Source: a virus
Virus record (IMG/VR): IMGVR_UViG_3300021091_000014
Coordinates: 1-64,000 of that record
Reading direction: 5' to 3' (one strand)
Length of the DNA: 64,000 bases
In this document: in pieces, positions 1-64,000 of the stretch
How the letters are laid out: the number at the start of each line of letters is the position of its first letter
How positions within the stretch are numbered: position 1 is the first letter of the stretch
Position numbers and translations under genes: made by a program
The notes under the pieces: generated by a model
Seen by the model: the letters and a program-made list of their open reading frames with translations, nothing else
Database searches by the model: none
What the model was told of the DNA's origin: nothing

Positions 1-1
1 G

Positions 2-280
2 CTTAAAAATAAAGCACATCAACATAATATGGATGCAGCTCAAAGAGAGATAGATCGTAGAGATGCCGAGGGCGAGGATATGACAGGCGCTAAAATTCAC
101 CCAACCACATATGAAATAATTAAACCTCCTTTTGAAGGAGGTAAAAAAACACAAGGTACGGTTACTGATAAGTCTGGGGCTAAGCATACCGCTATGTCAC
201 GAGCAAAACATCTTGCTAAAATGGCAGCATCCAAAGAAAAGAAAGCTGTCAAAGGATTTAAAAAGTTTTCTGAAAAATAA
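2..280 (+). CDS. 3' part of a hypothetical (probably head-associated) protein; frame is open to the window edge
   Basis: Frame open from nt 2 through ATG 29 to stop 280; charged, K/E-rich. Confidence 0.6.
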   Translation, partial: LKNKAHQHNMDAAQREIDRRDAEGEDMTGAKIHPTTYEIIKPPFEGGKKTQGTVTDKSGAKHTAMSRAKHLAKMAASKEKKAVKGFKKFSEK

Positions 281-291
281 AAGAGGTTATT

Positions 292-642
292 ATGAAATTT
301 GAAAAGGAATTTATTCCTTCACATTTGTTTGTTCTTTATGGGCGCGATATTAATACTAAAAAAATATGTGAGTTTAGTTTTATGATATCAGCAAAAGGTC
401 CTAAAGATGAAGATGGAAATTATATTCCGGGAGTAACTAGGACGTATAGAGTAAAAATTCCTGCCGATTATGTTCCGTCAAGTAGCGTTGCTAAACTAAC
501 TAGAAAAAATGAAGAAATAAATAGAGAAGTTTTTGAAATATGGTTTAGAGATTTAGTTTCTGAGGAACAATTAAATCTTTATTATCAATCAATATATGAT
601 GAATTATATCCTACCGTAACATTTACAAGTGTTGTAATGTAG
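292..642 (+). CDS. hypothetical protein
   Basis: 116-aa ORF with GAGG SD. Confidence 0.7.
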   Translation: MKFEKEFIPSHLFVLYGRDINTKKICEFSFMISAKGPKDEDGNYIPGVTRTYRVKIPADYVPSSSVAKLTRKNEEINREVFEIWFRDLVSEEQLNLYYQSIYDELYPTVTFTSVVM

Positions 643-671
643 TTGATTTAATTTCCGTAAAATATCATAAT
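643..671 (+). promoter_or_regulatory. sigma70-type early promoter TTGATT-17-CATAAT
   Basis: Matches the AGTTGATT..N17..ATAAT pattern repeated in this window; followed by AAGGAGA SD. Confidence 0.75.
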
Positions 672-694
672 TACAATATGATAAGGAGATTAAT

Positions 695-1051
695 GTGAGC
701 AATATTCCTACTGATTCTAAAATTATTTACCGTCAAAAAAATAATCGAACAAGGTACCGGGAGTTTAATAAGGCCCCTAGAGTGTATGTTTCTCTTAGAG
801 AAGAGTCCTTGATCGATAACCTTTTTAATCGCCGCAATCGTCCTACGAAAGAATACAGAGCGGTTGCAAAGTCAGCACTTAAAGAGCAAGGCATTACAGT
901 TAAGAAAATGCGCTGGAGTCAGTATGCCGGCTGCACATGCCCATGCTCTCCAGGATTCATTCTTGATGATTATGATTTTGAAAAAGGTGTGATTAGTAGT
1001 TTTAACTTTGATGTGTTTGTTTCTATAGGAGCAGAAAATGGCAATTCGTAA
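695..1051 (+). CDS. early hypothetical protein (WSQYAGCTCPCSPGF motif)
   Basis: ORF after early promoter and SD; CxCxC motif. Confidence 0.75.
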   Translation: MSNIPTDSKIIYRQKNNRTRYREFNKAPRVYVSLREESLIDNLFNRRNRPTKEYRAVAKSALKEQGITVKKMRWSQYAGCTCPCSPGFILDDYDFEKGVISSFNFDVFVSIGAENGNS

Positions 1052-1265
1052 ATCTAGAAAGAATGAGAAGGTTGTAATTAACCTTAACGGCCCTCAAGGT
1101 AATGCCTTCTACTTGATGGGAATTGTGAGGTCGATGTATAGAAGGGCTGGTCATGCCGATTTAGGAGAGGACATTGTTAACCAAATGAGATCTGGTGACT
1201 ACGAACACCTCCTTAAGACGTTTGACTTATACCTTGGCGATAAATTTGACTTAGTGAGAGACTAA
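1038..1265 (+). CDS. small conserved-type phage protein (GPQGNAF...SGDYEHLL)
   Basis: ORF with GGAG SD; motif recognised from phage hypotheticals. Confidence 0.75.
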   Translation: MAIRKSRKNEKVVINLNGPQGNAFYLMGIVRSMYRRAGHADLGEDIVNQMRSGDYEHLLKTFDLYLGDKFDLVRD

Positions 1266-1790
1266 ATGGTTAACTTTACTATTACTGATAAACAGATTTC
1301 TAGTATTCATAATGCAATGTGCAGTCTGTATTGGCTTGATCGTACTGTATCGGAAATGTTTAAAGAAGATAGCGATATGGTTAAGAGAGCTAGCGAGGTG
1401 CGACGGTATCTTGAACCGGTGCGTGATGAATTGATGAAGATAAAAGACGACCACGAAAACGAAATTAACCGCATGGCCGATCTTTACAAAAAAGAGTTTG
1501 AATTTAAGTACACTCGATGGTCGATTTATGATATTGAATCCTTTCTTGATACCTCTAACGTTCCAGCTGGTGCTATTTTAGAGGCTCCGTGGGATTCAAA
1601 ACAGTCCGTAACGGTAGAAGGCCATGGCGGCAAAGCAAGATGGTTAGAATTGTGGCAGGCGGTAGAAATGTTGGCCGACAAGACCGAAGACGAAGACGGA
1701 AGAAAAGGGTTTGGTAATCATGTTTTTATTGAAAATTTTAGCCCGGTGAAAGGAAAAGAAAACACTTACGAAGTTTGGCTTGGGTCTTAA
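1266..1790 (+). CDS. hypothetical protein
   Basis: 174-aa ORF abutting its neighbours. Confidence 0.75.
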   Translation: MVNFTITDKQISSIHNAMCSLYWLDRTVSEMFKEDSDMVKRASEVRRYLEPVRDELMKIKDDHENEINRMADLYKKEFEFKYTRWSIYDIESFLDTSNVPAGAILEAPWDSKQSVTVEGHGGKARWLELWQAVEMLADKTEDEDGRKGFGNHVFIENFSPVKGKENTYEVWLGS

Positions 1791-1985
1791 ATGTCTGGTT
1801 CAGATGCTCTTTACGAAAGCTTGTTAAAAGGCTCTTTACTTTCCAATCTCGAAAAATGGATTCAGTACCTCGACTCATCAAAGCGTTTTGGTACTCCTAT
1901 TGACGAGGGCGGAGTTAAAGAACTTAAATTACTTTTAGAAAAATCACTAGATAAGATTAAGGAATATGAGCGCAATGATGATTGA
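1791..1985 (+). CDS. hypothetical protein
   Basis: 64-aa ORF, translationally coupled. Confidence 0.6.
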   Translation: MSGSDALYESLLKGSLLSNLEKWIQYLDSSKRFGTPIDEGGVKELKLLLEKSLDKIKEYERNDD

Positions 1986-2145
1986 CCCTCCTTCGGGATG
2001 GAAATATGGGTTTCCCTGTCTCTATAACGAATCAGCGGACGGGGACATGAGAGATTTTTTATTAAGTAAAGGCTATCCTGAAAGGGATGTTGACTTTGCT
2101 TTAGAGCATATGCGTATGTGGTTACCAGAAGGAGAAACTAAATGA
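1966..2145 (+). CDS. small phage protein (IDPPSGWKYGFP), not in ORF track
   Basis: 59-aa ORF read by hand; AAGGA SD; fills the gap. Confidence 0.7.
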   Translation: MSAMMIDPPSGWKYGFPCLYNESADGDMRDFLLSKGYPERDVDFALEHMRMWLPEGETK

Positions 2146-2360
2146 GCGTTGTTGTCGTAGATGTAGATAATCAATACATGGATGGCGAGCTTGATCATTC
2201 CTATCAAATTACTTTAGAGAACGACGGCACTTACTCCATTTATATCTCTTATGACGTCCTTACCGGGCGTTACTATGGTAAGAAGATTAAAACATTTGAA
2301 GAGGCATGGAGCAGTCTCAACGAATGTATGCGTGAAAAAGAGTATTTTGAAAATGCCTAA
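2142..2360 (+). CDS. hypothetical protein
   Basis: 72-aa ORF, AAGGAG SD. Confidence 0.7.
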   Translation: MSVVVVDVDNQYMDGELDHSYQITLENDGTYSIYISYDVLTGRYYGKKIKTFEEAWSSLNECMREKEYFENA

Positions 2361-2399
2361 ATAATTATAATTAATGTTTGTGTTGAAGAAAGGAAAATT

Positions 2400-2600
2400 A
2401 TGTCCAAAAGTAATAATGAATTAATTAAAGAGCTTTTTGAAGTTTATCAAAAAGAAAACGAGCGCTTTACAGTGAACAAAATTAAGTCAGCTGCCCCTAA
2501 GGCTCGTAAAGCACTTCAACTTCTCTCCAAAGCGTTAAAAGATCGAAGAGCCGAAATTATGGTTGAAAAAAAGGCTATGGATGAGCACAAGCAAAAGTGA
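2400..2600 (+). CDS. histone H1-like (Hc1-type) small DNA-binding protein
   Basis: ENERF...KSAAPKARKAL...RRAEI resembles the Hc1-like family pattern; late-type CCTAAATA at 2356-2363. Confidence 0.55.
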   Translation: MSKSNNELIKELFEVYQKENERFTVNKIKSAAPKARKALQLLSKALKDRRAEIMVEKKAMDEHKQK

Positions 2601-2751
2601 CGTTGTTCTTAACTTAACGGAGGAGGAAGAGCTTTTATTATTTCGAGAAGCTCACAAAAGAGATATTACTCTTAACCGTTTAGTTGAAATTATTCTTGAG
2701 GAACAAATAAATATTGTAGAAGAAAAAAAACAATTATCTTTATTTGATTAA
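2581..2751 (+). CDS. small ribbon-helix-helix-like protein
   Basis: VVLNL..EE...LFREAHKRDITLNRLVEIIL pattern. Confidence 0.5.
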   Translation: MSTSKSDVVLNLTEEEELLLFREAHKRDITLNRLVEIILEEQINIVEEKKQLSLFD

Positions 2752-2756
2752 TCTAG

Positions 2757-3398
2757 ATGCCAACATCACTAGAAACAGACGGAATAAAATTTCCAGATAA
2801 TACTACCCAGCGCGGTAAAGATTATTTCTATCATCCAGTATCAATAGGAACAAGCTACGGGGGAGGATATTATGTTGGTTCTTTGTGGGAGACAGGATAT
2901 CCCTATTGGTTAATTGTAGCTCCTAGTTCAGCTACCTCAAGCACCGTTAGATTCAATACATACGCTACTACTTCATCTTCTAATTTCGGCTGGAATTCCC
3001 CCCTTACCTGGAGTGATGCTAATAGTTTAATAGATGGATATTCTAACACTGAGGCACTTGCAAATAGACATGGCGCAACAAATGATTTTAATTACGTTAT
3101 TGATTATCAAGCAGCTATGTACTGCTGGAATCTCTCTCTCAATGGGTATACTGATTGGTACCTTCCTTCGAAAAAAGAGATAGAACTTTTATATTCTGCA
3201 AGAAGCTTTCTTCCTTCAGCTGAAATACCAGAAAACCTCTCAACTTTTGTATATTATTGGACATCCAACCCTTACTGGGCTTCTACAAGCGAACTAGCAT
3301 GGTTATATTTCTTAGCGGGAAACTACTGGTATGTAGATCCATTTAATAATAATTTTGCTCACTATGTTAGACCCTTTAGAAGGGTATTAATAAGTTAA
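2757..3398 (+). CDS. DUF1566 (Lcl / C-type lectin-like) protein, paralog 1
   Basis: IGTSYGGGYYVG, DGYSNT, DWYLPS, YWTS, VRPFRR motifs. Confidence 0.75.
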   Translation: MPTSLETDGIKFPDNTTQRGKDYFYHPVSIGTSYGGGYYVGSLWETGYPYWLIVAPSSATSSTVRFNTYATTSSSNFGWNSPLTWSDANSLIDGYSNTEALANRHGATNDFNYVIDYQAAMYCWNLSLNGYTDWYLPSKKEIELLYSARSFLPSAEIPENLSTFVYYWTSNPYWASTSELAWLYFLAGNYWYVDPFNNNFAHYVRPFRRVLIS

Positions 3399-4015
3399 TG
3401 GCTACTTCTTTAGAAAATGCAGGACTAGCTTACCCGGATGCATCTGTTCAAACAACGGCAGGGTTTGCCCATCCAGTGTCTATAGGAAGTTCTTTCGAAG
3501 GAGGATTTTATGTCGGATCATATTATCATTTAGGGTACCCATATTACTTAGTTGTTTCTCCTCTTTCTGTTCAGACACAAGCAAAATTTAGATCTGTAAG
3601 TTCCCCCGGGGTTCCAGGAGGAGCAAATCTCAGCCCCATTGACGGATATAAAAACACTTACACCTATTGGACGAGTGATGCTAATAGCCCGGCCGCTCAA
3701 TACTGTGCTGATTTAGTACATGGTGGTTATAGTGATTGGTATTTACCATCTACTATGGAACTTCTTCTTGCAGTTTATAATAAAGTAGCTTTAGGGGATT
3801 TTCAAAAATTATTTGGAACTAAATTTTTTCAAGGAACATCTACACCCTTTTTTGGGTGGCAATATTATTGCACATCTAGTTCTGCGAGAATTAATGCTCC
3901 CTCTATAATCTATTCCCCTGATGGTTTTATAAGCTACTCTTCGATTTTCGGATCTGATTCTTATTTTACAACAACTTTTTATTATGTGAGACCATTTAGA
4001 AGGGTTGCAATCTAG
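3398..4015 (+). CDS. DUF1566 protein, paralog 2
   Basis: FEGGFYVG, DGYKNT, DWYLPS, VRPFRR. Confidence 0.75.
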   Translation: MATSLENAGLAYPDASVQTTAGFAHPVSIGSSFEGGFYVGSYYHLGYPYYLVVSPLSVQTQAKFRSVSSPGVPGGANLSPIDGYKNTYTYWTSDANSPAAQYCADLVHGGYSDWYLPSTMELLLAVYNKVALGDFQKLFGTKFFQGTSTPFFGWQYYCTSSSARINAPSIIYSPDGFISYSSIFGSDSYFTTTFYYVRPFRRVAI

Positions 4016-4617
4016 TGCCAGCTATAACTCTATCATCTACAGGTCTACAATTTTCTTCTGGTTTAACTCAAACTACTAAACCAGTATATCTTCCCCCTTC
4101 TTCTGTCGGGACAAGTTATGGGGGAGGATATTATGTTGGAAGCTTATTTACTCTTGGTTTTGCTCGTCATTTAATAGTAGCAAGTTCTTCTGTTGAAACA
4201 ACTTCCACGTGGGGAGAAATGAGTACTGAAATTATTTTAAGAACAGGAATGGATGGCTATAATAATACTGAAAATTTAGTTAATGATGCAAGCCAAAATA
4301 ATAGAACATATGGAGCAGCTTCCTATTGCTGGAATCTTACTCATAATGGTTTCAGTGATTGGTATTTACCATCTATACATGAATTAATTTTACTTCATGC
4401 TGCTGCGTCTTTACTTCCAAATGGGCAGGAATTAACCGGTTCTTATTATTGGTCTTCTAATTATGGAGGCCCTGCTGGATCAACTTCGACCAATGCTCAC
4501 GCAATTAGATTATCAAGCAATCCTGACGCGGCGACTATAACAGGTATGCCTCAACAAGTTTTTTTAACGAGAAACTCCTCTGCTTCAGTAAGACCATTTA
4601 GAAATGTATCGATTTAA
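4015..4617 (+). CDS. DUF1566 protein, paralog 3
   Basis: YGGGYYVG, DGYNNT, DWYLPS, YWSS, VRPFR. Confidence 0.75.
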   Translation: MPAITLSSTGLQFSSGLTQTTKPVYLPPSSVGTSYGGGYYVGSLFTLGFARHLIVASSSVETTSTWGEMSTEIILRTGMDGYNNTENLVNDASQNNRTYGAASYCWNLTHNGFSDWYLPSIHELILLHAAASLLPNGQELTGSYYWSSNYGGPAGSTSTNAHAIRLSSNPDAATITGMPQQVFLTRNSSASVRPFRNVSI

Positions 4618-4627
4618 GGAAAAAAAA

Positions 4628-5101
4628 ATGAAATATGCAAAAGTAAGATTTATAGATTCTATTACAAAAATTCCGTCAAATGAAGCTCCCTGCAGGAATG
4701 GACCCATGCTTCCAGAATTGAATGGAATAAAAGTTCTTTTTGCAAATAAAGGTGACTGGCCTATTACTAGCGATGGACAGGACTATTATTTCGTAAGTTG
4801 TAATGATGATGCGGACCTATCTGCAAATGGAGTAATAGCGGTTTTGACTGAGCAGGAATTAAGCAATAGTAAAGTAGAAGAAGCGAATAAGTTAAGACCT
4901 AAAATGTTATTACAACTTAATGAAATTAAACAAAATGCAATTAATACCAAACAGCTTTATCTTGAGGATTTAACTCCTAAGCAGATAGCAAAATGGGATG
5001 CATATATTGCAGCAATTGATGCGGCTTCAGAGCACGAATTATTTCCCTGGGAAATTATCCTGGCCTCTCCCCGTCCAATGATAGACCCATCACTTATCTA
5101 A
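4628..5101 (+). CDS. putative tail-fibre assembly (Tfa-like) protein
   Basis: C-terminal KWDAYIAAIDA...FPW...P resembles Tfa chaperone ends; follows fibre-like genes. Confidence 0.45.
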   Translation: MKYAKVRFIDSITKIPSNEAPCRNGPMLPELNGIKVLFANKGDWPITSDGQDYYFVSCNDDADLSANGVIAVLTEQELSNSKVEEANKLRPKMLLQLNEIKQNAINTKQLYLEDLTPKQIAKWDAYIAAIDAASEHELFPWEIILASPRPMIDPSLI

Positions 5102-5163
5102 ATAAGAATCATTCTTAACTAGACCCACAGCTAGCTGTGGATAAAGACCACGGCTCCTCGTGG
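5101..5163. repeat. regulatory cassette copy 1: AATAAGAATCATTCTTAAC palindrome + CCACAGCTAGCTGTGG + CCACGGCTCCTCGTGG
   Basis: Same elements recur at 11062-11157 and, partly, 17245-17285. Confidence 0.85.
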
Positions 5164-5221
5164 ATACCTGAGCATTTTAGTAAGATACTTGTAACTTATT
5201 GATTTTAAAGGGGAAATTTAG

Positions 5222-5250
5222 TTGACATTTTTTCCCCCCTGTTGTACAAT
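5222..5250 (+). promoter_or_regulatory. early promoter TTGACA-17-TACAAT
   Basis: Near-consensus sigma70 promoter; IHF-like site TAACTTATTGATT at 5192-5204. Confidence 0.85.
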
Positions 5251-5278
5251 AAGAATTATGATGAATAAGGAGATTGCA

Positions 5279-6184
5279 ATGCAGAAGTCACTCGAGTGCG
5301 TTAACGGTAAATGGATTGGTAAGTTCAATGGTAAGGTTGTTGTTAAGACTTCCTCTAAGTACTACGCCGAGCGCAAGATGGCTGAGTACTACGAAGCTGA
5401 GGCGAAGGTTGCCGAAGTTAACAACAAGCTTAACGATGAGTTCCCTATCGACCAACGCTTTGACTTTGTAACCGATATCGTTAAGATGGTTGCCAGTCGC
5501 AAGACTCCCTCTGCTATCATTACCGGTGACGGAGGTCTAGGTAAGACCTACTCCGTAGTGAAAGCTCTCAAAGAGTCCGGGCTCCAGGACATGACTGAGT
5601 TTTTGTCCGAGTCTGACATCGGTGCTATCACGATGACCGATAAGATGTTTACGGTTATCAAAGGCTATTCTACCGCTAAGGCTCTCTATCGAGTGCTTTA
5701 TGAAAATCGTAACTCGGTAGTTGTGTTTGATGACTGTGATTCCGTTCTCAAAGATCCTGATGCATTAAACCTCCTCAAGGGTGCTCTTGACTCGTTTGAT
5801 AAACGATTCATCACCTGGAATGCTGAGATGCGTGATGATCAATTACCCCGGCTGTTCCAGTTCAAGGGTGGCATTATCTTTATCTCTAACATGTCACCTG
5901 AGCGCCTGGATCAAGCCCTGCGTACTCGTTCGATGTGTATGGATGTGTCAATGACTCTGGAGCAAAAAATCCAGCGTATGCGTACCATTATGCAGATGGA
6001 TGAGTTTCTCCCGCTAGTGCCTTATGAGTTCAAAGTAGATGCTCTAGCTGTGATCGATGAGTTTAAGGGTCAAGCAAAGGAAGTATCTCTTCGTTCGCTT
6101 ATCTCTACCGCCAAGATCCGTGCTAACGATAACGGGTCGGGTAATTGGAGAAAGCTTGCTAAGTACATGTTAATTGCAGCTTAG
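5279..6184 (+). CDS. AAA/P-loop ATPase
   Basis: Walker A GDGGLGKT, Walker B VVVFDDCD, sensor IFISN, arginine finger ALRTRS; start refined to ATG after AAGGAG. Confidence 0.85.
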   Translation: MQKSLECVNGKWIGKFNGKVVVKTSSKYYAERKMAEYYEAEAKVAEVNNKLNDEFPIDQRFDFVTDIVKMVASRKTPSAIITGDGGLGKTYSVVKALKESGLQDMTEFLSESDIGAITMTDKMFTVIKGYSTAKALYRVLYENRNSVVVFDDCDSVLKDPDALNLLKGALDSFDKRFITWNAEMRDDQLPRLFQFKGGIIFISNMSPERLDQALRTRSMCMDVSMTLEQKIQRMRTIMQMDEFLPLVPYEFKVDALAVIDEFKGQAKEVSLRSLISTAKIRANDNGSGNWRKLAKYMLIAA

Positions 6185-6200
6185 TAAGAAAGAGTTACAT

Positions 6201-6773
6201 ATGAGCTTTGATGTTACATGTATTATAATTGATAACTTTTATGCATACCCTGATAAGGTAAGAGAGTTTGCCTTAGAACAAAAGTTTGACGTTGAGGGTA
6301 ATTACCCCGGGCTTAGAACTAAGCCCTTCTTTACCGATCAAATAAAAGAATCAATAGAGCACGTTATGTCCTTTGCCGGCAAAATTACAAACACGTTTGG
6401 ATCAAGTGAAGATTCTGGCTACTGCGGGGCATTTCAAATAACCACAGCTAAAGATAGAACTTGGATTCATAGTGATCCGTTCAATATGTGGGCAGGAGTT
6501 TGTTACCTATCTCCTGATCCTCCTCTCTCAGGAGGAACCGGGCTGTTTAGATATAAAGAGACTGGTGAGAGTATTGATATCAATAAAGAGAATAAGTATA
6601 GCGGTCTTGATATAACAAAGTGGGAGATGGTAGATAGGATTGGTAACAAGTATAACCGTTTGGTAATTTACCGAGGCGATCTTTTTCATGCCAGTCTTGA
6701 TTACTTTGGAGACAATATTAATAACGGAAGACTCTTTCAAACGTTTTTCTTTGATACAGAAAAGCGAGTATGA
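6201..6773 (+). CDS. 2OG-Fe(II) oxygenase-like (DUF6445-like)
   Basis: IIDNFY..P..VR, YPGLRT, WIHSD, FHAS, RLFQTFF. Confidence 0.75.
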   Translation: MSFDVTCIIIDNFYAYPDKVREFALEQKFDVEGNYPGLRTKPFFTDQIKESIEHVMSFAGKITNTFGSSEDSGYCGAFQITTAKDRTWIHSDPFNMWAGVCYLSPDPPLSGGTGLFRYKETGESIDINKENKYSGLDITKWEMVDRIGNKYNRLVIYRGDLFHASLDYFGDNINNGRLFQTFFFDTEKRV

Positions 6774-7531
6774 CGTATAAAGTATGCCAGGCGATATTTT
6801 CAACTAATAGAATTGAATACCTCACTAAAACGCTCAATAGTCAAATCTTACTTGACTCCTCAGGATGTGAAGTAACAAAGATATTTTTTGATGATTATCC
6901 TACCGATCGAAATGATTTTCAAATAGAAAAGCTCGTAAGAAAATATGGTTACGAGCATGTTGTGCTGCATAAACGCAACGTCGGTATTACTAAAACCTGG
7001 CAGGAACTTTTTGACTTTGTGAAGAGATATGATTTTGATTACATATGGCATCAAGAAGATGATGTGCAATTACTTTACCGGGTACGCTTTATTGACCTCA
7101 TCGCCATACTCAAAGAAAATCCTAATATAAGTCAGGTTCAATTGAGAAGAGACAACTGGTATGAGTTTGAAACTGAACCTATTGGGCCAAGTGAGCACGA
7201 TCAAATTTGGAATCAGTATAGAATAGAAAGAAATAACCCTTACTTCTGGATGATGGCAAGCCTTTACCCGGCATGGATTGCTAAAGAGTTTGATAGATCC
7301 AAACACGAAGGTTATCCAAGTGAAGCTTCTATCGCCAATTTTATGTTTAAAAAGAATAATTCTTCTGTAGGGCTTCTGAAAACATTGGAGGGAGAGATAA
7401 TGATCAATCACTTTGGAGAATATTCAAGAGGTATAAGATCGGCCAAAGGAGACTTGGGGTGGGAGAAATTTAAAGATTATGACCCTTCCCTTAACTATTA
7501 CTCCCGTTCCGGTAAAATATTTAATCAATAA
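6770..7531 (+). CDS. glycosyltransferase (GT-A fold, GT2-like)
   Basis: NRIEYL..TL, FFDD, YIWHQEDD, HFG motifs. Confidence 0.75.
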   Translation: MTYKVCQAIFSTNRIEYLTKTLNSQILLDSSGCEVTKIFFDDYPTDRNDFQIEKLVRKYGYEHVVLHKRNVGITKTWQELFDFVKRYDFDYIWHQEDDVQLLYRVRFIDLIAILKENPNISQVQLRRDNWYEFETEPIGPSEHDQIWNQYRIERNNPYFWMMASLYPAWIAKEFDRSKHEGYPSEASIANFMFKKNNSSVGLLKTLEGEIMINHFGEYSRGIRSAKGDLGWEKFKDYDPSLNYYSRSGKIFNQ

Positions 7532-7675
7532 TAACTATGTCCTGGGTATTGATTTTCTACACTGTAACTGGTAAAATTGATGTACATGAATTCAAGCATG
7601 TCCGAGATTGTAATTACGTAATGATGATATATTATCATTCCCCCTATAAATTTAACTTTAGATGTGAGTATAGAC

Positions 7676-8020
7676 ATGGAAAAGAACAATGAAAGTATCA
7701 AGCATGATAATGACGATCTTAGCAGCGATAGGGATGCTATTTGTGCTAATACCGGGTATAGGTATTCTACTTGGCCTTTTGATGCAGATGATAAAGGGTT
7801 TGATGGGATGAAAGTATCCGGCAATGACGTGACATTGGATTGGGAGACTTCCGATCGCATTACAGTGTGCACACTTAAACACCACCTTGAAATGATTTAC
7901 GAAAAAGAGACAAACCATAAAGTGTTTGCCGAGTGGTATCATGAAGATGATAAAGAGTATGATCGTAAATTAAAGAAAGCTCTCAAACGGGTATTAAGGT
8001 ACTTTGGTGAGGAAGAATAA
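7676..8020 (+). CDS. hypothetical protein
   Basis: ORF coupled to the next gene. Confidence 0.65.
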   Translation: MEKNNESIKHDNDDLSSDRDAICANTGYRYSTWPFDADDKGFDGMKVSGNDVTLDWETSDRITVCTLKHHLEMIYEKETNHKVFAEWYHEDDKEYDRKLKKALKRVLRYFGEEE

Positions 8021-8364
8021 TGCAAAAAATAGTCATCAATACAGACTACGGCGGCTTTGGCCTTTCTGAAAAGGCAACTGAACTTTTATTTAAATTAAAA
8101 AAATGGAAGTTTATTAAACACAACACCTCCTCTGACTTTACCCTATACTACAAAGACTGCATCGGAGAAGACAATCTTTTTGAAGAGCGAGACTTAAAGC
8201 GTGATGATCCCGAACTTATTGAGGTGGTAAAGACTCTCAAAAAAAAAGCCAATGGACAATATGCCAACCTTAAAATCGTATCTGTTCCGGATGATGTAAA
8301 GTGGTTCATTCAGGAACATGATGGATGTGAGTGGGTGGCGGAAGAACATAGAGTGTGGGAATGA
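8020..8364 (+). CDS. conserved phage protein (VINxxYGGFGLS...RDDP.L...EHDG.E)
   Basis: Recognisable widespread phage hypothetical motif. Confidence 0.8.
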   Translation: MQKIVINTDYGGFGLSEKATELLFKLKKWKFIKHNTSSDFTLYYKDCIGEDNLFEERDLKRDDPELIEVVKTLKKKANGQYANLKIVSVPDDVKWFIQEHDGCEWVAEEHRVWE

Positions 8365-8606
8365 AAGCATGGCGTGAGACGGAATTTTTTTCCTTTTATT
8401 TCTACAATGAAAAGGATGGAAAGATCATAGGGTGTGTCCATAGACTTGGGACTCAGAACGTCATATATACTGCTAAAATATACAATGACATTCATGAACG
8501 AGTCCTTGGTCTGTACATCGATGCCTCTCATGCCAGGAAAGCAGTAGAGAGTTTTTGGATGATGGAAGAAAACACACTCACCTACGAAAATAACACAATC
8601 CCATGA
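8361..8606 (+). CDS. hypothetical protein
   Basis: ORF overlapping the previous stop (ATGA). Confidence 0.65.
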   Translation: MKAWRETEFFSFYFYNEKDGKIIGCVHRLGTQNVIYTAKIYNDIHERVLGLYIDASHARKAVESFWMMEENTLTYENNTIP

Positions 8607-8785
8607 GTAATGTGGTCCAATTTCCAACCTATCAGTATGTGGCCGTGTGCCCGATGTGTGGGGGAAGTAATTGGATTATATTGATGTCAAAGGCCCAACC
8701 CCCTAATCAAAAAATAGTGGAGATAGAGTGTTGTAATTGTTCAGCCATTATGATATTAGATGAGATAGAGGTTGAAAAGAAGTAA
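8603..8785 (+). CDS. small zinc-ribbon protein
   Basis: CPMC...CCNC. Confidence 0.6.
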   Translation: MSNVVQFPTYQYVAVCPMCGGSNWIILMSKAQPPNQKIVEIECCNCSAIMILDEIEVEKK

Positions 8786-8788
8786 ACA

Positions 8789-8944
8789 ATGAACGAAGAA
8801 GACTTAGTATACCGTTTACGCAAACGAGCAGAGATTAGGAGACAGATTCCAACCCGCAAGTCTGTAAAGGAAGGAAAGCCAGACCGTATTGCCGATCTTT
8901 TGGAAGAGGCCGCTGATGAAATAGAAAGGTTGAGAAATAAATAG
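8789..8944 (+). CDS. small phage protein (LRKRAEIRRQI..RKSV.EG.PDRIADLLEEAA), not in ORF track
   Basis: 51-aa ORF read by hand; recognisable phage motif. Confidence 0.7.
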   Translation: MNEEDLVYRLRKRAEIRRQIPTRKSVKEGKPDRIADLLEEAADEIERLRNK

Positions 8945-9022
8945 AAGAGAGAAGAATCGTGGCGATAACTAACTCTATGGCCGAAGGCCATCCCCATGCC
9001 CACGACCTAAGGAAATAACAAA

Positions 9023-9340
9023 ATGAAACACGTAATAATGCTATTTTTACTTCTTCTACCATTAAAATCGTATGGGCAGTGGGAGGGGGCAATGTTGTCC
9101 ATGACGTGTGGTCCTTTACAGGATATTTTGAATATTGTGATGGGAAAGAACTTCAATGAATATCCTTATTGGACAGGTATCAATAAACAGGATGGAGTGA
9201 ATGTGGTGATGTTTGTAAATGAAAAGACACAGAGTTGGACACTAGTACATATAGAGGAGAGGTCAAAATTGTCGTGTGTGATAGGGGTAGGTAGGGGGTA
9301 TTGGGTAAAGGAAGATAAGAATAAGAATAATTCTTATTAA
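9023..9340 (+). CDS. exported protein with signal peptide
   Basis: Hydrophobic N-terminus; N..T.SWTLV...C motif; AAGGA SD. Confidence 0.7.
   Translation: MKHVIMLFLLLLPLKSYGQWEGAMLSMTCGPLQDILNIVMGKNFNEYPYWTGINKQDGVNVVMFVNEKTQSWTLVHIEERSKLSCVIGVGRGYWVKEDKNKNNSY
9320..9338. promoter_or_regulatory. 9-1-9 palindrome AATAAGAATAATTCTTATT (Fur-box-like)
   Basis: Perfect inverted repeat; same motif at 5101, 9799, 11062, 17245. Confidence 0.7.
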
Positions 9341-9341
9341 A

Positions 9342-9572
9342 ATGACAAAGAAGAAAACAATTATGATGCGATATTTTAATATATTTTTTAGTCTCGCCCC
9401 GGCACCGGTATTTTTTATAGGGGCATTATTAAGTTATTTTTATTCACATCATGGTATAGAAATGCCGTTAATGTGGATAGTAATGTGTATGGCCCATATA
9501 AGCCCGTGGTTGATGTGGTGGCAACAGAGAGCTTTTCAAAAATTCCAAACTCTTCCAGACAAACAGCAGTGA
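9342..9572 (+). CDS. small membrane protein
   Basis: Two hydrophobic segments. Confidence 0.65.
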   Translation: MTKKKTIMMRYFNIFFSLAPAPVFFIGALLSYFYSHHGIEMPLMWIVMCMAHISPWLMWWQQRAFQKFQTLPDKQQ

Positions 9573-9784
9573 TAGTGTCCGTTGATTACAGCCACTATAT
9601 CACGATATAAGTCCCACAACCGTTCGGGGTACTGTTCGTAGTAGCCGTTGGTAATGTAGCCTATATCATAAGCACGTACAGTACCAACCGGTCCACGAAT
9701 ATACATCCAAGTAACTGGCCCATGGTCACTGTTACTTACCACGTCTTGAGCGAACCCTAGATGATCTATTTCTATCCATTCCAT
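9536..9784 (-). CDS. hypothetical protein (possible lone minus-strand gene)
   Basis: 82-aa ORF in a gap with no + strand ORF; TTTAAATA late-like box upstream on the minus strand. Confidence 0.5.
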   Translation of the reverse strand: MEWIEIDHLGFAQDVVSNSDHGPVTWMYIRGPVGTVRAYDIGYITNGYYEQYPERLWDLYRDIVAVINGHYHCCLSGRVWNF

Positions 9785-9798
9785 CTAATATATATTTA

Positions 9799-9817
9799 AA
9801 TAAGAATTATTCTTATT
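9799..9817. promoter_or_regulatory. 9-1-9 palindrome AATAAGAATTATTCTTATT (Fur-box-like)
   Basis: Perfect inverted repeat in intergenic DNA. Confidence 0.7.
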
Positions 9818-9954
9818 AAAGTAATAGCCTGGAGATAATGTGTTTGTGTGGGGTAGAGTTAGCATAGGGAGACGCGTTTATGCCCGTATGCCTCCCAGAA
9901 AACAATACCGGGTATACCTTACTAAAGTGTACGGAGATAACAGGGATTCCGCAG

Positions 9955-9983
9955 TTGATTTTAATTCCGTAAACCGTCATAAT
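9955..9983 (+). promoter_or_regulatory. early promoter TTGATT-17-CATAAT
   Basis: Nearly the same sequence as the promoter at 643. Confidence 0.75.
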
Positions 9984-10009
9984 TAGTGTATAGTGAATAA
10001 GGAGATTGA

Positions 10010-10180
10010 ATGATGGGGTTATTAGAGATTCTAAATGTGTTGTTGATTGGGTGGTTTGTGGGCTTTGTATCGTTTGCCTTTATTGATTGCTTTATGATTT
10101 CCCGCCGTATTCGGAAAGACCGTGAGCGGACGGATATGGAAATCGCTCGTATCAAAGCCGCACGTTCCGTAACGCGTTGA
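10010..10180 (+). CDS. small membrane protein, not in ORF track
   Basis: 56-aa ORF (MMGLLEILNVLLIGWFVG...) after AAGGAGA SD. Confidence 0.65.
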   Translation: MMGLLEILNVLLIGWFVGFVSFAFIDCFMISRRIRKDRERTDMEIARIKAARSVTR

Positions 10181-10205
10181 TCTTAATTAAGTAATAGCCT
10201 ACAAT
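10177..10205 (+). promoter_or_regulatory. early promoter TTGATC-17-TACAAT
   Basis: Spacing and consensus; ATG 6 nt downstream of the -10 suggests a leaderless mRNA. Confidence 0.65.
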
Positions 10206-10211
10206 TATATT

Positions 10212-10658
10212 ATGATTAAAGTATTAAAGCCAACAGATGAGTTTGACCAAGACCTGAAAGCCAGAGGTCTTCGTCGGACTCAGGAATTAGCCGATATCGT
10301 GGCAAGTGATACCGGTAAAAAAGACGCCGAGGGGAATCCGATCTATACCTTTGGCGGGGTGTATCGTCAGAAGATCGTTCCTATTGATAATGAAGTACCA
10401 CTTGTGAAGAAGAAAAGAGGAGCTGCTAGAATGAATGTTGAGCAAAATGTAGTAAAGGCCAAAGGTGCCGTGTATACCTTTAAGAAAGCCCCCCGTGAGG
10501 GTAGCAAGCTTTCAACCGCCGTTGGAATCGTTGGTGCCACCGGTAAAGATGATAAACCGGCCTGTATTAATGCCATTGCCACCACCATGGGTGTAACCAA
10601 GGGCAATGCCTCAATCTACTACGCCAAAGCCAAAGCCCTGATTGAGGCTGGCCTGTAA
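10212..10658 (+). CDS. early protein with C-terminal HTH-like motif (MGVTKGNASIYY)
   Basis: Motif shared with 17353 and 57478 ORFs. Confidence 0.7.
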   Translation: MIKVLKPTDEFDQDLKARGLRRTQELADIVASDTGKKDAEGNPIYTFGGVYRQKIVPIDNEVPLVKKKRGAARMNVEQNVVKAKGAVYTFKKAPREGSKLSTAVGIVGATGKDDKPACINAIATTMGVTKGNASIYYAKAKALIEAGL

Positions 10659-10699
10659 TTAGATTTAGATGGGGGAGGGGCGGTGATCCGCCTACTCTT

Positions 10700-11058
10700 A
10701 AACAACAGCAACTCGTCGGGAGACGCTCGGTGTGCCCCTTATAGATGACGCTTTTTTGGGGAAGTGGCGAGAGACCATTTGTGGATTGCGCCTACTTTTA
10801 AACGACTATGTGAAGTGCCCCTTACATAAACTCGTTGGCTCATCACCAACTAGTGTGACCCGCATGAAGGAAGTGGACTGATAATCCACGGGTGGTTCTG
10901 GTAGAAAGACCTACTACGGTGACGTAGTAGCCCAAACCTACCACATCGAAAGATGCCGTCTAACCGAACGGGCGTTGGCAATACGAGAATCTCCATAGTG
11001 GGCGAGTGGATGGAAGGCGAAAGCTATAGTTACCACGGCTATGGAGAAGCACCCTATT
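10700..11058 (+). ncRNA. candidate large structured non-coding RNA
   Basis: ORF-free, GC-richer segment with many stems and several GNRA tetraloops; boundaries approximate. Confidence 0.65.
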
Positions 11059-11061
11059 ACG

Positions 11062-11157
11062 AATAAGACTTATTCTTATCTCCAGGACCGCGGCCTAGCT
11101 ATCTCCTATCATCAAACCCCACAGCTAGCCGTGGTCCACCCCCACGGCTCCTCGTGG
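11062..11157. repeat. regulatory cassette copy 2: AATAAGACTTATTCTTATC + CCACAGCTAGCCGTGG + CCACGGCTCCTCGTGG
   Basis: Matches the 5101-5163 cassette. Confidence 0.85.
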
Positions 11158-11168
11158 TTTTTTGATAG

Positions 11169-11197
11169 TTGATTTTATTTCCTAAGAATTAGATAAT
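11169..11197 (+). promoter_or_regulatory. early promoter TTGATT-17-GATAAT
   Basis: Consensus and spacing. Confidence 0.7.
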
Positions 11198-11227
11198 TGA
11201 TGTATGATGAATAAAAAGGAGATATCA

Positions 11228-11545
11228 ATGAAGTTCACGAAATACGCCATCTACCAGCTTCCCTTTGAGAATGAGAATTCTCGGGATCTGTCGTTCATGA
11301 GTGCCTATCAGGTCCAAGAAATCAGTGATCAGTTCGAATTTGTAGCGATAATTGAAGCCCACTCCCTAGACCACGTCTTTCTGATTTCCAATTCTCCTAG
11401 TGGTGAGTTTGAAACCCTGATTGATCGAGTGCAGCCGATGCATTCCTTGTCCGTAGGTGACATTGTTCATAACCTCGATACGGATGAGACGTACGTAGTA
11501 GCAAACTATGGATGGTCAAAAATCGACATGAAGGAGTCTGTATAA
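11228..11545 (+). CDS. YodL-like domain protein
   Basis: YAIYQL...LDHVF..SN...HSLSVGDIV signature. Confidence 0.7.
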   Translation: MKFTKYAIYQLPFENENSRDLSFMSAYQVQEISDQFEFVAIIEAHSLDHVFLISNSPSGEFETLIDRVQPMHSLSVGDIVHNLDTDETYVVANYGWSKIDMKESV

Positions 11546-11775
11546 TGGTAACGATGCAGGATTTGTTGCAAAAAGTGCTTTCTCTGCCCCCTAGTGATTT
11601 AAAACTCATTGGTGAGTCATTGGCCTGGTATAGTCCTTCTCAGGCCGAAACCCTGAAGAACGCTATCTCATTTGCCCAGCAGGAATTAGATAGTATGGAA
11701 ATGAGAGAGCAGCAATATGAGGAGGCCTCTAGAATGGCCGATATGGATTGTATACAGTATGGAGAACGTGTATAA
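11545..11775 (+). CDS. hypothetical protein
   Basis: TAATG coupling, AAGGAG SD. Confidence 0.65.
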   Translation: MVTMQDLLQKVLSLPPSDLKLIGESLAWYSPSQAETLKNAISFAQQELDSMEMREQQYEEASRMADMDCIQYGERV

Positions 11776-12023
11776 TGAAAGAATTAATTAAATCATTAAG
11801 ACAGCCCATGTTTGCCTCTAGAGATAGTATTGAGGAGGCGTATGATTATATGCAGATGGTAGCCAATGCTACTGATAATCCAATGGCTGTTATCACAGCA
11901 TGCCAGGTACTAGTCAATACTATATGTAATGAATTAGAGAAGATCATACAGGCTGTAGAAGAAGATACTAGCAATCCATATAGAGAATTAGAAGCTATCG
12001 TTGGGATGTGGGCTCGTGAGTAA
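11775..12023 (+). CDS. hypothetical protein
   Basis: TAATG coupling, GGAG SD. Confidence 0.65.
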   Translation: MKELIKSLRQPMFASRDSIEEAYDYMQMVANATDNPMAVITACQVLVNTICNELEKIIQAVEEDTSNPYRELEAIVGMWARE

Positions 12024-12253
12024 ATTTATATTGGGGGTGATTATTGGATGGTTTCTCACCTCCATTAATTTCTGGCCATTTTTACTGGGATTTATACAGG
12101 GGGTGGTCAATGGGTGAGAGCCCCCGTTCGGTTCTAGTTTGGTGAAGTACTACCTTGCTGTATGGGTTATGGGCGCGTTCGAGTGGGTTCGGTTTTGCAT
12201 CCTAAAAAACCAGACCCCCCGATTCCAAAAATTTTTCCCGCGCCAAACCCCCC

Positions 12254-12282
12254 TTGAAAGTCCCAATCATATACTATACAAT
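12254..12282 (+). promoter_or_regulatory. early promoter TTGAAA-17-TACAAT
   Basis: Consensus and spacing; AAGGAG SD downstream. Confidence 0.65.
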
Positions 12283-12305
12283 ACTACATTATAAGGAGTA
12301 TAACT

Positions 12306-12428
12306 ATGACTGATAATAAACTTAAAAAGACTCAATTGCCTACGCGTTTGGTGAATAAGCCGGTCCCTAAACCTAAACCGGCTCCTATGAAAAAGGTCAT
12401 CCAGCGTACCTCCGGGCGAGGGCGATAG
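12306..12428 (+). CDS. 40-aa basic K/P/R-rich peptide, not in ORF track
   Basis: MTDNKLKK...QRTSGRGR; strong SD. Confidence 0.6.
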   Translation: MTDNKLKKTQLPTRLVNKPVPKPKPAPMKKVIQRTSGRGR

Positions 12429-12968
12429 ATGTTAAATGAAACGTTTTTAACCCCGGTACTGTATAAACATGGCAAGAGGGTGGAGTTGTTGGAAAGGATG
12501 CTTAATTCTAAACCATCAGAACAATGGATGGATGTGCCAGCGCCCGGTAAAAAGGTTGCCGTAAGGCCCATCACTACAGAATTGTTTAGTGATGATTTAA
12601 AAGACATGCTCAATGCATGTAGGTGGGCCAATGAGGAGTGGTTTGGATATGATGTGTTTGAGCGTTTACCCGTCACCATGAACCTTAACACCTACGGTGT
12701 AGGGGATGAATATGCCATGCATGTGGATTTCAAGTCCAAAGGTTCACCGGCGGCGGCCAAGTTAACATGCATTCTCAACCTCTCAACCGAACCATATGAG
12801 GGTGGGGAGTTTGAAATCTATTGGGAAGGAAAGGTGAAGACATTAGATTCATTCATGCCCGGGCATTTGTTGGTGTTTCCATCCTTTATTCATCATAGAG
12901 TGACACCTATCAAAGAAGGCACCAGACATTCATTGACATTGTGGCTTTCGGGACCGGCCTGGAAGTAA
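12429..12968 (+). CDS. 2OG-Fe(II) oxygenase (PKHD/P4H-like)
   Basis: HVD, KLT, YEGGEF, FPSF..HRVTP, R.SL..W. Confidence 0.85.
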   Translation: MLNETFLTPVLYKHGKRVELLERMLNSKPSEQWMDVPAPGKKVAVRPITTELFSDDLKDMLNACRWANEEWFGYDVFERLPVTMNLNTYGVGDEYAMHVDFKSKGSPAAAKLTCILNLSTEPYEGGEFEIYWEGKVKTLDSFMPGHLLVFPSFIHHRVTPIKEGTRHSLTLWLSGPAWK

Positions 12969-13010
12969 TTTTTTAAATGTATTATAATGGTAGTGTAAAG
13001 GAGAATTGTA

Positions 13011-13268
13011 ATGGTAATGACTAAAGAAAATGAGATTTTATCTATTTTACAAGAAGAGTGTGCCGAAGTAATTCAGGCCATTTCCAAGGTTCGGAGGTTT
13101 GGAAAAGAAAACAACGTAGCTGGTCTATGCCAGGAGATTGCCGATTGTGAATACTTAATCAAATTAGCCAAACTAAACATTCCCGAAATAAATCAGTACA
13201 ATTTTGGATTAGCCGAACAACGCAAGCACGAAAAACTAAGGGTGTATTCAAACTTATTTAAAGATTAA
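13011..13268 (+). CDS. MazG-like NTP pyrophosphohydrolase
   Basis: ILQEECAEVIQAISK...EIAD. Confidence 0.7.
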   Translation: MVMTKENEILSILQEECAEVIQAISKVRRFGKENNVAGLCQEIADCEYLIKLAKLNIPEINQYNFGLAEQRKHEKLRVYSNLFKD

Positions 13269-13302
13269 ACTTCTGGCCCCGTCTCCTTCGGAGAGGATGT
13301 AG

Positions 13303-13917
13303 ATGCTATTTAAAAACAACGTTAGCCCGGATTGGTCCTACCCCCTTGGACCGATGGATGCACTTACCAGTGTGATTTTTTCCAAAGACATCTTTGATCA
13401 AAAAGATTTGGAATTGATTGAGGAGGCATCTACGTGGTTTAAATCCAAGCCCGGAAAAGTAGATGAGAAGAACGAAGTCAATTTAAATGTTAGAAATGCC
13501 GAGATAACGTTCTTTAAGTACAAAGAGTCCCTCAAGCCCATTTATGATAAGCTTGCCGAATGCATCCACTACCACAACGACCTGTATTTTAGGTTTAGAA
13601 TTGGATTTATAGAAATTCTACAATATACTGAATATAAAGAAGGATGCTTTTATGACTGGCACCCCGATTGTATTCAAAAAAACTACAACATATTCTACGA
13701 ACAGAGAAAGATATCCATTACTATTCAATTGAGTGATGCATCAGAATATGAGGGTGGGGAGTTGGAATTCTGGCACCCCACCACCCCCCGCACAGCCCCA
13801 AAGGAAAAGGGAACCGTAATTATGTTTCCTTCTTATTATTATCATAGAGTAAAGCCAGTGACCAAGGGCAAAAGAGTTTCTTTAGTATCATGGATTAACG
13901 GTCCAGACTTTTGTTAG
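13303..13917 (+). CDS. 2OG-Fe(II) oxygenase (PKHD-type)
   Basis: LQYTEY, WHPD, RKISITIQL, YEGGEL, HRVKPV, RVSLVSW. Confidence 0.9.
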   Translation: MLFKNNVSPDWSYPLGPMDALTSVIFSKDIFDQKDLELIEEASTWFKSKPGKVDEKNEVNLNVRNAEITFFKYKESLKPIYDKLAECIHYHNDLYFRFRIGFIEILQYTEYKEGCFYDWHPDCIQKNYNIFYEQRKISITIQLSDASEYEGGELEFWHPTTPRTAPKEKGTVIMFPSYYYHRVKPVTKGKRVSLVSWINGPDFC

Positions 13918-13924
13918 GTGAAAA

Positions 13925-14110
13925 ATGATTAAAGTAAAATTTAAGTATAAAGATCATCCTTACTCAAACCTCTTTAAATTTTTTTCCGATAGTGAAAAAG
14001 CGCTAAAGTATTGTGACGATATAAAAGAACATTGTGACATTTTGGACGTCTACGACGTAGATACAAATGAGTCATTTTGGATTAAGGATAAAAAATTGCT
14101 TGTTGAGTGA
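13925..14110 (+). CDS. hypothetical protein
   Basis: 61-aa ORF. Confidence 0.55.
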   Translation: MIKVKFKYKDHPYSNLFKFFSDSEKALKYCDDIKEHCDILDVYDVDTNESFWIKDKKLLVE

Positions 14111-14243
14111 TTTTATTATAATAGTTGATTGGTAATAAAGTTTAGTATATTATTAATGGAAAGTCCTAGCCTGATAACGGAACCCGCTACCCATCGGTAA
14201 CTATGGACCGTTTATGGATGACGATTTAAAAAAGGAAAATTAC

Positions 14244-14471
14244 ATGAAAAAAACAGTTGCAATTCTAACAGCATTAATGTTCACAATGCCTGTTTTTGCT
14301 CAAACAAAACCAGCAGAAAAAAAAGAAGAAGCAAAGGGGGCGGTAAAACAACCTCCTCCCCCAAACATTCCTGAGCCAAAGCATGCTACCAAGCCTGCTG
14401 AAAAGAAAGATGTCAAGCCTGCAGCCAAACCAGCTGACAAGCCAGCAGAAAAGAAAGAAGCAAAGAAGTAA
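14244..14471 (+). CDS. exported K/P/A-rich low-complexity protein
   Basis: Signal peptide ending VFA; KPAEKK repeats; AAGGA SD. Confidence 0.7.
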   Translation: MKKTVAILTALMFTMPVFAQTKPAEKKEEAKGAVKQPPPPNIPEPKHATKPAEKKDVKPAAKPADKPAEKKEAKK

Positions 14472-14483
14472 TAAATAGTTTTA

Positions 14484-14770
14484 TGATCGTATGAAGTAGA
14501 TCAAAAGGTGTTCTGGACGGGGGTGCAAATCCCCCCACCTCCACCAAAAGGAACTTGATGCATCAGGTTTTTTTTGATGGGGGTGACTAGTTTCGACAGG
14601 GCAATGAGTAGAGAAATGGACGATCCGGCAATGTGAAAGCCGTTAGGGTTGAGACTTCTCGGCCAAAGAAACAAAACGTTAAACGCAAACGACGAAAGAT
14701 TTGCACTGGCAGCCTAAACGCTGACCGGAGTTTTTACCTGTTTTCCTTGGCAACAGAAAAAACAGGTTCC
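14484..14770 (+). ncRNA. ssrA: circularly permuted (two-piece) tmRNA, tag (A)ANDERFALAA
   Basis: T-arm and CACCTCCACCA end at 14546 precede the 5' end GGGGGTG at 14579; the acceptor stem pairs with G3:U70; tag ORF 14685-14717; hairpin and U-tract ~14737-14777. Confidence 0.92.
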
Positions 14771-14787
14771 ATTTTTTAGAGGACAAA

Positions 14788-15318
14788 ATGACCTATACCG
14801 AACTAACAGTATTTGAAAGGGAATTAACATTAAACTATTCCCCTCTTACAACCTACCTTTCATTAAAAAATATTAACCGATTGCATAAGTGGCACCCGTA
14901 TTTTTATTTTAGTGATCCCGGTCCCCATCTGTTAGAGAATACCTATATTGATTACTATCAGCAACCTCACAACTACAACTATGTTATCGTAACTAATTTC
15001 TTTAACATGCTTGATGGGGATATATTCTTTAGAAAGCTCACTTTTCTTCACCGCGCTATTGGAGAAAACTTCTCAGTATCTAGGAATAAATTGGATCTTG
15101 AATTTGATTATGTTGAAGATAATGAAGAGGCTACAAAAATAAACGTTGTTAGAAGACTAATTGTTTCTGGAAACCCTGACTCAGTTGAAAATCAAAACAG
15201 TATTAGCAATGCATATGATAGGACAGATTTAATTTTTAGAACAATACAGGAACTAGAACCATTTGGTAACGACGGGCTTCTTTGCTATAAAAATAAACCG
15301 GCCGGGCCGCAGCGGTAG
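14788..15318 (+). CDS. hypothetical protein
   Basis: 176-aa ORF, GAGGA SD. Confidence 0.65.
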   Translation: MTYTELTVFERELTLNYSPLTTYLSLKNINRLHKWHPYFYFSDPGPHLLENTYIDYYQQPHNYNYVIVTNFFNMLDGDIFFRKLTFLHRAIGENFSVSRNKLDLEFDYVEDNEEATKINVVRRLIVSGNPDSVENQNSISNAYDRTDLIFRTIQELEPFGNDGLLCYKNKPAGPQR

Positions 15319-15344
15319 ATTATAGCATGATGTAACTTTTCGTT

Positions 15345-15866
15345 ATGGATAAAACAATACAGACCTTTTTTATTAATAAAGAGCTTTTACATGAGACTAA
15401 AAAATTTCTTTTAAAATGTGTTGCTTTAAAAGAACATTTAGAATTATCTAAGGTCACAACAAGAAATGGTACTCAAACAGTAAATATAGTAAATTTTATT
15501 GATGAGGAGCTCCTGTCAGAAATTTATAAAGTAGCGTCAAACTATATTGACCAATATTATTATAATAACCTACTGTTCTGTGACTTTAATATTGACCACA
15601 TGCATCTTATAAAGTATGATACCGGTGGATACCAGAGAACACACAACCATCAAACCTCAGACGATCACTCATTTATCTTATATTTAAATAGTAGTGATGG
15701 AGGAACAGCTTTTTACAACGACGTTACACCTACCGTAATTACTCCTGAAGAAGGTAAAATTGTATTTTTTAGTAGTTCAATTAATCATGAAGCATTACAG
15801 TGTACAAATGAAAAGCAGGTAGCAGTTGGTAGGCTAAGATTTGTACATAAGGTCTGGTCAAAATAA
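15345..15866 (+). CDS. 2OG-Fe(II) oxygenase-like
   Basis: Y..GGYQ..HNH, SFILYLN, GGT.F, P.EGKIVFF, HEA. Confidence 0.7.
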   Translation: MDKTIQTFFINKELLHETKKFLLKCVALKEHLELSKVTTRNGTQTVNIVNFIDEELLSEIYKVASNYIDQYYYNNLLFCDFNIDHMHLIKYDTGGYQRTHNHQTSDDHSFILYLNSSDGGTAFYNDVTPTVITPEEGKIVFFSSSINHEALQCTNEKQVAVGRLRFVHKVWSK

Positions 15867-15876
15867 ACTGAGATTG

Positions 15877-15950
15877 GCCCTGTTAGTATAATGGTATTAC
15901 AGTGGATTTGTAATCCTCTAATGGCAGTTCAATTCTGTCACAGGGCACCA
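15877..15950 (+). tRNA. tRNA-Thr(TGT)
   Basis: GCCCTGT/ACAGGGC acceptor stem, loop TTTGTAA, encoded CCA. Confidence 0.9.
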
Positions 15951-15963
15951 TTAGGAGATTGTT

Positions 15964-16146
15964 ATGATTAAATACGTATTAATTATTTGGTTAGGAACTA
16001 TAGATAATTTTGCCGACTACGCAGAATTTTATTCGTACAAGGAATGTGAGGAGAAAAGAGCACAGGTTTTAAGAGCTCTTATTCAAGCACAATCTCAAAT
16101 GAATCTTACATGCAGGATCAGATATACAATGGAGGAAAAAAGATGA
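15964..16146 (+). CDS. hypothetical protein
   Basis: AGGAGA SD; two Cys. Confidence 0.6.
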   Translation: MIKYVLIIWLGTIDNFADYAEFYSYKECEEKRAQVLRALIQAQSQMNLTCRIRYTMEEKR

Positions 16147-16346
16147 GCGATGGAGGAAAAGGATCTTCTCCAAGACCACTCTCAGTAGACTTAGAAACGT
16201 TTGACAATAACTGGAATATGATTTTTAAGAAAAATAAGTGGGATCATTATAGTGATCTTCCCAACCCGGATGCATATAGTAACGATTATCAGGATATTTT
16301 GTCTACGGAAGATTGTGTTTTAGATGCGCTTGAAAAGAAACAATAA
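16143..16346 (+). CDS. small phage protein (MSDGGKGSSPRP)
   Basis: GGAGG SD; recognisable phage motif. Confidence 0.65.
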   Translation: MSDGGKGSSPRPLSVDLETFDNNWNMIFKKNKWDHYSDLPNPDAYSNDYQDILSTEDCVLDALEKKQ

Positions 16347-16358
16347 ATATTTTTACGG

Positions 16359-16387
16359 TTGAAGTAATTATCCGCTGTAGCTATAAT
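16359..16387 (+). promoter_or_regulatory. promoter TTGAAG-17-TATAAT for the tRNA cluster
   Basis: Consensus -10, 9 nt before tRNA-Arg. Confidence 0.7.
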
Positions 16388-16396
16388 CATAAGTAT

Positions 16397-16472
16397 CTGA
16401 CTGTAGCTCAGTGGATAGAGCAACAGCCTTCTAAGCTGTGGGGCGCAGGTTCGATCCCTGCCAGTCAGGCCA
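16397..16472 (+). tRNA. tRNA-Arg(TCT)
   Basis: CTGACTG/CAGTCAG stem, loop CTTCTAA, TTCGA T-loop, CCA. Confidence 0.95.
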
Positions 16473-16493
16473 TTTTTTAAATTAGGAGAAGTC

Positions 16494-16718
16494 ATGGAAA
16501 TTTTAATTCTTGCAGTTGTAGCTGTTGTCATCGGTGGTTGGATTTACATTCAATACAACAAAAAGGCCATTGATACTAACAAAGATGGAAAGGTCGATGC
16601 TGCTGAGGTAAAGGCTGCTGTTACAGCTGAGGTAAAAGAAGTAGCTAAGAAAGCTACTGCTAAAGCTAAGGTTGTTAAAGAAAAAGTATCTGCTGCTAAG
16701 AAAACCGCAAAGAAATAA
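16494..16718 (+). CDS. membrane-anchored protein with EF-hand-like loop and K/A-rich tail
   Basis: N-terminal TM; DTNKDGKVDAAE. Confidence 0.7.
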   Translation: MEILILAVVAVVIGGWIYIQYNKKAIDTNKDGKVDAAEVKAAVTAEVKEVAKKATAKAKVVKEKVSAAKKTAKK

Positions 16719-16724
16719 TCTTTT

Positions 16725-16809
16725 GCGGTTGTGGTGGAATTGGTAGACACAGCAGACTTAAAATCTGCCGGCGATAGCCGTGCCGGTTCGAGTCCGGCCT
16801 CCCGCACCA
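16725..16809 (+). tRNA. tRNA-Leu(TAA), two acceptor-stem mismatches
   Basis: GCAGA-CTTAAAA-TCTGC anticodon arm, long variable arm, CCA. Confidence 0.9.
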
Positions 16810-16902
16810 ATATTTTATTATGTTAATAATTATATCAAGATTTCTAGCTCTGGCCTTCTGCGTAAGCTTTTGGGTAGGTGTATTTTATTATTTTTTTTAT
16901 TA

Positions 16903-16979
16903 GGGCCCGTAGCTCAGCTGGTCAGAGCAGGCGACTCATAATCGCTTGGTCAGGGGTTCAAGTCCCTTCGGGCCTACCA
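16903..16979 (+). tRNA. tRNA-Ile2(CAT) (lysidine type)
   Basis: GGCGACTCATAATCGCT anticodon arm matches E. coli-type tRNA-Ile2; CCA. Confidence 0.88.
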
Positions 16980-17035
16980 TATAAATATATTTGACCGAGA
17001 GGTCACCACACACACAAACACAGAAAGGAAATATC

Positions 17036-17245
17036 ATGACAGCAAAAACTCCATACGAAATCCGTTTAGAGCTTATCAAGCTTGCCCAGGATCAACTCAA
17101 CCAGCGTTACTTTACCAATTGGGATGCTATTCGTTCCAACGCCGATCGTAATAATCAAACCATTACCGAAGTTCCGGAATTTCCTAATACTCAGCAGATA
17201 TTAATGGAAGCCGAAAAACTCAAGGCCTTTGTAGATAAAGCGTAA
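17036..17245 (+). CDS. small phage protein (KTPYEIRLEL...AEKL..FV)
   Basis: Late promoter TATAAATA 16980-16987; AAGGA SD. Confidence 0.75.
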   Translation: MTAKTPYEIRLELIKLAQDQLNQRYFTNWDAIRSNADRNNQTITEVPEFPNTQQILMEAEKLKAFVDKA

Positions 17246-17294
17246 ATAAGAATCATTCTTATTTGAAGACCACAGCTAGCTGTGGTCTTTTTTT
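17245..17294. repeat. regulatory cassette copy 3: AATAAGAATCATTCTTATT + AAGACCACAGCTAGCTGTGGTCTT + T-tract (also terminator-like)
   Basis: Matches the first two elements of copies 1 and 2. Confidence 0.85.
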
Positions 17295-17298
17295 GTAG

Positions 17299-17327
17299 TT
17301 GATTTATTTTCCTGACGAGAATATAAT
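17299..17327 (+). promoter_or_regulatory. early promoter TTGATT-17-TATAAT
   Basis: Consensus. Confidence 0.8.
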
Positions 17328-17352
17328 ATATGTTCTAACTAAGGAGATTGTT

Positions 17353-17631
17353 ATGACAAATTTAGAAAGAGTTACTAACTTACTTAAGAATCGTAAAATT
17401 CTTACTAAAACGGAACGTAAGCAGGCAATAGATCTAATAGCTAGCACCCTAGGAGTCTCACGCTCTAATGCTGCAGTCTATCTCAGCAAAGTACAAAAAC
17501 TTTTTCTACCTACAGTAGTTTTTCAAGAAAATAAAATTCAAAAAGAAGAAATAGTTCAAGAGTTAGGAATCACTAACGAGCGAATAGCTTCCATTATGGA
17601 AAAATCAAACAACTTTGTTGTTACTTTGTAG
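17353..17631 (+). CDS. early protein with HTH-like motif (LGVSRSNAAVYL)
   Basis: AAGGAGA SD; motif shared with 10212 and 57478 ORFs. Confidence 0.7.
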   Translation: MTNLERVTNLLKNRKILTKTERKQAIDLIASTLGVSRSNAAVYLSKVQKLFLPTVVFQENKIQKEEIVQELGITNERIASIMEKSNNFVVTL

Positions 17632-17660
17632 TTGATTTATTTTTGTCAAGAGAATAAAAT
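17632..17660 (+). promoter_or_regulatory. early promoter TTGATT-17-TAAAAT
   Basis: Consensus and spacing. Confidence 0.7.
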
Positions 17661-17690
17661 ATACTTACATTAACTGAAAAGGAGTATGTT

Positions 17691-18623
17691 ATGGCACACG
17701 AAATAGAAACGATGGCTTACGCCGGCGAAGTACCCTGGCACGGACTTGGTGTTCCGGTTCCAGCAGACCTTTCACCTGAGCAATTTCTTAGGAAAGCTGA
17801 CCTTAATTGGGAAGTGCAAAAGATTCCTTGTTATGCTGAAATTGATGGTGAGAAGGTATTTGTAGGTAAGTCAGCTTTGACCCGCTCTACAGATAACAAA
17901 ATTCTTGATGTTGTTTCCACTGATTGGAACCCGGTTCAGAATTCTGAAGCATTTCAATTCTTTGATGAGTATTGCCGGGTAGGTGATATGGAAATGCATA
18001 CAGCTGGCTCTCTTAAAGGAGGTCAGATTGTATGGGTACTTGCCAAGCTTAAGGACTCGTTTGATATTTTTAATGGAGACACTATTGATGGATATCTTTT
18101 ATTCTCAAACCCTCATAAATTTGGCCAGTCTATTGACGTCCGCTTCACCCCTATTCGTGTGGTGTGCAATAACACTCTCACATTAAGTCTGGAATCTAAA
18201 TCGGACAACTACGTTAAGGTTAACCATAAGAAAGTGTTTAACGCTGACGAAGTCAAGGAGACTCTTGGTATCGCCACCCATAAGCTGGCCAAGTACAAAG
18301 AGATGGCTAAGTTCCTAGGGTCCAAGCGCTATAAGCAGGACAAAGTCAAAGACTACTTTAAGGAAATCTTCCCGGCTATGTCTGGCAAGGATAAGGAAAT
18401 GTCTCGAGCTGCCAATAAAGCACTTGACGTTCTTGTTAAGCAGCCTGGCGCTAACTTTGCCGAAGGATCTTGGTGGCAGCCGTTTAACGCCGTAACGTAT
18501 ATGACGGATCACTTAGTTGGTCGCTCCGTTGATACACGCCTTACTTCGGCCTGGTACGGCTCCAATCGCGGGCTTAAGATCAAGGCGCTTGAAAAAGCGG
18601 TTGAGTACGCTGAAGCGGCTTAA
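17691..18623 (+). CDS. DUF932/DUF945 family protein
   Basis: MAHE..MAY.G..PWHGLG, TAGSL.GG, TPIRVVCNNTL. Confidence 0.9.
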   Translation: MAHEIETMAYAGEVPWHGLGVPVPADLSPEQFLRKADLNWEVQKIPCYAEIDGEKVFVGKSALTRSTDNKILDVVSTDWNPVQNSEAFQFFDEYCRVGDMEMHTAGSLKGGQIVWVLAKLKDSFDIFNGDTIDGYLLFSNPHKFGQSIDVRFTPIRVVCNNTLTLSLESKSDNYVKVNHKKVFNADEVKETLGIATHKLAKYKEMAKFLGSKRYKQDKVKDYFKEIFPAMSGKDKEMSRAANKALDVLVKQPGANFAEGSWWQPFNAVTYMTDHLVGRSVDTRLTSAWYGSNRGLKIKALEKAVEYAEAA

Positions 18624-18628
18624 GGAGA

Positions 18629-18652
18629 AGGAGGGGGCAACCCCTCCTCTTT
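18629..18652 (+). terminator. hairpin AGGAGGGG-GCAA-CCCCTCCT
   Basis: GC-rich stem after stop, short U tail. Confidence 0.65.
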
Positions 18653-18655
18653 ACC

Positions 18656-18901
18656 ATGGATAAAGACGAAGAAACGTTCCAGGCATTATACCCTAGTTTT
18701 AAAGCTCTCTATGACGAAAGTATTCAACTGGGCTACAAACCGATGGAAGTGTTTAGTATTATGTTAGGAATTATCGCCCAGCAATATCAGTTGTATTCTA
18801 ATAAGGATGAGTTTGTTAATTTTCTCACCCACATTCAAGCCCAGGCATGGCCGGACGATGAGCCTTCTAAAAAGAAACCTAATCTTAAATTGGTACACTA
18901 A
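18656..18901 (+). CDS. hypothetical protein
   Basis: 81-aa ORF. Confidence 0.65.
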   Translation: MDKDEETFQALYPSFKALYDESIQLGYKPMEVFSIMLGIIAQQYQLYSNKDEFVNFLTHIQAQAWPDDEPSKKKPNLKLVH

Positions 18902-19126
18902 ATGACAATATTTAAACCGCACCGTGGATATCATAAGCCTACAATTAGTGCAAGAAGTGGCATTAATCAGTTCCAGCTTATAAAATTTCTAGAGAACTAT
19001 CGTAACGCTTTAGAAAAGCGTGGATTAGAAAACGCTTTAGAAATTGAACTGCTCATAGAGTATTTCAAAAACGATTACGACGATTCAAGACCATTGGTTT
19101 TTGATTCAACTAAAATTGGACTTTAA
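18902..19126 (+). CDS. hypothetical protein
   Basis: 74-aa ORF. Confidence 0.6.
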   Translation: MTIFKPHRGYHKPTISARSGINQFQLIKFLENYRNALEKRGLENALEIELLIEYFKNDYDDSRPLVFDSTKIGL

Positions 19127-19143
19127 CATTTGTTTCCCTCTTT

Positions 19144-19168
19144 GCCCGTTTTTAAACGGGCTTTTTTT
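19144..19168 (+). terminator. rho-independent terminator GCCCGTT..AACGGGC-T7
   Basis: Stem-loop plus U-tract. Confidence 0.85.
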
Positions 19169-19185
19169 GTTTCATAAATAGTTTT

Positions 19186-19911
19186 ATGGACCAGAAATTT
19201 ATACAACGTGCTACTCAAGTCACGTCATTTAACTTCATATCTTCAGATTTTACTTCTCTTACCTATAAAAAAGAGATACAATCTCTTTTTGCAACTCATT
19301 TTTTTCCAACGTTTAATTTAAATAATACTCTTGATACCATTGACAAAAATAAATTAAACTTATTAATATCAAAACTAAAAGAAATTAACAGTTCAAAATT
19401 TTTAAATTTACATAACTATAATTTAAAAGGTATAGGGCCAGGAGAAGTAACACTTTATTTCTTATTAAATAATGCCAAGCTAGGAGGCGGTGCTAGCGCC
19501 GGGGTGGACTTAATGGTCGGGTCTCAAGCGTACGAAATAAAGGCAATTAAGTTATCCCGAGACGGTTATGCTTACGACTTTAAATTAGGAGGAACAGTAC
19601 CTCTTGCTGATATTATTACTGATTTGTACACCCTTGCCACTAAGTTAAAACTTGGAGGTACGAGAACAGAAATAAGCGGCAGTATTATTGAAGGTATGAA
19701 AACTAAAGCTCCAGACGAATATAAATTAATTGAAAATAAATTTAGAGAAATATCGTTTGGTAGCTATTTTAAAAATCACGAAATAATTTTTATTAACAAC
19801 ACCGCTGGTACTAATTTCGGTAAAATTGAAGCCATAAAAAATGTAACTATGTCAGACATTTTTATAGAGAGACTAACAAATGGAACAGTTAAACCTAGAG
19901 TGAAACTTTAA
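19186..19911 (+). CDS. possible PD-(D/E)xK nuclease-fold protein
   Basis: IGPGEV...GVDL...YEIK; late-type CATAAATA just upstream. Confidence 0.5.
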   Translation: MDQKFIQRATQVTSFNFISSDFTSLTYKKEIQSLFATHFFPTFNLNNTLDTIDKNKLNLLISKLKEINSSKFLNLHNYNLKGIGPGEVTLYFLLNNAKLGGGASAGVDLMVGSQAYEIKAIKLSRDGYAYDFKLGGTVPLADIITDLYTLATKLKLGGTRTEISGSIIEGMKTKAPDEYKLIENKFREISFGSYFKNHEIIFINNTAGTNFGKIEAIKNVTMSDIFIERLTNGTVKPRVKL

Positions 19912-21104
19912 TGCTTACACTTAAATTTTTCTTAACGGAGGCAGTGTCGGATGAATCAAAGCTTACCCATCTCGAGCATGCCGAAGATCATGTCATTAAT
20001 GCCGGGGATAAAGGCTTGGCCCATGCATATCATAATCTTCAAGATACACACGATGTGCTTAAAGGTAAAAAAACTAAAACAACTATTACTACAAAGTACG
20101 ACGGGTCTCCTTCTATTGTATGGGGCTATCATCCTGAAAATAAAAAATTCTTTGTTGGAACAAAGTCTGTTTTTAATAAAGAACCTAAGATTAATCATAC
20201 CTCAGAAGATATAGATCGTAATCATGGACATACTCCTGGATTGGCTGAAAAATTAAAACACGCACTAAAACACCTACCTAAAATTACACCTAAAGGAAAA
20301 GTCTTTCAAGGCGATTTAATGCATTCAGGTGTTAAATCTAAAACAAACCCTCATGGTGATGTTGAAAGTAAAGACGGTAAATTTCATTTTAAACCTAACA
20401 CTATTACATACTCTTCAAAACACGATACTGAAGAAGGTAAAAAAATATCTAAGTCAAAGATAGGAATAGTACCTCATACTGAGTACAAAGGTACTTCTCT
20501 TACTAATATGAAAGCGCATTATAACGCTGATACAACACAGTTAAACGATCATCCCGATGTTCACATTATTCATCCCACGATTGATAGTAAGAAAATCAAG
20601 TACACACCTGAACAGCAGAAGAAATTTGAAACACACTTACACGCAGCCACTAATACTTTTAATTCCGCTCACAAAGATTTTCATAAGCCTGTCGAGTCTC
20701 ATATTGAACACTTAAAGACTTACATTAATAAAACAGTAAAGGATGGTTTAAAACCGTCGGTGGAGGGGTATCAATCTCACTTAAGAGATAAGTTTAATAA
20801 AGAGGCTTCCAAACTTAAGACGGAAAAAGGCAAATCCAAAAAGATAGCTGAATTAGATAAACATGTTAATCATGTAGAGCAAAATAAGGAACATTTTAAT
20901 TCTGCCCTTCAGATGCACAGTCATTTACAACAGGCAAAAGATGTACTTGTACATGCTATGTCGAGTCATCAAAAGTTTGATCATCATATTGGTGGTATCA
21001 AAACAAAACCAGAGGGCTTTGTTGCAGTAAGAAACAATAGACCTACTAAGTTAGTTGATAGAAAAGACTTTAGCCGAGCTAACTTTCTATCAAGGGAGAG
21101 ATAG
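19911..21104 (+). CDS. ATP-dependent ligase-like nucleotidyltransferase (DUF6267-like), probable head-internal protein
   Basis: KYDG (motif I), FQGD, EGFV, TKLVDR; N-terminal MLTLKFFLTE leader. Confidence 0.65.
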   Translation: MLTLKFFLTEAVSDESKLTHLEHAEDHVINAGDKGLAHAYHNLQDTHDVLKGKKTKTTITTKYDGSPSIVWGYHPENKKFFVGTKSVFNKEPKINHTSEDIDRNHGHTPGLAEKLKHALKHLPKITPKGKVFQGDLMHSGVKSKTNPHGDVESKDGKFHFKPNTITYSSKHDTEEGKKISKSKIGIVPHTEYKGTSLTNMKAHYNADTTQLNDHPDVHIIHPTIDSKKIKYTPEQQKKFETHLHAATNTFNSAHKDFHKPVESHIEHLKTYINKTVKDGLKPSVEGYQSHLRDKFNKEASKLKTEKGKSKKIAELDKHVNHVEQNKEHFNSALQMHSHLQQAKDVLVHAMSSHQKFDHHIGGIKTKPEGFVAVRNNRPTKLVDRKDFSRANFLSRER

Positions 21105-21110
21105 CGTAAT

Positions 21111-21118
21111 TATAAATA
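21111..21118 (+). promoter_or_regulatory. T4-type late promoter TATAAATA
   Basis: Exact gp55 consensus in intergenic DNA. Confidence 0.75.
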
Positions 21119-21162
21119 TCTTTATTCGCAGTTAGGCTTCGGTAAACCTGCTTGAGGAAAAT

Positions 21163-22770
21163 ATGGAAAAAAAGAAAAAATCCCTAAAGGATTACGTAAA
21201 GGGAAAAACTGTTTCTGGACAACAGCCAAATATAGTTAATTTAAATCCAGAAATAGAAATAAAAAGAATAGAAGAATCCAAAGATAGTACTGCTGTTTTT
21301 GCCTTTGGTCGTTTTAATCCTCCGACAATTGGTCATGAAAAGTTAATTCATAAGGTACATCAAGTAGCGCATGAGCATGGAGGGCAAGCTCATGTTATAG
21401 CTTCCCATTCCCAGGGTACTGCTAAAGACCCGCTCCCGCAAAATAAAAAAATAGAGTACTTAAAAAAAGTAGCTCCAGAAGGAGTACATGTTTCTGGATC
21501 TAATAAAGAAAATCCTAGTTTTTTAGCCGCTGCAAAAAAATTGCATGATTCTGGTCATAAACATCTTGTAATGGTAGCGGGATCTGATCGCGTTAAAGAC
21601 TATGAAGAAAAGCTTAATGCTTATAATGGCCGTGAAGGTCATTATAAGTTTAAAACAATAAAAGTTGTTTCCGCTGGAAGTAGAGACCCAGATGCTGAAG
21701 GAGTAGAAGGGATGTCTGGAACAAAAATAAGATCGCATGCTCGTGCAGGTGAGCACAAACAATTTAAAGCAGGATTACCAAAAGCACTTCATCCTCATTC
21801 AAAAGAAATTGCTGATACAATACGTTCAGTTAGTGAAGATGTTGAACTGAAAGAGGCCGTACTTACTATTGCTCAAAGACGTAAACGCGCTATAAATTTA
21901 AAACGTAGAGAGCCAAGAATCCAAAGAGCAAGAATTCTTGCTCTTAAACGGTTTGCAAGCGAAAAAGCTTTGAGAAGAAGATCTAGAAATCTTGCTAGAG
22001 AATTAGCAAGAGTAAGATTTGCTGGTAAGCGAGGTGGTGCTTATAAAGATCTTTCTCCTTCGGATAAAATTGCTGTGGACAGACAGATACAAGGCAAAGA
22101 CAAATTAATCAAAGCATTAGCGGCAAGACTTTATCAACGAGTACGTAAGCGTGAAATGGCTAGAATTTCCAGAGTGAGATCTGGAATAAAAAGACCTGTT
22201 GGCAAACAAAAAACAGGAATGATTGCATCAACATTTACTCCAGAATTTAAACGAGATCTTTTTGAATCCATGTTTAATACAATAGTTTGTGAAAAATATA
22301 ATATAAACGAAAAGCAACTTTTCTCTTTACAGAAAAAAGCAAATGAATCTAATCTTTCTTTATTTTCTATACTAGATAAATTTAAAGAAAGTATGAATAG
22401 TAATAATGAGAGTGATAAACATACTGCTGAACAACTCGCTTATAATAAAATAAATTCGTTAGTAGCTGAAATTAAAAAAAGAGGTCTATGGGCTAACATT
22501 CATGCAAAGAGAGCTCGCATCAAAGCAGGATCAGGCGAGAGTATGCGAAAACCAGGATCTAAAGGAGCGCCTTCCAAACAAGACTTTATTGACGCTCAAG
22601 AAAACTTTATGGATGGTAAAAACGCTCAAGATAAGGGCGATATGGCAAGACATGGCCTCAAAGGTATGTCTATTGCCCGGCTTAAAAAAGTCAGATCTTC
22701 TGATACAGCGTCGCCGAGAAAGAAACAACTTGCCCACTGGTTTATTAATATGCACAAAGGAAAGAATTAA
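21163..22770 (+). CDS. cytidylyltransferase-like (HIGH-fold) nucleotidyltransferase with basic C-terminal extensions
   Basis: FAFGRFNPPTIGH, MVAGSDR, RDPDAEG..GMSGTKIR. Confidence 0.85.
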   Translation: MEKKKKSLKDYVKGKTVSGQQPNIVNLNPEIEIKRIEESKDSTAVFAFGRFNPPTIGHEKLIHKVHQVAHEHGGQAHVIASHSQGTAKDPLPQNKKIEYLKKVAPEGVHVSGSNKENPSFLAAAKKLHDSGHKHLVMVAGSDRVKDYEEKLNAYNGREGHYKFKTIKVVSAGSRDPDAEGVEGMSGTKIRSHARAGEHKQFKAGLPKALHPHSKEIADTIRSVSEDVELKEAVLTIAQRRKRAINLKRREPRIQRARILALKRFASEKALRRRSRNLARELARVRFAGKRGGAYKDLSPSDKIAVDRQIQGKDKLIKALAARLYQRVRKREMARISRVRSGIKRPVGKQKTGMIASTFTPEFKRDLFESMFNTIVCEKYNINEKQLFSLQKKANESNLSLFSILDKFKESMNSNNESDKHTAEQLAYNKINSLVAEIKKRGLWANIHAKRARIKAGSGESMRKPGSKGAPSKQDFIDAQENFMDGKNAQDKGDMARHGLKGMSIARLKKVRSSDTASPRKKQLAHWFINMHKGKN

Positions 22771-23036
22771 TGTTTACCTTCAAGCAATACATTTTAGAGG
22801 CCGAGCATCAAGGAAAAACCGTTCAGCTTAACAAGCCAATGGCCGGTGACGTTAAGAAGTCCAAAGTGTATGTCAAAGGACCTTCTGGTAATGTCGTTAA
22901 AGTAAACTTCGGCGATAAGAATATGACTATTAAAAAACATATACCAGCTAGACGCAGAAGTTTTAGAGCAAGACATAATTGTGATAATCCCGGTCCAAAG
23001 TGGAAGGCGAGATACTGGAGTTGTAAAGCATGGTAA
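22770..23036 (+). CDS. conserved small basic phage protein (FRARHNCD...ARYWSC)
   Basis: Motif plus MFTFKQYILE leader. Confidence 0.8.
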   Translation: MFTFKQYILEAEHQGKTVQLNKPMAGDVKKSKVYVKGPSGNVVKVNFGDKNMTIKKHIPARRRSFRARHNCDNPGPKWKARYWSCKAW

Positions 23037-23452
23037 ATAAGTTTAAACAGTTCATTATTGAACAAGAAACAAAGTGCCCTATTGCTACAATGGACTTGCA
23101 TGTTAATGTTGAAAATAGACAGCATGCTATTGATGAGTATGGATACGGTCCAATGAGCCCTATGGAAGATAATGAAGAGTTTTGGCAAGAAAAAGCTGAC
23201 ATGTGGGGTGTGGATACAAAGATGGCGAAAACATCTTTATGTGAAAATTGTGCTGCGTTTAACATCTCTGATCAAATGCGTGCCTGTATAGAGAAAGGCA
23301 TCAATCAAGGTATAAAGGGAACTAATGCAATGTCTGTTATTGAAAAAGCTGACCTAGGATATTGTGAAATACTACACTTTAAATGTGCCGGTACTAGAAC
23401 TTGTGATCTATGGCTAACAAACGGTCCGTTAGATAATGAGGATATTTTATAA
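23030..23452 (+). CDS. Cys-rich phage protein
   Basis: YGP, CENCAAF, GYC..LHFKCA..RTC..W. Confidence 0.75.
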   Translation: MVNKFKQFIIEQETKCPIATMDLHVNVENRQHAIDEYGYGPMSPMEDNEEFWQEKADMWGVDTKMAKTSLCENCAAFNISDQMRACIEKGINQGIKGTNAMSVIEKADLGYCEILHFKCAGTRTCDLWLTNGPLDNEDIL

Positions 23453-23892
23453 TGGAAGAATTAGTACAATTAATGCGCAAAATATTATCTAATAGTTTTG
23501 TGTTTTACGTTAAAGCTCAAAACTATCATTGGAACGTAGAGGGTAGAAATTTTCCTCAGTACCATGACTTCTTTGGAAACTTATATCAGGAGGTTTATTC
23601 CTCTATTGATTCTACCGCCGAGCACATCCGCGCACTAAATGATTACGCTCCAGGGTCGTTAAAAAGATTTAATGAACTTACCGATCTTTCTGAAGAGGTA
23701 GTTATACCGCCTCTTACTGCAATGCTACAAAATTTAATTGGTGATAATGAAATAATATTAACACGTTTAATTGCTGCATATAAGTTGGCAGAAAGTTCAG
23801 ATAGAATAGGATTAGCTAATTTTTTATCTCATAGAATTGAACAGCATAGAAAACATGCCTGGATGCTTAGCGCAAGTATAAAAGAGGTTTAA
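23452..23892 (+). CDS. dps: Dps / DNA-binding ferritin-like protein
   Basis: HWNVEG..F...H..F..LY, D..AEHIR.L, K.AWML. Confidence 0.92.
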   Translation: MEELVQLMRKILSNSFVFYVKAQNYHWNVEGRNFPQYHDFFGNLYQEVYSSIDSTAEHIRALNDYAPGSLKRFNELTDLSEEVVIPPLTAMLQNLIGDNEIILTRLIAAYKLAESSDRIGLANFLSHRIEQHRKHAWMLSASIKEV

Positions 23893-23905
23893 GTTAAATA
23901 CACAT

Positions 23906-24568
23906 ATGAAAAAATATAAAAGCTTTCTCACATCCATGAAAGAAGTTTACTCAAACGAGAGTAAGGGTAACTACCGCTCTTTAAATACAGAGGCTAAAGC
24001 TGTTCTATTGAGAAAAGCTGAAACTGGCGTTGGGCAGCAGCCAGAAAAGCTTACTACAGGGTTAGCTACAAAACCAATATCAAATGCTGTAGAAGTAGAT
24101 CCTTCTGATCAGGTAGTAGCCGGTTCGTACAGAACAAAACACTTTGAAATGAATCCTCAAGCACAATATCTTTTTGCAAATATTCCTAGAGATCCAAGAA
24201 TGAATTATGGAATGTTAGAAAAAATGGCTGTTGAAATGGATCGACTTTTTGGAATTCACAAGAGAGCTGCTACTAATGAACACGCCACCGAACAAGAAAA
24301 AGCAGATGCAGAAGAAATTAGTCAAAAAATTTATCAAATGGCAAGAGGTTTAAACCTTCATAATAACGTTGGCTTTATAGATGATACCTTAAGATTGATT
24401 ACAGGGCTTGCAAAAAGAGGTGAGACCGTTCCAGCTGATCAGCCGAGAAAAGGTATGCCAGTGGTAATGACTAAAGAGCGCCCGGATAAAGATGTAGACA
24501 ATACGTTTTTTGCTTCATCAAGAGCAAGCAAAGCCCATACAAAATTAAAAATTATTGATAATGATTAA
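23906..24568 (+). CDS. hypothetical (probable head-internal) protein
   Basis: 220-aa ORF in the late cluster. Confidence 0.7.
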   Translation: MKKYKSFLTSMKEVYSNESKGNYRSLNTEAKAVLLRKAETGVGQQPEKLTTGLATKPISNAVEVDPSDQVVAGSYRTKHFEMNPQAQYLFANIPRDPRMNYGMLEKMAVEMDRLFGIHKRAATNEHATEQEKADAEEISQKIYQMARGLNLHNNVGFIDDTLRLITGLAKRGETVPADQPRKGMPVVMTKERPDKDVDNTFFASSRASKAHTKLKIIDND

Positions 24569-24585
24569 TTAACAGGAGAAAAAAA

Positions 24586-25497
24586 ATGTTATACAAAAGT
24601 CCTAAATCTGTTCTTGATTCTATTGCAAAATTAATTGCAGAAGATAGAGAAAAATTTGCTGAAGAGCGCGACTCTTTAGAGTCAAAGCTTCAGTTAGAAG
24701 CAATGAAAAAGATGAAGTTTGAGTATGTTGTTCCAGAAGATATTGAAAAGGAAGGGGTTGCTCATTTTATAGGTGCTGCTGCGGCTGCTCACAAAGCCGG
24801 TCAAAAGAAATTTTCTTTTGGTGGAAAAAAATACCCTGTTAAAATTAAACCTTCTGTAGCCCATACTGTTACAAAAGAAGAGATGGAAAACAAAAAAGAG
24901 AAGAAAGAGAAGCATGAGAAGGAGAACGAGGTAGAAGAAAATACCGACACTCCAGGAAACTCTACTCATCAATGCGCCGTACATGTTAAGCATGAGCAGT
25001 TTGGTGAGGGCAAAACTCTTTTTAGTCAACATGCTACTCCAGCAGAAGATGGAACAATTGCATGGTATGATGTAATGTTTGAGCATGGGATAGAAAAGGA
25101 AGTTAAAACTTCTGACTTAGAAATTGTTATTTCAGAAAGCCATGGCAATCATAAAAAAAAGATGAAAGAGGAGACCGAACTTGAAGAGGGGCGCGGTCGT
25201 CCTCGTAAAAGTCCTGCCCCAGCAAAAAAATCATCTGAAGATGATGATGAATATGGTCCAGATACTGGGCCAGAGCCAGATCAGAATATTGTAAATCATT
25301 TAAAGAAAGCTGTTGATACAAGTGGTACTCACGATGTAAAATTTGCTGATGGATCATCGCATAAAGTGCTGTCCCATGTTGCCCACAAAGTGCTGGGTGC
25401 AATGGGTAAACTTAAACCAGCCGATAGGTTAGAAATTCAGAAGCATATAGGTGCTTCTCACAAAAACCTGATGGACGTTCATAGGATGATAAAGTAA
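24586..25497 (+). CDS. charged probable prohead-core/internal protein with AT-hook
   Basis: Many (L/I/V)xE sites; GRGRPRK. Confidence 0.65.
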   Translation: MLYKSPKSVLDSIAKLIAEDREKFAEERDSLESKLQLEAMKKMKFEYVVPEDIEKEGVAHFIGAAAAAHKAGQKKFSFGGKKYPVKIKPSVAHTVTKEEMENKKEKKEKHEKENEVEENTDTPGNSTHQCAVHVKHEQFGEGKTLFSQHATPAEDGTIAWYDVMFEHGIEKEVKTSDLEIVISESHGNHKKKMKEETELEEGRGRPRKSPAPAKKSSEDDDEYGPDTGPEPDQNIVNHLKKAVDTSGTHDVKFADGSSHKVLSHVAHKVLGAMGKLKPADRLEIQKHIGASHKNLMDVHRMIK

Positions 25498-25730
25498 TGG
25501 CACTTCATCTTAACACTCTTGTTGTGGGTGGTAATACCGCCTTTGAAAAACCAAAAGAAGTTGCTGCCCCAAAACCATTAACTTCTGCAAGAGAGATGAG
25601 ACAAGTTTTTAATGTGCAACCAGACCCTATAGCAGCAATTAAAGAACCATCGATTGTTGTTGACGGTAAGGTAAAAAAGATAAGCAAAAAATCAGCCTTT
25701 CTTTTAGATATGCTTTCTCTAGACGACTAA
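25497..25730 (+). CDS. hypothetical protein
   Basis: 77-aa coupled ORF. Confidence 0.6.
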   Translation: MALHLNTLVVGGNTAFEKPKEVAAPKPLTSAREMRQVFNVQPDPIAAIKEPSIVVDGKVKKISKKSAFLLDMLSLDD

Positions 25731-25765
25731 TAAATAACTATAACCAAAAAAAGGAGAACTATAAA

Positions 25766-26092
25766 ATGCCATTATGGGGAAAAACAGACGCTGCGTCAAA
25801 TAGCGTAATTTACGCTCCAGCGCAGTTTAACAAAACACCTAACACAGCTAACCGTGATGCATTGTATGGAAATACAACTGCTAACGGCTATGGAACCGGA
25901 GAAACTATCGGTATGTATGGAGTAGATACAACCGAAATGTCGGTTGGTTCCGGCGGTGTTACTCACGCCGGCTGGGTTATTAGAAAAGAAGGCTCCGGTG
26001 GTCGTGCTGGCCGTGTTCAGTACGAAACATTAGTTGCAATGGGCTCTATGACTTCTGACGGATCGGACGATACAGTATTTCCAGATAGTTGA
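25766..26092 (+). CDS. virion structural protein (MPLWG...HAGW...YETLVAM)
   Basis: Motif typical of T4-like virion proteins; AATAAATA box upstream. Confidence 0.7.
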   Translation: MPLWGKTDAASNSVIYAPAQFNKTPNTANRDALYGNTTANGYGTGETIGMYGVDTTEMSVGSGGVTHAGWVIRKEGSGGRAGRVQYETLVAMGSMTSDGSDDTVFPDS

Positions 26093-26099
26093 TCAATAA

Positions 26100-27626
26100 A
26101 TGGCAGAACGTTCTAAGAAAATATCTGAATTAACAAGTCTATCGGCAGCTACTGCCGATGACTTGATGGTTATTGTTAATCAACCTAATACAGCAAACGC
26201 TACTACTCTAAAAATAAGCGTTGGTAATTTTTTTGCCAACGTACAGTCCAACGCTGTTTTTAGACAAAACGTAACTGTTAACGGGTCATTTACTGTTGCT
26301 AACAATTTTAACTTATCTTCTTTAACGGTAGGTTCTAGTTCTGTTAACACATTCGTTAACTCAACAATAATTGCAATTGGTACAGCATTCGTTAACACTC
26401 AGGTTAATTCGACAAGTATTAGAACGTTAGATGCTATTGTTACTGGTACAACTACAACTGGTAATACAACTATAGTAGGATACGCAAACGTAGCAGGTAC
26501 TCTCTCCGGAGGCAATACAACAGTATCCGGAATACTAACGGTAGGGGGCAGATCAAATCTTGCAAATACTGTTATTGTTGGTACAGCTAATATTGCTTCA
26601 GATTTAAGAGTAGGGTCAAATGTTTTAATTGCACCTACCTATTTGAATATTGGTAACAGTTCAGTAAATGCTTCTGTTAACTCAACAGGATTTTTTATTG
26701 ATGGAGTATCGGTTACTATCGGCGGTGGCGGCATTAAAGGTGACAAAGGCGAGGTTGGAGATAAAGGATCTACAGGAGCCGGTGACAAGGGACAAAAAGG
26801 CGAACTCGGACCTCAAGGAGATAAAGGTAATCAAGGCGATAAAGGTGATGTAGGGCCTGCCGGATCTAAAGGTGATAAAGGAGAGGTTGGCTCAACTGGT
26901 ACAACTGGCGCTACGGGCTCTAAAGGTGATAAAGGAGATAATGGTTCTAAAGGAGATACTGGTTCAACTGGTACAACTGGATCTAAAGGCGATAAAGGTG
27001 ATACTGGCTCAACTGGTACAACTGGCTCAAAAGGTGATAAAGGTGATACTGGATCCAAAGGTGACACAGGATCTAAAGGTGATAAGGGAGATAAAGGTGA
27101 TAAGGGAGACAAAGGTAACAAGGGCGAGCGTGTAGCTAATGCTACCTACAGTGACGCTAATAATACTACCGTATTTACTAATAGTGATACCTCTACATTC
27201 TCTATCAATGGTATTAAAGGTCAAAAAGGTGAGGTAGGGGCGCTTACAACTGCTAATGGTAGTAACATTGTAGTTGAAACTGAAGTAGTGTTAGAAAATC
27301 TAGCAGTTAGAATATTTAATGGTGGTGGTGCTAATAATAGAGTAGAGATAAAAGCAAACACATCAACGTTTACCGGTATTGCCGAAACAACGGTCCTTGC
27401 ATCAGGTGACTCTGTAGCTCATTATTCAGGTATTGCAGGTACTTCCGGTGCATCAAGCGTAACCGCAGCATCGTGGTTCTATCTTACACCTCAAGACCTT
27501 AATACAATTGGTGATACATCTATTAGTACTATCACTGATACAACTAACGGAAGAATGTATAGATTAACAGCTCAGTTAACCTCAACAGCTGGCAACTCAA
27601 TGATAGTGATTGAAAAATTAATTTAA
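26100..27626 (+). CDS. collagen-like tail/head fibre protein
   Basis: KKISEL N-terminus; G-X-Y (GDK/GSK) run ~26730-27125. Confidence 0.85.
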   Translation: MAERSKKISELTSLSAATADDLMVIVNQPNTANATTLKISVGNFFANVQSNAVFRQNVTVNGSFTVANNFNLSSLTVGSSSVNTFVNSTIIAIGTAFVNTQVNSTSIRTLDAIVTGTTTTGNTTIVGYANVAGTLSGGNTTVSGILTVGGRSNLANTVIVGTANIASDLRVGSNVLIAPTYLNIGNSSVNASVNSTGFFIDGVSVTIGGGGIKGDKGEVGDKGSTGAGDKGQKGELGPQGDKGNQGDKGDVGPAGSKGDKGEVGSTGTTGATGSKGDKGDNGSKGDTGSTGTTGSKGDKGDTGSTGTTGSKGDKGDTGSKGDTGSKGDKGDKGDKGDKGNKGERVANATYSDANNTTVFTNSDTSTFSINGIKGQKGEVGALTTANGSNIVVETEVVLENLAVRIFNGGGANNRVEIKANTSTFTGIAETTVLASGDSVAHYSGIAGTSGASSVTAASWFYLTPQDLNTIGDTSISTITDTTNGRMYRLTAQLTSTAGNSMIVIEKLI

Positions 27627-27632
27627 GGTTTT

Positions 27633-28028
27633 ATGCACACTGAGCAACTTGATGAAACCAATTTTTTACTTTATGCTGCAAAACATTATGATAATCCATC
27701 CTGTTTTGATACGTTAGAGTTTTACGAAGATTTAAATAGGTTTAAGTACCTCAAAAGGCTTTTTAGTAGATATGATGAGACTAGTGAGCTTAAAGAAAGG
27801 CTTATTCTTAACCACATAATTGTTTTATACAATCTATTTGGAGTAGATGCAGCAACAAGAATGCTTTTCTTTAAGCTTAAAGGGTACTATCACTACTTAA
27901 AGCCTTTTTTAGTATTTTTAAATTATTGTCCAGAAAAAGTTACAGGCATAGGATTGGATAATAAGACAATTACCACCAGCGACATTTTAATGGATCCAAT
28001 AATTGTACAAACGTTAAGAAAAATATGA
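27633..28028 (+). CDS. conserved T4-like hypothetical protein
   Basis: YAAKHYDNP.C...EF.EDL.RFKY.KRL...LILNHII.LYN.FG. Confidence 0.8.
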   Translation: MHTEQLDETNFLLYAAKHYDNPSCFDTLEFYEDLNRFKYLKRLFSRYDETSELKERLILNHIIVLYNLFGVDAATRMLFFKLKGYYHYLKPFLVFLNYCPEKVTGIGLDNKTITTSDILMDPIIVQTLRKI

Positions 28029-28489
28029 GTTCAATAGTAGATTTATTTTTAGTATATCAGTTTATTACTAGACTTGTGACTCCATTTGATCAATGGAGTG
28101 CGTACAAACTTGGCATTATTAATGACCAAGGCAAAGTTCTTAGAAAAAGAGCAACTCTTTCTACACCTGAAGAAAAAAAAGCATGGGGATATTTTGACAT
28201 ATTAGCGGCTAATATTAAAAAATTAATGGCCAAATTCCCCGGAGGTGACTCTAAGTTAATGTCGTATGCAGCTGCAGGACTACTACTAAAAGAACAAAAA
28301 AAACTAGAAGCAATGTCTGAAGAAGAGATTGAAGAGCTGGTTAATAAATTGATGTCTGAATTAGAAGAAGAGCCAGTCAATGTTGCCGGCGATGGCAAAA
28401 TAGCAGGTATTGGAGTTGGTAGTCAGGGTGAACCTCCCGGTAAGAACGCAGCGTTTAAAAAAATGATTAGAAGAAAGATGAGGGTATAA
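28025..28489 (+). CDS. conserved T4-like hypothetical protein
   Basis: D....Y.F...LVTPF..W.AYKLGII...G. Confidence 0.8.
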   Translation: MSSIVDLFLVYQFITRLVTPFDQWSAYKLGIINDQGKVLRKRATLSTPEEKKAWGYFDILAANIKKLMAKFPGGDSKLMSYAAAGLLLKEQKKLEAMSEEEIEELVNKLMSELEEEPVNVAGDGKIAGIGVGSQGEPPGKNAAFKKMIRRKMRV

Positions 28490-28490
28490 A

Positions 28491-28955
28491 ATGCAGCTTA
28501 CAGAAAATTTTTCATTAGCAGAAATGATCAAGAGTGAAACAGCTCTTCGCCAAGGTTTAGAAAACGTTCCCGGTGAAATTGAAATTCAAAACTTAAAGAT
28601 GTTATGTGAACAGGTGCTCCAGCCTTTACGCGATGCATATCAAAGAGGAATTAAAGTTAATTCTGGTTTTCGCCACCCTGACGTTAATGCCGCTGTAGGG
28701 GGCTCACGTACATCTGATCATTGTCGAGGTCAAGCAGCTGATATTGAAATTCCTGGAGTTGCAAATTACGATCTCGCAAAATACATTGCAGAATATTTTC
28801 AGTTTACTCAACTTATTTTAGAATTCTATACCCCTGGTATTCCTGACTCTGGATGGGTTCATGTCTCTTATGACCCTAGCAATCTCAAGCGTCAAGTTAT
28901 GACAGCAATGAGAGAGAATGGTAAAGTAGTTTATAAGCAAGGACTTATTGCCTGA
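28491..28955 (+). CDS. peptidase M15A endolysin
   Basis: NFSL.E, SGFR, S.H..G.AAD, WVHVS. Confidence 0.88.
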   Translation: MQLTENFSLAEMIKSETALRQGLENVPGEIEIQNLKMLCEQVLQPLRDAYQRGIKVNSGFRHPDVNAAVGGSRTSDHCRGQAADIEIPGVANYDLAKYIAEYFQFTQLILEFYTPGIPDSGWVHVSYDPSNLKRQVMTAMRENGKVVYKQGLIA

Positions 28956-29428
28956 TGGGTATTGGTGCTGCAATTAAAGCAATAGTTATTTTAATTATTA
29001 TAGTTCTGTTAAGTATAGGAGGATGGTATCTTATTAACCTTAAAGCCGATCTTGCCGTATCTGAAATGAACAATAAAGCGCTTCAGGATGGTATTAAAGA
29101 ACAACAGGCTCTAATAGAGCAAAAAGAAAAAGATATCGTACAGATACAAGAAACAAACAAGCAGTTAGCTGAACAGAACGAGAAACAAAAGCAAGACGTT
29201 AACACTTTAACTAACAAGTTTGACAAAAGAGACTTTGGTGCGTTTGCCGCACAAAAGCCAGACCTTGTAGAAAAGCTTGTTAACAAAGGAACTGAGAACG
29301 CAATGAGATGCATGGAACTAGCTGCAGGTGCACCTCTAAATGAAAAAGAAAAAGCAGCTAAAACTCCAACTGAGGCTAACCGTGAATGTCCGTCACTTAT
29401 TAATCCTTCCTATAGCGCTCCTAATTAG
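28955..29428 (+). CDS. inner-membrane spanin (Rz-like)
   Basis: N-terminal TM, coiled coil, follows endolysin. Confidence 0.7.
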   Translation: MGIGAAIKAIVILIIIVLLSIGGWYLINLKADLAVSEMNNKALQDGIKEQQALIEQKEKDIVQIQETNKQLAEQNEKQKQDVNTLTNKFDKRDFGAFAAQKPDLVEKLVNKGTENAMRCMELAAGAPLNEKEKAAKTPTEANRECPSLINPSYSAPN

Positions 29429-29750
29429 CGGCTGTTCTGTATTTGGCTGGAAGGGTGTTGAGCCAATTGAGATACAGAAGAAAGCAGTTGAGAGAACCAA
29501 GCTTAACCTAGCCGTACCTGTTTTACCACCCCAGCGCGCACCAAAGTGGATATTGATTACTCCTGAGAACGCCGATAAGGTGTTTGCTGAGCTTAAAGAG
29601 AAGAAAGTAGATTTAGTTCTTTTCGGTCTTACAGACGAAGGGTATGAAGAGTTAGCTATTAATATGGCCGAGCTTCGTAATTTTATAGCATCTCAAAGAG
29701 CTATTATTATTAAATATAAAGACTACTACGAACCAAAAGCTAAAGAGTAA
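29382..29750 (+). CDS. outer-membrane lipoprotein spanin (Rz1-like)
   Basis: GTG start with GAGG SD, lipobox LISGC, overlaps the i-spanin end. Confidence 0.7.
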   Translation: MNVRHLLILPIALLISGCSVFGWKGVEPIEIQKKAVERTKLNLAVPVLPPQRAPKWILITPENADKVFAELKEKKVDLVLFGLTDEGYEELAINMAELRNFIASQRAIIIKYKDYYEPKAKE

Positions 29751-29753
29751 ATA

Positions 29754-31001
29754 ATGCCTACCTTAATTACAGCTGATAATCTAGCAGCTAATACGATTAC
29801 ATCTGAGAAAATATCGAGTACGGTTGCACTCGGGGGCCCAAAAATAGCTAATGTTCAAATTGCTAACTCCTCTTGGTCAGTACTGGACGATACGGCCGTT
29901 GATGTGGGAGGGGGATACCTCTTAATTAATGGTACTGGGTTTGTTACTGGTTGCTCCGTGTTGCTTGATACGACATCAGCATCATCGGTGACGTTTGTCT
30001 CATCAACGCAACTTAGAGTAGTTGCGCAAGCCAAGTCTGCAGCAACCTACAACGCATACGTAGTAAATCCGGACGGAGGTACTGCTACAAGAGTAAATGG
30101 AATTACATACTCTGCAAGCCCTAGTTGGGTAACTGCTTCTGCTCTTGCTAATGTTGCAACTAAAACAGCTTATTCTTATCAGTTAACAGCAACCGGAGCA
30201 GCATCATATTCTCTCCAGGCTGGCTCATCTCTGCCCGCAAACTCTTCTCTTGCTGCCAATGGACTGTTTAGTGGTAATACAGACGTAGCTTCTGATACTT
30301 CTTACTCTTTTACGGTTTTAGCAACCGATAATGAATTACAAGATTCACCAAGAACGTTTAGCTTTACTGTAACAGCAATAGCTGCACCAGACATATATTT
30401 GAAAGGTGAGGAAGAACCATTAGTAGATTCTTCTTCATCGCCGCTATCATTGAGTATTTCTGGGGTTTCGAGATCACAAAATCAAGTCAATACAGGTAGC
30501 TACAGTATTTTAATTAACGGAACAAATAAAAATATATCTTTTGGAGGCACAAATTCTTCCGATTGGGATTTGGGAGTAAACAAAGGCACTAATATTATTT
30601 CAGGCGCATTTGAAATGCAAATTTATCCAATGTCGCCAGCAGCCTCCAGGTGTGCTATTATTGGTAGATACAATGAACCAGGAGAACTGGGATGGACAGT
30701 AGATTATAACAATAATGGTGCTTTATTTTTAGCCGTAAACGGCTCCGGAAGTCAGTCAGATAATGGATTATTGACTTTGAATCAATGGCAAAAACTAGCG
30801 TTGGTTTACGAAAATAATTCTGGTACTTTTCAAGTAAAAATTTATAAAAATAATTCACTCATAACAACATATAATATGTCCAGCGCAACATCACCTTCTT
30901 CTGGATATAGTTTGATGTTAGCTCCTAGATCTGGGTCCCTAAGTCTAAATGCTTACATTGATGAGTTTAAGTTTTGGAAAGGAAGCAGAGGTCCGTACTA
31001 A
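29754..31001 (+). CDS. virion adhesin: IPT/TIG + Ig-like + LamG-like domains
   Basis: GG.L.INGTGF, VVNPDGG, YIDEFKFW. Confidence 0.7.
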   Translation: MPTLITADNLAANTITSEKISSTVALGGPKIANVQIANSSWSVLDDTAVDVGGGYLLINGTGFVTGCSVLLDTTSASSVTFVSSTQLRVVAQAKSAATYNAYVVNPDGGTATRVNGITYSASPSWVTASALANVATKTAYSYQLTATGAASYSLQAGSSLPANSSLAANGLFSGNTDVASDTSYSFTVLATDNELQDSPRTFSFTVTAIAAPDIYLKGEEEPLVDSSSSPLSLSISGVSRSQNQVNTGSYSILINGTNKNISFGGTNSSDWDLGVNKGTNIISGAFEMQIYPMSPAASRCAIIGRYNEPGELGWTVDYNNNGALFLAVNGSGSQSDNGLLTLNQWQKLALVYENNSGTFQVKIYKNNSLITTYNMSSATSPSSGYSLMLAPRSGSLSLNAYIDEFKFWKGSRGPY

Positions 31002-31030
31002 TGAAAAAACTATTACGTTCTAACAACAAA

Positions 31031-31038
31031 TATAAATA
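31031..31038 (+). promoter_or_regulatory. T4-type late promoter TATAAATA
   Basis: Exact consensus before the fibre gene. Confidence 0.7.
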
Positions 31039-31072
31039 TTAAAAGTATTAACACCTAACCTAAAAGAAAAAA

Positions 31073-33736
<2,664 letters not shown>

Positions 33737-33768
33737 GTAATAATACATTTATTAAAGGAATAAAAAAA

Positions 33769-34050
33769 ATGCTAAAAGCAAACGCTGAAAAGTTCTTTTT
33801 CCAGGATATGGGATGGGGACACAATCCTCCTACTCAAGCTTACGTTTATTCGTATACTGGCAACGTGCCCGCAAACACCTCATCTATTGCAGTTGCAACG
33901 GAAGAGCTTTTAATGGTGGTAAATGGTGACTTTAACAAGTCCCATTGTGTTATTATTGATAGTGAATCAAATAATACAGTACTTTTTTTAAAAGAAGAAA
34001 TTTCCTCGAATAATTTTTCGTTTTTATACGAAATTAATTCTGCAGAATAA
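33769..34050 (+). CDS. hypothetical protein
   Basis: 93-aa ORF with SD. Confidence 0.6.
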   Translation: MLKANAEKFFFQDMGWGHNPPTQAYVYSYTGNVPANTSSIAVATEELLMVVNGDFNKSHCVIIDSESNNTVLFLKEEISSNNFSFLYEINSAE

Positions 34051-34063
34051 CCGGAGACCTTAA

Positions 34064-34954
34064 ATGTTTGTAAAATACGTTTCCCATCCTAACGCAACAC
34101 TAACTACTATAAAGAGCGATATTGTTTCTATATTGTCTGGAAGTATTGCAACAGCAAATGACTTCGGGGTCAATTGTAATAAAACCTCTACTCTGGTATA
34201 CGGTTCCTTCCCTTCTAATACATATGCCGTGGTTAACTCTTCAGCGATGGCGTTCTCTAAAAACCATAATGACTACACCGGCAAGACCTATTATTTTAGA
34301 ATAAATTTTTCCGGTAATAATTGGACGTCAATTACAGCGTCAGGAAATTATACTGCAGCGAACGATACATTTGCTAATACTGACCATACGAGGTCGTTTC
34401 CAAATACTGGTACTTCTTCCTCGCCAATGGCACCTCAATCCGCAACAGCAGGGATAACGTTTTACATTATAGCAGGCGCCGAAACATTCCATATGGATAC
34501 ACCTACCTATTCGGGCAACGCTGCAAAATCAGTAACGCTGTGTGATATTAGTCACACCGGGCTTACAAGAGAATTCACAGACTCAGTTCTAATGGCTGGC
34601 TTTGATCAAATCTCTAACGTGTTTAGTAATGCTAATTCTGCTTTTGGAGTAGCGCTACCAGCAGCAAACGGAGCTTACTTTACCCAATCATCAAACGGTG
34701 CTAATTTAACATTAATTAGTACGGCTTTACCATCCACACCTATGGTAGCAGCAAACGGGTCTCAAATTACTATTGAAAATCCTGTGTTTGTATATCACGA
34801 ACTTGGTGGAAATACTAATCATTACGTATATGGTGTAAGTAGAACTTCTACGCGCACAATAGAAGCTTATAGAACATATACAGATAAAGATAGTAAAATA
34901 AAAGTAATATTACCAGCAAATAACTCATTCAGTTTAGCTTTAAACGCAGATTAA
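34064..34954 (+). CDS. putative virion structural protein
   Basis: S/T/N/G-rich, in fibre cluster. Confidence 0.65.
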   Translation: MFVKYVSHPNATLTTIKSDIVSILSGSIATANDFGVNCNKTSTLVYGSFPSNTYAVVNSSAMAFSKNHNDYTGKTYYFRINFSGNNWTSITASGNYTAANDTFANTDHTRSFPNTGTSSSPMAPQSATAGITFYIIAGAETFHMDTPTYSGNAAKSVTLCDISHTGLTREFTDSVLMAGFDQISNVFSNANSAFGVALPAANGAYFTQSSNGANLTLISTALPSTPMVAANGSQITIENPVFVYHELGGNTNHYVYGVSRTSTRTIEAYRTYTDKDSKIKVILPANNSFSLALNAD

Positions 34955-34969
34955 CGGAGAAATATAAAC

Positions 34970-36391
34970 ATGTTTGCAACCATCGACGCAGGACTTGGCT
35001 CAAATACGGACTACCGTAACTATGCTATTAATTTTATGCGAGCAGTTAGAACAATTGCTACTGCTAATGCCGGAACAACCCCAACATGTAACGTTATATC
35101 TGGTCCTTCCGGAACAATGGAATCCAATCAGATGATTACTGTGATTTCAAATACATCAGCCGGAGGCTGGACTGTTGATGAATCCAACACCTCATATAAT
35201 CTGATTGGAAACACTTACAATTCTTCCGGGGCTTCCGGTAGCTACCCCTACTCTTTAAATTTATACACTGATACTGGAAAAAATCAATATCCGTATCATA
35301 TGTTTACAATTAGAACTAACCCCTCTTATTCTTTTGGTTCATCGTTTAACTCCTACCCTCACCTGGCTTTTTACACCGGTGTAAGTAATACTGCGGTATG
35401 GGGGTCTGGATCTTACGGTGGTAACTATAGTTCAGGCATAGGTACAACAAGCAGCTTATTAACTGATGTTAATAATTCTTGGTCTAATCCTTCTTATCAA
35501 AGCAATCCTGCTTATCATACTTGTTTTAATGTGTCTCATATGACATGGGGTGGCAGCTATACAAACTCAATTGGTGAGAACGCTAATTTATTTTATGTTG
35601 CAGCGACAAGCGATTATATTATTATTTTAAACCGTGGATGCGGTATGGTGTATTCCGGAAAAAGAACTACTCAAGGATGGGAAGATAGTTATGATGATAA
35701 TCCTCCTGTAGTTGGATTTCAATTCAATCGCTGGATGTACCCTCAAAGTATTTTTGGCTGGCAAAGAGTAATGACCGTAAACGGTGGAACACCTTCAGCA
35801 GCTAACATATCTTTTCATAAGTACGTTGGATGGGACAGCGTACACGCTACTAGCTGGTCCAACAACTCATATAACGCAGTGGACCCTATCTCTGGCAGCC
35901 CAATTTATTATGGATATGCAAATCAAATTGCTCCAATGTATACTTCACCTACTGCAGTAAGAATTAAATATCCTAATATTACGGCACCTGCTGGTTCAGG
36001 ATTATATAATTCTCCAAACATGCTGTTTCATTCTATTAATCATAGTGTTGGATACTATAGTTATAATATATACGGCTCTTATCCAAGCACGTACCGCGCG
36101 GTACATTATGCTCCAGCGGTAGATACATCTTCAGGCGCCTTAACACCACCTGCAGTACCTATTGTATATTCTATTTACGGGATGAGCTTTAACCCTGGAG
36201 GACGACTTAAAGGTATTTACAAGTCCTTATCTGGTCCCACATCGTATTGTTCTTCAGTAGCAACAAATAGACAGCAGGTAACAGTAAACGAAAGTGGAAC
36301 TAATACCACATATATGAATATTAATATGTTTATAGGTGTTAGTCAGTACGGTAACACCTACACTGATAGTTTCTTAATTAAGGTTGCGTAA
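34970..36391 (+). CDS. putative virion structural protein
   Basis: S/T/N/Y-rich, in fibre cluster. Confidence 0.65.
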   Translation: MFATIDAGLGSNTDYRNYAINFMRAVRTIATANAGTTPTCNVISGPSGTMESNQMITVISNTSAGGWTVDESNTSYNLIGNTYNSSGASGSYPYSLNLYTDTGKNQYPYHMFTIRTNPSYSFGSSFNSYPHLAFYTGVSNTAVWGSGSYGGNYSSGIGTTSSLLTDVNNSWSNPSYQSNPAYHTCFNVSHMTWGGSYTNSIGENANLFYVAATSDYIIILNRGCGMVYSGKRTTQGWEDSYDDNPPVVGFQFNRWMYPQSIFGWQRVMTVNGGTPSAANISFHKYVGWDSVHATSWSNNSYNAVDPISGSPIYYGYANQIAPMYTSPTAVRIKYPNITAPAGSGLYNSPNMLFHSINHSVGYYSYNIYGSYPSTYRAVHYAPAVDTSSGALTPPAVPIVYSIYGMSFNPGGRLKGIYKSLSGPTSYCSSVATNRQQVTVNESGTNTTYMNINMFIGVSQYGNTYTDSFLIKVA

Positions 36392-36888
36392 TGCCCATAA
36401 ATGTAGGGGATTTTGACGGTGCTGACCCACACTTAGATAGTTTTCAGGTCTATGCTGTTGGTGGGGGAGGTATTGCCTTGTCTGGTAATACCTTCAAGCT
36501 AAGTCTAGATCCGGACTTTACCTACGCTGCCTTAATAGCCGCCGGTGGTGGTGGCGCACTTGAGTTATCTGATCAAGATGCACCGGAAAATGCCTCCTAC
36601 TTAACTTACGTACCAGGCGGAGGACAGATAGGGTTATCAGCCAATACATTTAGACCGTCTCTTGACCCTGATCATACATATGCAAGTGTTATTGTTGCTG
36701 GCGGGGGCGGGGCCCTAACACTATCAGATCAAGACGCCCCAGAAAATGCCTCTTATATTACGTATGTGGCAGCCGGAGGACTAATAGGGTTAACGCATGC
36801 ACCGTTCCATGCATTATTAGATAGTGAGTTTCCATCTACTGGAGGGGGCGGAAATACTGGCACCTCACAAATATGGTCTTTAGGTTAG
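36391..36888 (+). CDS. repeat-containing virion protein
   Basis: Internal repeats GGG.(I/L).LS. Confidence 0.65.
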   Translation: MPINVGDFDGADPHLDSFQVYAVGGGGIALSGNTFKLSLDPDFTYAALIAAGGGGALELSDQDAPENASYLTYVPGGGQIGLSANTFRPSLDPDHTYASVIVAGGGGALTLSDQDAPENASYITYVAAGGLIGLTHAPFHALLDSEFPSTGGGGNTGTSQIWSLG

Positions 36889-36889
36889 T

Positions 36890-37309
36890 ATGAAAAAACT
36901 TTTATTGATTCCAGTTGTTTTATTACTAACCGGGTGTGCTCCATTACTAACTAAGTTATATGAGTCTTATTTTCTCGCACCATATGATAATGTTGAGTAT
37001 GCATTAGTAAATAAAATTAGAACAATGGCATATTTGGCCGAACCAAATTGCACCAACAAAAAACAAATACAATCTGATTTAGAAGGAATGTATTTTATAT
37101 CGGTTGAAGCTAAAAACTTTAGCCAACATTTACCTGATAATAAAGATTCAACAAAGCTTACTGCAGACCTGAGCACACTTGTAAAAGGTGCATTTGATCA
37201 TTATGAAAAGAATGAAAAGGTTGGTGAGGCTTACTGTAAAGCTAAAATGAAACAAATATATTCAAATGCTGAAACAATACAAAAAGTAATAGGGGCTAAA
37301 CCAAGATGA
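36890..37309 (+). CDS. lipoprotein
   Basis: Lipobox LLTGC. Confidence 0.75.
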   Translation: MKKLLLIPVVLLLTGCAPLLTKLYESYFLAPYDNVEYALVNKIRTMAYLAEPNCTNKKQIQSDLEGMYFISVEAKNFSQHLPDNKDSTKLTADLSTLVKGAFDHYEKNEKVGEAYCKAKMKQIYSNAETIQKVIGAKPR

Positions 37310-37509
37310 CATTAAATGAAATTAAAGCCTACTTAACAGAGTATGCTAAAGATTATGACGAGGGTAGACTGTCGTCGGAAGAGTATAAAGAACTTCTGGC
37401 CGGTCTTGATCTATCTACTGCAATTACAATGAACGCAGAAGAGCTTCAAGAAAAAGAGCAATTAAATACCTATATTAATGCTACCATAAACGTTCTATCG
37501 GCGGTCTAA
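37306..37509 (+). CDS. hypothetical protein
   Basis: 67-aa coupled ORF. Confidence 0.6.
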   Translation: MTLNEIKAYLTEYAKDYDEGRLSSEEYKELLAGLDLSTAITMNAEELQEKEQLNTYINATINVLSAV

Positions 37510-39036
37510 ATGGCATTAACTACTATCCCTATTTCAGGTCTAGAATCAAACGTTGTCCAGCAAATTCAGTCTGGTGGCGGGATACCTAGAATTATTTCTA
37601 TTTCTTATCCAGGGGATGATACAGCGGCCTTGCCAGCCGGTGGTCAAACTATTACCATAAATGGGTCTAATTTTTTATTGACAAGTGCTGTGTATGTTGA
37701 TGGTGCCCAGGTTGGAGTAGTATCATATGTTAATGCTAATACTCTGACATTTGTTACACCAGCTAAAGTAGCATCTAATTATTCGTTATACGTTGTAAAC
37801 CCTGACGGCGCTACAGCCATTGCTGTTCCGGGAGTTTCTTTTTCTAATGCGCCTGTCTGGTCAACATCATCAGGTTCTATTGGTACTCCATATGAAACTA
37901 CAGCTTTCAGTATAAACCTTTCTGCTACAGGTGACGGTTCTGTTTCTTATGCAATGGCAGCTGGAAATACTTTACCGACCGGACTAACGCTTGCAGCAAA
38001 TGGATTGTTAAGCGGCACTATACCTGCAACAGACCCTTCTACAACATATACATTTTACGTTGATGCTGTTGACGATCAAAATCAAGAAACATCAAGATCG
38101 TTTAGTGTCACATATACAAAAGATGAGGTGATATGGTCGTCCCCAGCAAACGGTGCTGCTTATGCCTGGGATATGTCAGTGGCTAATAACTTCACACTCA
38201 CAGCTAACAGCGCTGCTGGTAAATCTATAACTTATACAGTACAATCTGGATCTCTTCCAGCAAACGTTTCTATCTCGAACAACAGCGTTACAGGCACACC
38301 AAATTCTGTTCAGGCCAACACTTCGGTCGTAATAAGAGCTACAGCTAACGGAACTAATCGCTTTGCGGATAGAACTCTTTATTTTGCAATCATCGATCCA
38401 GCACCTTCTACTATAGGTCAATTTTATCAAGGTGGTTACTATGCCGGGCAAATTTATTATGAAGATACGGGTGTTCAGTATTACCTATTAGTAGCACCAA
38501 AAGCATCTGGTGAATCACAGCAAGTTTTAGGTCCGATGAATAATACAGTCCCTATCGGACAATCTCGAGTAGCTGGCCCATTATATTACGATGGGTATAA
38601 CGCTACTCATAATAATAACAACAGCACGTGGCCGGCTTTTCAGTGGGCTAGAAGTCTCAATATAAACGGATATACTGATTGGTATATACCATCTATTATG
38701 GAATTTGATATTATTGCCTACCATCTTAGCCCTGGGAGATCGTCGTCCTACGGAGATTGGTTTGTGCCGTCTTATGCAGGATACGGGGTATCTAATCGAA
38801 ACCCCTATGCAAGAGTTCCATCTGCAGCAACGTTAAATAGTAGTAGTTATTACGATACAACTTCTGTAGCAGCATTTCAAACTTCCGGGGCTCAAAAATT
38901 TGAGAGTAGTCAGTACTGGTCAACTACAAAGGAAGATTCGGTAGCATATGCCATTAGCTTTCCGCTTGGCAGATTAAATGGGGTTTTTGCTAATAACTCC
39001 CTCTACACACGCGCCATAAGAAGGGTGGCTGTTTAA
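37510..39036 (+). CDS. virion adhesin: IPT/TIG + Ig repeats + C-terminal DUF1566
   Basis: PAGGQTITING, LPTGLTL; QGGYYAG, DWYIPS, RAIRRV. Confidence 0.75.
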   Translation: MALTTIPISGLESNVVQQIQSGGGIPRIISISYPGDDTAALPAGGQTITINGSNFLLTSAVYVDGAQVGVVSYVNANTLTFVTPAKVASNYSLYVVNPDGATAIAVPGVSFSNAPVWSTSSGSIGTPYETTAFSINLSATGDGSVSYAMAAGNTLPTGLTLAANGLLSGTIPATDPSTTYTFYVDAVDDQNQETSRSFSVTYTKDEVIWSSPANGAAYAWDMSVANNFTLTANSAAGKSITYTVQSGSLPANVSISNNSVTGTPNSVQANTSVVIRATANGTNRFADRTLYFAIIDPAPSTIGQFYQGGYYAGQIYYEDTGVQYYLLVAPKASGESQQVLGPMNNTVPIGQSRVAGPLYYDGYNATHNNNNSTWPAFQWARSLNINGYTDWYIPSIMEFDIIAYHLSPGRSSSYGDWFVPSYAGYGVSNRNPYARVPSAATLNSSSYYDTTSVAAFQTSGAQKFESSQYWSTTKEDSVAYAISFPLGRLNGVFANNSLYTRAIRRVAV

Positions 39037-39045
39037 AAAAATTAT

Positions 39046-39297
39046 ATGCACGATATTGAAATGTTCGATAAAACTTCTTCGAGGATAGCCGTGTTAGAAA
39101 ACGAGGTTAAGAATATTGCTTCTGACGTTAAAGAAATGCGCCAGGAGCAAAAAGAGCAGCATGAAATATTACTAAAAAAATTCTCCACAATGGATAATAG
39201 ACTGTCTATTGTTGAAAAATGGAGGTGGATGCTTTTAGGAGCCGCAGCCGTGGCTGGATATATAATTGCACACATTAGAATAGAAAGGCTGTTTTAA
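39046..39297 (+). CDS. putative holin (XhlA-like)
   Basis: Coiled coil plus single C-terminal TM after KWRW. Confidence 0.5.
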   Translation: MHDIEMFDKTSSRIAVLENEVKNIASDVKEMRQEQKEQHEILLKKFSTMDNRLSIVEKWRWMLLGAAAVAGYIIAHIRIERLF

Positions 39298-41495
39298 TGC
39301 CATCACCATTAACCACTATTCCAGCTACCGGGCTTGAGGCTAATCTTGTAAGTACAATTACCCAGGGTGTTGGTCCAAAGATTACAACCATAACATATGC
39401 CGGTGATGATACAGCTGCACTACCGGCTGGTGGTCAAACTATAACTATAAACGGTTCAGGATTTAAAAATACAAGTACTGTTTATATTGATGGTGCTGTT
39501 GTTGGAGTAGTTTCTTTTATTGATGCAAACACATTAACGTTTGTAGCACCAGCGAAAGCAGCATCTAATTATTCACTGTATGTTGTTAATGTCGATGGTG
39601 CAACAGCAATCTCTGTCCCCGGCATCACTTATTCTAATGCTCCTGTCTGGTCTACTTCTTCTGGTTCTGTTGGATCCCCGTACGAAGCAAATACATTTAA
39701 CGTAAGCCTTTCGGCTACTGGTGATGGCTCTGTTACGTATGCGATGGCCGCTGGTAACTCGCTGCCCTCCGGGCTTACCCTTGCATCTAATGGATATATT
39801 TCAGGTACAGTGCCTGCTACAGATCCTACTACTACGTATACATTTTATGTAGATGCGATAGATTCACAAAATCAAGAGACTACAAGATCATTTAGTATCA
39901 CTTATAATAAGGACGCAGTTACTTGGTCATCACCAGCAAACGGTACTGCTTATTCTCTTTTTACTGGCACAGCTAATACAATCTCTCTTTCTGCAACCAG
40001 TGCATCAGGTAGAGGAATAACCTACTCAGTTCAATCAGGCTCTCTTCCAGCTAACTTAAGCATTTCGGGCAGTTCTATTACGGGAACGCCTAATACTGCT
40101 CAGGTTAATACTTCCGTTACGATTAGAGCTACAGTGGCTGCCGCTAGCAGGGTGGCCGATCTCGTACTTTATTTTCTTACACAAGCTGATCCACAGCGTT
40201 TCTCTAATTTTAATATTAGTGATAGTAATGCTCAGATTCAAGCCGGTGAGTTTGAAGTAGACTCAGGAGTTAATTTCTGCTATGGTGCTCTGCGTTACGG
40301 TTCAAACCGCTCATTAGCTATTTTTAAATATAATTTAGATACACAATCAGTGGTTTGGGCAAAAGATATAAATGTATCTGGATTGCTTTCTTATTATACT
40401 GGGAGTATGAGTATAGGTAATGGAAAGTTGTTTATTCCAATAGGTGTTGATTCCCCTGAATATAACATTATAATGTTAGCTCTTTTGACAAGTGATGGTA
40501 ATATAGTGTGGAAAAAATTGTATGATTCAGAGGATTATAGTGTCTCAGGATCCACAGATGCTCCTTCATCCTATCAAAAATCTGTTATTTTTAATTCAAA
40601 TTCTAATACAGTTTGGTTTGCTCAAAATGGCGGTAATGATGCAGGCTGGTTGGTTTTAAACGAGTCAACGGGTAGTCTGGCGTCCCCACAATATGCCTTT
40701 TACAGTACTTTTTCAGGAGGAACAAATGCTGATATTTATGGGGGATTTATATCCGGAAACACTATAACAAGCTACCATAACCCTAACGCCGGTGATCCTG
40801 CTTACGTAATAGCAAACACCAGTTGGGCGACGTCTCCAACAGCAAGAAGATTAACATATAGTGGATCACTTTATCACGAATCTGCATTTCTTAATAATAA
40901 TGGCGATTTTGTCGGAGTAGTTATAAAATATTCAAACGGTCCTATATTAAATTCTGCTAGTCAAAAAGAGTACTGTATTACCACTCCTACAGGTAGTAAT
41001 ACATTCTGGTTTACCCCTGCAGTTGCTAATGGTAAAAGTTATAGCTTTGTACGGCGAGTAGTGGATTATGATGGTAGTTATTATGTATTTGGATCCCATG
41101 ATTTTGGAGGATCGGCCGAATACAAAAATTCACCTTTTTTAATAAAATTTACTAATAAAACCGTAAGTTGGGCTGTAAGATTCAGACAGGATAATAATAT
41201 TCCAGAAATATATCCTACAGTAGCAGCTGCTACTGTATCAGGTAACAAATGCTATTTTTCTTTCTATCAAAATATCTTTACCTACCCCACAGCAGGGGGC
41301 ATAACCGGTACTTTAACTGCAGGAGGAATAACTTATACAATAGAAAATATAACAATCAGTACATCTAATGCTGAAGTTACATCTAGCTCTATTGGTGCCG
41401 GGCTCTATACAGATTCAGGTGGTAAGACTTTTAGTGATGCGTCTGGGCTTTCCATATCCAATAAAAACATAACACTTACTTCTAACACATATTAG
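39297..41495 (+). CDS. virion adhesin: IPT/TIG + Ig repeats + beta-propeller-like C-terminus
   Basis: N-terminal ~295 aa paralogous to the 37510 ORF. Confidence 0.75.
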   Translation: MPSPLTTIPATGLEANLVSTITQGVGPKITTITYAGDDTAALPAGGQTITINGSGFKNTSTVYIDGAVVGVVSFIDANTLTFVAPAKAASNYSLYVVNVDGATAISVPGITYSNAPVWSTSSGSVGSPYEANTFNVSLSATGDGSVTYAMAAGNSLPSGLTLASNGYISGTVPATDPTTTYTFYVDAIDSQNQETTRSFSITYNKDAVTWSSPANGTAYSLFTGTANTISLSATSASGRGITYSVQSGSLPANLSISGSSITGTPNTAQVNTSVTIRATVAAASRVADLVLYFLTQADPQRFSNFNISDSNAQIQAGEFEVDSGVNFCYGALRYGSNRSLAIFKYNLDTQSVVWAKDINVSGLLSYYTGSMSIGNGKLFIPIGVDSPEYNIIMLALLTSDGNIVWKKLYDSEDYSVSGSTDAPSSYQKSVIFNSNSNTVWFAQNGGNDAGWLVLNESTGSLASPQYAFYSTFSGGTNADIYGGFISGNTITSYHNPNAGDPAYVIANTSWATSPTARRLTYSGSLYHESAFLNNNGDFVGVVIKYSNGPILNSASQKEYCITTPTGSNTFWFTPAVANGKSYSFVRRVVDYDGSYYVFGSHDFGGSAEYKNSPFLIKFTNKTVSWAVRFRQDNNIPEIYPTVAAATVSGNKCYFSFYQNIFTYPTAGGITGTLTAGGITYTIENITISTSNAEVTSSSIGAGLYTDSGGKTFSDASGLSISNKNITLTSNTY

Positions 41496-41524
41496 TTGCC
41501 TTTAGCTGTACTTTTTTATATAAT
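41496..41524 (+). promoter_or_regulatory. early promoter TTGCCT-17-TATAAT
   Basis: Opens the replication gene block. Confidence 0.7.
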
Positions 41525-41564
41525 CACTCTGTGGTACGGTTAAACTAGATCATTACTATACATA

Positions 41565-42554
41565 ATGTTATTCATTGAACACAAATATATTTCTTTGCTG
41601 TCAAACCGTTTACAGCGGTTTACCAAGCTGAACGAAAAGTCCTATAACTTCCGGTGTCCTATATGTGGTGATTCTCAAAAGAACACATATAAAGCCCGGG
41701 GGTATCTCTATCAGAAGAAAGACAAGTTTTTATTCTTCTGTCACAATTGCGGTGCATCGATGTTGTTTGGAAACTTTCTAAAACAGATCGATCCTAATCT
41801 TCATAACGAATACGTTCAAGAACAGTTTCTTAACAAGGAACGACCAGCTAATACCGAACCAGATATTACTAAGATACATCATCCTAAGTTTCGTATTGAT
41901 TCTCCTCTTAAGTTTCTTAAGAAGGTTAGTCAGTTAACACCGGACCACCCGGTTAAACAGTACGTAATGAAGCGGAGAATTCCTCCGATCTACCATCATA
42001 AACTATGCTATGCACCGAAGTTCAAACAGTGGATTAATAGTGTTCTGCCTGGAAAATTCAATGGAGACGCTGTTGACGAACCACGTCTGGTGATACCATT
42101 CATTGACAAAGAGAGTAACTGTTTTGGCATTCAGGGTCGGGCGTTTAACCCTAATTCTATTCGCTATATCACCATAATGTTTGATGAAGATAAACCTAAA
42201 GTGTTCGGATTAGATACGGTTGATTTTAGTCAGGAAGTATTTGTGCTAGAAGGACCGATCGACTCAATGTTTATACCTAACGCCATTGCTATGGCCGGCG
42301 CCGATCTTACATTACAAACTAATTCTAAACTGACATTTATTTTTGATAACGAACCTCGTAATAAACAAATTGTGTCTCGAATGGAGAAAGCAATTAATAA
42401 AGGCTATAATATTGTCATATGGCCAGATGATGTAATGGCTAAAGACATAAATGATATGGTTCTGATTGGACTTGATCCAATGAAAATAATTAATAAAAAT
42501 ATTTTTTCTGGATTGGGTGCTAGAGCCCGTCTCTCACAGTGGAGTAAAGCATAG
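41565..42554 (+). CDS. 61: DNA primase (T4 gp61)
   Basis: FRCPICGDS...KARG...CHNC zinc finger; EGPIDS, DNEPRN, KDINDM. Confidence 0.95.
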   Translation: MLFIEHKYISLLSNRLQRFTKLNEKSYNFRCPICGDSQKNTYKARGYLYQKKDKFLFFCHNCGASMLFGNFLKQIDPNLHNEYVQEQFLNKERPANTEPDITKIHHPKFRIDSPLKFLKKVSQLTPDHPVKQYVMKRRIPPIYHHKLCYAPKFKQWINSVLPGKFNGDAVDEPRLVIPFIDKESNCFGIQGRAFNPNSIRYITIMFDEDKPKVFGLDTVDFSQEVFVLEGPIDSMFIPNAIAMAGADLTLQTNSKLTFIFDNEPRNKQIVSRMEKAINKGYNIVIWPDDVMAKDINDMVLIGLDPMKIINKNIFSGLGARARLSQWSKA

Positions 42555-42561
42555 ATATATT

Positions 42562-43251
42562 ATGAACGTGAAAATTGTTAGTTATTCTAAACCCGAAAGG
42601 TGGCTTGCTGATGAAGGTCTATACGACGCACAAGACCTGGTCGCGTTCTGCGCCAGAGTTTCCAATCCAACCAATCAGTTCAATACCGAGACTTCTGAAA
42701 AGCTCATCCGATACCTTGTCAGAAACAGACATTGGTCACCCCTTGAAATGGTTTCACTCTGCTTGGAAATTGAAACCACAAGAGACATTGCAAGACAACT
42801 CCTACGTCATAGATCATTTTCCTTTCAAGAGTTCTCCCAACGATATAGTGACCCAGTTAAAGAACTCAATTTCGTTCTTAGAGAGTGTCGGTTACAAGAC
42901 CCAACTAATAGACAAAACTCCGTTGAGTTAAAATACGGAGACGATGATCATAGGAGGCTGGCCTATCAATGGGAACTAATACAGAAAAAAGTAATTGATG
43001 AGGCTAAAAATGCCTACCTTTGGGCCATAGAAAAAGGTATTGCCAAAGAGCAAGCCCGGAGTGTATTACCAGAAGGAAATACTGTTTCAAAGCTGTATTG
43101 CAACGGTTCTCTGAGATCTTGGGTGCACTATATACAACTACGATCCTCCAACGGAACGCAAAAAGAACATATCGAAGTGGCTAAAGCATGCGCCAAAGTG
43201 ATCAGTGATGTGTTCCCACTCATTCAAGACTTTGTAGAAAAAAATAACTAG
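42562..43251 (+). CDS. thyX: FAD-dependent thymidylate synthase
   Basis: HWSPLE, RQLLRHRSFSFQEFSQRY. Confidence 0.95.
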   Translation: MNVKIVSYSKPERWLADEGLYDAQDLVAFCARVSNPTNQFNTETSEKLIRYLVRNRHWSPLEMVSLCLEIETTRDIARQLLRHRSFSFQEFSQRYSDPVKELNFVLRECRLQDPTNRQNSVELKYGDDDHRRLAYQWELIQKKVIDEAKNAYLWAIEKGIAKEQARSVLPEGNTVSKLYCNGSLRSWVHYIQLRSSNGTQKEHIEVAKACAKVISDVFPLIQDFVEKNN

Positions 43252-43260
43252 AGGCAGTGT

Positions 43261-45057
43261 ATGTCTGATTTGATTCACGGCATTAAGGTAGACTATTCTC
43301 GAGACTCTCTTTTTGACGAGTTAGGTATTAAGAGACTTAGAGAAAGCTACATGAAGGAAGAAGAACAATCACCACAAGAGAGGTTTGCTTATGTATCTAA
43401 AGCTTTTAGCTCGAACGAAGCACATGCGCAAAGGTTATATGAGTATTCTTCTAGACATTGGCTTTCTTATAGTACTCCCATTTTATCTTTTGGTAGGAGT
43501 AAGCGTGGTCTTCCTATATCATGCTTTCTCCCTTACTTGGACGACTCTGCGGAAGGGCTTGTCGATTGTTTATCGGAAGTTAATTGGTTATCGATGCTAG
43601 GAGGAGGTGTAGGAATTGGGATTGGAATTCGTTCAGCTGATGACAAGTCTGTCGGCGTTATGCCTCACCTTCGTACTTACGATGCTTCTAGTTTGGCTTA
43701 CAGGCAAGGCCGCACCAGACGTGGCAGTTATGCTGCTTATCTTGACATTAGTCACCCTGACATTCTCATATTTTTGGAAATGAGAAAACCAACAGGTGAT
43801 CCTAATATGAGGACACTTAACTTACATCACGGTATTAATGTTACTGATGACTTTATGGAGTTGATTGAGAAGTGTATGCAAGACCCTCACATTGATGATA
43901 CCTGGGAATTAAAAGACCCACACAATGGAGATGTAAGAGACAAGGTATCGGCTAGAGAGTTATGGCAAAGAATTTTAGAAATAAGAATGCAGACCGGTGA
44001 GCCGTACTTACACTTCATTGATACATCAAATAGAAATATGCCAGAGTTTCAAAAGAAACTTGGACTTAAAATAAGACAATCAAATTTATGTTCAGAAATT
44101 ATTTTACCTACAGATAAAGAGAGAACAGCTGTGTGCTGTCTATCTTCTCTTAACCTTGAATACTATGATGAGTGGAGAAAAGATGATAAGTTTCTTAAAG
44201 ACGTGGCTGAAATGCTCGACAATGTTCTTCAATATTTTATTGATAATGCTCCTGATGCTATTAGTAGGGCTCGCTACTCAGCTACCCGTGAGCGTTCTAT
44301 TGGTGTTGGTGCTCTTGGCTGGCATGCTTTATTGCAGCGTAGCAGTATACCCTGGGAGTCTGCACTGGCTACAAGCCTTAATCACAAAGTTTTCAAGCAC
44401 GTTAAAAAGGGACTAGATGCGGCTAATAAAGAACTTGGCACTGAGCGTGGAGAGGCTCCTGACGCTAAAGGTACCGGTCTACGCTTCAGTCATATGTTGG
44501 CTATTGCTCCTAATGCTTCTTCATCCATCATCATGGGTAATACTTCTCCTTCTATTGAGCCTTTTCGGGCTAATGCTTATAGACAGGACACCCTAAGTGG
44601 ATCATCCTTGAATAAGAATCGATATTTGGATAAAATTATAAAAGAAGAGTCTAAAAATCATAAGGAGGGCTGGTATGAAGAAGTATGGTCCAGTATTATT
44701 GCTAACGACGGATCAGTTCAACACCTGGAATTCCTCGATGATTGGCAAAAAGACATTTTTAAAACGAGTATGGAGATTGACCAACGATGGGTTGTGGAGC
44801 ACGCAGCTGACAGACAAAATTACATTGACCAAGCGCAATCCGTTAACCTCTTTTTTAGACCGGATGTAAATATTAAATATCTACATGCTGTACATTTTCA
44901 AGCCTGGAAACAAGGACTTAAAACATTATATTATTGTAGAAGTGAAAAGTTAGCTAAAGCTGATAAAGTAGCCAAGAAGATAGAACGAGAAGTAATTAAA
45001 GAAATTGATCTCAAAGCACTCACAGAAGGTGATGCATGTCTTGCTTGTGAGGGATAA
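43261..45057 (+). CDS. nrdA: ribonucleotide reductase class Ia alpha subunit (no ATP cone)
   Basis: PISCF, SNLCSEI, APNASSS, KTLYYCR, C-terminal CLAC. Confidence 0.95.
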   Translation: MSDLIHGIKVDYSRDSLFDELGIKRLRESYMKEEEQSPQERFAYVSKAFSSNEAHAQRLYEYSSRHWLSYSTPILSFGRSKRGLPISCFLPYLDDSAEGLVDCLSEVNWLSMLGGGVGIGIGIRSADDKSVGVMPHLRTYDASSLAYRQGRTRRGSYAAYLDISHPDILIFLEMRKPTGDPNMRTLNLHHGINVTDDFMELIEKCMQDPHIDDTWELKDPHNGDVRDKVSARELWQRILEIRMQTGEPYLHFIDTSNRNMPEFQKKLGLKIRQSNLCSEIILPTDKERTAVCCLSSLNLEYYDEWRKDDKFLKDVAEMLDNVLQYFIDNAPDAISRARYSATRERSIGVGALGWHALLQRSSIPWESALATSLNHKVFKHVKKGLDAANKELGTERGEAPDAKGTGLRFSHMLAIAPNASSSIIMGNTSPSIEPFRANAYRQDTLSGSSLNKNRYLDKIIKEESKNHKEGWYEEVWSSIIANDGSVQHLEFLDDWQKDIFKTSMEIDQRWVVEHAADRQNYIDQAQSVNLFFRPDVNIKYLHAVHFQAWKQGLKTLYYCRSEKLAKADKVAKKIEREVIKEIDLKALTEGDACLACEG

Positions 45058-45058
45058 A

Positions 45059-45556
45059 ATGATTATACCTGATACATGGAATAATTTAGATGCATTTGTT
45101 GACTGGTACATTAATAATGGATTTCCAAGAAAATCACCCACCCCGTCCGAAGTTTATTTTACTGATGTAGGCACTAGCGTTATTATTTTCAGACACGACC
45201 ACTATCAAGCAGAATTTTATATCGGTAGTCCTTACTTTAATACTTCAAAGCATTACCACCCTTTTGAGCAAACAATTATTGTTGTAGGTGGTAATGGAAA
45301 AGGAAGGCGTGGAGATAGCTTAGAAGAAGAACCCGTCTGGAGTAATATTGATCACAATCAACATAATGTACGTACCGAAGTTCTTCGTTATGATCAATGG
45401 CATCAATTATCATCTTATAATAAAGGTATGTACTTTTTTAATTTACAGCGCTGGCCAGATAAAACAAAAATGTCAAGTGCAATTATAGGATATGAAGGGG
45501 ATAGTTTAGGACCTGTACATGATGAGCTGATGAAAGATTTTAATAAAAAACAATAA
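45059..45556 (+). CDS. hypothetical (cupin-like) protein between nrdA and nrdB
   Basis: KHYHPFEQ...WHQL. Confidence 0.6.
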   Translation: MIIPDTWNNLDAFVDWYINNGFPRKSPTPSEVYFTDVGTSVIIFRHDHYQAEFYIGSPYFNTSKHYHPFEQTIIVVGGNGKGRRGDSLEEEPVWSNIDHNQHNVRTEVLRYDQWHQLSSYNKGMYFFNLQRWPDKTKMSSAIIGYEGDSLGPVHDELMKDFNKKQ

Positions 45557-45568
45557 CAAATTAAGGGA

Positions 45569-46564
45569 ATGCAGATGAAAAAAATAGATTTAAATCTTTC
45601 AGAAAACAGAGATCATTTTAAACCATTTTATTACCCATGGGCGTATGAGGCATGGCTAAAGCACGAACAATCACACTGGCTTCATACTGAAGTGCCGATG
45701 CTCGAAGATGTAAAAGACTGGAATAAAAAATTAACACAGTCAGAAAAAACTTTTCTTACTAATATTTTTAGATTTTTTACACAGGGTGATATTGATGTTG
45801 CTGGAGGGTACGTTAAGAATTATTTACCTTATTTTCCTCAACCAGAAGTAAGAATGATGCTTTTAGGTTTTGCCGCAAGAGAGGCACTACACGTTGCAGC
45901 ATACTCCCATCTTATTGAGACTCTTGGATTACCAGAAACAATGTATAATGAATTTTTAGAGTATCAAGAAATGAGAGAAAAACATGAATATGTAATGGAT
46001 ATATCGGCTAAGAATTCGACTAAAGAAAATACTGCAACACATATTGCAGTATTCTCAGCCTTTACGGAAGGCATGCAACTTTTCTCTTCATTTATTATGC
46101 TACTTAATTTTCCAAGGCACGGCAAAATGAAAGGTATGGGTCAAATAATTACTTGGTCTATTGTTGATGAGACAATGCATACAGAGAATATGCTCAAGTT
46201 ATTTAAAACTTTTATTAATGAAAATCCAGAAGTATGGAATGATAGTCTTAAGTCTAAAATTTACACCATTGCAGAGAAAATGGTTGAGCTGGAAGATAAG
46301 TTTATTGATCTTGCATTTAAGTTAGGACCAATGGAAAATTTAACACCTGAGCAAGTTAAACAATATATTAGATATATTGCGGATAGAAGACTTATTTCGA
46401 TGGGTATGAAAGGTATTTTTAAAGTAAAACGTAACCCACTATTGTGGGTTGAAGAAATGATTAACGCCCCTATACATGGAAACTTTTTTGAAAATCGAGT
46501 TACTGATTATGCAAAAGGAGCTTTATCCGGTAGATGGGACGATGTATGGGGGAAGGCAGCATAA
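45569..46564 (+). CDS. nrdB: ribonucleotide reductase class Ia beta subunit
   Basis: FFTQGD, EALH..AY, EGMQLFSSF, DETMH, NFFE. Confidence 0.95.
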   Translation: MQMKKIDLNLSENRDHFKPFYYPWAYEAWLKHEQSHWLHTEVPMLEDVKDWNKKLTQSEKTFLTNIFRFFTQGDIDVAGGYVKNYLPYFPQPEVRMMLLGFAAREALHVAAYSHLIETLGLPETMYNEFLEYQEMREKHEYVMDISAKNSTKENTATHIAVFSAFTEGMQLFSSFIMLLNFPRHGKMKGMGQIITWSIVDETMHTENMLKLFKTFINENPEVWNDSLKSKIYTIAEKMVELEDKFIDLAFKLGPMENLTPEQVKQYIRYIADRRLISMGMKGIFKVKRNPLLWVEEMINAPIHGNFFENRVTDYAKGALSGRWDDVWGKAA

Positions 46565-46625
46565 TGTACGAAAAATTAGCACAAGAAATACAAAAAGCAT
46601 GGGCAGAAGAAGGTCAGTTTCATTA

Positions 46626-47126
46626 ATGAAAGAAAAGTTTGTTAAGTTTTTTATGAGGGTAGCAGAAGAAACAGCTACCCTTTCTTATGCAACCAGACTT
46701 AAAGTAGGCGCAGTAATAGTAAAAGATAAAAATATTATTTCTTTTGGATACAATGGTACACCAGAAGGAATGGATAACAGTTGTGAAAGTATTGACTTTA
46801 TTGCAGATAATACCGAGCTGGTTTATGATGAAATGGTCAGTCAAGGTTATACTTTTGGAGCATATAAAGACACAGCAGGGTGGGTAAAGTCAAAAACTAA
46901 ACCAGAAGTAATTCATGCTGAAGCTAATGCAATTACTAAACTAGCAAGGCAAGGAGGCTCAGGAGAAGGTTCTACTCTTTTTCTTACTCATGCTCCTTGT
47001 ATTGAGTGTTCTAAAATGATTATACAAGCAGGAATAAAAACTGTTTACTGGAAAATACCTTATAGAGAGTCCTCCGGGTTAGATTTGCTACATAAGGCAG
47101 GTGTAACTATTTTTAAGACGGAGTAA
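46626..47126 (+). CDS. cd: dCMP deaminase
   Basis: VGAVIV, GYNG, HAEANAI, PCIECSK. Confidence 0.92.
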   Translation: MKEKFVKFFMRVAEETATLSYATRLKVGAVIVKDKNIISFGYNGTPEGMDNSCESIDFIADNTELVYDEMVSQGYTFGAYKDTAGWVKSKTKPEVIHAEANAITKLARQGGSGEGSTLFLTHAPCIECSKMIIQAGIKTVYWKIPYRESSGLDLLHKAGVTIFKTE

Positions 47127-47128
47127 AT

Positions 47129-47308
47129 ATGTCAGATAAAGATAATTTAAATTGTTACGAATGCGGAGCTGAATTTCTAGTTCAGCCGGCATTTGATATT
47201 GAAGAACCAATTTCGTTTTGTCCTTATTGCGGTAGTGAGATAGAGCACGAAGAAGTTGATGATGACCTCGACGGCGATATGGATGACGATGAAGATTATA
47301 GGTATTGA
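47129..47308 (+). CDS. acidic zinc-ribbon protein, not in ORF track
   Basis: 59 aa; CYEC...CPYC, D/E-rich tail; GGAG SD. Confidence 0.7.
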   Translation: MSDKDNLNCYECGAEFLVQPAFDIEEPISFCPYCGSEIEHEEVDDDLDGDMDDDEDYRY

Positions 47309-47837
47309 TTTATCCCTTACAAGCCCAGCTTGTTGTTTCTTTGAGGGTGATGAACTTAATGTAAATGGATGTAAATTTTTTTACCTTACTAATAATAAAA
47401 AATTAGAAGGTAATATCACACCATTTAACGGCACCATGATACAAGAGTATAATAATGATATCGAAAGATATTATAATATTACTAAATGGATAGTTCACAT
47501 CATATACGAAGAAAGCCCTGAGCATATTTTTATTGAGGACTACTCTTTTTCATCAACTGGTAGAGTTTTTAATATAGCTGAGAACTGCGGTATACTAAAA
47601 TTTACGTTATGGAAATCAGGCATAACTTATACTACCATACCTCCTACTGTGGTTAAAAAACAAGCTACTGGAAAAGGTAACTCTAATAAGGCTGCAATGG
47701 AAATTGCATTCCGTAACGAAACTGGATATGATATTAGAAAAATGTTAAAATTATCTAATTCCGCATCTAACCCCGTATCAGATATTATCGATAGTTATTA
47801 TGTTTGTAAAGCAGGCTTACACTATGAGAAAACCTAA
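47289..47837 (+). CDS. RuvC-like Holliday junction resolvase
   Basis: IGIDLS, IEDY, PTVVKK.ATGKGN..K, DIIDSY. Confidence 0.8.
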   Translation: MKIIGIDLSLTSPACCFFEGDELNVNGCKFFYLTNNKKLEGNITPFNGTMIQEYNNDIERYYNITKWIVHIIYEESPEHIFIEDYSFSSTGRVFNIAENCGILKFTLWKSGITYTTIPPTVVKKQATGKGNSNKAAMEIAFRNETGYDIRKMLKLSNSASNPVSDIIDSYYVCKAGLHYEKT

Positions 47838-48015
47838 ACGACCGCAGTTCCTAATTAAGAGAGGTTTAAAATTTAAAAACCGTCTTAATGGGGAGCTTAT
47901 CTTAGGTGACCTTATCAATGAAGAAGATATTGATGGTAAATCCTATTTCGTTATACGCAACGAAAAAGGTAATGTGATTAAATTAACTAAGGAGGCGTAC
48001 TCGCTACAAAAATGA
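47824..48015 (+). CDS. hypothetical protein
   Basis: 63-aa ORF. Confidence 0.55.
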   Translation: MRKPKRPQFLIKRGLKFKNRLNGELILGDLINEEDIDGKSYFVIRNEKGNVIKLTKEAYSLQK

Positions 48016-48191
48016 AATCAACTAGTACCTTTAAAATGAACAAAACTACAAAAAGAATGCTTTCGCTTTTTCCTTTTCCTGATCAAAAAAGCTTAATGCA
48101 CTTTCGTAAACACATGATCATGTCTCAACTTATTTCCGAACAAGCCCAGCGCACAGTACAGAAAAATTCTAAAGACACTGACCAGGCTTGA
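48012..48191 (+). CDS. small hypothetical protein, not in ORF track
   Basis: 59 aa MKSTSTFKMNKTTKRML; AGGAGG upstream. Confidence 0.55.
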   Translation: MKSTSTFKMNKTTKRMLSLFPFPDQKSLMHFRKHMIMSQLISEQAQRTVQKNSKDTDQA

Positions 48192-48245
48192 TTTTTTTTG
48201 AAGTAAATATTATATTGTATAGGCCAGTTAGGCATTTAATTTAAC

Positions 48246-48518
48246 ATGAAAGGAAATAATATGTTTACTCAGAAGCAAAAACTCCGTAAAGCTTTTTTCG
48301 AAGGCCGTGAAATGTCCTCCAAGCAAATTACCGCTCAATTTGGCATTGCGTCTCCCTCGAAAGTAGTTTCTACTCTTCGTATGGAAGATGGTCTTCCCAT
48401 TTACAATAACCGTCATGTAGATACTAAAGGCCGTGTTGTTAACAAGTACCGCCTTGGTACACCTTCACGTAAAGTGATTGCAGCCGGTTATCGTGCCCTT
48501 GCTGCTGGTTTGGTTTAA
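48246..48518 (+). CDS. winged-HTH-like early protein
   Basis: Promoter TTGATT-17-TATATT at 48188-48216; QITAQFGI.SP..VS.LR...YRLG. Confidence 0.65.
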   Translation: MKGNNMFTQKQKLRKAFFEGREMSSKQITAQFGIASPSKVVSTLRMEDGLPIYNNRHVDTKGRVVNKYRLGTPSRKVIAAGYRALAAGLV

Positions 48519-48537
48519 TTTGTAAAGGTGTAACAGA

Positions 48538-48561
48538 AGAGGGGCAAACGCCCCTCTCTTT
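48538..48561 (+). terminator. hairpin AGAGGGGC-AAAC-GCCCCTCT
   Basis: Stem-loop plus U residues. Confidence 0.65.
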
Positions 48562-48577
48562 GTTTATGGAGAATTAA

Positions 48578-48847
48578 ATGGTAAGTAAAGTAGATAATAT
48601 CGAGGGTCGAAAGTGGCTTGTGGACATGCTTAAAGCTGGCCCTGCAAGAGTAATATTTACAAAAAAAGACGGTACTGAACGTATTATGAACTGTACTCTT
48701 AATTCAGGCCTTACTGAAGATTTTGAAAAAAAGACTGATCGAGTCAAAGAACCAAATCCTGAGGTATGCCCGGTATATGATTTAGATGCTAAAGGTTGGA
48801 GATCATTTCGATTTGATAGTGTTAAAGCAGTAGAGTTTGATTTATGA
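48578..48847 (+). CDS. SH3/Sm-like beta-barrel (WYL_2-like) protein
   Basis: FTKKDGTER.M.CTL...D....WRSFR.D. Confidence 0.75.
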   Translation: MVSKVDNIEGRKWLVDMLKAGPARVIFTKKDGTERIMNCTLNSGLTEDFEKKTDRVKEPNPEVCPVYDLDAKGWRSFRFDSVKAVEFDL

Positions 48848-49260
48848 AAGTAGGAATAACATTTGGTGCGTTTGACTTGTGTCATGCCGGACACAATCTT
48901 ATGTTTGGAGAATGTAAACAGAATTGTGACTATTTAATTGTAGGCCTTCAAGCTGATCCTTCAATTGAAAGAAAAGAAAAGAATAAACCTGTACAGAGCC
49001 TGTTTGAACGCTACGTGCAACTTAATTCATGCAGATACATAAGCGAGGTTATACCTTATGTGTACGAAGCAGAGATCGAAGAAATACTAAGGTCGATTAA
49101 ACCTAATGTTAGGTTTGTAGGTGCTGATTATATTGGTCGTGATTTTACCGCTAAACAATACTGCCTAGATAATAATATAGAATTATACTTTAATAATCGT
49201 GATCACGGATTTAGTACGACTGAGTTGAGGAAACGAATTGAGACTGCTTATAACCGGTAG
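48844..49260 (+). CDS. TagD/RfaE-II-like cytidylyl/adenylyltransferase
   Basis: GAFDLCHAGH, LIVGL, ER, G.DY, STTELR. Confidence 0.85.
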   Translation: MKVGITFGAFDLCHAGHNLMFGECKQNCDYLIVGLQADPSIERKEKNKPVQSLFERYVQLNSCRYISEVIPYVYEAEIEEILRSIKPNVRFVGADYIGRDFTAKQYCLDNNIELYFNNRDHGFSTTELRKRIETAYNR

Positions 49261-50203
49261 CGCCGGATACATTGGTTCAGTGCTTTGTAAAGTTGCACAA
49301 GAAAAAGGTCATTTTGTACTAGGAACAGACGTTAATATTCCTGCTCATGACTATTACGATGAGTTTGTTCATGATAGCATAGTAAAAAATTCCGTTGCAT
49401 ATGAAGCAAGCAACTTAAAAGTAGACGCAGTATTTCATCTAGCAGCCTCGGCTGACGTTTCTCATAGCACTCGTAGGCCTTCCCTTTACTACAATAATAA
49501 CATCGGAGCCACATCTAAGTTATTAGATAACCTAATAATGATGGGATGGAAGGGACCTGTCATCTTTTCTTCTACCGCTGCTGTATACGGTACAAGAGCT
49601 ACACCCTGCACTGAAGATCTTACACCTACACCTTTTACGGCATATGGTAGAAGCAAACTTATGTGTGAGCATCTTCTAAAAGATGTTTGGAATTGCAATC
49701 AAATACCTTCAGTGTCGTTTAGATATTTTAATGTAGCCGGAGCATATACTGACGTTGGTGATCACTTAGAATCAGGTCACGTAATACAAAAACTATGCAA
49801 TAGCGCATCTACAAAAGAGCAATTTAATATATTTGGTAATAGATATCAAACAATTGACGGTACATGCGTTAGAGATTATATTCACGTATTAGATGTATGT
49901 GAAGCACAATTCACTGCCTTAAATTATTTAAACAGTAACCCCGGTGCGCATATATTTAATTTAGGAACAAAAAGTGGTATATCTGTTAAGCAACTATATG
50001 AAAAATTCTGTAATATTACTGGTGAAAAAATAAAAGCAGTTTATGATATTGCAAGAGAAGGGGACCCAGATTTTTTAGTAGCAGATCCCACGAAGTTTAT
50101 TAACGCAACTGACTTTAATTATAGTCATAGTAATATAGAAAAAATAATTGATAGTGCTTGGAAATGGTACAGTAATCACAGGAGAAATAATAATGCCGTT
50201 TGA
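49238..50203 (+). CDS. galE: UDP-glucose 4-epimerase-like NAD-dependent epimerase
   Basis: TGSAGYIGS, FSSTAAVYG, YGRSK, RYFNVAG, DGTCVRDYIHV. Confidence 0.88.
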   Translation: MRLLITGSAGYIGSVLCKVAQEKGHFVLGTDVNIPAHDYYDEFVHDSIVKNSVAYEASNLKVDAVFHLAASADVSHSTRRPSLYYNNNIGATSKLLDNLIMMGWKGPVIFSSTAAVYGTRATPCTEDLTPTPFTAYGRSKLMCEHLLKDVWNCNQIPSVSFRYFNVAGAYTDVGDHLESGHVIQKLCNSASTKEQFNIFGNRYQTIDGTCVRDYIHVLDVCEAQFTALNYLNSNPGAHIFNLGTKSGISVKQLYEKFCNITGEKIKAVYDIAREGDPDFLVADPTKFINATDFNYSHSNIEKIIDSAWKWYSNHRRNNNAV

Positions 50204-51194
50204 AGAAAATGAAATAAGCAAAAACAGTCAAGGTGGTACGGAAAGCGTTAAAAGAGAGCTAGCTAAAAGATTACCAGAAGGACTCGCTGACAATTTTCAA
50301 ATTATTTGCTCAAGAGTAAGAGAGCTTGAAGAAGATAAAATTAGAGTTTATTGGTTACATGACCTACCAGAAGACCCTGAAACTAATCATCTTAAAGATG
50401 AAACTAGTAGAGATAAATTTCACAAAATAGTGTTTTGTGGTAACTGGCAATATAACAGATATAAAGATTACCTAGGTATTCCTCCGTCTAGAAAACATAT
50501 AGTTATTGATACCCCTATTGAACCATTTGACGGAGATGTATTCTCTAAAAAGGATCCTGAAACAATAAATTTAATTTATACATCCACCCCACAAAGAGGG
50601 CTCGAACTACTAGTCCCTATTTTTGAAGAACTAGCAAAGACCCACAAAGATATTCATTTACATGTTTTTTCCAGCTTTAAAATTTATGGGTGGGAAGAAG
50701 CAGATAATAAATTTGAACCATTGTACGAAAAAATAAGAAAACATCCGCAAATGACATACCACGGATTTCAACCGAACGCAGTAGTTAGAGAATATGTTGA
50801 AAAGGCAGATATATTTGCATACCCTTCCATATGGATGGAATGTAATAGTAGGAGCTTGATTGAAGCAATGTCAGCCGGGGCATTATGCGTACATCCTAAC
50901 CTAGGTGGACTAACAGATACATCCGGTAATTTAACTTTTATGTACCAAACAGATGCCGACATTAACACTCATGTTGCCATCTTTATGCAAACCTTAGATA
51001 CTGCAATTAAAATTATTAGAGATAATAAAGACATACATTCCTATTTAAGGTTTGTAAAGGCTTATGCAGATACAAGATATAATTGGAACAAAATTACTTC
51101 ACAATGGATAGATGTTTTAGATAAGCTTAATAATGAGTATAAAGACATGGGTAGTAGAAAAATCCCAGCAGAGAAATTTGTTTATAAGCCATGA
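50193..51194 (+). CDS. glycosyltransferase (GT-B, GT4-like)
   Basis: GGTE, WLHD, YTSTPQRGL, YPS...E......IEAMSAG. Confidence 0.85.
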   Translation: MPFEENEISKNSQGGTESVKRELAKRLPEGLADNFQIICSRVRELEEDKIRVYWLHDLPEDPETNHLKDETSRDKFHKIVFCGNWQYNRYKDYLGIPPSRKHIVIDTPIEPFDGDVFSKKDPETINLIYTSTPQRGLELLVPIFEELAKTHKDIHLHVFSSFKIYGWEEADNKFEPLYEKIRKHPQMTYHGFQPNAVVREYVEKADIFAYPSIWMECNSRSLIEAMSAGALCVHPNLGGLTDTSGNLTFMYQTDADINTHVAIFMQTLDTAIKIIRDNKDIHSYLRFVKAYADTRYNWNKITSQWIDVLDKLNNEYKDMGSRKIPAEKFVYKP

Positions 51195-52174
51195 TTGTAA
51201 CTAAAACACCACTTAGGGTAAGTTTTTTTGGCGGAGGCACTGACCTCCCAGAGTTTTACGATCACTTACCCGGAGCAGTTCTTTCTGCTGCTATTGATAT
51301 TAATATGTTTATTGCTATCAATGAATCACCTAAGCAGAGAGTTAAAGCGTGCTATGACGAGATTGAAATAGTAGATACTGCTGCTTACCTTAATCACAAT
51401 AGAATAAGAGAAACTTTATTATACTATAACGTACATAACAACATTGAGATATCTTCTTTCTGTCACATACCAACTAAAGGTACCGGGCTAGGATCATCAT
51501 CAACGTATACTGTTGGACTGTGTAAGGCTATTTCAGAATATATTAAGCAACCGGCTACCAAGCATGAATTAGCCGATTCTGCTTACTTTATTGAAAGACA
51601 AAGATGTAATGAAAAACTCGGTAAGCAGGATCAATATGCAGCTGCATTTGGAGGTATTAACCTAATTCAATTTTATTCTAACGAAACGGTAGTTAATCCT
51701 GTTAATATTACTTACGATAGAATAAAAAAACTAGAAGACAATCTAATGTTTTTCTACACCAACATTACAAGAAAATCTAACGATATATTAGAAAAACAAG
51801 CACAAAGTTCCCTTGAGGATAATAAGGTAAAATATAACCTTAAAAAAATGGCTGACTGCGCCCTTGACGGAACAAAGATATTAACAAAGTCAAGTAGGTT
51901 ATCTGACTTAGGTAGCATGCTAGACTACTCCTGGGCTCTTAAGCGACAAGTGACTAAAGGCATCTCAAATGATATTATTGATTCATATTATTCAGATGCA
52001 CTTAGCGCCGGCGCATTAGGTGGTAAGCTTCTTGGTGCCGGGGGCGGAGGCTTCCTAATGTTTTACGTACCAGAAAAAAATCAATCCAAAGTTAGACAAA
52101 AGCTCTCTTCATTACAAGAATATAAATTTAAATTTTCATTTAACGGCTCTGAGGTTGTATTAAATGCTAATTAA
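51191..52174 (+). CDS. hddA: GHMP sugar kinase, HddA-like (heptose-7-phosphate kinase)
   Basis: PLRVSFFGGGTD, GTGLGSSS, GKQDQY, GKLLGAGGGG. Confidence 0.82.
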   Translation: MIVTKTPLRVSFFGGGTDLPEFYDHLPGAVLSAAIDINMFIAINESPKQRVKACYDEIEIVDTAAYLNHNRIRETLLYYNVHNNIEISSFCHIPTKGTGLGSSSTYTVGLCKAISEYIKQPATKHELADSAYFIERQRCNEKLGKQDQYAAAFGGINLIQFYSNETVVNPVNITYDRIKKLEDNLMFFYTNITRKSNDILEKQAQSSLEDNKVKYNLKKMADCALDGTKILTKSSRLSDLGSMLDYSWALKRQVTKGISNDIIDSYYSDALSAGALGGKLLGAGGGGFLMFYVPEKNQSKVRQKLSSLQEYKFKFSFNGSEVVLNAN

Positions 52175-52772
52175 CGCTCTTGCTCTTACCGATTTTAAAC
52201 AGGATTACTTAAATCAACTTAGTAGTGGACTTGATAGTATTGATCTAAACGCTCTTGACTTGTTCTATAATGAAATTGTTAATACAGTTAAAAATGACAA
52301 AACAATATTTGTCTGTGGTAACGGAGGTTCTGCTGCTATTGCCGAACACCTCTCCTGTGATCATTCGAAAGGGGTAGCCTCTAACACTCGTCTAATACCG
52401 AGAGTTATTTCGTTAAATAGTAATATGTCTTTACTTACCGCTACCGCTAACGATTACGGATACGATAAAGTTTTTTCCACTCAACTAGTACTACAAGGTA
52501 GAAGTGGTGATTTATTAATAGCTATTTCCAGTAGCGGCAACTCTCGAAATATTATAGAAGCAATATCTACTGCGAAAGCTTTAGGAATAAAAACTTCTTC
52601 CCTCACCGGATTTTACGGCGGGGAGACGAAAAATAAAAGTGATATTAATATTCACGTACCAATTCATAATTACGGAATTGTAGAGGATTGTCATCAGATT
52701 ATCATGCATATCGTAGCTCAGTACATACGCACGATACATACTGAGGTAGATATAAAAAGCGTAAAGCTATAA
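52164..52772 (+). CDS. gmhA: phosphoheptose isomerase (SIS)
   Basis: CGNGGSAA.AEH, ANDYGY, ISSSGNS.N, EDCH. Confidence 0.85.
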   Translation: MLINALALTDFKQDYLNQLSSGLDSIDLNALDLFYNEIVNTVKNDKTIFVCGNGGSAAIAEHLSCDHSKGVASNTRLIPRVISLNSNMSLLTATANDYGYDKVFSTQLVLQGRSGDLLIAISSSGNSRNIIEAISTAKALGIKTSSLTGFYGGETKNKSDINIHVPIHNYGIVEDCHQIIMHIVAQYIRTIHTEVDIKSVKL

Positions 52773-52781
52773 TATATTAAA

Positions 52782-53639
52782 ATGATTTTACTTGATCTAA
52801 ATCAGGTTATGATTGCTAATTTTATGTCTCAAATTGGTAATCATACTGATACTAAAATAGAAGAAGGCCTATTCAGACATATGGTCTTAAACTCTATTCG
52901 CCTATTAAAACAGAAATTTTCTGATTATGGTGAATTAGTTATTGCTTGTGATGATAAGAAATTGTGGCGACGTGAAGTCTTTTACTACTATAAAGCTAAT
53001 AGAAAAAAATCTCGGGACGAATCAGAGCTTGATTGGGCTAGCATCTTTAGTACTCTTAATAAAATAAAACTCGAGCTTAAAGAGTACTTTCCCTACAGAG
53101 TAATTCAAGTTGAAGGGGCCGAGGCCGATGATGTTATTGCTACTTTAGTACATACTTACGGCACATTTCTTAATACTAATAGAATTATTATTTTATCCGG
53201 AGATAAAGACTTTAGACAGCTTCACTGCTATACTAATGTTTCTCAGTTTGACCCTATTAACAAAAAGTTTATTAATGTTGACGAACCGGAAAAATATTTA
53301 AAAGAACTTATAATTAAAGGCGATAGAGGGGATGGTATTCCTAACATCTTATCACCCGATGATTGCATTATTTCCGGCGCAAGGCAAAAACCAATAAGTT
53401 CTAAAAAACTTGAATACTATTTAAAACTAAATGAAAATGAAATATTAAATGATACTACAGTTAGTAAAAACTGGCAAAGAAATAAAATATTAATTGATTT
53501 AGATAGTATACCGGAAAATATTAAAAATCTAATTATGGACGAGTATCACGACCAGGATAATAAACCTAGAGACAAAATATTTAATTACATGATAAATAAT
53601 AAAATGAAAGTATTGATTGAACATATAAATGAGTTCTAA
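52782..53639 (+). CDS. rnh: RNase H (T4 5'-3' exonuclease)
   Basis: WRR...YYKANR, EADD, SGDKDF.QL, GDRGDG.PN. Confidence 0.93.
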   Translation: MILLDLNQVMIANFMSQIGNHTDTKIEEGLFRHMVLNSIRLLKQKFSDYGELVIACDDKKLWRREVFYYYKANRKKSRDESELDWASIFSTLNKIKLELKEYFPYRVIQVEGAEADDVIATLVHTYGTFLNTNRIIILSGDKDFRQLHCYTNVSQFDPINKKFINVDEPEKYLKELIIKGDRGDGIPNILSPDDCIISGARQKPISSKKLEYYLKLNENEILNDTTVSKNWQRNKILIDLDSIPENIKNLIMDEYHDQDNKPRDKIFNYMINNKMKVLIEHINEF

Positions 53640-54049
53640 TGAAAAAATCTATCTATAACATACTCAAAGAATGCGCTGAACCTAAATCAGTTAATGATAG
53701 GGTTGAGCTGCTTCAGAAAAACGGCATTCCTGTAGTCAAGCAAATATTAAAATACGCTTTTGACCCTAATATTATTTTTGATTTACCGGAAGGTGCACCT
53801 CCTTACAAGCCATGCGAATATCTAGATCAAGAAGGCAGGCTTTATGCTGAGGCAAGAAAGCTCTATCTTTTTACTAAAGATGGAAACCCAGCGCTTACTA
53901 AGTTTAAAAGAGAGATGATTTTTATTCAATTCATAGAAGGTATAGATAAGAAGGACGCTACTTTAATTATAGCGGTCAAAGATAAAACTCTACCCTTTAA
54001 GGGATTAAATAAAGATGTTGTTAAGAAAGCATTTCCAGACCTGTTTTAA
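53639..54049 (+). CDS. conserved T4-like hypothetical protein
   Basis: FDP...F.LPEG.PPY...RE..FIQ..E. Confidence 0.8.
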   Translation: MKKSIYNILKECAEPKSVNDRVELLQKNGIPVVKQILKYAFDPNIIFDLPEGAPPYKPCEYLDQEGRLYAEARKLYLFTKDGNPALTKFKREMIFIQFIEGIDKKDATLIIAVKDKTLPFKGLNKDVVKKAFPDLF

Positions 54050-54051
54050 TT

Positions 54052-54219
54052 ATGAGTAAAACGCTTAAAAAATTTCGTAAATTATACGAGCCTGAGGAAG
54101 GCGCACATCAGGTTAAAAGACGCAAATCAAATTTTAATAATAAAAAATTAAGATCTTTAGATAACATTCTTAAAACAAAAGATGTAAAAAAGATCTTAAA
54201 TTATGAGGAAAAAATTTAG
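54052..54219 (+). CDS. small basic protein, not in ORF track
   Basis: 55-aa ORF filling the gap. Confidence 0.55.
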   Translation: MSKTLKKFRKLYEPEEGAHQVKRRKSNFNNKKLRSLDNILKTKDVKKILNYEEKI

Positions 54220-54228
54220 GAGAAGACA

Positions 54229-54372
54229 ATGGGATGGTTTTGGAATAACCCTATAATGAATAAAATAGAAGCCGGGCTTATCACGCTTACAAATAAACTT
54301 TGGCGTAAAAGACGAGAGCACGAAAAAAAACTAGTAGAGAAAATTAAAGAGCAGAATAAAGTAAAAAGATAG
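54229..54372 (+). CDS. small protein, not in ORF track
   Basis: 47 aa; AGGAG SD. Confidence 0.5.
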   Translation: MGWFWNNPIMNKIEAGLITLTNKLWRKRREHEKKLVEKIKEQNKVKR

Positions 54373-54374
54373 TA

Positions 54375-54611
54375 ATGCCAACATACACATTTAAAGATGT
54401 TAATACTGGTGAAGTTACAGAACATGTAATGAGAATTTCTCAACTAGATGAATTTAAAAAATCTAATCCTCATTTAGAGGCTTACATTTCAGGTTCTCCC
54501 GGACTTAGTGATCCAGCAAGACTAGGTTTAGTTAAACCAGCATCTGGGTTTCGTGATCTGTTAAAAAATATGAAGAAAAAGCACAGGAGAAGTACGATTA
54601 ATGATTTTTAA
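54375..54611 (+). CDS. conserved T4-like small protein (MPTY.F....TGE)
   Basis: FmdB-like N-terminus typically found before phoH. Confidence 0.75.
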   Translation: MPTYTFKDVNTGEVTEHVMRISQLDEFKKSNPHLEAYISGSPGLSDPARLGLVKPASGFRDLLKNMKKKHRRSTINDF

Positions 54612-54613
54612 AG

Positions 54614-55375
54614 GTGCCCATGGCAAAACGATCGAGTAATAATCAAACCTCCACTTCCAATACAGATAATTTTGACAGAATTAGTACTCAAACTACTCTT
54701 AAAATTAAATTAGATAATCTAAAAACTTTTACTCCTCTAACTAATAATCAAAAACTTTTTTTTGAAGCTTATAAGCGCGGCGACTATTTCGTTGCTCTAC
54801 ATGGAGTAGCCGGCACAGGAAAAACTTTTATTGCACTCTATAAAGCACTAGAGGAAGTGCTTGATAAATCAAATCCATTTAATAAAATAATTATTGTTAG
54901 ATCAGCAGTACAGTCTCGAGAAATAGGACATCTTCCAGGTGATGTTGGTGAAAAGATGGAAATCTTCCAACAGCCCTATAGACAGATTTGCGAGATTTTG
55001 TTTGAAAGAAGAGATGCATGGGATAGGTTGGAAGAGCAGCATCATGTAGAGTTTATTTCAACTTCATTTATTAGAGGTATGTCGTTTGACGATGCAATTA
55101 TTATTGTAGACGAAATGCAAAATATGACATTTGAAGAAATAGATACGGTAATGACTCGAGTGGGGTATAGGTCTAAAATAATTTGGTGTGGTGATTATAG
55201 ACAAACCGATTTGAATAAAAAGAAAAACGATATGAGTGGTATTTTAAAGTTCTTTAACATAGCTCATCATATATCAGCCTTCACAAGAATAGAATTTACG
55301 CCAGACGATATAGTAAGAAGTTCTCTGGTTAAGGATTACATTTTAGCTAAGATGCAGTACGAAGATGGCAATTAA
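54614..55375 (+). CDS. phoH: PhoH-like ATPase
   Basis: GVAGTGKT, IGHLPG, FIRG..F, DEMQN, GDYRQTD. Confidence 0.93.
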   Translation: MPMAKRSSNNQTSTSNTDNFDRISTQTTLKIKLDNLKTFTPLTNNQKLFFEAYKRGDYFVALHGVAGTGKTFIALYKALEEVLDKSNPFNKIIIVRSAVQSREIGHLPGDVGEKMEIFQQPYRQICEILFERRDAWDRLEEQHHVEFISTSFIRGMSFDDAIIIVDEMQNMTFEEIDTVMTRVGYRSKIIWCGDYRQTDLNKKKNDMSGILKFFNIAHHISAFTRIEFTPDDIVRSSLVKDYILAKMQYEDGN

Positions 55376-55399
55376 ACTCATTTTTTTAAAGGAGCAATA

Positions 55400-56071
55400 A
55401 TGAATACTACTTTATCGGCAGTTCAAACTCTTAATACAGCTGTAGCAGGGGTATTAAGCCGTATGACGGTGGGTATTTTTCTTACAATGGTCGCAGCCGG
55501 GCTATTGGCAGCAACGGGTCTTGTGCCTATTCTTTTTTCGGGCGTGGTGGGTTGGATAATTGTTTTTTTACCTCTAGTAATGAGTTTGGGTTTAATGTGG
55601 AAGGGAGAAAATCTTACTACAGGTGGAATTAAACTTTGGTTTTTTGCCTTCTCTGCAGCAATGGGCCTAAGTCTTAGTTTATTGTTCCACGTTTATACTT
55701 CAGCCTCCATTGTTATGGCATTGGTAGGGACAACGGTAAGCTTTGGAGCGTTAGCAGGGTGGGGATACTTTACCAAGCGAGATATTTCTTCCTGGGGATC
55801 ATTTTTGTTTGCAGGAGTCATCGGACTAATCGTTGTTAGTCTTTTTAATATTTGGTTTGCTTCATCAGCATTACAAATGACTCTAAACGTTTTGACCATT
55901 GTAATCTTTCTTGGGCTCACTGCATACGACATGAACCGTATTCGTGATATGTTCTGGAATGTTACAGAGGGAGAAGTTAACCGCTTACAATGGTTTAGTG
56001 CTCTTTCTCTTTACATTAATTTCATAAATATATTTGTCTCTATCTTACAATTGTTTGGCAACAGGGAATAA
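55400..56071 (+). CDS. Bax inhibitor-1/YccA-YbhL family membrane protein
   Basis: Multi-TM; GY.TKRD, TAYD...I, AL.LYINFINIF..ILQ. Confidence 0.9.
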   Translation: MNTTLSAVQTLNTAVAGVLSRMTVGIFLTMVAAGLLAATGLVPILFSGVVGWIIVFLPLVMSLGLMWKGENLTTGGIKLWFFAFSAAMGLSLSLLFHVYTSASIVMALVGTTVSFGALAGWGYFTKRDISSWGSFLFAGVIGLIVVSLFNIWFASSALQMTLNVLTIVIFLGLTAYDMNRIRDMFWNVTEGEVNRLQWFSALSLYINFINIFVSILQLFGNRE

Positions 56072-56481
56072 TGGCATACTCAAATAAAGTAATCGATCAT
56101 TATGAAAACCCTCGCAATGTTGGTTCTTTTGCAAAAGATGACAATGATGTAGGAACTGGTATGGTTGGAGCTCCTGCGTGCGGTGACGTTATGAAGCTTC
56201 AGATTAAGGTAGACGAAGATGGAATTATTACTGATGCACGTTTTAAGACATATGGTTGTGGATCGGCAATTGCGAGCAGTTCACTAGTCACAGAGTGGGT
56301 CAAAGGCAAAACTCTTGACCAAGCGATGGAAATTAAAAATACACTGATTGCTGAAGAGCTCGCGCTTCCACCCGTCAAGATACACTGCTCCATATTAGCA
56401 GAGGATGCGATCAAAGCTGCTATTGCAAACTACAAGGACAAATATGCTAACCGTAACTCCGAATGCGCATGCACAAATTAA
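56071..56481 (+). CDS. iscU: Fe-S cluster scaffold IscU
   Basis: [31 protein letters not shown]. Confidence 0.96.
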
Positions 56482-56752
56482 TTTAATACTCTCTGGTGAA
56501 GATTCAAAATATGTTCGCGCTTTTATTCAAGGGGGAGGGTGTAGTGGGTTCCAGTACGGCTTTACGATGGAAGATGATAAGAATGAAGACGATTTTGTAA
56601 TTGAAAATTTACTTGTAGATGCTATGAGCATGCAATATTTTGATGGTGCTACTATTGATTATAAAACAGATAAGCTTCAAGGCTCTTCTTTTGTAATTTC
56701 TAATCCAAACGCAAAAACTACTTGTGGTTGTGGTTCTTCTTTTGCTACCTAG
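56444..56752 (+). CDS. erpA: A-type Fe-S carrier (ErpA/IscA)
   Basis: [23 protein letters not shown]. Confidence 0.88.
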
Positions 56753-56765
56753 ATTCAAGATACAA

Positions 56766-57437
56766 ATGAATAAAAAATTTAAATATGAATTTTTACCTCA
56801 AATTGAATTAAAGGAAGAATATATTGATAGTAAGAGACATTATGTGACACCGGAAGGAAAAAAATATCCATCTGTTACCACGGTTATTGGCGACAGCATG
56901 GATAAAAGTGGACTTTATGAATGGAGACAAAAAGTAGGTAAAGAAGAAGCTGATAAGATTACTAAGTCAGCTGCGTCCAGGGGCACTAAAGTTCATAAAA
57001 TTTGTGAGGACTATGTATTAGGTAAGGAAAATTATTTAAAAGATAAAATGCCATCTAGCATTTCTCTTTTTAAACAAATACAACCCTACCTCGACGAAAA
57101 CATGACTAAAGTTTATGGAGTAGAAATTCCTCTGTATTCAGATTTTTTACAAACAGCCGGCAGATGTGATTTAGTATGTCACATGCATGATTGTTATACT
57201 ATAGTCGATTACAAAACTTCATCTAAGCCTAAAAAAGAAAATTGGATAGAAAATTACTTTCTACAGCTGACCACTTATGCAATGATGGTTGAGGAGCTTT
57301 ATAAAGTTCCCATTTCCTACATCATTATTTTAATAGCGGTAGAAGACGACAACCTGCAGTTTTTTGTAAAAAATCCTAAATCCTATAAAGATAAGGTAAC
57401 GGAAATATTCCGTAATTATAGTAAAAAGTTGATGTAA
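56766..57437 (+). CDS. PD-(D/E)xK exonuclease (RecB/Cas4-like, T4-like phage type)
   Basis: YPSVTTV, RGT.VH, AGRCD, DYKTS, Q...YA. Confidence 0.85.
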   Translation: MNKKFKYEFLPQIELKEEYIDSKRHYVTPEGKKYPSVTTVIGDSMDKSGLYEWRQKVGKEEADKITKSAASRGTKVHKICEDYVLGKENYLKDKMPSSISLFKQIQPYLDENMTKVYGVEIPLYSDFLQTAGRCDLVCHMHDCYTIVDYKTSSKPKKENWIENYFLQLTTYAMMVEELYKVPISYIIILIAVEDDNLQFFVKNPKSYKDKVTEIFRNYSKKLM

Positions 57438-57457
57438 TTACTCTCATACACTATAAT
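57429..57457 (+). promoter_or_regulatory. early promoter TTGATG-17-TATAAT
   Basis: Consensus. Confidence 0.7.
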
Positions 57458-57477
57458 ATAAATGTGTACTTAGAGAG

Positions 57478-57978
57478 GTGTATATGAGCGTAAATAATGA
57501 AATACTTTCCAAGCTTAATATTAAGCGAGGAACTATCGATACTATTGCTATTCAGGCAGTTAGAGAGTACCTGGATAAGCAATCTAGCCCCCTTAAAGCA
57601 GCAAACGCAATTATTGCTAAAGTAGGTATTAGTCCGGTTAGTAATAGAAAAAAAGCCTACGTGTTTGCTATGACCACTGTTGAACAAGCCCTTTATAATA
57701 TGACACCTGACATTGAATCTATCATTAAAAAATCTAACGAACGTATTCAAAAAATTACTGATATGTTAGGCCCATCCGCCTTTAAGATTAGTGATGAGAA
57801 AGAGCAGGAGCTTCTTAAAAAAGGTCCAAGCAAAAGATCTATTGCAAGAGACATATATCTAGAAAATAAAGATAAAGGCGAAAAAGCTATTATTGATTTA
57901 GTAGTAAAAGCTTTAGATGTTTCTAAACAAAACGCATACACTTACATCTACCTGGTAAAGAAAGATCTTAGTCTATAG
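57478..57978 (+). CDS. early protein with C-terminal HTH-like motif (LDVSKQNAYTYI)
   Basis: Motif shared with 10212 and 17353 ORFs. Confidence 0.7.
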   Translation: MYMSVNNEILSKLNIKRGTIDTIAIQAVREYLDKQSSPLKAANAIIAKVGISPVSNRKKAYVFAMTTVEQALYNMTPDIESIIKKSNERIQKITDMLGPSAFKISDEKEQELLKKGPSKRSIARDIYLENKDKGEKAIIDLVVKALDVSKQNAYTYIYLVKKDLSL

Positions 57979-58050
57979 TGGATGCTAAAGAGATAGTAAG
58001 ATTTTTAAAAGTTCTTAGGTACTACGTATCGCCATATTGGAGAACACGAA

Positions 58051-58800
58051 TTGAAGAAGTCATTACGAAAATTGGCGGTAGCTTGTAGTACTCTACTTCC
58101 GGTCTGTGCCTTAGCAGGGCTAGAGTCAGGCGCTGGAGAAAATTTAATTAGCGATAGATATACCTCCACCACGGCTTGTATGCTAGCCGAGCAAAAGGCA
58201 ATTAAACAAGCACTTGACAGATACAGCGGCAAACAATTTACAGTAGAAAAGAAAAACTTTTGTTACGATACTAAGGATTATAGTTACTGTAATTATTATA
58301 AAGAGTTAGACTATACTGTAGCAGGCACAATTCGTAAAATAGTAAATAGATCTGAAAAAATAGAAAATAGTATCTGCAAGGTTGCGGTAGTAATTGATAT
58401 AGAAGAACAACCCAAACCCATTAACGTTAATGTAAGCGGAAGAAATATTTACTTTGTTAATGAGCCTCTAAACTTTAAAATAAACGTAAATGAACCTGTT
58501 TTCTTTTATGCGTTTAACGTGCACCGTAAGGGTGTTGAGTTTTTATTTCCTTCAAAGTATTATGAAGAAAATAAATTTGAAGATGATTTTGACTTTCCTG
58601 GTTTTGGATTGAGATACGTAACAACACTTGACAAAGGAGTGAGTAGAGATGAAGAGCAAATCGTCTTTTTGTTCACAAAGCATCAAATAGATTTTGATAG
58701 AGTTGCGCTGGATCATAACATGTTGCATGAGATAATTAACTCGATACCAGTGCATTCACGAAGAACTTTTACCTATAAAATTTTTATTAAACGGAAATGA
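58051..58800 (+). CDS. exported protein (DUF4384-like C-terminus)
   Basis: Signal peptide; AC..AE.KA; FLFP motif. Confidence 0.55.
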   Translation: MKKSLRKLAVACSTLLPVCALAGLESGAGENLISDRYTSTTACMLAEQKAIKQALDRYSGKQFTVEKKNFCYDTKDYSYCNYYKELDYTVAGTIRKIVNRSEKIENSICKVAVVIDIEEQPKPINVNVSGRNIYFVNEPLNFKINVNEPVFFYAFNVHRKGVEFLFPSKYYEENKFEDDFDFPGFGLRYVTTLDKGVSRDEEQIVFLFTKHQIDFDRVALDHNMLHEIINSIPVHSRRTFTYKIFIKRK

Positions 58801-59489
58801 AAATGAAAATGATTATGACTTTCGTAGCAGCTTGTGCCCTTGGCCTTTTTACTACAGGGTGCTCTACTATCGGGCTAGGCGGCGATAAAGATAACAAGAT
58901 GGTTGAGATTCCAAAAAGTAAAATGGATCAAATACCTAAATGGTTTTTACAAAAGCCAGTTGACGGAGCTATAACAGTGACTGCAACTGATGTAAGTAAA
59001 GATATGCAATTTGCTATTGATAAAGCTACCCTTAATGCTAAAGTTCAACTGGCAGAAAGACTAGGAACAAAAGTTGACAGTCTAACAAGGGAAACTGCTC
59101 TAGAGTCCGGTCACGGTGTCAAGGAGGTTCAGCGAGAAATTGACCGAGTCTCTAAGGTTCGTATCAATCAAGAGCTTAATTTCTTTACTCGTGAGCATAT
59201 CGCAGTTGTACGTGAGGGGGATCATTTTAGAGCTTACGTAATGCTTAAAATTAGTAACAACGATGCTCGTCGACTCACTCAGAAAGATAACTCTAAATCT
59301 CGAGAAGAGAGGCTTAAAGAATTAGATAAGTCATCTTCAGTAGATGATCAGATTACAATTAGACCAGCATCTCAAGTTGATAGGTCTAAGATGATATCAA
59401 ACTCAATTAGTGATCAATCTGTAAAGGATCGTATCGCTAAGACTCTTGAAGATCCTAACGCAGTCGTCATAAACGCCACTATTCGTTAA
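58797..59489 (+). CDS. lipoprotein (LPP20-like)
   Basis: Lipobox TTGC; IPKWF; D.Q.A.DKA...AK..LA. Confidence 0.65.
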   Translation: MKMKMIMTFVAACALGLFTTGCSTIGLGGDKDNKMVEIPKSKMDQIPKWFLQKPVDGAITVTATDVSKDMQFAIDKATLNAKVQLAERLGTKVDSLTRETALESGHGVKEVQREIDRVSKVRINQELNFFTREHIAVVREGDHFRAYVMLKISNNDARRLTQKDNSKSREERLKELDKSSSVDDQITIRPASQVDRSKMISNSISDQSVKDRIAKTLEDPNAVVINATIR

Positions 59490-59520
59490 TCTTTAAAATT
59501 CCGGCAACCTAAATATTCTT

Positions 59521-60144
59521 ATGTTTAGGTTGCTTAACCCTTTTCATACTGAATACGCATACTGCTCCAGGCCCTTACAAGCTAATTTAATTACTAATGA
59601 TAGTGTTCAGTATTACGATAAAGACGGATTCGAGCTTACAAAATTAGAGCAGGAATACTATTTTGTAAACGGGTTTGAGCCGTTTTTAAATACTTGCCTT
59701 AATCATAGATGCTGGCAGGAACCGTGGTTTGAAGTAGATAGTGAAAACTTTTTACTTGATCATAGTTTAATACTACATAGATGTTCTTTTATTGATGAGG
59801 CAAGAGAGCAGCTGATCAGCAATCAGAAAAAATGCTCTAAGTTAGTGTATTTACTACACGCCACTTCGAAGTGGGGGCTTGATTTTAATTTAGACTTCGT
59901 AGATAATAGTGGTAAATTAACCGAGGTTTTACATATTGAAATTGATACCAAAACTTATCATGAATTCTTACAACACAAAAAGGAGTTGGAATACTTCATC
60001 CTTAGCACCGATTGGGAAAACGTATATAAGTTTCTCGATCGTCATCGCAACGAATGGGAATGTCTAGCAGGCTTTGAACAAAATGACTGGAAAGCTAGAC
60101 AACTTGGATTTAAAAAAGCCGAAGTAACTCACAAGGCTATCTAA
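59521..60144 (+). CDS. conserved-type phage hypothetical protein
   Basis: YDKDGFELT..EQ, DHS..L.RC, KWGLDF. Confidence 0.7.
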   Translation: MFRLLNPFHTEYAYCSRPLQANLITNDSVQYYDKDGFELTKLEQEYYFVNGFEPFLNTCLNHRCWQEPWFEVDSENFLLDHSLILHRCSFIDEAREQLISNQKKCSKLVYLLHATSKWGLDFNLDFVDNSGKLTEVLHIEIDTKTYHEFLQHKKELEYFILSTDWENVYKFLDRHRNEWECLAGFEQNDWKARQLGFKKAEVTHKAI

Positions 60145-60169
60145 GTTTCCTAAACAAACTGGAGGTTAT

Positions 60170-60730
60170 ATGCTAAAGTCAGTAGACACTTTAGACGATA
60201 AAACTACACTGGTGCTGAAATCGTTCATTTACGCTATATGCACCCTGTTAGTATTTACCTTGGTAACTACTACATTTAAGCAAAAAATTAATTCGTTTAG
60301 TTTAAACGGAATTCCAGCAACTTATACCGCAGAGCAAAGAGTTAAACAGTTAGATTGTTTAGCACTAAACATTTATAAAGAAGCTGGATACGAACCATTT
60401 GAAGGAAAGGTAGCAGTTGCCCAAGTAACTATTAACAGAGCAAATGATCCTAGATTTCCAAAAGACATTTGCCAGGTAGTTTATCAGAAAAATTTTTTTT
60501 ACAAAAAAACAGTCTGTCAATTTTCCTGGTATTGTGATATTATTCATAAAAACAGGCCTGTCAATCCAGCTGCATTTAATGAAAGTTACGAAGTCGCTAA
60601 AAAGGTATTGCTAGAAAATTTTCGTCTTAATGGACTTAAAGACGCTCTTTACTATCATGCAGATTATGTTAACCCTAAATGGAATAAAGAAAAGGTAGGT
60701 AAAATTGGACGCCACATCTTCTACAAATAA
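60170..60730 (+). CDS. SleB-like cell wall hydrolase
   Basis: CLALNIY.EA..E...G..AVA.V..NR, CQFSW, YYHA.YV.P.W, IGRHIFY. Confidence 0.9.
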   Translation: MLKSVDTLDDKTTLVLKSFIYAICTLLVFTLVTTTFKQKINSFSLNGIPATYTAEQRVKQLDCLALNIYKEAGYEPFEGKVAVAQVTINRANDPRFPKDICQVVYQKNFFYKKTVCQFSWYCDIIHKNRPVNPAAFNESYEVAKKVLLENFRLNGLKDALYYHADYVNPKWNKEKVGKIGRHIFYK

Positions 60731-61055
60731 AAAAGTATTAAATTTAGATAGAATAAATTCTCTAGCATTAAAAGCTAGAGACTATCTAGCTGAAAAAGCC
60801 TCTCATTTATCAGCTGAAGGAGTAGGCTGGCTAGGCACAATGCTTATTCATTGTGCTACTATTCCTTCATTACTAGCATTAATTATTGGAGTATCAGATA
60901 CTTTACCTGCATTGGATGTAGTTTTATTTGTATGGGGTGGTCTATTGTTATTTTTTGTTAAAGCTCTCATAAAGAGAGACATGCTTAATATTATTACTAT
61001 CGGCGTAGGGTTTTTTGTTCAAGCAGTTTTGCTTGGTATGGTAGTATTTAAATAA
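60705..61055 (+). CDS. membrane protein
   Basis: Three hydrophobic segments. Confidence 0.7.
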   Translation: MDATSSTNKKVLNLDRINSLALKARDYLAEKASHLSAEGVGWLGTMLIHCATIPSLLALIIGVSDTLPALDVVLFVWGGLLLFFVKALIKRDMLNIITIGVGFFVQAVLLGMVVFK

Positions 61056-61336
61056 TGAGCGAACAAGAAGATAAAAAATCGTATCTATTGCAACTTGATG
61101 ATGTAGAGATTAAATCTATTAAATCTCCTACTCAGTTTATGCATGAAATAGATAAATTAGTAGAAGAAAAAAAGATGGAGTATATTGAAGCTGTAATGTA
61201 TTATTGTAATGCAAATGATATTGAAATAGAGACTGCTGCCTCTTTAATTAAAGGCAGCGCAAAAATGAAAGCTAAGATTCAATTTGAAGCTGAAAATTTA
61301 AACTATTTACCTAAAAGTGGAAAGTTACCTATATGA
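61055..61336 (+). CDS. 33: late transcription coactivator gp33
   Basis: F..EI..LV......YIEAV..YC....IE.E......K.KI..EA..LN.L; synteny with 59 and 32. Confidence 0.88.
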   Translation: MSEQEDKKSYLLQLDDVEIKSIKSPTQFMHEIDKLVEEKKMEYIEAVMYYCNANDIEIETAASLIKGSAKMKAKIQFEAENLNYLPKSGKLPI

Positions 61337-61944
61337 GCGAACCCCTTGTAGAATATAATTTTAACATCCCTCCAACATATCAACATCCAGAAGGATTACC
61401 TTCTCACCTAGGCGGACACGAAGGGGAGACTCATGTTGACGACGGTGCATTAAGTTATTTAATTAATAAACTCAATATCAAAACTATGTTAGATGTTGGG
61501 TGTGGCCCCGGAGGAATGATTAAGATTGCGAAAGAAAAGAACCTTGTTGTAACCGGTATTGACGGCGACGACAAGGTTGAAAGAGAGCAAGATGTTATGA
61601 GTAATATTATTATTCATGACTACTGTGCCGGTCCTTATATTCCAGATACTGTTTTTGATCTAGCTTGGTCCGTTGAGTTTGTAGAGCATGTAGAAAAAAA
61701 GTACATGCAAAATTTTCTTGAAACATTTAAGCACTGCAAATACGTTGCAATGACCCATGCGCTACCAAATCAACCCGGGCATCATCACGTTAATTGCATG
61801 CCTATTGAGTATTGGTGTGGTGCAATGGAAGCAATAGGATTTATGGCTATGGTTGATGAGACTAATGAGATGCGTAAAGCATCTACAATGCGTGAAAGAT
61901 ATATTAGACAGCAAGGCTATGTATTTAAAAATGGACGCTTTTAA
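61333..61944 (+). CDS. class I SAM-dependent methyltransferase
   Basis: LDVGCGPG, GIDG, FDLAWSVEFVEHV. Confidence 0.85.
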   Translation: MSEPLVEYNFNIPPTYQHPEGLPSHLGGHEGETHVDDGALSYLINKLNIKTMLDVGCGPGGMIKIAKEKNLVVTGIDGDDKVEREQDVMSNIIIHDYCAGPYIPDTVFDLAWSVEFVEHVEKKYMQNFLETFKHCKYVAMTHALPNQPGHHHVNCMPIEYWCGAMEAIGFMAMVDETNEMRKASTMRERYIRQQGYVFKNGRF

Positions 61945-62512
61945 CGCGTATAAAACTTATATTGCACTAAAAAATCATTTTGGCTCTAAAACGTACGACT
62001 ACTTTAAATATAATGGCAGAACTAGAGCTAGTGCCAAATCCTTTGAGAAGAGAAGTGATAGGTACTTCTTCCATAAATTATCAAAGCACAACGACTGTAT
62101 TAACTACCTAGCTTCTAATTTTTTAGAGGGAGATTGTTGGGTTGGAGATCTCGTCAACGAACAAGTTGCAGAAAAAACATACATGGCGTGGCGGAAGCGA
62201 ATGGAAAGTCTTTCTTATATCTTCCGCAATGACTTGGATAAGCTTGATACTGATTTTAATAATAACTTTTTGGTTGTAGACGGCCAGCATCCAAAGCTAT
62301 TAAAGTTATACCTACGCAAACAAATTTGCCCAGAGACAATTCTTATTCTTGAAGACCTTTTGAGCTTTTTTAGAGCATGGAATAGAAAAATAGATGATAA
62401 GTTAGTCTGGCCAAATGAATATCAAAAGCTTAAGAAATACAGACCATTCTTTACAATAGATTTAGAAAAATATAGATCTCTTGTTCTTGATAAATTCAGT
62501 GAAAGCAGTTAA
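61931..62512 (+). CDS. 59: helicase loader gp59
   Basis: Y.ALKNHF...YDYFKY.G, F.KR.D.YFF.KL, I.PET. Confidence 0.92.
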   Translation: MDAFNAYKTYIALKNHFGSKTYDYFKYNGRTRASAKSFEKRSDRYFFHKLSKHNDCINYLASNFLEGDCWVGDLVNEQVAEKTYMAWRKRMESLSYIFRNDLDKLDTDFNNNFLVVDGQHPKLLKLYLRKQICPETILILEDLLSFFRAWNRKIDDKLVWPNEYQKLKKYRPFFTIDLEKYRSLVLDKFSESS

Positions 62513-62520
62513 TATAAATA
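62513..62520 (+). promoter_or_regulatory. late promoter TATAAATA upstream of gene 32
   Basis: Exact consensus. Confidence 0.65.
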
Positions 62521-62587
62521 CTCTTATCATTATGTACAAAGTGGATAAGAAGTATACATCGCATACAACGTTAATAAGGAGAAGTAA

Positions 62588-63490
62588 ATGGACTTTAGTT
62601 CACTAAAAAAGAACCGTCAAACGGTTTTTGCAAGTCTCAGCAACGAGTTTAGTAAGCTCAATCAAACAACAAGTTCCCAAGACGACGATAGATTCTGGAA
62701 GCCCGAGGTAGATAAGGCAGGTAACGGATATGCTGTTATTCGTTTTCTTCCGGCACCTACCGGGGAAGATGTTCCTTTTGTTAGAGTATGGGATCACGGG
62801 TTTCAAGGCCCGGGAGGCTGGTATATTGAAAAGTCTCTGACCACACTTGGACAAAAAGATCCTGTATCAGAGCACAACACCCAGCTTTGGAATTCAGGCA
62901 TTGAAGCAAACAAGGAATTAGTTCGTAAACAGAAACGAAGACTTTCTTACTATAGTAACATTTATGTAGTAAAGGATACAGCACATCCTGAAAATGAAGG
63001 TAAAGTATTTTTATTTAAGTATGGTAAGAAGATTTTTGAAAAGCTTAAAGATGCAATGGAACCAAAGTACGAAGATGAAAAGCCAGTTAATCCTTTCGAT
63101 CTTTGGGAAGGTGCAAACTTTAAGCTTAAAATTAGGAACGTAGAAGGGTATCGTAACTACGATAAGTCAGAATTCGATAGTCCAAGCCCGCTCCTAGATA
63201 GTGATGAAGATTTAGAAAGAGTATGGAAGCAAGAACACTCCTTAGTTGAGTTTACGGATCCTAAAAACTTTAAATCTTATGATGAGCTTAAGAGTAAATT
63301 AGATCGTGTCCTTGGTTTAATCAACGGGTCTCCTAAGCCACAGACTACAGCTGATAGTGAGCCATGGGATGTGGATGAACCTGTTAAAACAGCGGCTCCA
63401 ATGAAAACCGCTAAAGCAAAAGCACCAGTCTCCACAGCAGACGATGATGATGAGGATATGGACTTCTTTAAAAAGTTAGCGGAAGATTAA
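62588..63490 (+). CDS. 32: single-stranded DNA-binding protein gp32
   Basis: D.RFWK...DK.GNG.AVIRFLP, HGF, NEGKVF, acidic tail. Confidence 0.96.
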   Translation: MDFSSLKKNRQTVFASLSNEFSKLNQTTSSQDDDRFWKPEVDKAGNGYAVIRFLPAPTGEDVPFVRVWDHGFQGPGGWYIEKSLTTLGQKDPVSEHNTQLWNSGIEANKELVRKQKRRLSYYSNIYVVKDTAHPENEGKVFLFKYGKKIFEKLKDAMEPKYEDEKPVNPFDLWEGANFKLKIRNVEGYRNYDKSEFDSPSPLLDSDEDLERVWKQEHSLVEFTDPKNFKSYDELKSKLDRVLGLINGSPKPQTTADSEPWDVDEPVKTAAPMKTAKAKAPVSTADDDDEDMDFFKKLAED

Positions 63491-63999
63491 GTATAAGATG
63501 TTGAATGCCGGGTACCAATACCTAGCGTTCCTCTAACTGCAATCGGTGAAGGGATCGGAAGCGGAGCATCCGGTCCCTTTTTACTTGATAGTTGCTTGTT
63601 GTTGCTTATTGCATTATTAATAACACTGCCTTGACCACTTGCCATCTGAGAATCATTTCTTTCTGTGGCTGCAGCTACTTTCATTCCACTTGACGCTTGC
63701 GGTGACTCCAGTGAGGCAGCCTGAGGTGCGGCCATTACTGGTGAAGCTGCTGGTCCTTGACTAGACGTTCCGTTACCACCATCTCCCCCACCACCTTGTC
63801 TAATTAAAGATACAATAGTAGGAGCTCTTCTTCCTACTTGAGTGTACCACTTACTATCTTCTAAACTTTTTGCAGCACCTTCCGTATCACCTTCCTTTAA
63901 ATTACGAGTAAAGTTAGGCCACTTTTTAAACCAGGTCGGTCCCATATTAAAAGTAAGGTCTACTAAAGCTGCTTGCCCCTTATCGTTTAAGTTATCATA
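63487..63999 (-). CDS. 3' part of a T4-lysozyme-domain protein (baseplate/tail-associated); begins outside the window
   Basis: Frame open to the window edge: ..QAALVDLTFNMG..AA.SL.DSKWYTQV.RRA. Confidence 0.8.
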   Translation of the reverse strand, partial: YDNLNDKGQAALVDLTFNMGPTWFKKWPNFTRNLKEGDTEGAAKSLEDSKWYTQVGRRAPTIVSLIRQGGGGDGGNGTSSQGPAASPVMAAPQAASLESPQASSGMKVAAATERNDSQMASGQGSVINNAISNNKQLSSKKGPDAPLPIPSPIAVRGTLGIGTRHSTSYT

Positions 64000-64000
64000 G

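Follow-up and report, generated by a model that had tools for sequence, protein, structure and literature searches.

Intergenic cassettes in the early region of a T4-like phage

A match to Gp23 (2e-149) places the 157-kb genome studied here (G0) among the T4-like phages, with Melnitz (Kyanoviridae) as its closest cultured relative; its source is an uncultured freshwater phage lineage near Melnitz. The window, i.e. the whole 64,000-nucleotide stretch that was analysed, holds three repeated cassettes, and a fourth lies outside it. The four cassettes are similar and cluster from 154.8 kb to 17.3 kb in the hyperplastic early region, where most of the 69 ORFs from 148 kb to 20 kb are without a syntenic homologue in the phages G001 or G002. 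Their modules are P, an AT-rich 7-5-7 palindrome carrying the upstream stop codon, the GC hairpins H1 and H2, the hairpin H3, a promoter and a conserved leader, and these were compared with the modules of five related phage contigs. The features are listed below.

5101..5119, + strand: cassette 1, P palindrome AATAAGAATCATTCTTAAC, overlapping the TAA stop of ORF 4604-5101
5125..5163, + strand: cassette 1, H1 (5125-5140), linker ATAAAGA and H2 (5148-5163); T-run absent after
5165..5210, + strand: cassette 1, H3 hairpin and conserved 20-mer TAACTYATTGATTTTAAAG, based on alignments
5222..5281, + strand: cassette 1, early promoter TTGACA-17-TACAAT (5222-5250) and conserved leader ATGATGAATAAGGAGAT; start codon 5279
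9320..9338, no strand given: solo copy of P where ORF 9023-9340 ends; next ATG 3 nt on
9799..9817, no strand given: solo P palindrome in an ORF-poor stretch; 155 nt ahead of the promoter at 9955
11062..11080, + strand: cassette 2, P palindrome AATAAGACTTATTCTTATC; a 24-nt patch (P and flanks) also occurs in the G002 copy-1 cassette
11119..11163, + strand: cassette 2, H1 variant (11119-11134), linker TCCACCC, H2 (11142-11157) and T6 run
11169..11230, + strand: cassette 2, early promoter TTGATT-17-GATAAT (11169-11197) and leader ATGATGAATAAAAAGGAGAT; start codon 11228
17245..17263, + strand: cassette 3, perfect P palindrome, overlapping the TAA stop of ORF 16991-17245
17265..17294, + strand: cassette 3, extended H1 hairpin (11 bp, -15.7 kcal/mol), then a T7 run
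17299..17355, + strand: cassette 3, early promoter TTGATT-17-TATAAT (17299-17327) and Shine-Dalgarno site; start codon 17353
Genome position 154846, outside the window: cassette 4, in the order H3, H1, T5, promoter

The repeats are directly observed. CCAC-N8-GTGG matches five times in the window against 0.28 expected, a count reached by 0/100 shuffles, and a sixth copy lies just upstream of the window, across the genome ends. All copies have a stop codon on one side and an early sigma70-type promoter on the other. H1 (CCACAGCTAGCYGTGG) occurs at 5125, 11119 and 17270, and H2 (CCACGGCTCCTCGTGG) at 5148 and 11142. With up to three mismatches, P is found six times (0.26 expected). An earlier note on this DNA had described three of these loci, and its coordinates and sequences proved correct throughout; the solo P copies at 9320 and 9799 were not part of it. 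Looking for the motif beyond the window and in relatives, as it had proposed, yielded the extra cassette at 154846 and units in related contigs.

All four cassettes carry a promoter of the form TTGACA/TTGATT-17-TACAAT/GATAAT/TATAAT/CATAAT, which is sigma70-like by sequence match, and the extended consensus TAGTTGATTTNATTTCC matches eight times against 1.96 expected. T5-T7 runs lie upstream of the -35 box, and a Shine-Dalgarno site and start codon close the cassettes at the 3' end, with the conserved leader (A)TGATGAATAAGGAGAT...ATG. H units are present at only 4 of ~12 early-type promoters.

Predicted folds, spacing and orthologous loci

The cassette hairpins of G0 are intergenic, follow the upstream stop codon and have predicted energies of about -6 to -20 kcal/mol. 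In cassettes 2-4 they stop 10-13 nt short of the -35 box, in cassette 1 58 nt short of it. H1 and H2 are jointly predicted to fold as one long 14-bp hairpin with the linker as its loop (-16.7 to -19.8 kcal/mol overall; -16.7 to -18.2 in cassette 1 and -18.8 to -19.8 in cassette 2, varying with the flanks included), and units 1 and 2 of G004 are predicted to do likewise. A GC stem with T6, T7 and T5 ends cassettes 2, 3 and 4 respectively, and among terminator-like sites in 1-20000 the extended H1 of cassette 3 ranks top. A hairpin and U-run are also present in cassette 3 of G001. The T-run is absent in cassette 1 of G0 and after H1 of G001 copy 2, G002 copy 4 and G005b; these hairpins are therefore not canonical intrinsic terminators, though H1 is nearly unchanged. 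Stems are kept by sequence and not by covariation, with H1 identical at 15-16/16 positions and flanks at 70-77%, and the sense-strand tally of G-U to A-C (~10:5) is not significant. H3 is degenerate in G0 and intact in relatives, and its covariation is weak.

H1 and H2 start 23 nt apart in both G0 pairs, as the earlier note had it, and the spacing is kept in relatives (three units at 23 + 23 in G004, one pair at 23 in G005), holding in 5/5 intact pairs. Linkers are exactly 7 nt in all five, whereas other inter-module spacers span 4-38 and 0-15 nt; predicted RNA stability is unchanged for linkers of 4-20 nt, yet this one length recurs. The two G0 linkers had been called unrelated, and they do differ at 6/7 positions, against 1/32 in the remainder of the 39-nt unit. 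However, the linkers form two families that phages have in common, one comprising TCCACCC and TCGACCC (6/7 match) and the other, purine-rich, ATAAAGA, ATAGAGA, GGAAAAC and GATAGAA. Since linkers are homologous between phages, their equal length is explained by shared descent. This suggests that the constant register goes back to a common array, from which tandem 23-nt units were inherited, rather than to helical phasing.

Comparison of the copy-1 locus in 7 genomes shows conservation of P, H3, the 20-mer, the promoter and the leader. Conservation is lowest in H1 and H2, which are decayed, changed or missing: neither is present in G001 or L025 and both have decayed in G002, with the promoter retained, and the H2 position holds other hairpins in G003 (CCACAGAGCTCTGTGG) and L025 (TGTGAAATTCACA). 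Whether cassettes mark breakpoints of gene gain and loss had been put forward as a check, and homology does break at element edges. The left edge of homology with G002 is at 5101, the start of P, and for G001 and G004 homology starts again at 5164, directly after H2. Left of P lie three different genes in G0, G002 and G001, and a 2.5-kb four-gene block (2591-5100) is missing from G001 and G002.

Shuffling of modules is also visible. The copy-1 P of G002 is the cassette-2 P of G0 (24 nt identical), and the genes preceded by one cassette type differ between G0 and G005. Upstream of the copy-4 gene, G0 and G002 carry H3-H1 and G005 carries P-H1, and G001 lacks a cassette there. The association with indels and replacements refers to the position of the junctions, in a region where nearly every gene varies. 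In G001, cassette 3 has an identical H1 16-mer and is ~94% identical overall, compared with 77% for the coding flanks, which argues for selection.

Module order and number vary among the G0 copies and among the five related contigs, so the fixed 'three-part grammar' of the earlier note did not hold. A new regulatory grammar was rejected in favour of the promoter-early stem-loop (PeSL) type of cassette of T4-type phages.

Probable terminator-promoter cassettes and other explanations

PeSLs have been described in the T4-type phages RB49/phi1, T4/PST and KVP40/nt-1, where they separate small early genes and mark places of gene swapping (Arbiol et al., 2010, PMC2839356; Comeau et al., 2014, PMC4122927). 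The likeness to PeSLs had been raised before, and each sequence-level feature of the class that was looked for was found. We consider that the loci are probably PeSL-type terminator-promoter cassettes in the hyperplastic early region of a T4-like phage. P would lend a TAA stop to any ORF upstream. After P would come the GC-rich 16-nt stem-loops H1 and H2, as one, two or three units, in some cassettes H3, and then an A/T tract, an early promoter of the host sigma70 type and the conserved leader with its Shine-Dalgarno site. In the transcript, hairpins would attenuate or stop read-through out of the upstream gene, whose 3' end they would also cap, and adjacent units may pair in a single long hairpin looped by the 7-nt linker. 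The promoter would then restart transcription, so that each small gene is insulated. Since many gene boundaries carry the same short modules, recombination between the copies could add, remove and re-pair genes. Termination, promoter activity and recombination at the cassettes are predictions from sequence.

The earlier note had favoured phased protein-binding sites over terminators. The 16-bp palindromes would then be DNA sites of a sequence-specific dimeric protein, from phage or host, in a fixed 23-bp register, and the protein could be a transcription factor, an insulator or a recombination helper for cassette exchange; a helper at PeSL stems was a speculation of Arbiol et al. (PMC2839356). 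The stem sequence, not pairing alone, is kept across five phages, including the CTAG centre in H1-type units, and H1 is kept without a T-run in several orthologues. Arrays seem functional in both orientations, and the 7-bp linker is found in 5/5 intact pairs while other spacers vary. The layout is like that of lambda, which has three 17-bp palindromic operators with 6-7-bp spacers. This is the kind of layout that the earlier note had in view with its phased sites. However, the promoter core is free of the units, which lie further upstream than the -35 box, and the distance from the last hairpin to this box (9-13 nt; 58 nt in cassette 1) gives no fixed helical face. The register of 23 bp is ~2.2 helical turns, one array apparently runs in the opposite direction to its promoter, the orthologous copy-1 promoter can do without H1 and H2, and only 4 of ~12 early promoters carry units. 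Neither the fixed promoter phase nor the retention with the promoter that mark operators and activators was found for H units, and no candidate binding protein was identified. With linkers in two inherited families, and a hairpin then T-run closing 3/4 G0 cassettes, phased sites are unsupported, and we regard protein sites of this kind as unlikely.

The palindromes are near-identical, in a 23-bp register, across phages with genes ~70% identical, which could point to a dedicated protein that catalyses or guides cassette exchange, or insulates cassettes, with P as the stop-codon-carrying left joint. We think this quite unlikely; if true, such a protein would match the 'helper' about which the PeSL authors had speculated and which they never found.

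It is very unlikely that the H units amount to a small palindromic repeat of REP/BIME type that is selfish or spreads passively, has little function of its own and enters intergenic sites in either orientation via replication slippage and recombination. Tandem 23-nt units (palindrome plus short linker) in either orientation, present or absent at orthologous sites, would fit such a repeat. It would be lineage-specific, H units being absent from Melnitz, and not host-type, as 185,579 species genomes yielded no more than single, scattered H1 matches and not one array. Against this, the 157-kb genome has only six units. Each lies in the early region, with a stop codon before it and an early promoter after it, and cassette 3 is conserved above its coding flanks. 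High copy number was not found, and the genome gave no match to the RAYT/Y1 transposase (PF01797), for which controls matched.

An RNA processing or stability role, in which the H1+H2 duplex acts as an RNase III-type site or 3' cap that divides an early polycistronic transcript into stable messages of one gene each, draws on the long interrupted 14-bp duplex, the hairpins lacking T-runs at cassette 1 and several orthologues, and the precedents of early RNase III sites in T7 and intercistronic hairpins in T4, but is most improbable given a duplex below typical RNase III substrate length, the single units of cassettes 3 and 4, which have clear T-runs and resemble plain terminators, no Rfam family match at the loci, and no trans-acting RNA guide in the nearby ncRNA-like region or tmRNA, where complementarity was at chance level bar one local 10-mer.

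Comparison with known systems

Like REP/BIME elements, the H units are short, GC-rich, palindromic, 3' intergenic and found in either orientation with short fixed linkers, and both may form larger hairpins and attenuate transcription or stabilise mRNA. The H units differ in copy number, with a handful against hundreds, in belonging to a phage and not to a host chromosome, in having no RAYT transposase and in being always coupled to an early promoter. Lambda operators are similar in being palindromes of 16-17 bp, repeated two to three times with 7-bp spacers beside a promoter. However, a known repressor binds them and they overlap the -35/-10 boxes, whereas the distance of H units upstream of the -35 box varies and H units are lost in orthologues. 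Intrinsic (Rho-independent) terminators share the GC hairpin and T-run, with an A-tract upstream, of cassettes 2, 3 and 4; cassette 1 and several orthologous copies lack the T-run, and one stem sequence is reused here whereas each terminator normally has its own.

As in PeSLs, the cassettes are composite and intergenic, with stem-loop(s), an A/T tract, a sigma70-like early promoter, a Shine-Dalgarno site and ATG. A lineage-specific stem-loop consensus is held in common, the cassettes are concentrated in the hyperplastic early region at indel/replacement junctions, and degraded and multi-stem-loop forms occur. The lineage differs, being uncultured, freshwater and Melnitz-related (Kyanoviridae) instead of an enterobacterial or vibrio phage, and stem-loops stand at only 4 of ~12 early promoters. 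PeSLs are marked by terminator activity, promoter activity and mini-circle formation, which the present cassettes may share. PeSLs were considered too sparse to matter in a Kyanoviridae cyanophage (PMC4503421). PeSL-type modular gene shuffling would now extend from enterobacterial and vibrio T4-like phages to this lineage, which offers a clean case of recombination joints coinciding with the edges of short regulatory modules. The cassettes also differ in their 16-nt palindrome CCACRG-N4-CYGTGG, which occurs in tandem arrays with a 23-nt period, and in the extra left-end P bearing the upstream stop codon. Both the arrays and P are without mention in the PeSL descriptions (PMC2839356; PMC4122927), and they bear on whether cassettes are exchanged by plain homologous recombination or with the help of a site-specific factor.

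The cassettes and the early region of the genome

The genome to which the window belongs (G0) is 156,637 bp long, the window being its first 64 kb. The two genome ends are contiguous, since an ORF running across them aligns to an unbroken stretch of a relative. A major capsid protein of the T4 type, Gp23 (E = 2e-149), is encoded in G0, and among cultured phages the Methylophilales phages Melnitz (family Kyanoviridae) are closest to G0. From ~148 kb to 20 kb nearly all genes are small and on the plus strand. Of its 69 ORFs the majority lack a syntenic homologue in G001 or G002, the two closest IMG/VR contigs, which marks this stretch as a hyperplastic early region. The comparison set comprised five related contigs (G001-G005) and a few metagenome fragments; a near-identity DNA search of the phage collection gave tRNA matches only.

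The sequences described in the earlier note at three loci, near 5101, 11062 and 17245, were confirmed, and both pairs of 16-nt GC hairpin units (CCAC-N8-GTGG; H1 and H2) lie 23 nt apart, start to start. The 64-kb window contains five copies of this pattern where 0.28 would be expected, a count that was not attained in any shuffle. A further H1 lies at genome position 154846, 1.8 kb ahead of the window start across the genome ends, and belongs to a fourth cassette. The AT palindrome P has six matches in the window (0.26 expected). About twelve promoters have in common the extended consensus GTAGTTGATTTaATTTCC...ATAAT (eight matches in the window, 1.96 expected), and many early promoters are followed by a conserved leader, ATGATGAATAAGGAGAT, which begins at the predicted transcription start. 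H units are found at only four of the approximately twelve early promoters.

Hairpin units and the order of parts in the four cassettes of G0 (H3, third hairpin)
H1: CCACAGCTAGCYGTGG, starting at 5125, 11119 and 17270
H2: CCACGGCTCCTCGTGG, starting at 5148 and 11142
Cassette 1 (near 5101): stop/P, 5 nt, H1, 7 nt, H2, H3, conserved 20-mer, promoter, leader, ATG
Cassette 2 (near 11062): P, 38 nt, H1, 7 nt, H2, T6, promoter, leader, ATG
Cassette 3 (near 17245): stop/P, 6 nt, extended H1, T7, promoter, ATG
Cassette 4 (genome position 154846): H3, H1, T5, promoter, leader, ATG

H3 stands downstream of the H units in cassette 1 but upstream of them in cassette 4; as the module orders of the four cassettes differ, neither the order nor the number of modules is fixed. 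In most cassettes P supplies the TAA stop of the upstream ORF, so a crossover within P would leave that gene properly terminated. Perfect solo copies of P without H units, additional to the loci of the earlier note, lie at 9320-9338, where P codes for the final residues of ORF 9023-9340 and the next ATG follows 3 nt on, and at 9799-9817, in a region with few ORFs, where a possible minus-strand ORF (9536-9784) lies 15 nt downstream of P.

The leader (5258-5278, 11204-11227 and genome position 154907) starts ~7 nt past the -10 box, and transcripts carrying it may start with AUGAUG. In cassettes 1 and 2 the leader AUG shares the reading frame of the annotated start, and the leader 16-mer also occurs 3' of TTGACA-type promoters in several other IMG/VR contigs. 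Elsewhere in the early region there is a permuted (two-piece) tmRNA at 14433-14771 (Rfam tmRNA_permuted, 130 bits; beta_tmRNA, 100 bits; tag peptide ANDERFALAA by ARAGORN), part of which is kept in G001 at 76% identity and which hints at a betaproteobacterial host. At 15877-16979 there are four clustered tRNA genes, for Thr, Arg, Leu and Met, with an early-type promoter (16359-16387) directly 5' of tRNA-Arg.

Mosaic joints and orthologous cassettes

Homology edges at 5101 and 5164 agree with the idea that cassettes sit at gene gain and loss breakpoints. Homology between G0 and G002 ends at 2590 and restarts exactly at 5101, the first base of P, while homology to G001 and G004 restarts at 5164, the first base past H2. 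A four-gene block including three paralogues is missing from G001 and G002. The paralogues are tandem genes at 2757-4617 (~200-213 aa, motif GYSDWYLPS), which with the next gene (4604-5101) form a 2.5-kb block ending exactly at P; the motif recurs a fourth time at 38668. P is adjoined by three different genes in G0, in G002, and in G001 and a further copy-1 orthologue, L025. In G002, P and its flanks share 24 identical nt with the P of G0 cassette 2, not with the orthologous P of cassette 1. The downstream genes vary as well: the P-H1-H2-H3-20-mer-promoter type of cassette precedes the phrog_1250 gene in G0 and another gene in G005, and that G005 gene stands behind a triple array in G004. The cassette-4 gene lies in G001 inside an operon without any cassette, and ten homologues of the cassette-3 gene were found.

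Alignments of copy 1 from seven genomes (A2 and A3) show conservation of P, H3, the 20-mer, both promoter boxes (-35 and -10) and the leader, with the least conservation in the H1/H2 stretch.

State of H1 and H2 at copy 1
G0: both intact
G002: both decayed, by changes that break pairs
L028 (a further orthologue): two changes in H1, both G-U-compatible; past an 8-nt linker, a weak hairpin of a different kind
G001 and L025: absent; in L025 an unrelated hairpin, TGTGAAATTCACA, in the H2 position
G003 and G004: a single hairpin whose stem is the same but whose loop differs (CCACAGAGCTCTGTGG)

A hairpin tends to be kept at this site while its sequence changes. G0 and G001 share about 94% identity over cassette 3 but 77% over its coding flanks. 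The H1 of cassette 4 is identical in G002 and matches at 15/16 positions in G005; its T-run is found in G0 only, and upstream of H1 G0 and G002 carry H3 where G005 carries P. At the cassette-2 position G001 retains a unit resembling H2, with a different loop and an A-run behind it. None of H1, H2 and P occurs in Melnitz. Exact H1 was found in IMG/VR in two close relatives only and exact H2 in four matches; the tandem-H1 pattern was found there only in G004, the remaining matches being ordinary long hairpins. A search with the 15-mer CTAACTCATTGATTT gave chance matches only among the matches listed, and G005 was found with a longer pattern.

Spacing, folding and protein binding

The 23-nt spacing extends beyond G0, as two further arrays with it were found in relatives that had been searched without fixed spacing: three tandem units in G004, with start offsets of 23 and 23 nt, and the P-H1-H2-H3 cassette of G005. 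All five intact H-H pairs have a 7-nt linker. The earlier note took the linkers to be free, which was not borne out, since they match between phages. The cassette-2 linker of G0, TCCACCC, matches TCGACCC of G004 at 6/7 positions, and a purine-rich family comprises ATAAAGA (G0 cassette 1), ATAGAGA (G002), GGAAAAC (G005), GGGAAATA (L028) and GATAGAA (G004). Both G004 matches are on the antisense strand only, so that its array seems, on the basis of two 7-nt linker matches, to be inverted relative to its promoter. This array (L112 1501-1562; G004 contig C1, 3756-3817) consists of three H1-like 16-mers immediately upstream of GTTGAC-17-TATAAT. Between the two pairs of G0 the 16-mers differ at 1/32 positions and the linkers at 6/7. 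The simplest account would be a shared ancestral array of 23-nt units, with its two linkers preserved in separate cassettes; the gain or loss of a base in 7 nt is rare at these divergences. Selection on the stem or repeated exchange between cassettes would each account for the similarity of the 16-mers.

Predicted folding energies are -7.3 kcal/mol for H1 alone, -6.1 for H2 and -15.7 for the extended H1 of cassette 3 (11-bp stem). In cassettes 1 and 2 the two 16-mers reach their lowest predicted energy (-16.7 to -19.8 kcal/mol, varying with the flanks included) as a single long, interrupted hairpin, looped at the 7-nt linker, with the 3' arm of H1 base-paired to the 5' arm of H2. Units one and two of the G004 array are predicted to fold likewise. 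Cassettes 2, 3 and 4 resemble intrinsic terminators; cassette 3 ranked first in a terminator scan of 1-20000, and the T-run is missing from cassette 1. Predicted stability is unchanged with linkers of 4-20 nt, so RNA folding does not demand exactly 7 nt, and this reason for the spacing was ruled out. An attenuator switch based on the H1-H2 arm pairing was dropped, because both alternative folds put a stem ahead of the T-run. Covariation in H3 was limited to two compensatory pairs, no more than in shuffles, and sense-strand G-U versus A-C changes (about 10:5) tilt to RNA, not significantly.

The earlier note read the units as phased protein-binding sites, which we consider improbable. Stem conservation is of sequence rather than covariation, the CTAG centre of H1 is retained, H1 is kept at places without a T-run and the orientation of units is apparently indifferent, all of which would suit bound protein. 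However, the distance from the units to the -35 box downstream is 9-13 nt (58 nt in cassette 1), which gives no fixed helix face, and 23 bp is about 2.2 helical turns. Furthermore, orthologous cassettes with an intact promoter have lost the units, and most early promoters do without them. REP/BIME-like spreading repeats are unlikely, as G0 has only six units, no RAYT transposase was found in it and the H arrays have no counterpart in the bacterial genomes searched, where 40 single, scattered and unrelated H1 matches indicate that H1 is not a host repeat.

The reading of P as a Fur-type operator for these promoters was rejected, because by the coordinates its centre lies ~80-180 nt upstream of the predicted starts. 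Complementarity to a candidate trans-acting RNA guide, either the tmRNA or a nearby ncRNA-like region, was at chance, bar one local 10-mer. Directly left of the cassette-2 P lies an ORF-free, GC-richer and apparently structured stretch (10659-11061; no Rfam match at E <= 0.1), of which 10839-10991 is 79% identical to a G001 stretch located elsewhere, among tRNA genes. A 16-mer from it, with its tail, recurs in G005 ~520 nt upstream of a P-H1-H2 cassette, and the 3' end of the G0 stretch carries an H-like half unit, ACCACGGCTA, complementary to an arm of the cassette-2 H1.

Comparison with PeSLs

Promoter-early stem-loop cassettes (PeSLs) of T4-type phages consist of one or more stem-loops, an AT-rich tract, a sigma70-like early promoter and a Shine-Dalgarno sequence with ATG (PMC2839356; PMC4122927). 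They have a lineage-specific stem consensus, cluster in hyperplastic regions, occur at indels and include degraded forms with multiple stem-loops; it has been speculated that the stems bind a recombination protein (PMC2839356; PMC4122927). The G0 cassettes share every sequence-level feature of PeSLs. PeSLs were considered too sparse to account for the gene gains of cyanophage S-PM2 (PMC4503421), so the freshwater G0, a relative of that family, adds a lineage.

What the first reader, a model, noticed from the sequence alone, without database searches (positions are those of the whole stretch)
10690..11058. ~350-nt highly structured non-coding RNA candidate with multiple GNRA tetraloops
Seen: an ORF-free, GC-richer stretch with these stems: AAGTGG-c(GAGA)g-CCATTT (10762-10780); GTTGG/CCAAC; ACCC/GGGT enclosing GTGGA/TCCAC (10873-10889); TGGTAG/CTACCA enclosing CTACTACG-GTGA-CGTAGTAG (10911-10930); CATC-GAAA-GATG (10944-10955); a GCAA loop; and a long-range TCTCCATAGT/GCTATGGAGA helix (10990/11038) around GGC-GAAA-GCT. 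GNRA loops on the + strand indicate the transcribed strand. It lacks RNase P, tmRNA and group I/II hallmarks that I can recognise. Inference: a large phage RNA, possibly related to the GOLLD/ROOL classes or a new class or ribozyme.
Basis: partly seen in the sequence, partly recalled or inferred. Interest (0 to 1): 0.8.

Follow-up and report, generated by a model that had tools for sequence, protein, structure and literature searches.

The report
Three folded phage RNAs in tandem
The flagged stretch is not one big RNA but three folded non-coding RNAs in a row, from two widespread and uncatalogued families that large uncultivated phages carry among or beside their tRNA genes; what they do is still unknown.

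Summary
Window 10659-11203 is an ORF-free gap with 49-51% GC in a 38% GC phage of 157 kb.

The stretch holds three units on the + strand, not one 350-nt RNA:
- Two tandem copies of an ~85-nt three-way-junction RNA ("module 1"), at 10663-10747 and 10750-10830. The second copy lacks one hairpin.
- One ~225-nt pseudoknotted RNA with 11 helices ("RNA-2"), at 10827-11054.

An intrinsic terminator follows at 11142-11163.

Neither family matches Rfam 15, GenBank phages, T4 or RB69. Module 1 has about 30 members. RNA-2 has about 70 loci (about 52 distinct sequences), with 33 of 53 pairs covarying.

In relatives, RNA-2 fills a slot between two same-strand tRNA genes. Otherwise both families lie just upstream of small genes, often MazG-like.

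My best reading is that these are stable accessory RNAs cut out by tRNA-processing enzymes, like T4 rnaC/rnaD or ROOL/GOLLD in context but not in sequence. Their molecular role is inferred, not shown.

By sequence, this scan had not met these two families on other DNA. It has repeatedly found other uncatalogued RNAs in phage tRNA arrays.

The parts
10212..10658 (+). Upstream 148-aa ORF of unknown function. It probably shares a transcript with the RNAs.
   Evidence: ORF list. A promoter-like site lies at 10177-10205. There are 51 homologs, none with a Pfam or PHROG family. In every homologous locus fetched, the gene is followed by a 220-620-nt non-coding gap.
10663..10747 (+). Module 1, copy 1: a three-way-junction RNA. 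P1 is GGGG 10671-10674 with CCCC 10735-10738. P2 is the hairpin 10675-10697. The invariant joiner UUAAACAACA is at 10698-10707. P3 is CGUC-GGGA-GACG at 10714-10725, followed by GUG.
   Evidence: Covariance model R1 scores 70.6 bits, E 1e-15. Family alignment A1 gives a three-way-junction consensus with 7 covarying pairs. 96% of cells are paired, against 42-58% when partners are slid.
10750..10830 (+). Module 1, copy 2. P1 is 10758-10761 with 10818-10821. P2 is 10762-10797. The joiner UUAAACGAC is at 10798-10806. P3 is absent.
   Evidence: R1 scores 46.7 bits, E 1e-9. The same pair of a full copy plus a P3-less copy is kept in L092 at 1012-1117 and 930-1010.
10827..11054 (+). RNA-2, a ~225-nt multi-helix RNA. 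Its parts are:
- Hairpin A, 10834-10850.
- Pseudoknot core: stem 10853-10856 with 10862-10865, and ACCC 10858-61 with GGGU 10890-93.
- Hairpin B, 10873-10889.
- Invariant single strand GGUUCU, 10894-10899.
- Hairpin C, 10899-10943.
- Hairpin D with a GAAA loop, 10944-10955.
- Hairpin F with loop CUAACCGA, 10956-10971.
- Hairpin G with loop UGGCAAU, 10973-10985.
- Helix E, 10990-10998 with 11039-11047, with an inner domain 11006-11036.
- Tail AAGCACCC, to 11054.
   Evidence: Model R2 scores 132 bits, E 1e-41, and this is the only copy in the 157-kb genome. In alignment A2 of 29 distinct sequences, 94.8% of cells are paired (77% shuffled, 33-49% slid), 33 of 53 pairs have compensatory changes, and 0 of 500 shuffles reach the observed values. 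There is no Rfam match.
11058..11141 (+). Spacer with a palindrome (ACGAATAAGACTTATTCTTAT) and a CCAC-N8-GTGG hairpin. It is part of a cassette repeated elsewhere in the genome and is not part of the RNA families.
   Evidence: 11118-11157 matches 5124-5163 at 83% identity. The same cassette follows RNA-2 in L043, L044 and L046.
11142..11163 (+). Intrinsic terminator, CCACGGCUCCUCGUGG followed by UUUUUU. It is the likely 3' end of the RNA-bearing transcript.
   Evidence: Terminator scan. Local fold z -6.3.
11162..11197 (+). Promoter-like sites for the next gene (113-aa ORF, 11204-11545).
   Evidence: TTGATA-16-AAGAAT and TTGATT-17-GATAAT.

Best explanation
Window 10663-11054 encodes three structured non-coding RNA units, made as one + strand transcript. 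The transcript starts with or upstream of the 148-aa gene and ends at the terminator at 11142-11163.

The units are two tandem copies of an ~85-nt three-way-junction RNA (module 1) and one ~225-nt pseudoknotted RNA (RNA-2). Each belongs to its own family, widespread in large uncultivated phages and absent from RNA catalogues.

Shown:
- Both folds are maintained by selection.
- Both lie on the + strand.
- Each family has one locus per genome.
- The two families co-occur repeatedly in the order module 1, then RNA-2.
- In relatives, RNA-2 exactly fills the slot between two same-strand tRNA genes.

Inferred:
- They are stable accessory RNAs, like T4 rnaC and rnaD.
- In tRNA arrays they are released by the tRNA-processing machinery. 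RNase P cutting at the 5' end of the next tRNA would define the RNA-2 3' end. Trimming of the preceding tRNA's CCA end would define its 5' end.
- They act as free folded RNAs. Their invariant unpaired nucleotides either form a compact tertiary core or serve as the docking surface for a partner: UUAAACAACA in module 1; GGUUCU, the AACC loop and the UGGCAAU loop in RNA-2.
- Given their neighbours (tRNAs, tmRNA, MazG-like nucleotide pyrophosphohydrolase), the partner most likely belongs to the tRNA and translation take-over part of infection. The partner and the effect are unknown.
For: Module 1:
- A 23-base pattern taken from the window and one syntenic locus found 18 IMG/VR contigs. All carry an unselected GGGG at the right place.
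- RNAalifold gives a three-way junction with 7 compensatory pairs. 96% of cells pair, against 42-58% when slid.
- There is one hit per genome in four of five related phage records, and two tandem hits here.

RNA-2:
- Homologs lie downstream of homologs of the 148-aa gene.
- Pattern scans found 18 viral contigs and 58 metagenome contigs, of which 54 are true members.
- 33 of 53 pairs covary and 0 of 500 shuffles are as good. Pair 10853:10865 shows five pair types (GC, CG, GU, AU, UA).

Strand:
- An invariant U-G pair and many G-U pairs.
- z -2.94 on the + strand against -0.83 on the - strand.
- Same strand as the flanking tRNAs.

tRNA slot:
- 26 of 56 distinct loci hold tRNAs within 1.6 kb.
- The upstream tRNA's CCA end lies 25-38 nt before GUGACCC, which is 3-8 nt before hairpin A.
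- The next tRNA starts 2-10 nt after (A/G)AGCA in 15 of 18 cases.
- In the complete 162-kb relative G003, RNA-2 sits between tRNA-Met and tRNA-Leu in an 18-tRNA array.
- Module 1 in L017 lies 12 nt before tRNA-Pro.

Linkage of the two families: module 1 lies upstream of RNA-2 on the same strand in L043/L118, L078/L113, L051, L092, L075, L097, L085, L072 and L013.

Precedent:
- T4 carries rnaD and rnaC, 'small stable RNAs', 1-6 nt behind tRNA-Arg.
- ROOL and GOLLD are phage RNAs 'often near tRNA islands' of unknown function (bioRxiv 10.1101/2024.12.08.627333).
Against: - No expression or processing data.
- In this window the RNAs are not next to tRNAs. The nearest are the tmRNA at 14433 and tRNAs from 15877. 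Here their ends must come from the terminator or other nucleases.
- In about half of the loci, each family sits 10-25 nt before a start codon. That also fits a cis-acting leader.
- Thermodynamic signals for the single units are modest: z -2.4 for RNA-2, and -1.4 and -0.8 for the two module-1 copies.
- No partner was identified.
- P1 of module 1 never varies, so that helix is untested. The GGUU/AACC contact in RNA-2 is invariant and also untested.
Confidence: 0.6

Rival explanations
1. Cis-acting leader. Module 1, possibly with RNA-2, would be a transcription antitermination element of the nut or rrn-leader type, or a riboswitch-like regulator. It would modify RNA polymerase or translation so that the downstream terminator (11142-11163) or the next gene is read.
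For: - The joiner CUCUUAAACAA (10695-10705) matches 10 of 11 bases of the E. coli rrn boxA core CUCUUUAACAA (found at L130 129-140).
- It is followed after 8 nt by a covarying hairpin with a GNRA loop. This resembles boxA-spacer-boxB of lambda, as far as I know.
- The layout promoter, small gene, element, terminator resembles PR-cro-nutR-tR1.
- There is one locus per genome.
- Many members end 15-25 nt before a ribosome-binding site.
- Untranslated tRNA and RNA arrays would benefit from protection against Rho termination.
- GGGUG in RNA-2 can pair either with ACCC upstream or with the 3' tail CACCC next to the ribosome-binding site. This could be a switch.
Against: - An 11-mer with at most 1 mismatch to boxA is expected about 5.6 times by chance in this window.
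- In the largest clade of module 1, the bases before UUAAAC differ (GUCA).
- A closing P1 helix and a three-way junction are not features of nut or rrn antiterminators.
- RNA-2 flanked on both sides by tRNAs has no gene to regulate.
- The downstream genes are unrelated to one another (MazG-like, small membrane protein, unknown proteins, tRNAs). That argues against a metabolite riboswitch.
- No N-like protein was identified.
Confidence: 0.2
2. Self-cleaving or otherwise catalytic RNAs. They would cut the polycistronic transcript at the borders between tRNAs, RNAs and mRNAs, making them new ribozyme classes.
For: - They sit exactly at junctions between tRNAs or before mRNAs.
- Their cores are compact and pseudoknotted, with many invariant unpaired nucleotides.
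- As far as I know, small ribozymes next to phage tRNAs are known (theta ribozymes, hammerheads).
Against: - No match to any ribozyme family of Rfam 15 at E<=10.
- The borders are already explained by RNase P and tRNA 3' processing.
- Nothing in the sequences identifies a cleavage site.
Confidence: 0.1
3. One large ~350-400-nt RNA of the GOLLD/ROOL kind.
For: - The three units are contiguous and probably co-transcribed. No promoter-like site lies between 10391 and 11162 on the + strand.
- The whole-region MFE pairs distant segments.
- The context resembles that of GOLLD and ROOL.
Against: - The units occur alone in other phages. Four records carry module 1 but show no RNA-2, though all four are fragments 38-75% complete, and RNA-2 sits alone in tRNA arrays.
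- They are separated by ORFs in L092 and L013.
- No inter-unit pairing is conserved.
- No GOLLD or ROOL model match.
Confidence: 0.05
4. Not RNA at all: a DNA-level signal (operator, origin, packaging site) or chance hairpins in a degenerate region.
For: The adjacent 11058-11160 cassette looks like DNA-level operators and is repeated in the genome.
Against: - Compensatory changes in 40 pairs over two families, with G-U pairs that would be A-C on the other strand.
- A strand-specific energy signal.
- A fixed orientation relative to tRNA genes.
Confidence: 0.02

Closest known systems
Phage T4 small stable RNAs rnaC (species 1) and rnaD (species 2) in the tRNA cluster
   Same: - Non-tRNA structured RNAs encoded on the same strand as tRNA genes, a few nucleotides from them. 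In T4, rnaD starts 1 nt after tRNA-Arg and rnaC 6 nt after rnaD.
- Two different RNAs in tandem.
- Function unknown.
- Presumably released by tRNA-processing enzymes.
   Different: - No sequence or structure similarity. Models R1 and R2 find nothing at rnaC or rnaD, or anywhere in T4 or RB69.
- Sizes differ: 119 and 139 nt, against ~85 and ~225 nt.
- In this window the RNAs are not inside the tRNA array.
ROOL and GOLLD large ornate phage RNAs (Rfam families)
   Same: - Phage and prophage RNAs 'often near tRNA islands', rich in pseudoknots, with no known protein partner or function.
- GOLLD was first found in lake metagenomes.
   Different: - No match to either covariance model, even at E<=10.
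- Much smaller: 85 and 225 nt, against about 580 and 800 nt.
- No evidence for self-assembly.
- Not found in bacterial genomes. The RNA-2 pattern scan of 185,579 species genomes gave only three GC-rich chance hits.
boxA-boxB antitermination sites (lambda nut; rrn leader boxA)
   Same: - Module 1 has a single-stranded CUCUUAAACAA resembling boxA (E. coli rrnH leader GCTCTTTAACAA).
- A GNRA-looped hairpin lies 8 nt downstream.
- It sits between a promoter-proximal gene and a terminator.
   Different: - Module 1 is a closed three-way junction with an extra variable hairpin, and ends in an invariant GUGCCCC.
- The boxA similarity is within chance expectation and is weaker in other clades.
- No N, NusB or NusE evidence.
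Other uncatalogued structured RNAs of phage tRNA arrays noted earlier in this scan
   Same: - The same theme: conserved, covariation-supported, Rfam-absent RNAs among tRNA genes of large uncultivated phages.
   Different: - Look-ups by sequence found no look-alike of either family in any other window.
- The RB69 genome, where one such three-way junction was reported, has no match to R1 or R2.

Membership tests
GOLLD / ROOL (Rfam covariance models) | Match to the family covariance model (sequence plus structure) | tested here: not met
   cmscan of the window at gathering score and of 10600-11260 at E<=10 gave no GOLLD or ROOL hit. Five other RNA-2 loci also gave none.
GOLLD / ROOL | Phage-encoded and located near tRNA islands | tested here: met
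   26 of 56 distinct RNA-2 loci have tRNAs within 1.6 kb, often abutting. This is context only and does not define membership.
RNase P RNA, tmRNA, group I/II introns, known ribozymes and riboswitches (Rfam 15) | Match to any of the 4227 covariance models | tested here: not met
   The only hits in the gap were E 2.4 and 8.7 to unrelated families. The tmRNA of this phage lies elsewhere, at 14433-14771.
T4 rnaC / rnaD | Sequence or structure homology to the T4 RNAs | tested here: not met
   R1 and R2 with filters off on T4 68000-74000 gave no hit over rnaC or rnaD. Whole T4 and RB69 genomes gave none better than E 0.28.
T4 rnaC / rnaD | Non-tRNA stable RNA directly adjoining tRNA genes on the same strand | tested here: met
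   Met in relatives. Not met in this window, where the nearest tRNA is about 4.8 kb away. Stability was not testable.
nut-type / rrn-type antiterminator | boxA consensus bound by NusB-NusE | tested here: inconclusive
   10 of 11 bases match the E. coli boxA core. Such matches are expected by chance (mean 5.6 per window), and the match is weaker in the main clade. Binding is not testable here.
nut-type antiterminator | boxB hairpin with a GNRA-like loop a few nucleotides downstream of boxA | tested here: met
   P3, CGUC-GGGA-GACG, lies 8 nt after the joiner and has two covarying pairs. It is absent from copy 2.
Riboswitch | Conserved aptamer coupled to an expression platform, upstream of functionally related genes | tested here: not met
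   The downstream partners are unrelated genes or tRNAs. No terminator or SD-sequestering helix is conserved. An alternative GGGUG pairing remains a lead only.
   R2 against an E. coli rrn operon gave a best score of 9 bits. An 11-mer, GGUGGUUCUGA, equals 23S 2396-2406 and AUGGAAGG equals 2407-2414, but the pairing partners differ and E is about 0.25-1.

The most novel reading that the evidence does not exclude
Module 1 and RNA-2 would together form a new trans-acting RNA system of phage tRNA arrays that engages the host translation apparatus directly.

RNA-2 could hold the 3'-CCA end of tRNAs through its invariant unpaired GGU(UCU), as the GGU of RNase P loop L15 or the T-box bulge does. It could instead imitate the 23S H88 E-site segment, with which it shares GGUGGUUCUGA and AUGGAAGG. 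It could also be a new ribozyme class acting on tRNA precursors.

The alternative pairing of GGGUG (with ACCC or with the 3' tail) would make it a conformational switch.
Probability: 0.12. Interest if true: 0.9.

Novelty: new variant of a known kind. Interest (0 to 1): 0.68.

Why it matters
Phages carry tRNA arrays to take over or protect translation. The non-tRNA RNAs embedded in those arrays (T4 rnaC and rnaD, ROOL, GOLLD) have gone unexplained, in the case of T4 for a long time.

This work adds two RNA classes that are well defined and strongly covarying, with exact boundaries, invariant cores, a recurrent order (module 1, then RNA-2) and recurrent neighbours (tRNAs, MazG-like genes).

They are short enough (85 and 225 nt) for probing, pull-downs, crystallography or cryo-EM. 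They therefore offer a tractable entry to the question of what such accessory RNAs do. If one of them binds tRNA, the ribosome or RNA polymerase, it would reveal a new RNA-based layer of phage control over the host.

Tried and rejected
- Rfam at gathering and at E<=10, on the window and on nine related loci, gave nothing for either family or for the third element in L044/L045.
- blastn of the gap and of two other RNA-2 members against 50,697 GenBank phages gave no match.
- DNA search of five related phage records found only the module-1 core. That is what first showed the stretch is composite.
- The flanking 113-aa gene was used as an anchor. Its relatives lack the gap, so it was no use.
- T4 and RB69 were searched with both models. 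They are not members.
- The rRNA mimicry idea gave only short word matches.
- A pattern scan of species genomes gave three GC-rich chance hits.
A 141-position core model was used instead.
- Pfam and PHROGs on the neighbouring proteins identified only MazG. The 148-aa protein and the 144-aa protein that precedes module 1 in another clade are not detectably related.
- Literature searches for the invariant words and for phage, tRNA-array and MazG RNA motifs gave nothing relevant.
No read mapping was possible, so there is no expression evidence either way.
- Pairing of the RNA-2 5' leader with the 3' tail, and a tRNA-like acceptor end, were considered. Neither is conserved.

Full report
Setting.
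The window is the first 64 kb of a 156.6-kb IMG/VR phage record, 91% complete by CheckV. The finding lies in a 545-nt gap (10659-11203) between two + strand ORFs, 10212-10658 (148 aa) and 11204-11545 (113 aa). The gap has no ORF of 50 aa or more. It is 49-51% GC, against 37.8% for the window. Rfam 15 finds a permuted tmRNA (14433-14771) and four tRNAs (15877-16976) elsewhere in the window. It finds nothing in the gap, even at E<=10.
Noticed in passing
window 14433-14771 (+): A circularly permuted, beta-type tmRNA. It scores 130 bits against Rfam tmRNA_permuted and 100 bits against beta_tmRNA. ARAGORN gives the tag ANDERFALAA. This hints at a betaproteobacterial host.
   Followed up: partly
window 15877-16979 (+): Four tRNA genes (Thr-TGT, Arg-TCT, Leu-TAA, Met-CAT), about 4.8 kb downstream of the RNA cluster on the same strand.
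   Followed up: no
L044:592-830 and L045:1056-1250: A third conserved non-coding element occupies the place of module 1 behind the 148-aa gene homolog. Its sequence runs GGUGACGGCUGCCAA...GAGCAGG..CGAGCCUGGG...UCCUAAAAACAGGCC, followed by a long hairpin. It has no Rfam match.
   Followed up: partly
L047:2960-3170, L049:2975-3185 (also L048, L050): A module-1-like variant: GGGGG, then CAAAC, then AUGUC-GGGA-UGACAU, then CCCCC. It encloses a ~120-nt insertion with a 21-bp hairpin and is followed by an intrinsic terminator. Model R1 does not detect it.
   Followed up: no
L109, L121, L143 (about 190 nt between RNA-2 and the next tRNA): A further conserved ~190-nt non-coding stretch with a T-arm-like hairpin (GGGCUUGAGUCCC) follows RNA-2 in three loci. 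It may be another RNA of the array.
   Followed up: no
window 10890-10899 and 11010-11017, versus E. coli 23S 2396-2414 (L130:4655-4673): Two invariant words of RNA-2, GGUGGUUCUGA and AUGGAAGG, are adjacent in 23S helix 88, and UAGUG..AUCCG precedes both. The pairing partners differ and the match is near chance level.
   Followed up: partly
L013:815-1108, L051, L063, L092:460-505, L023/L024: A small (~90-aa) MazG-like nucleotide pyrophosphohydrolase gene recurs immediately next to module 1 or RNA-2 in several phage lineages.
   Followed up: partly
window 11058-11160 and 5124-5163: A repeated cassette: a palindrome (AATAAGACTTATT), CCAC-N8-GTGG hairpins, a terminator and a promoter. The cassette also follows RNA-2 in L043, L044 and L046. 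It looks like a DNA-level operator plus terminator unit.
   Followed up: partly
L092:760-915 (-) and L013:374-634 (+): Small ORFs of about 60-86 aa, with similar composition (G.FVV...K...FV), lie beside module 1. One sits between module 1 and RNA-2 in L092. A possible shared family was not tested.
   Followed up: no
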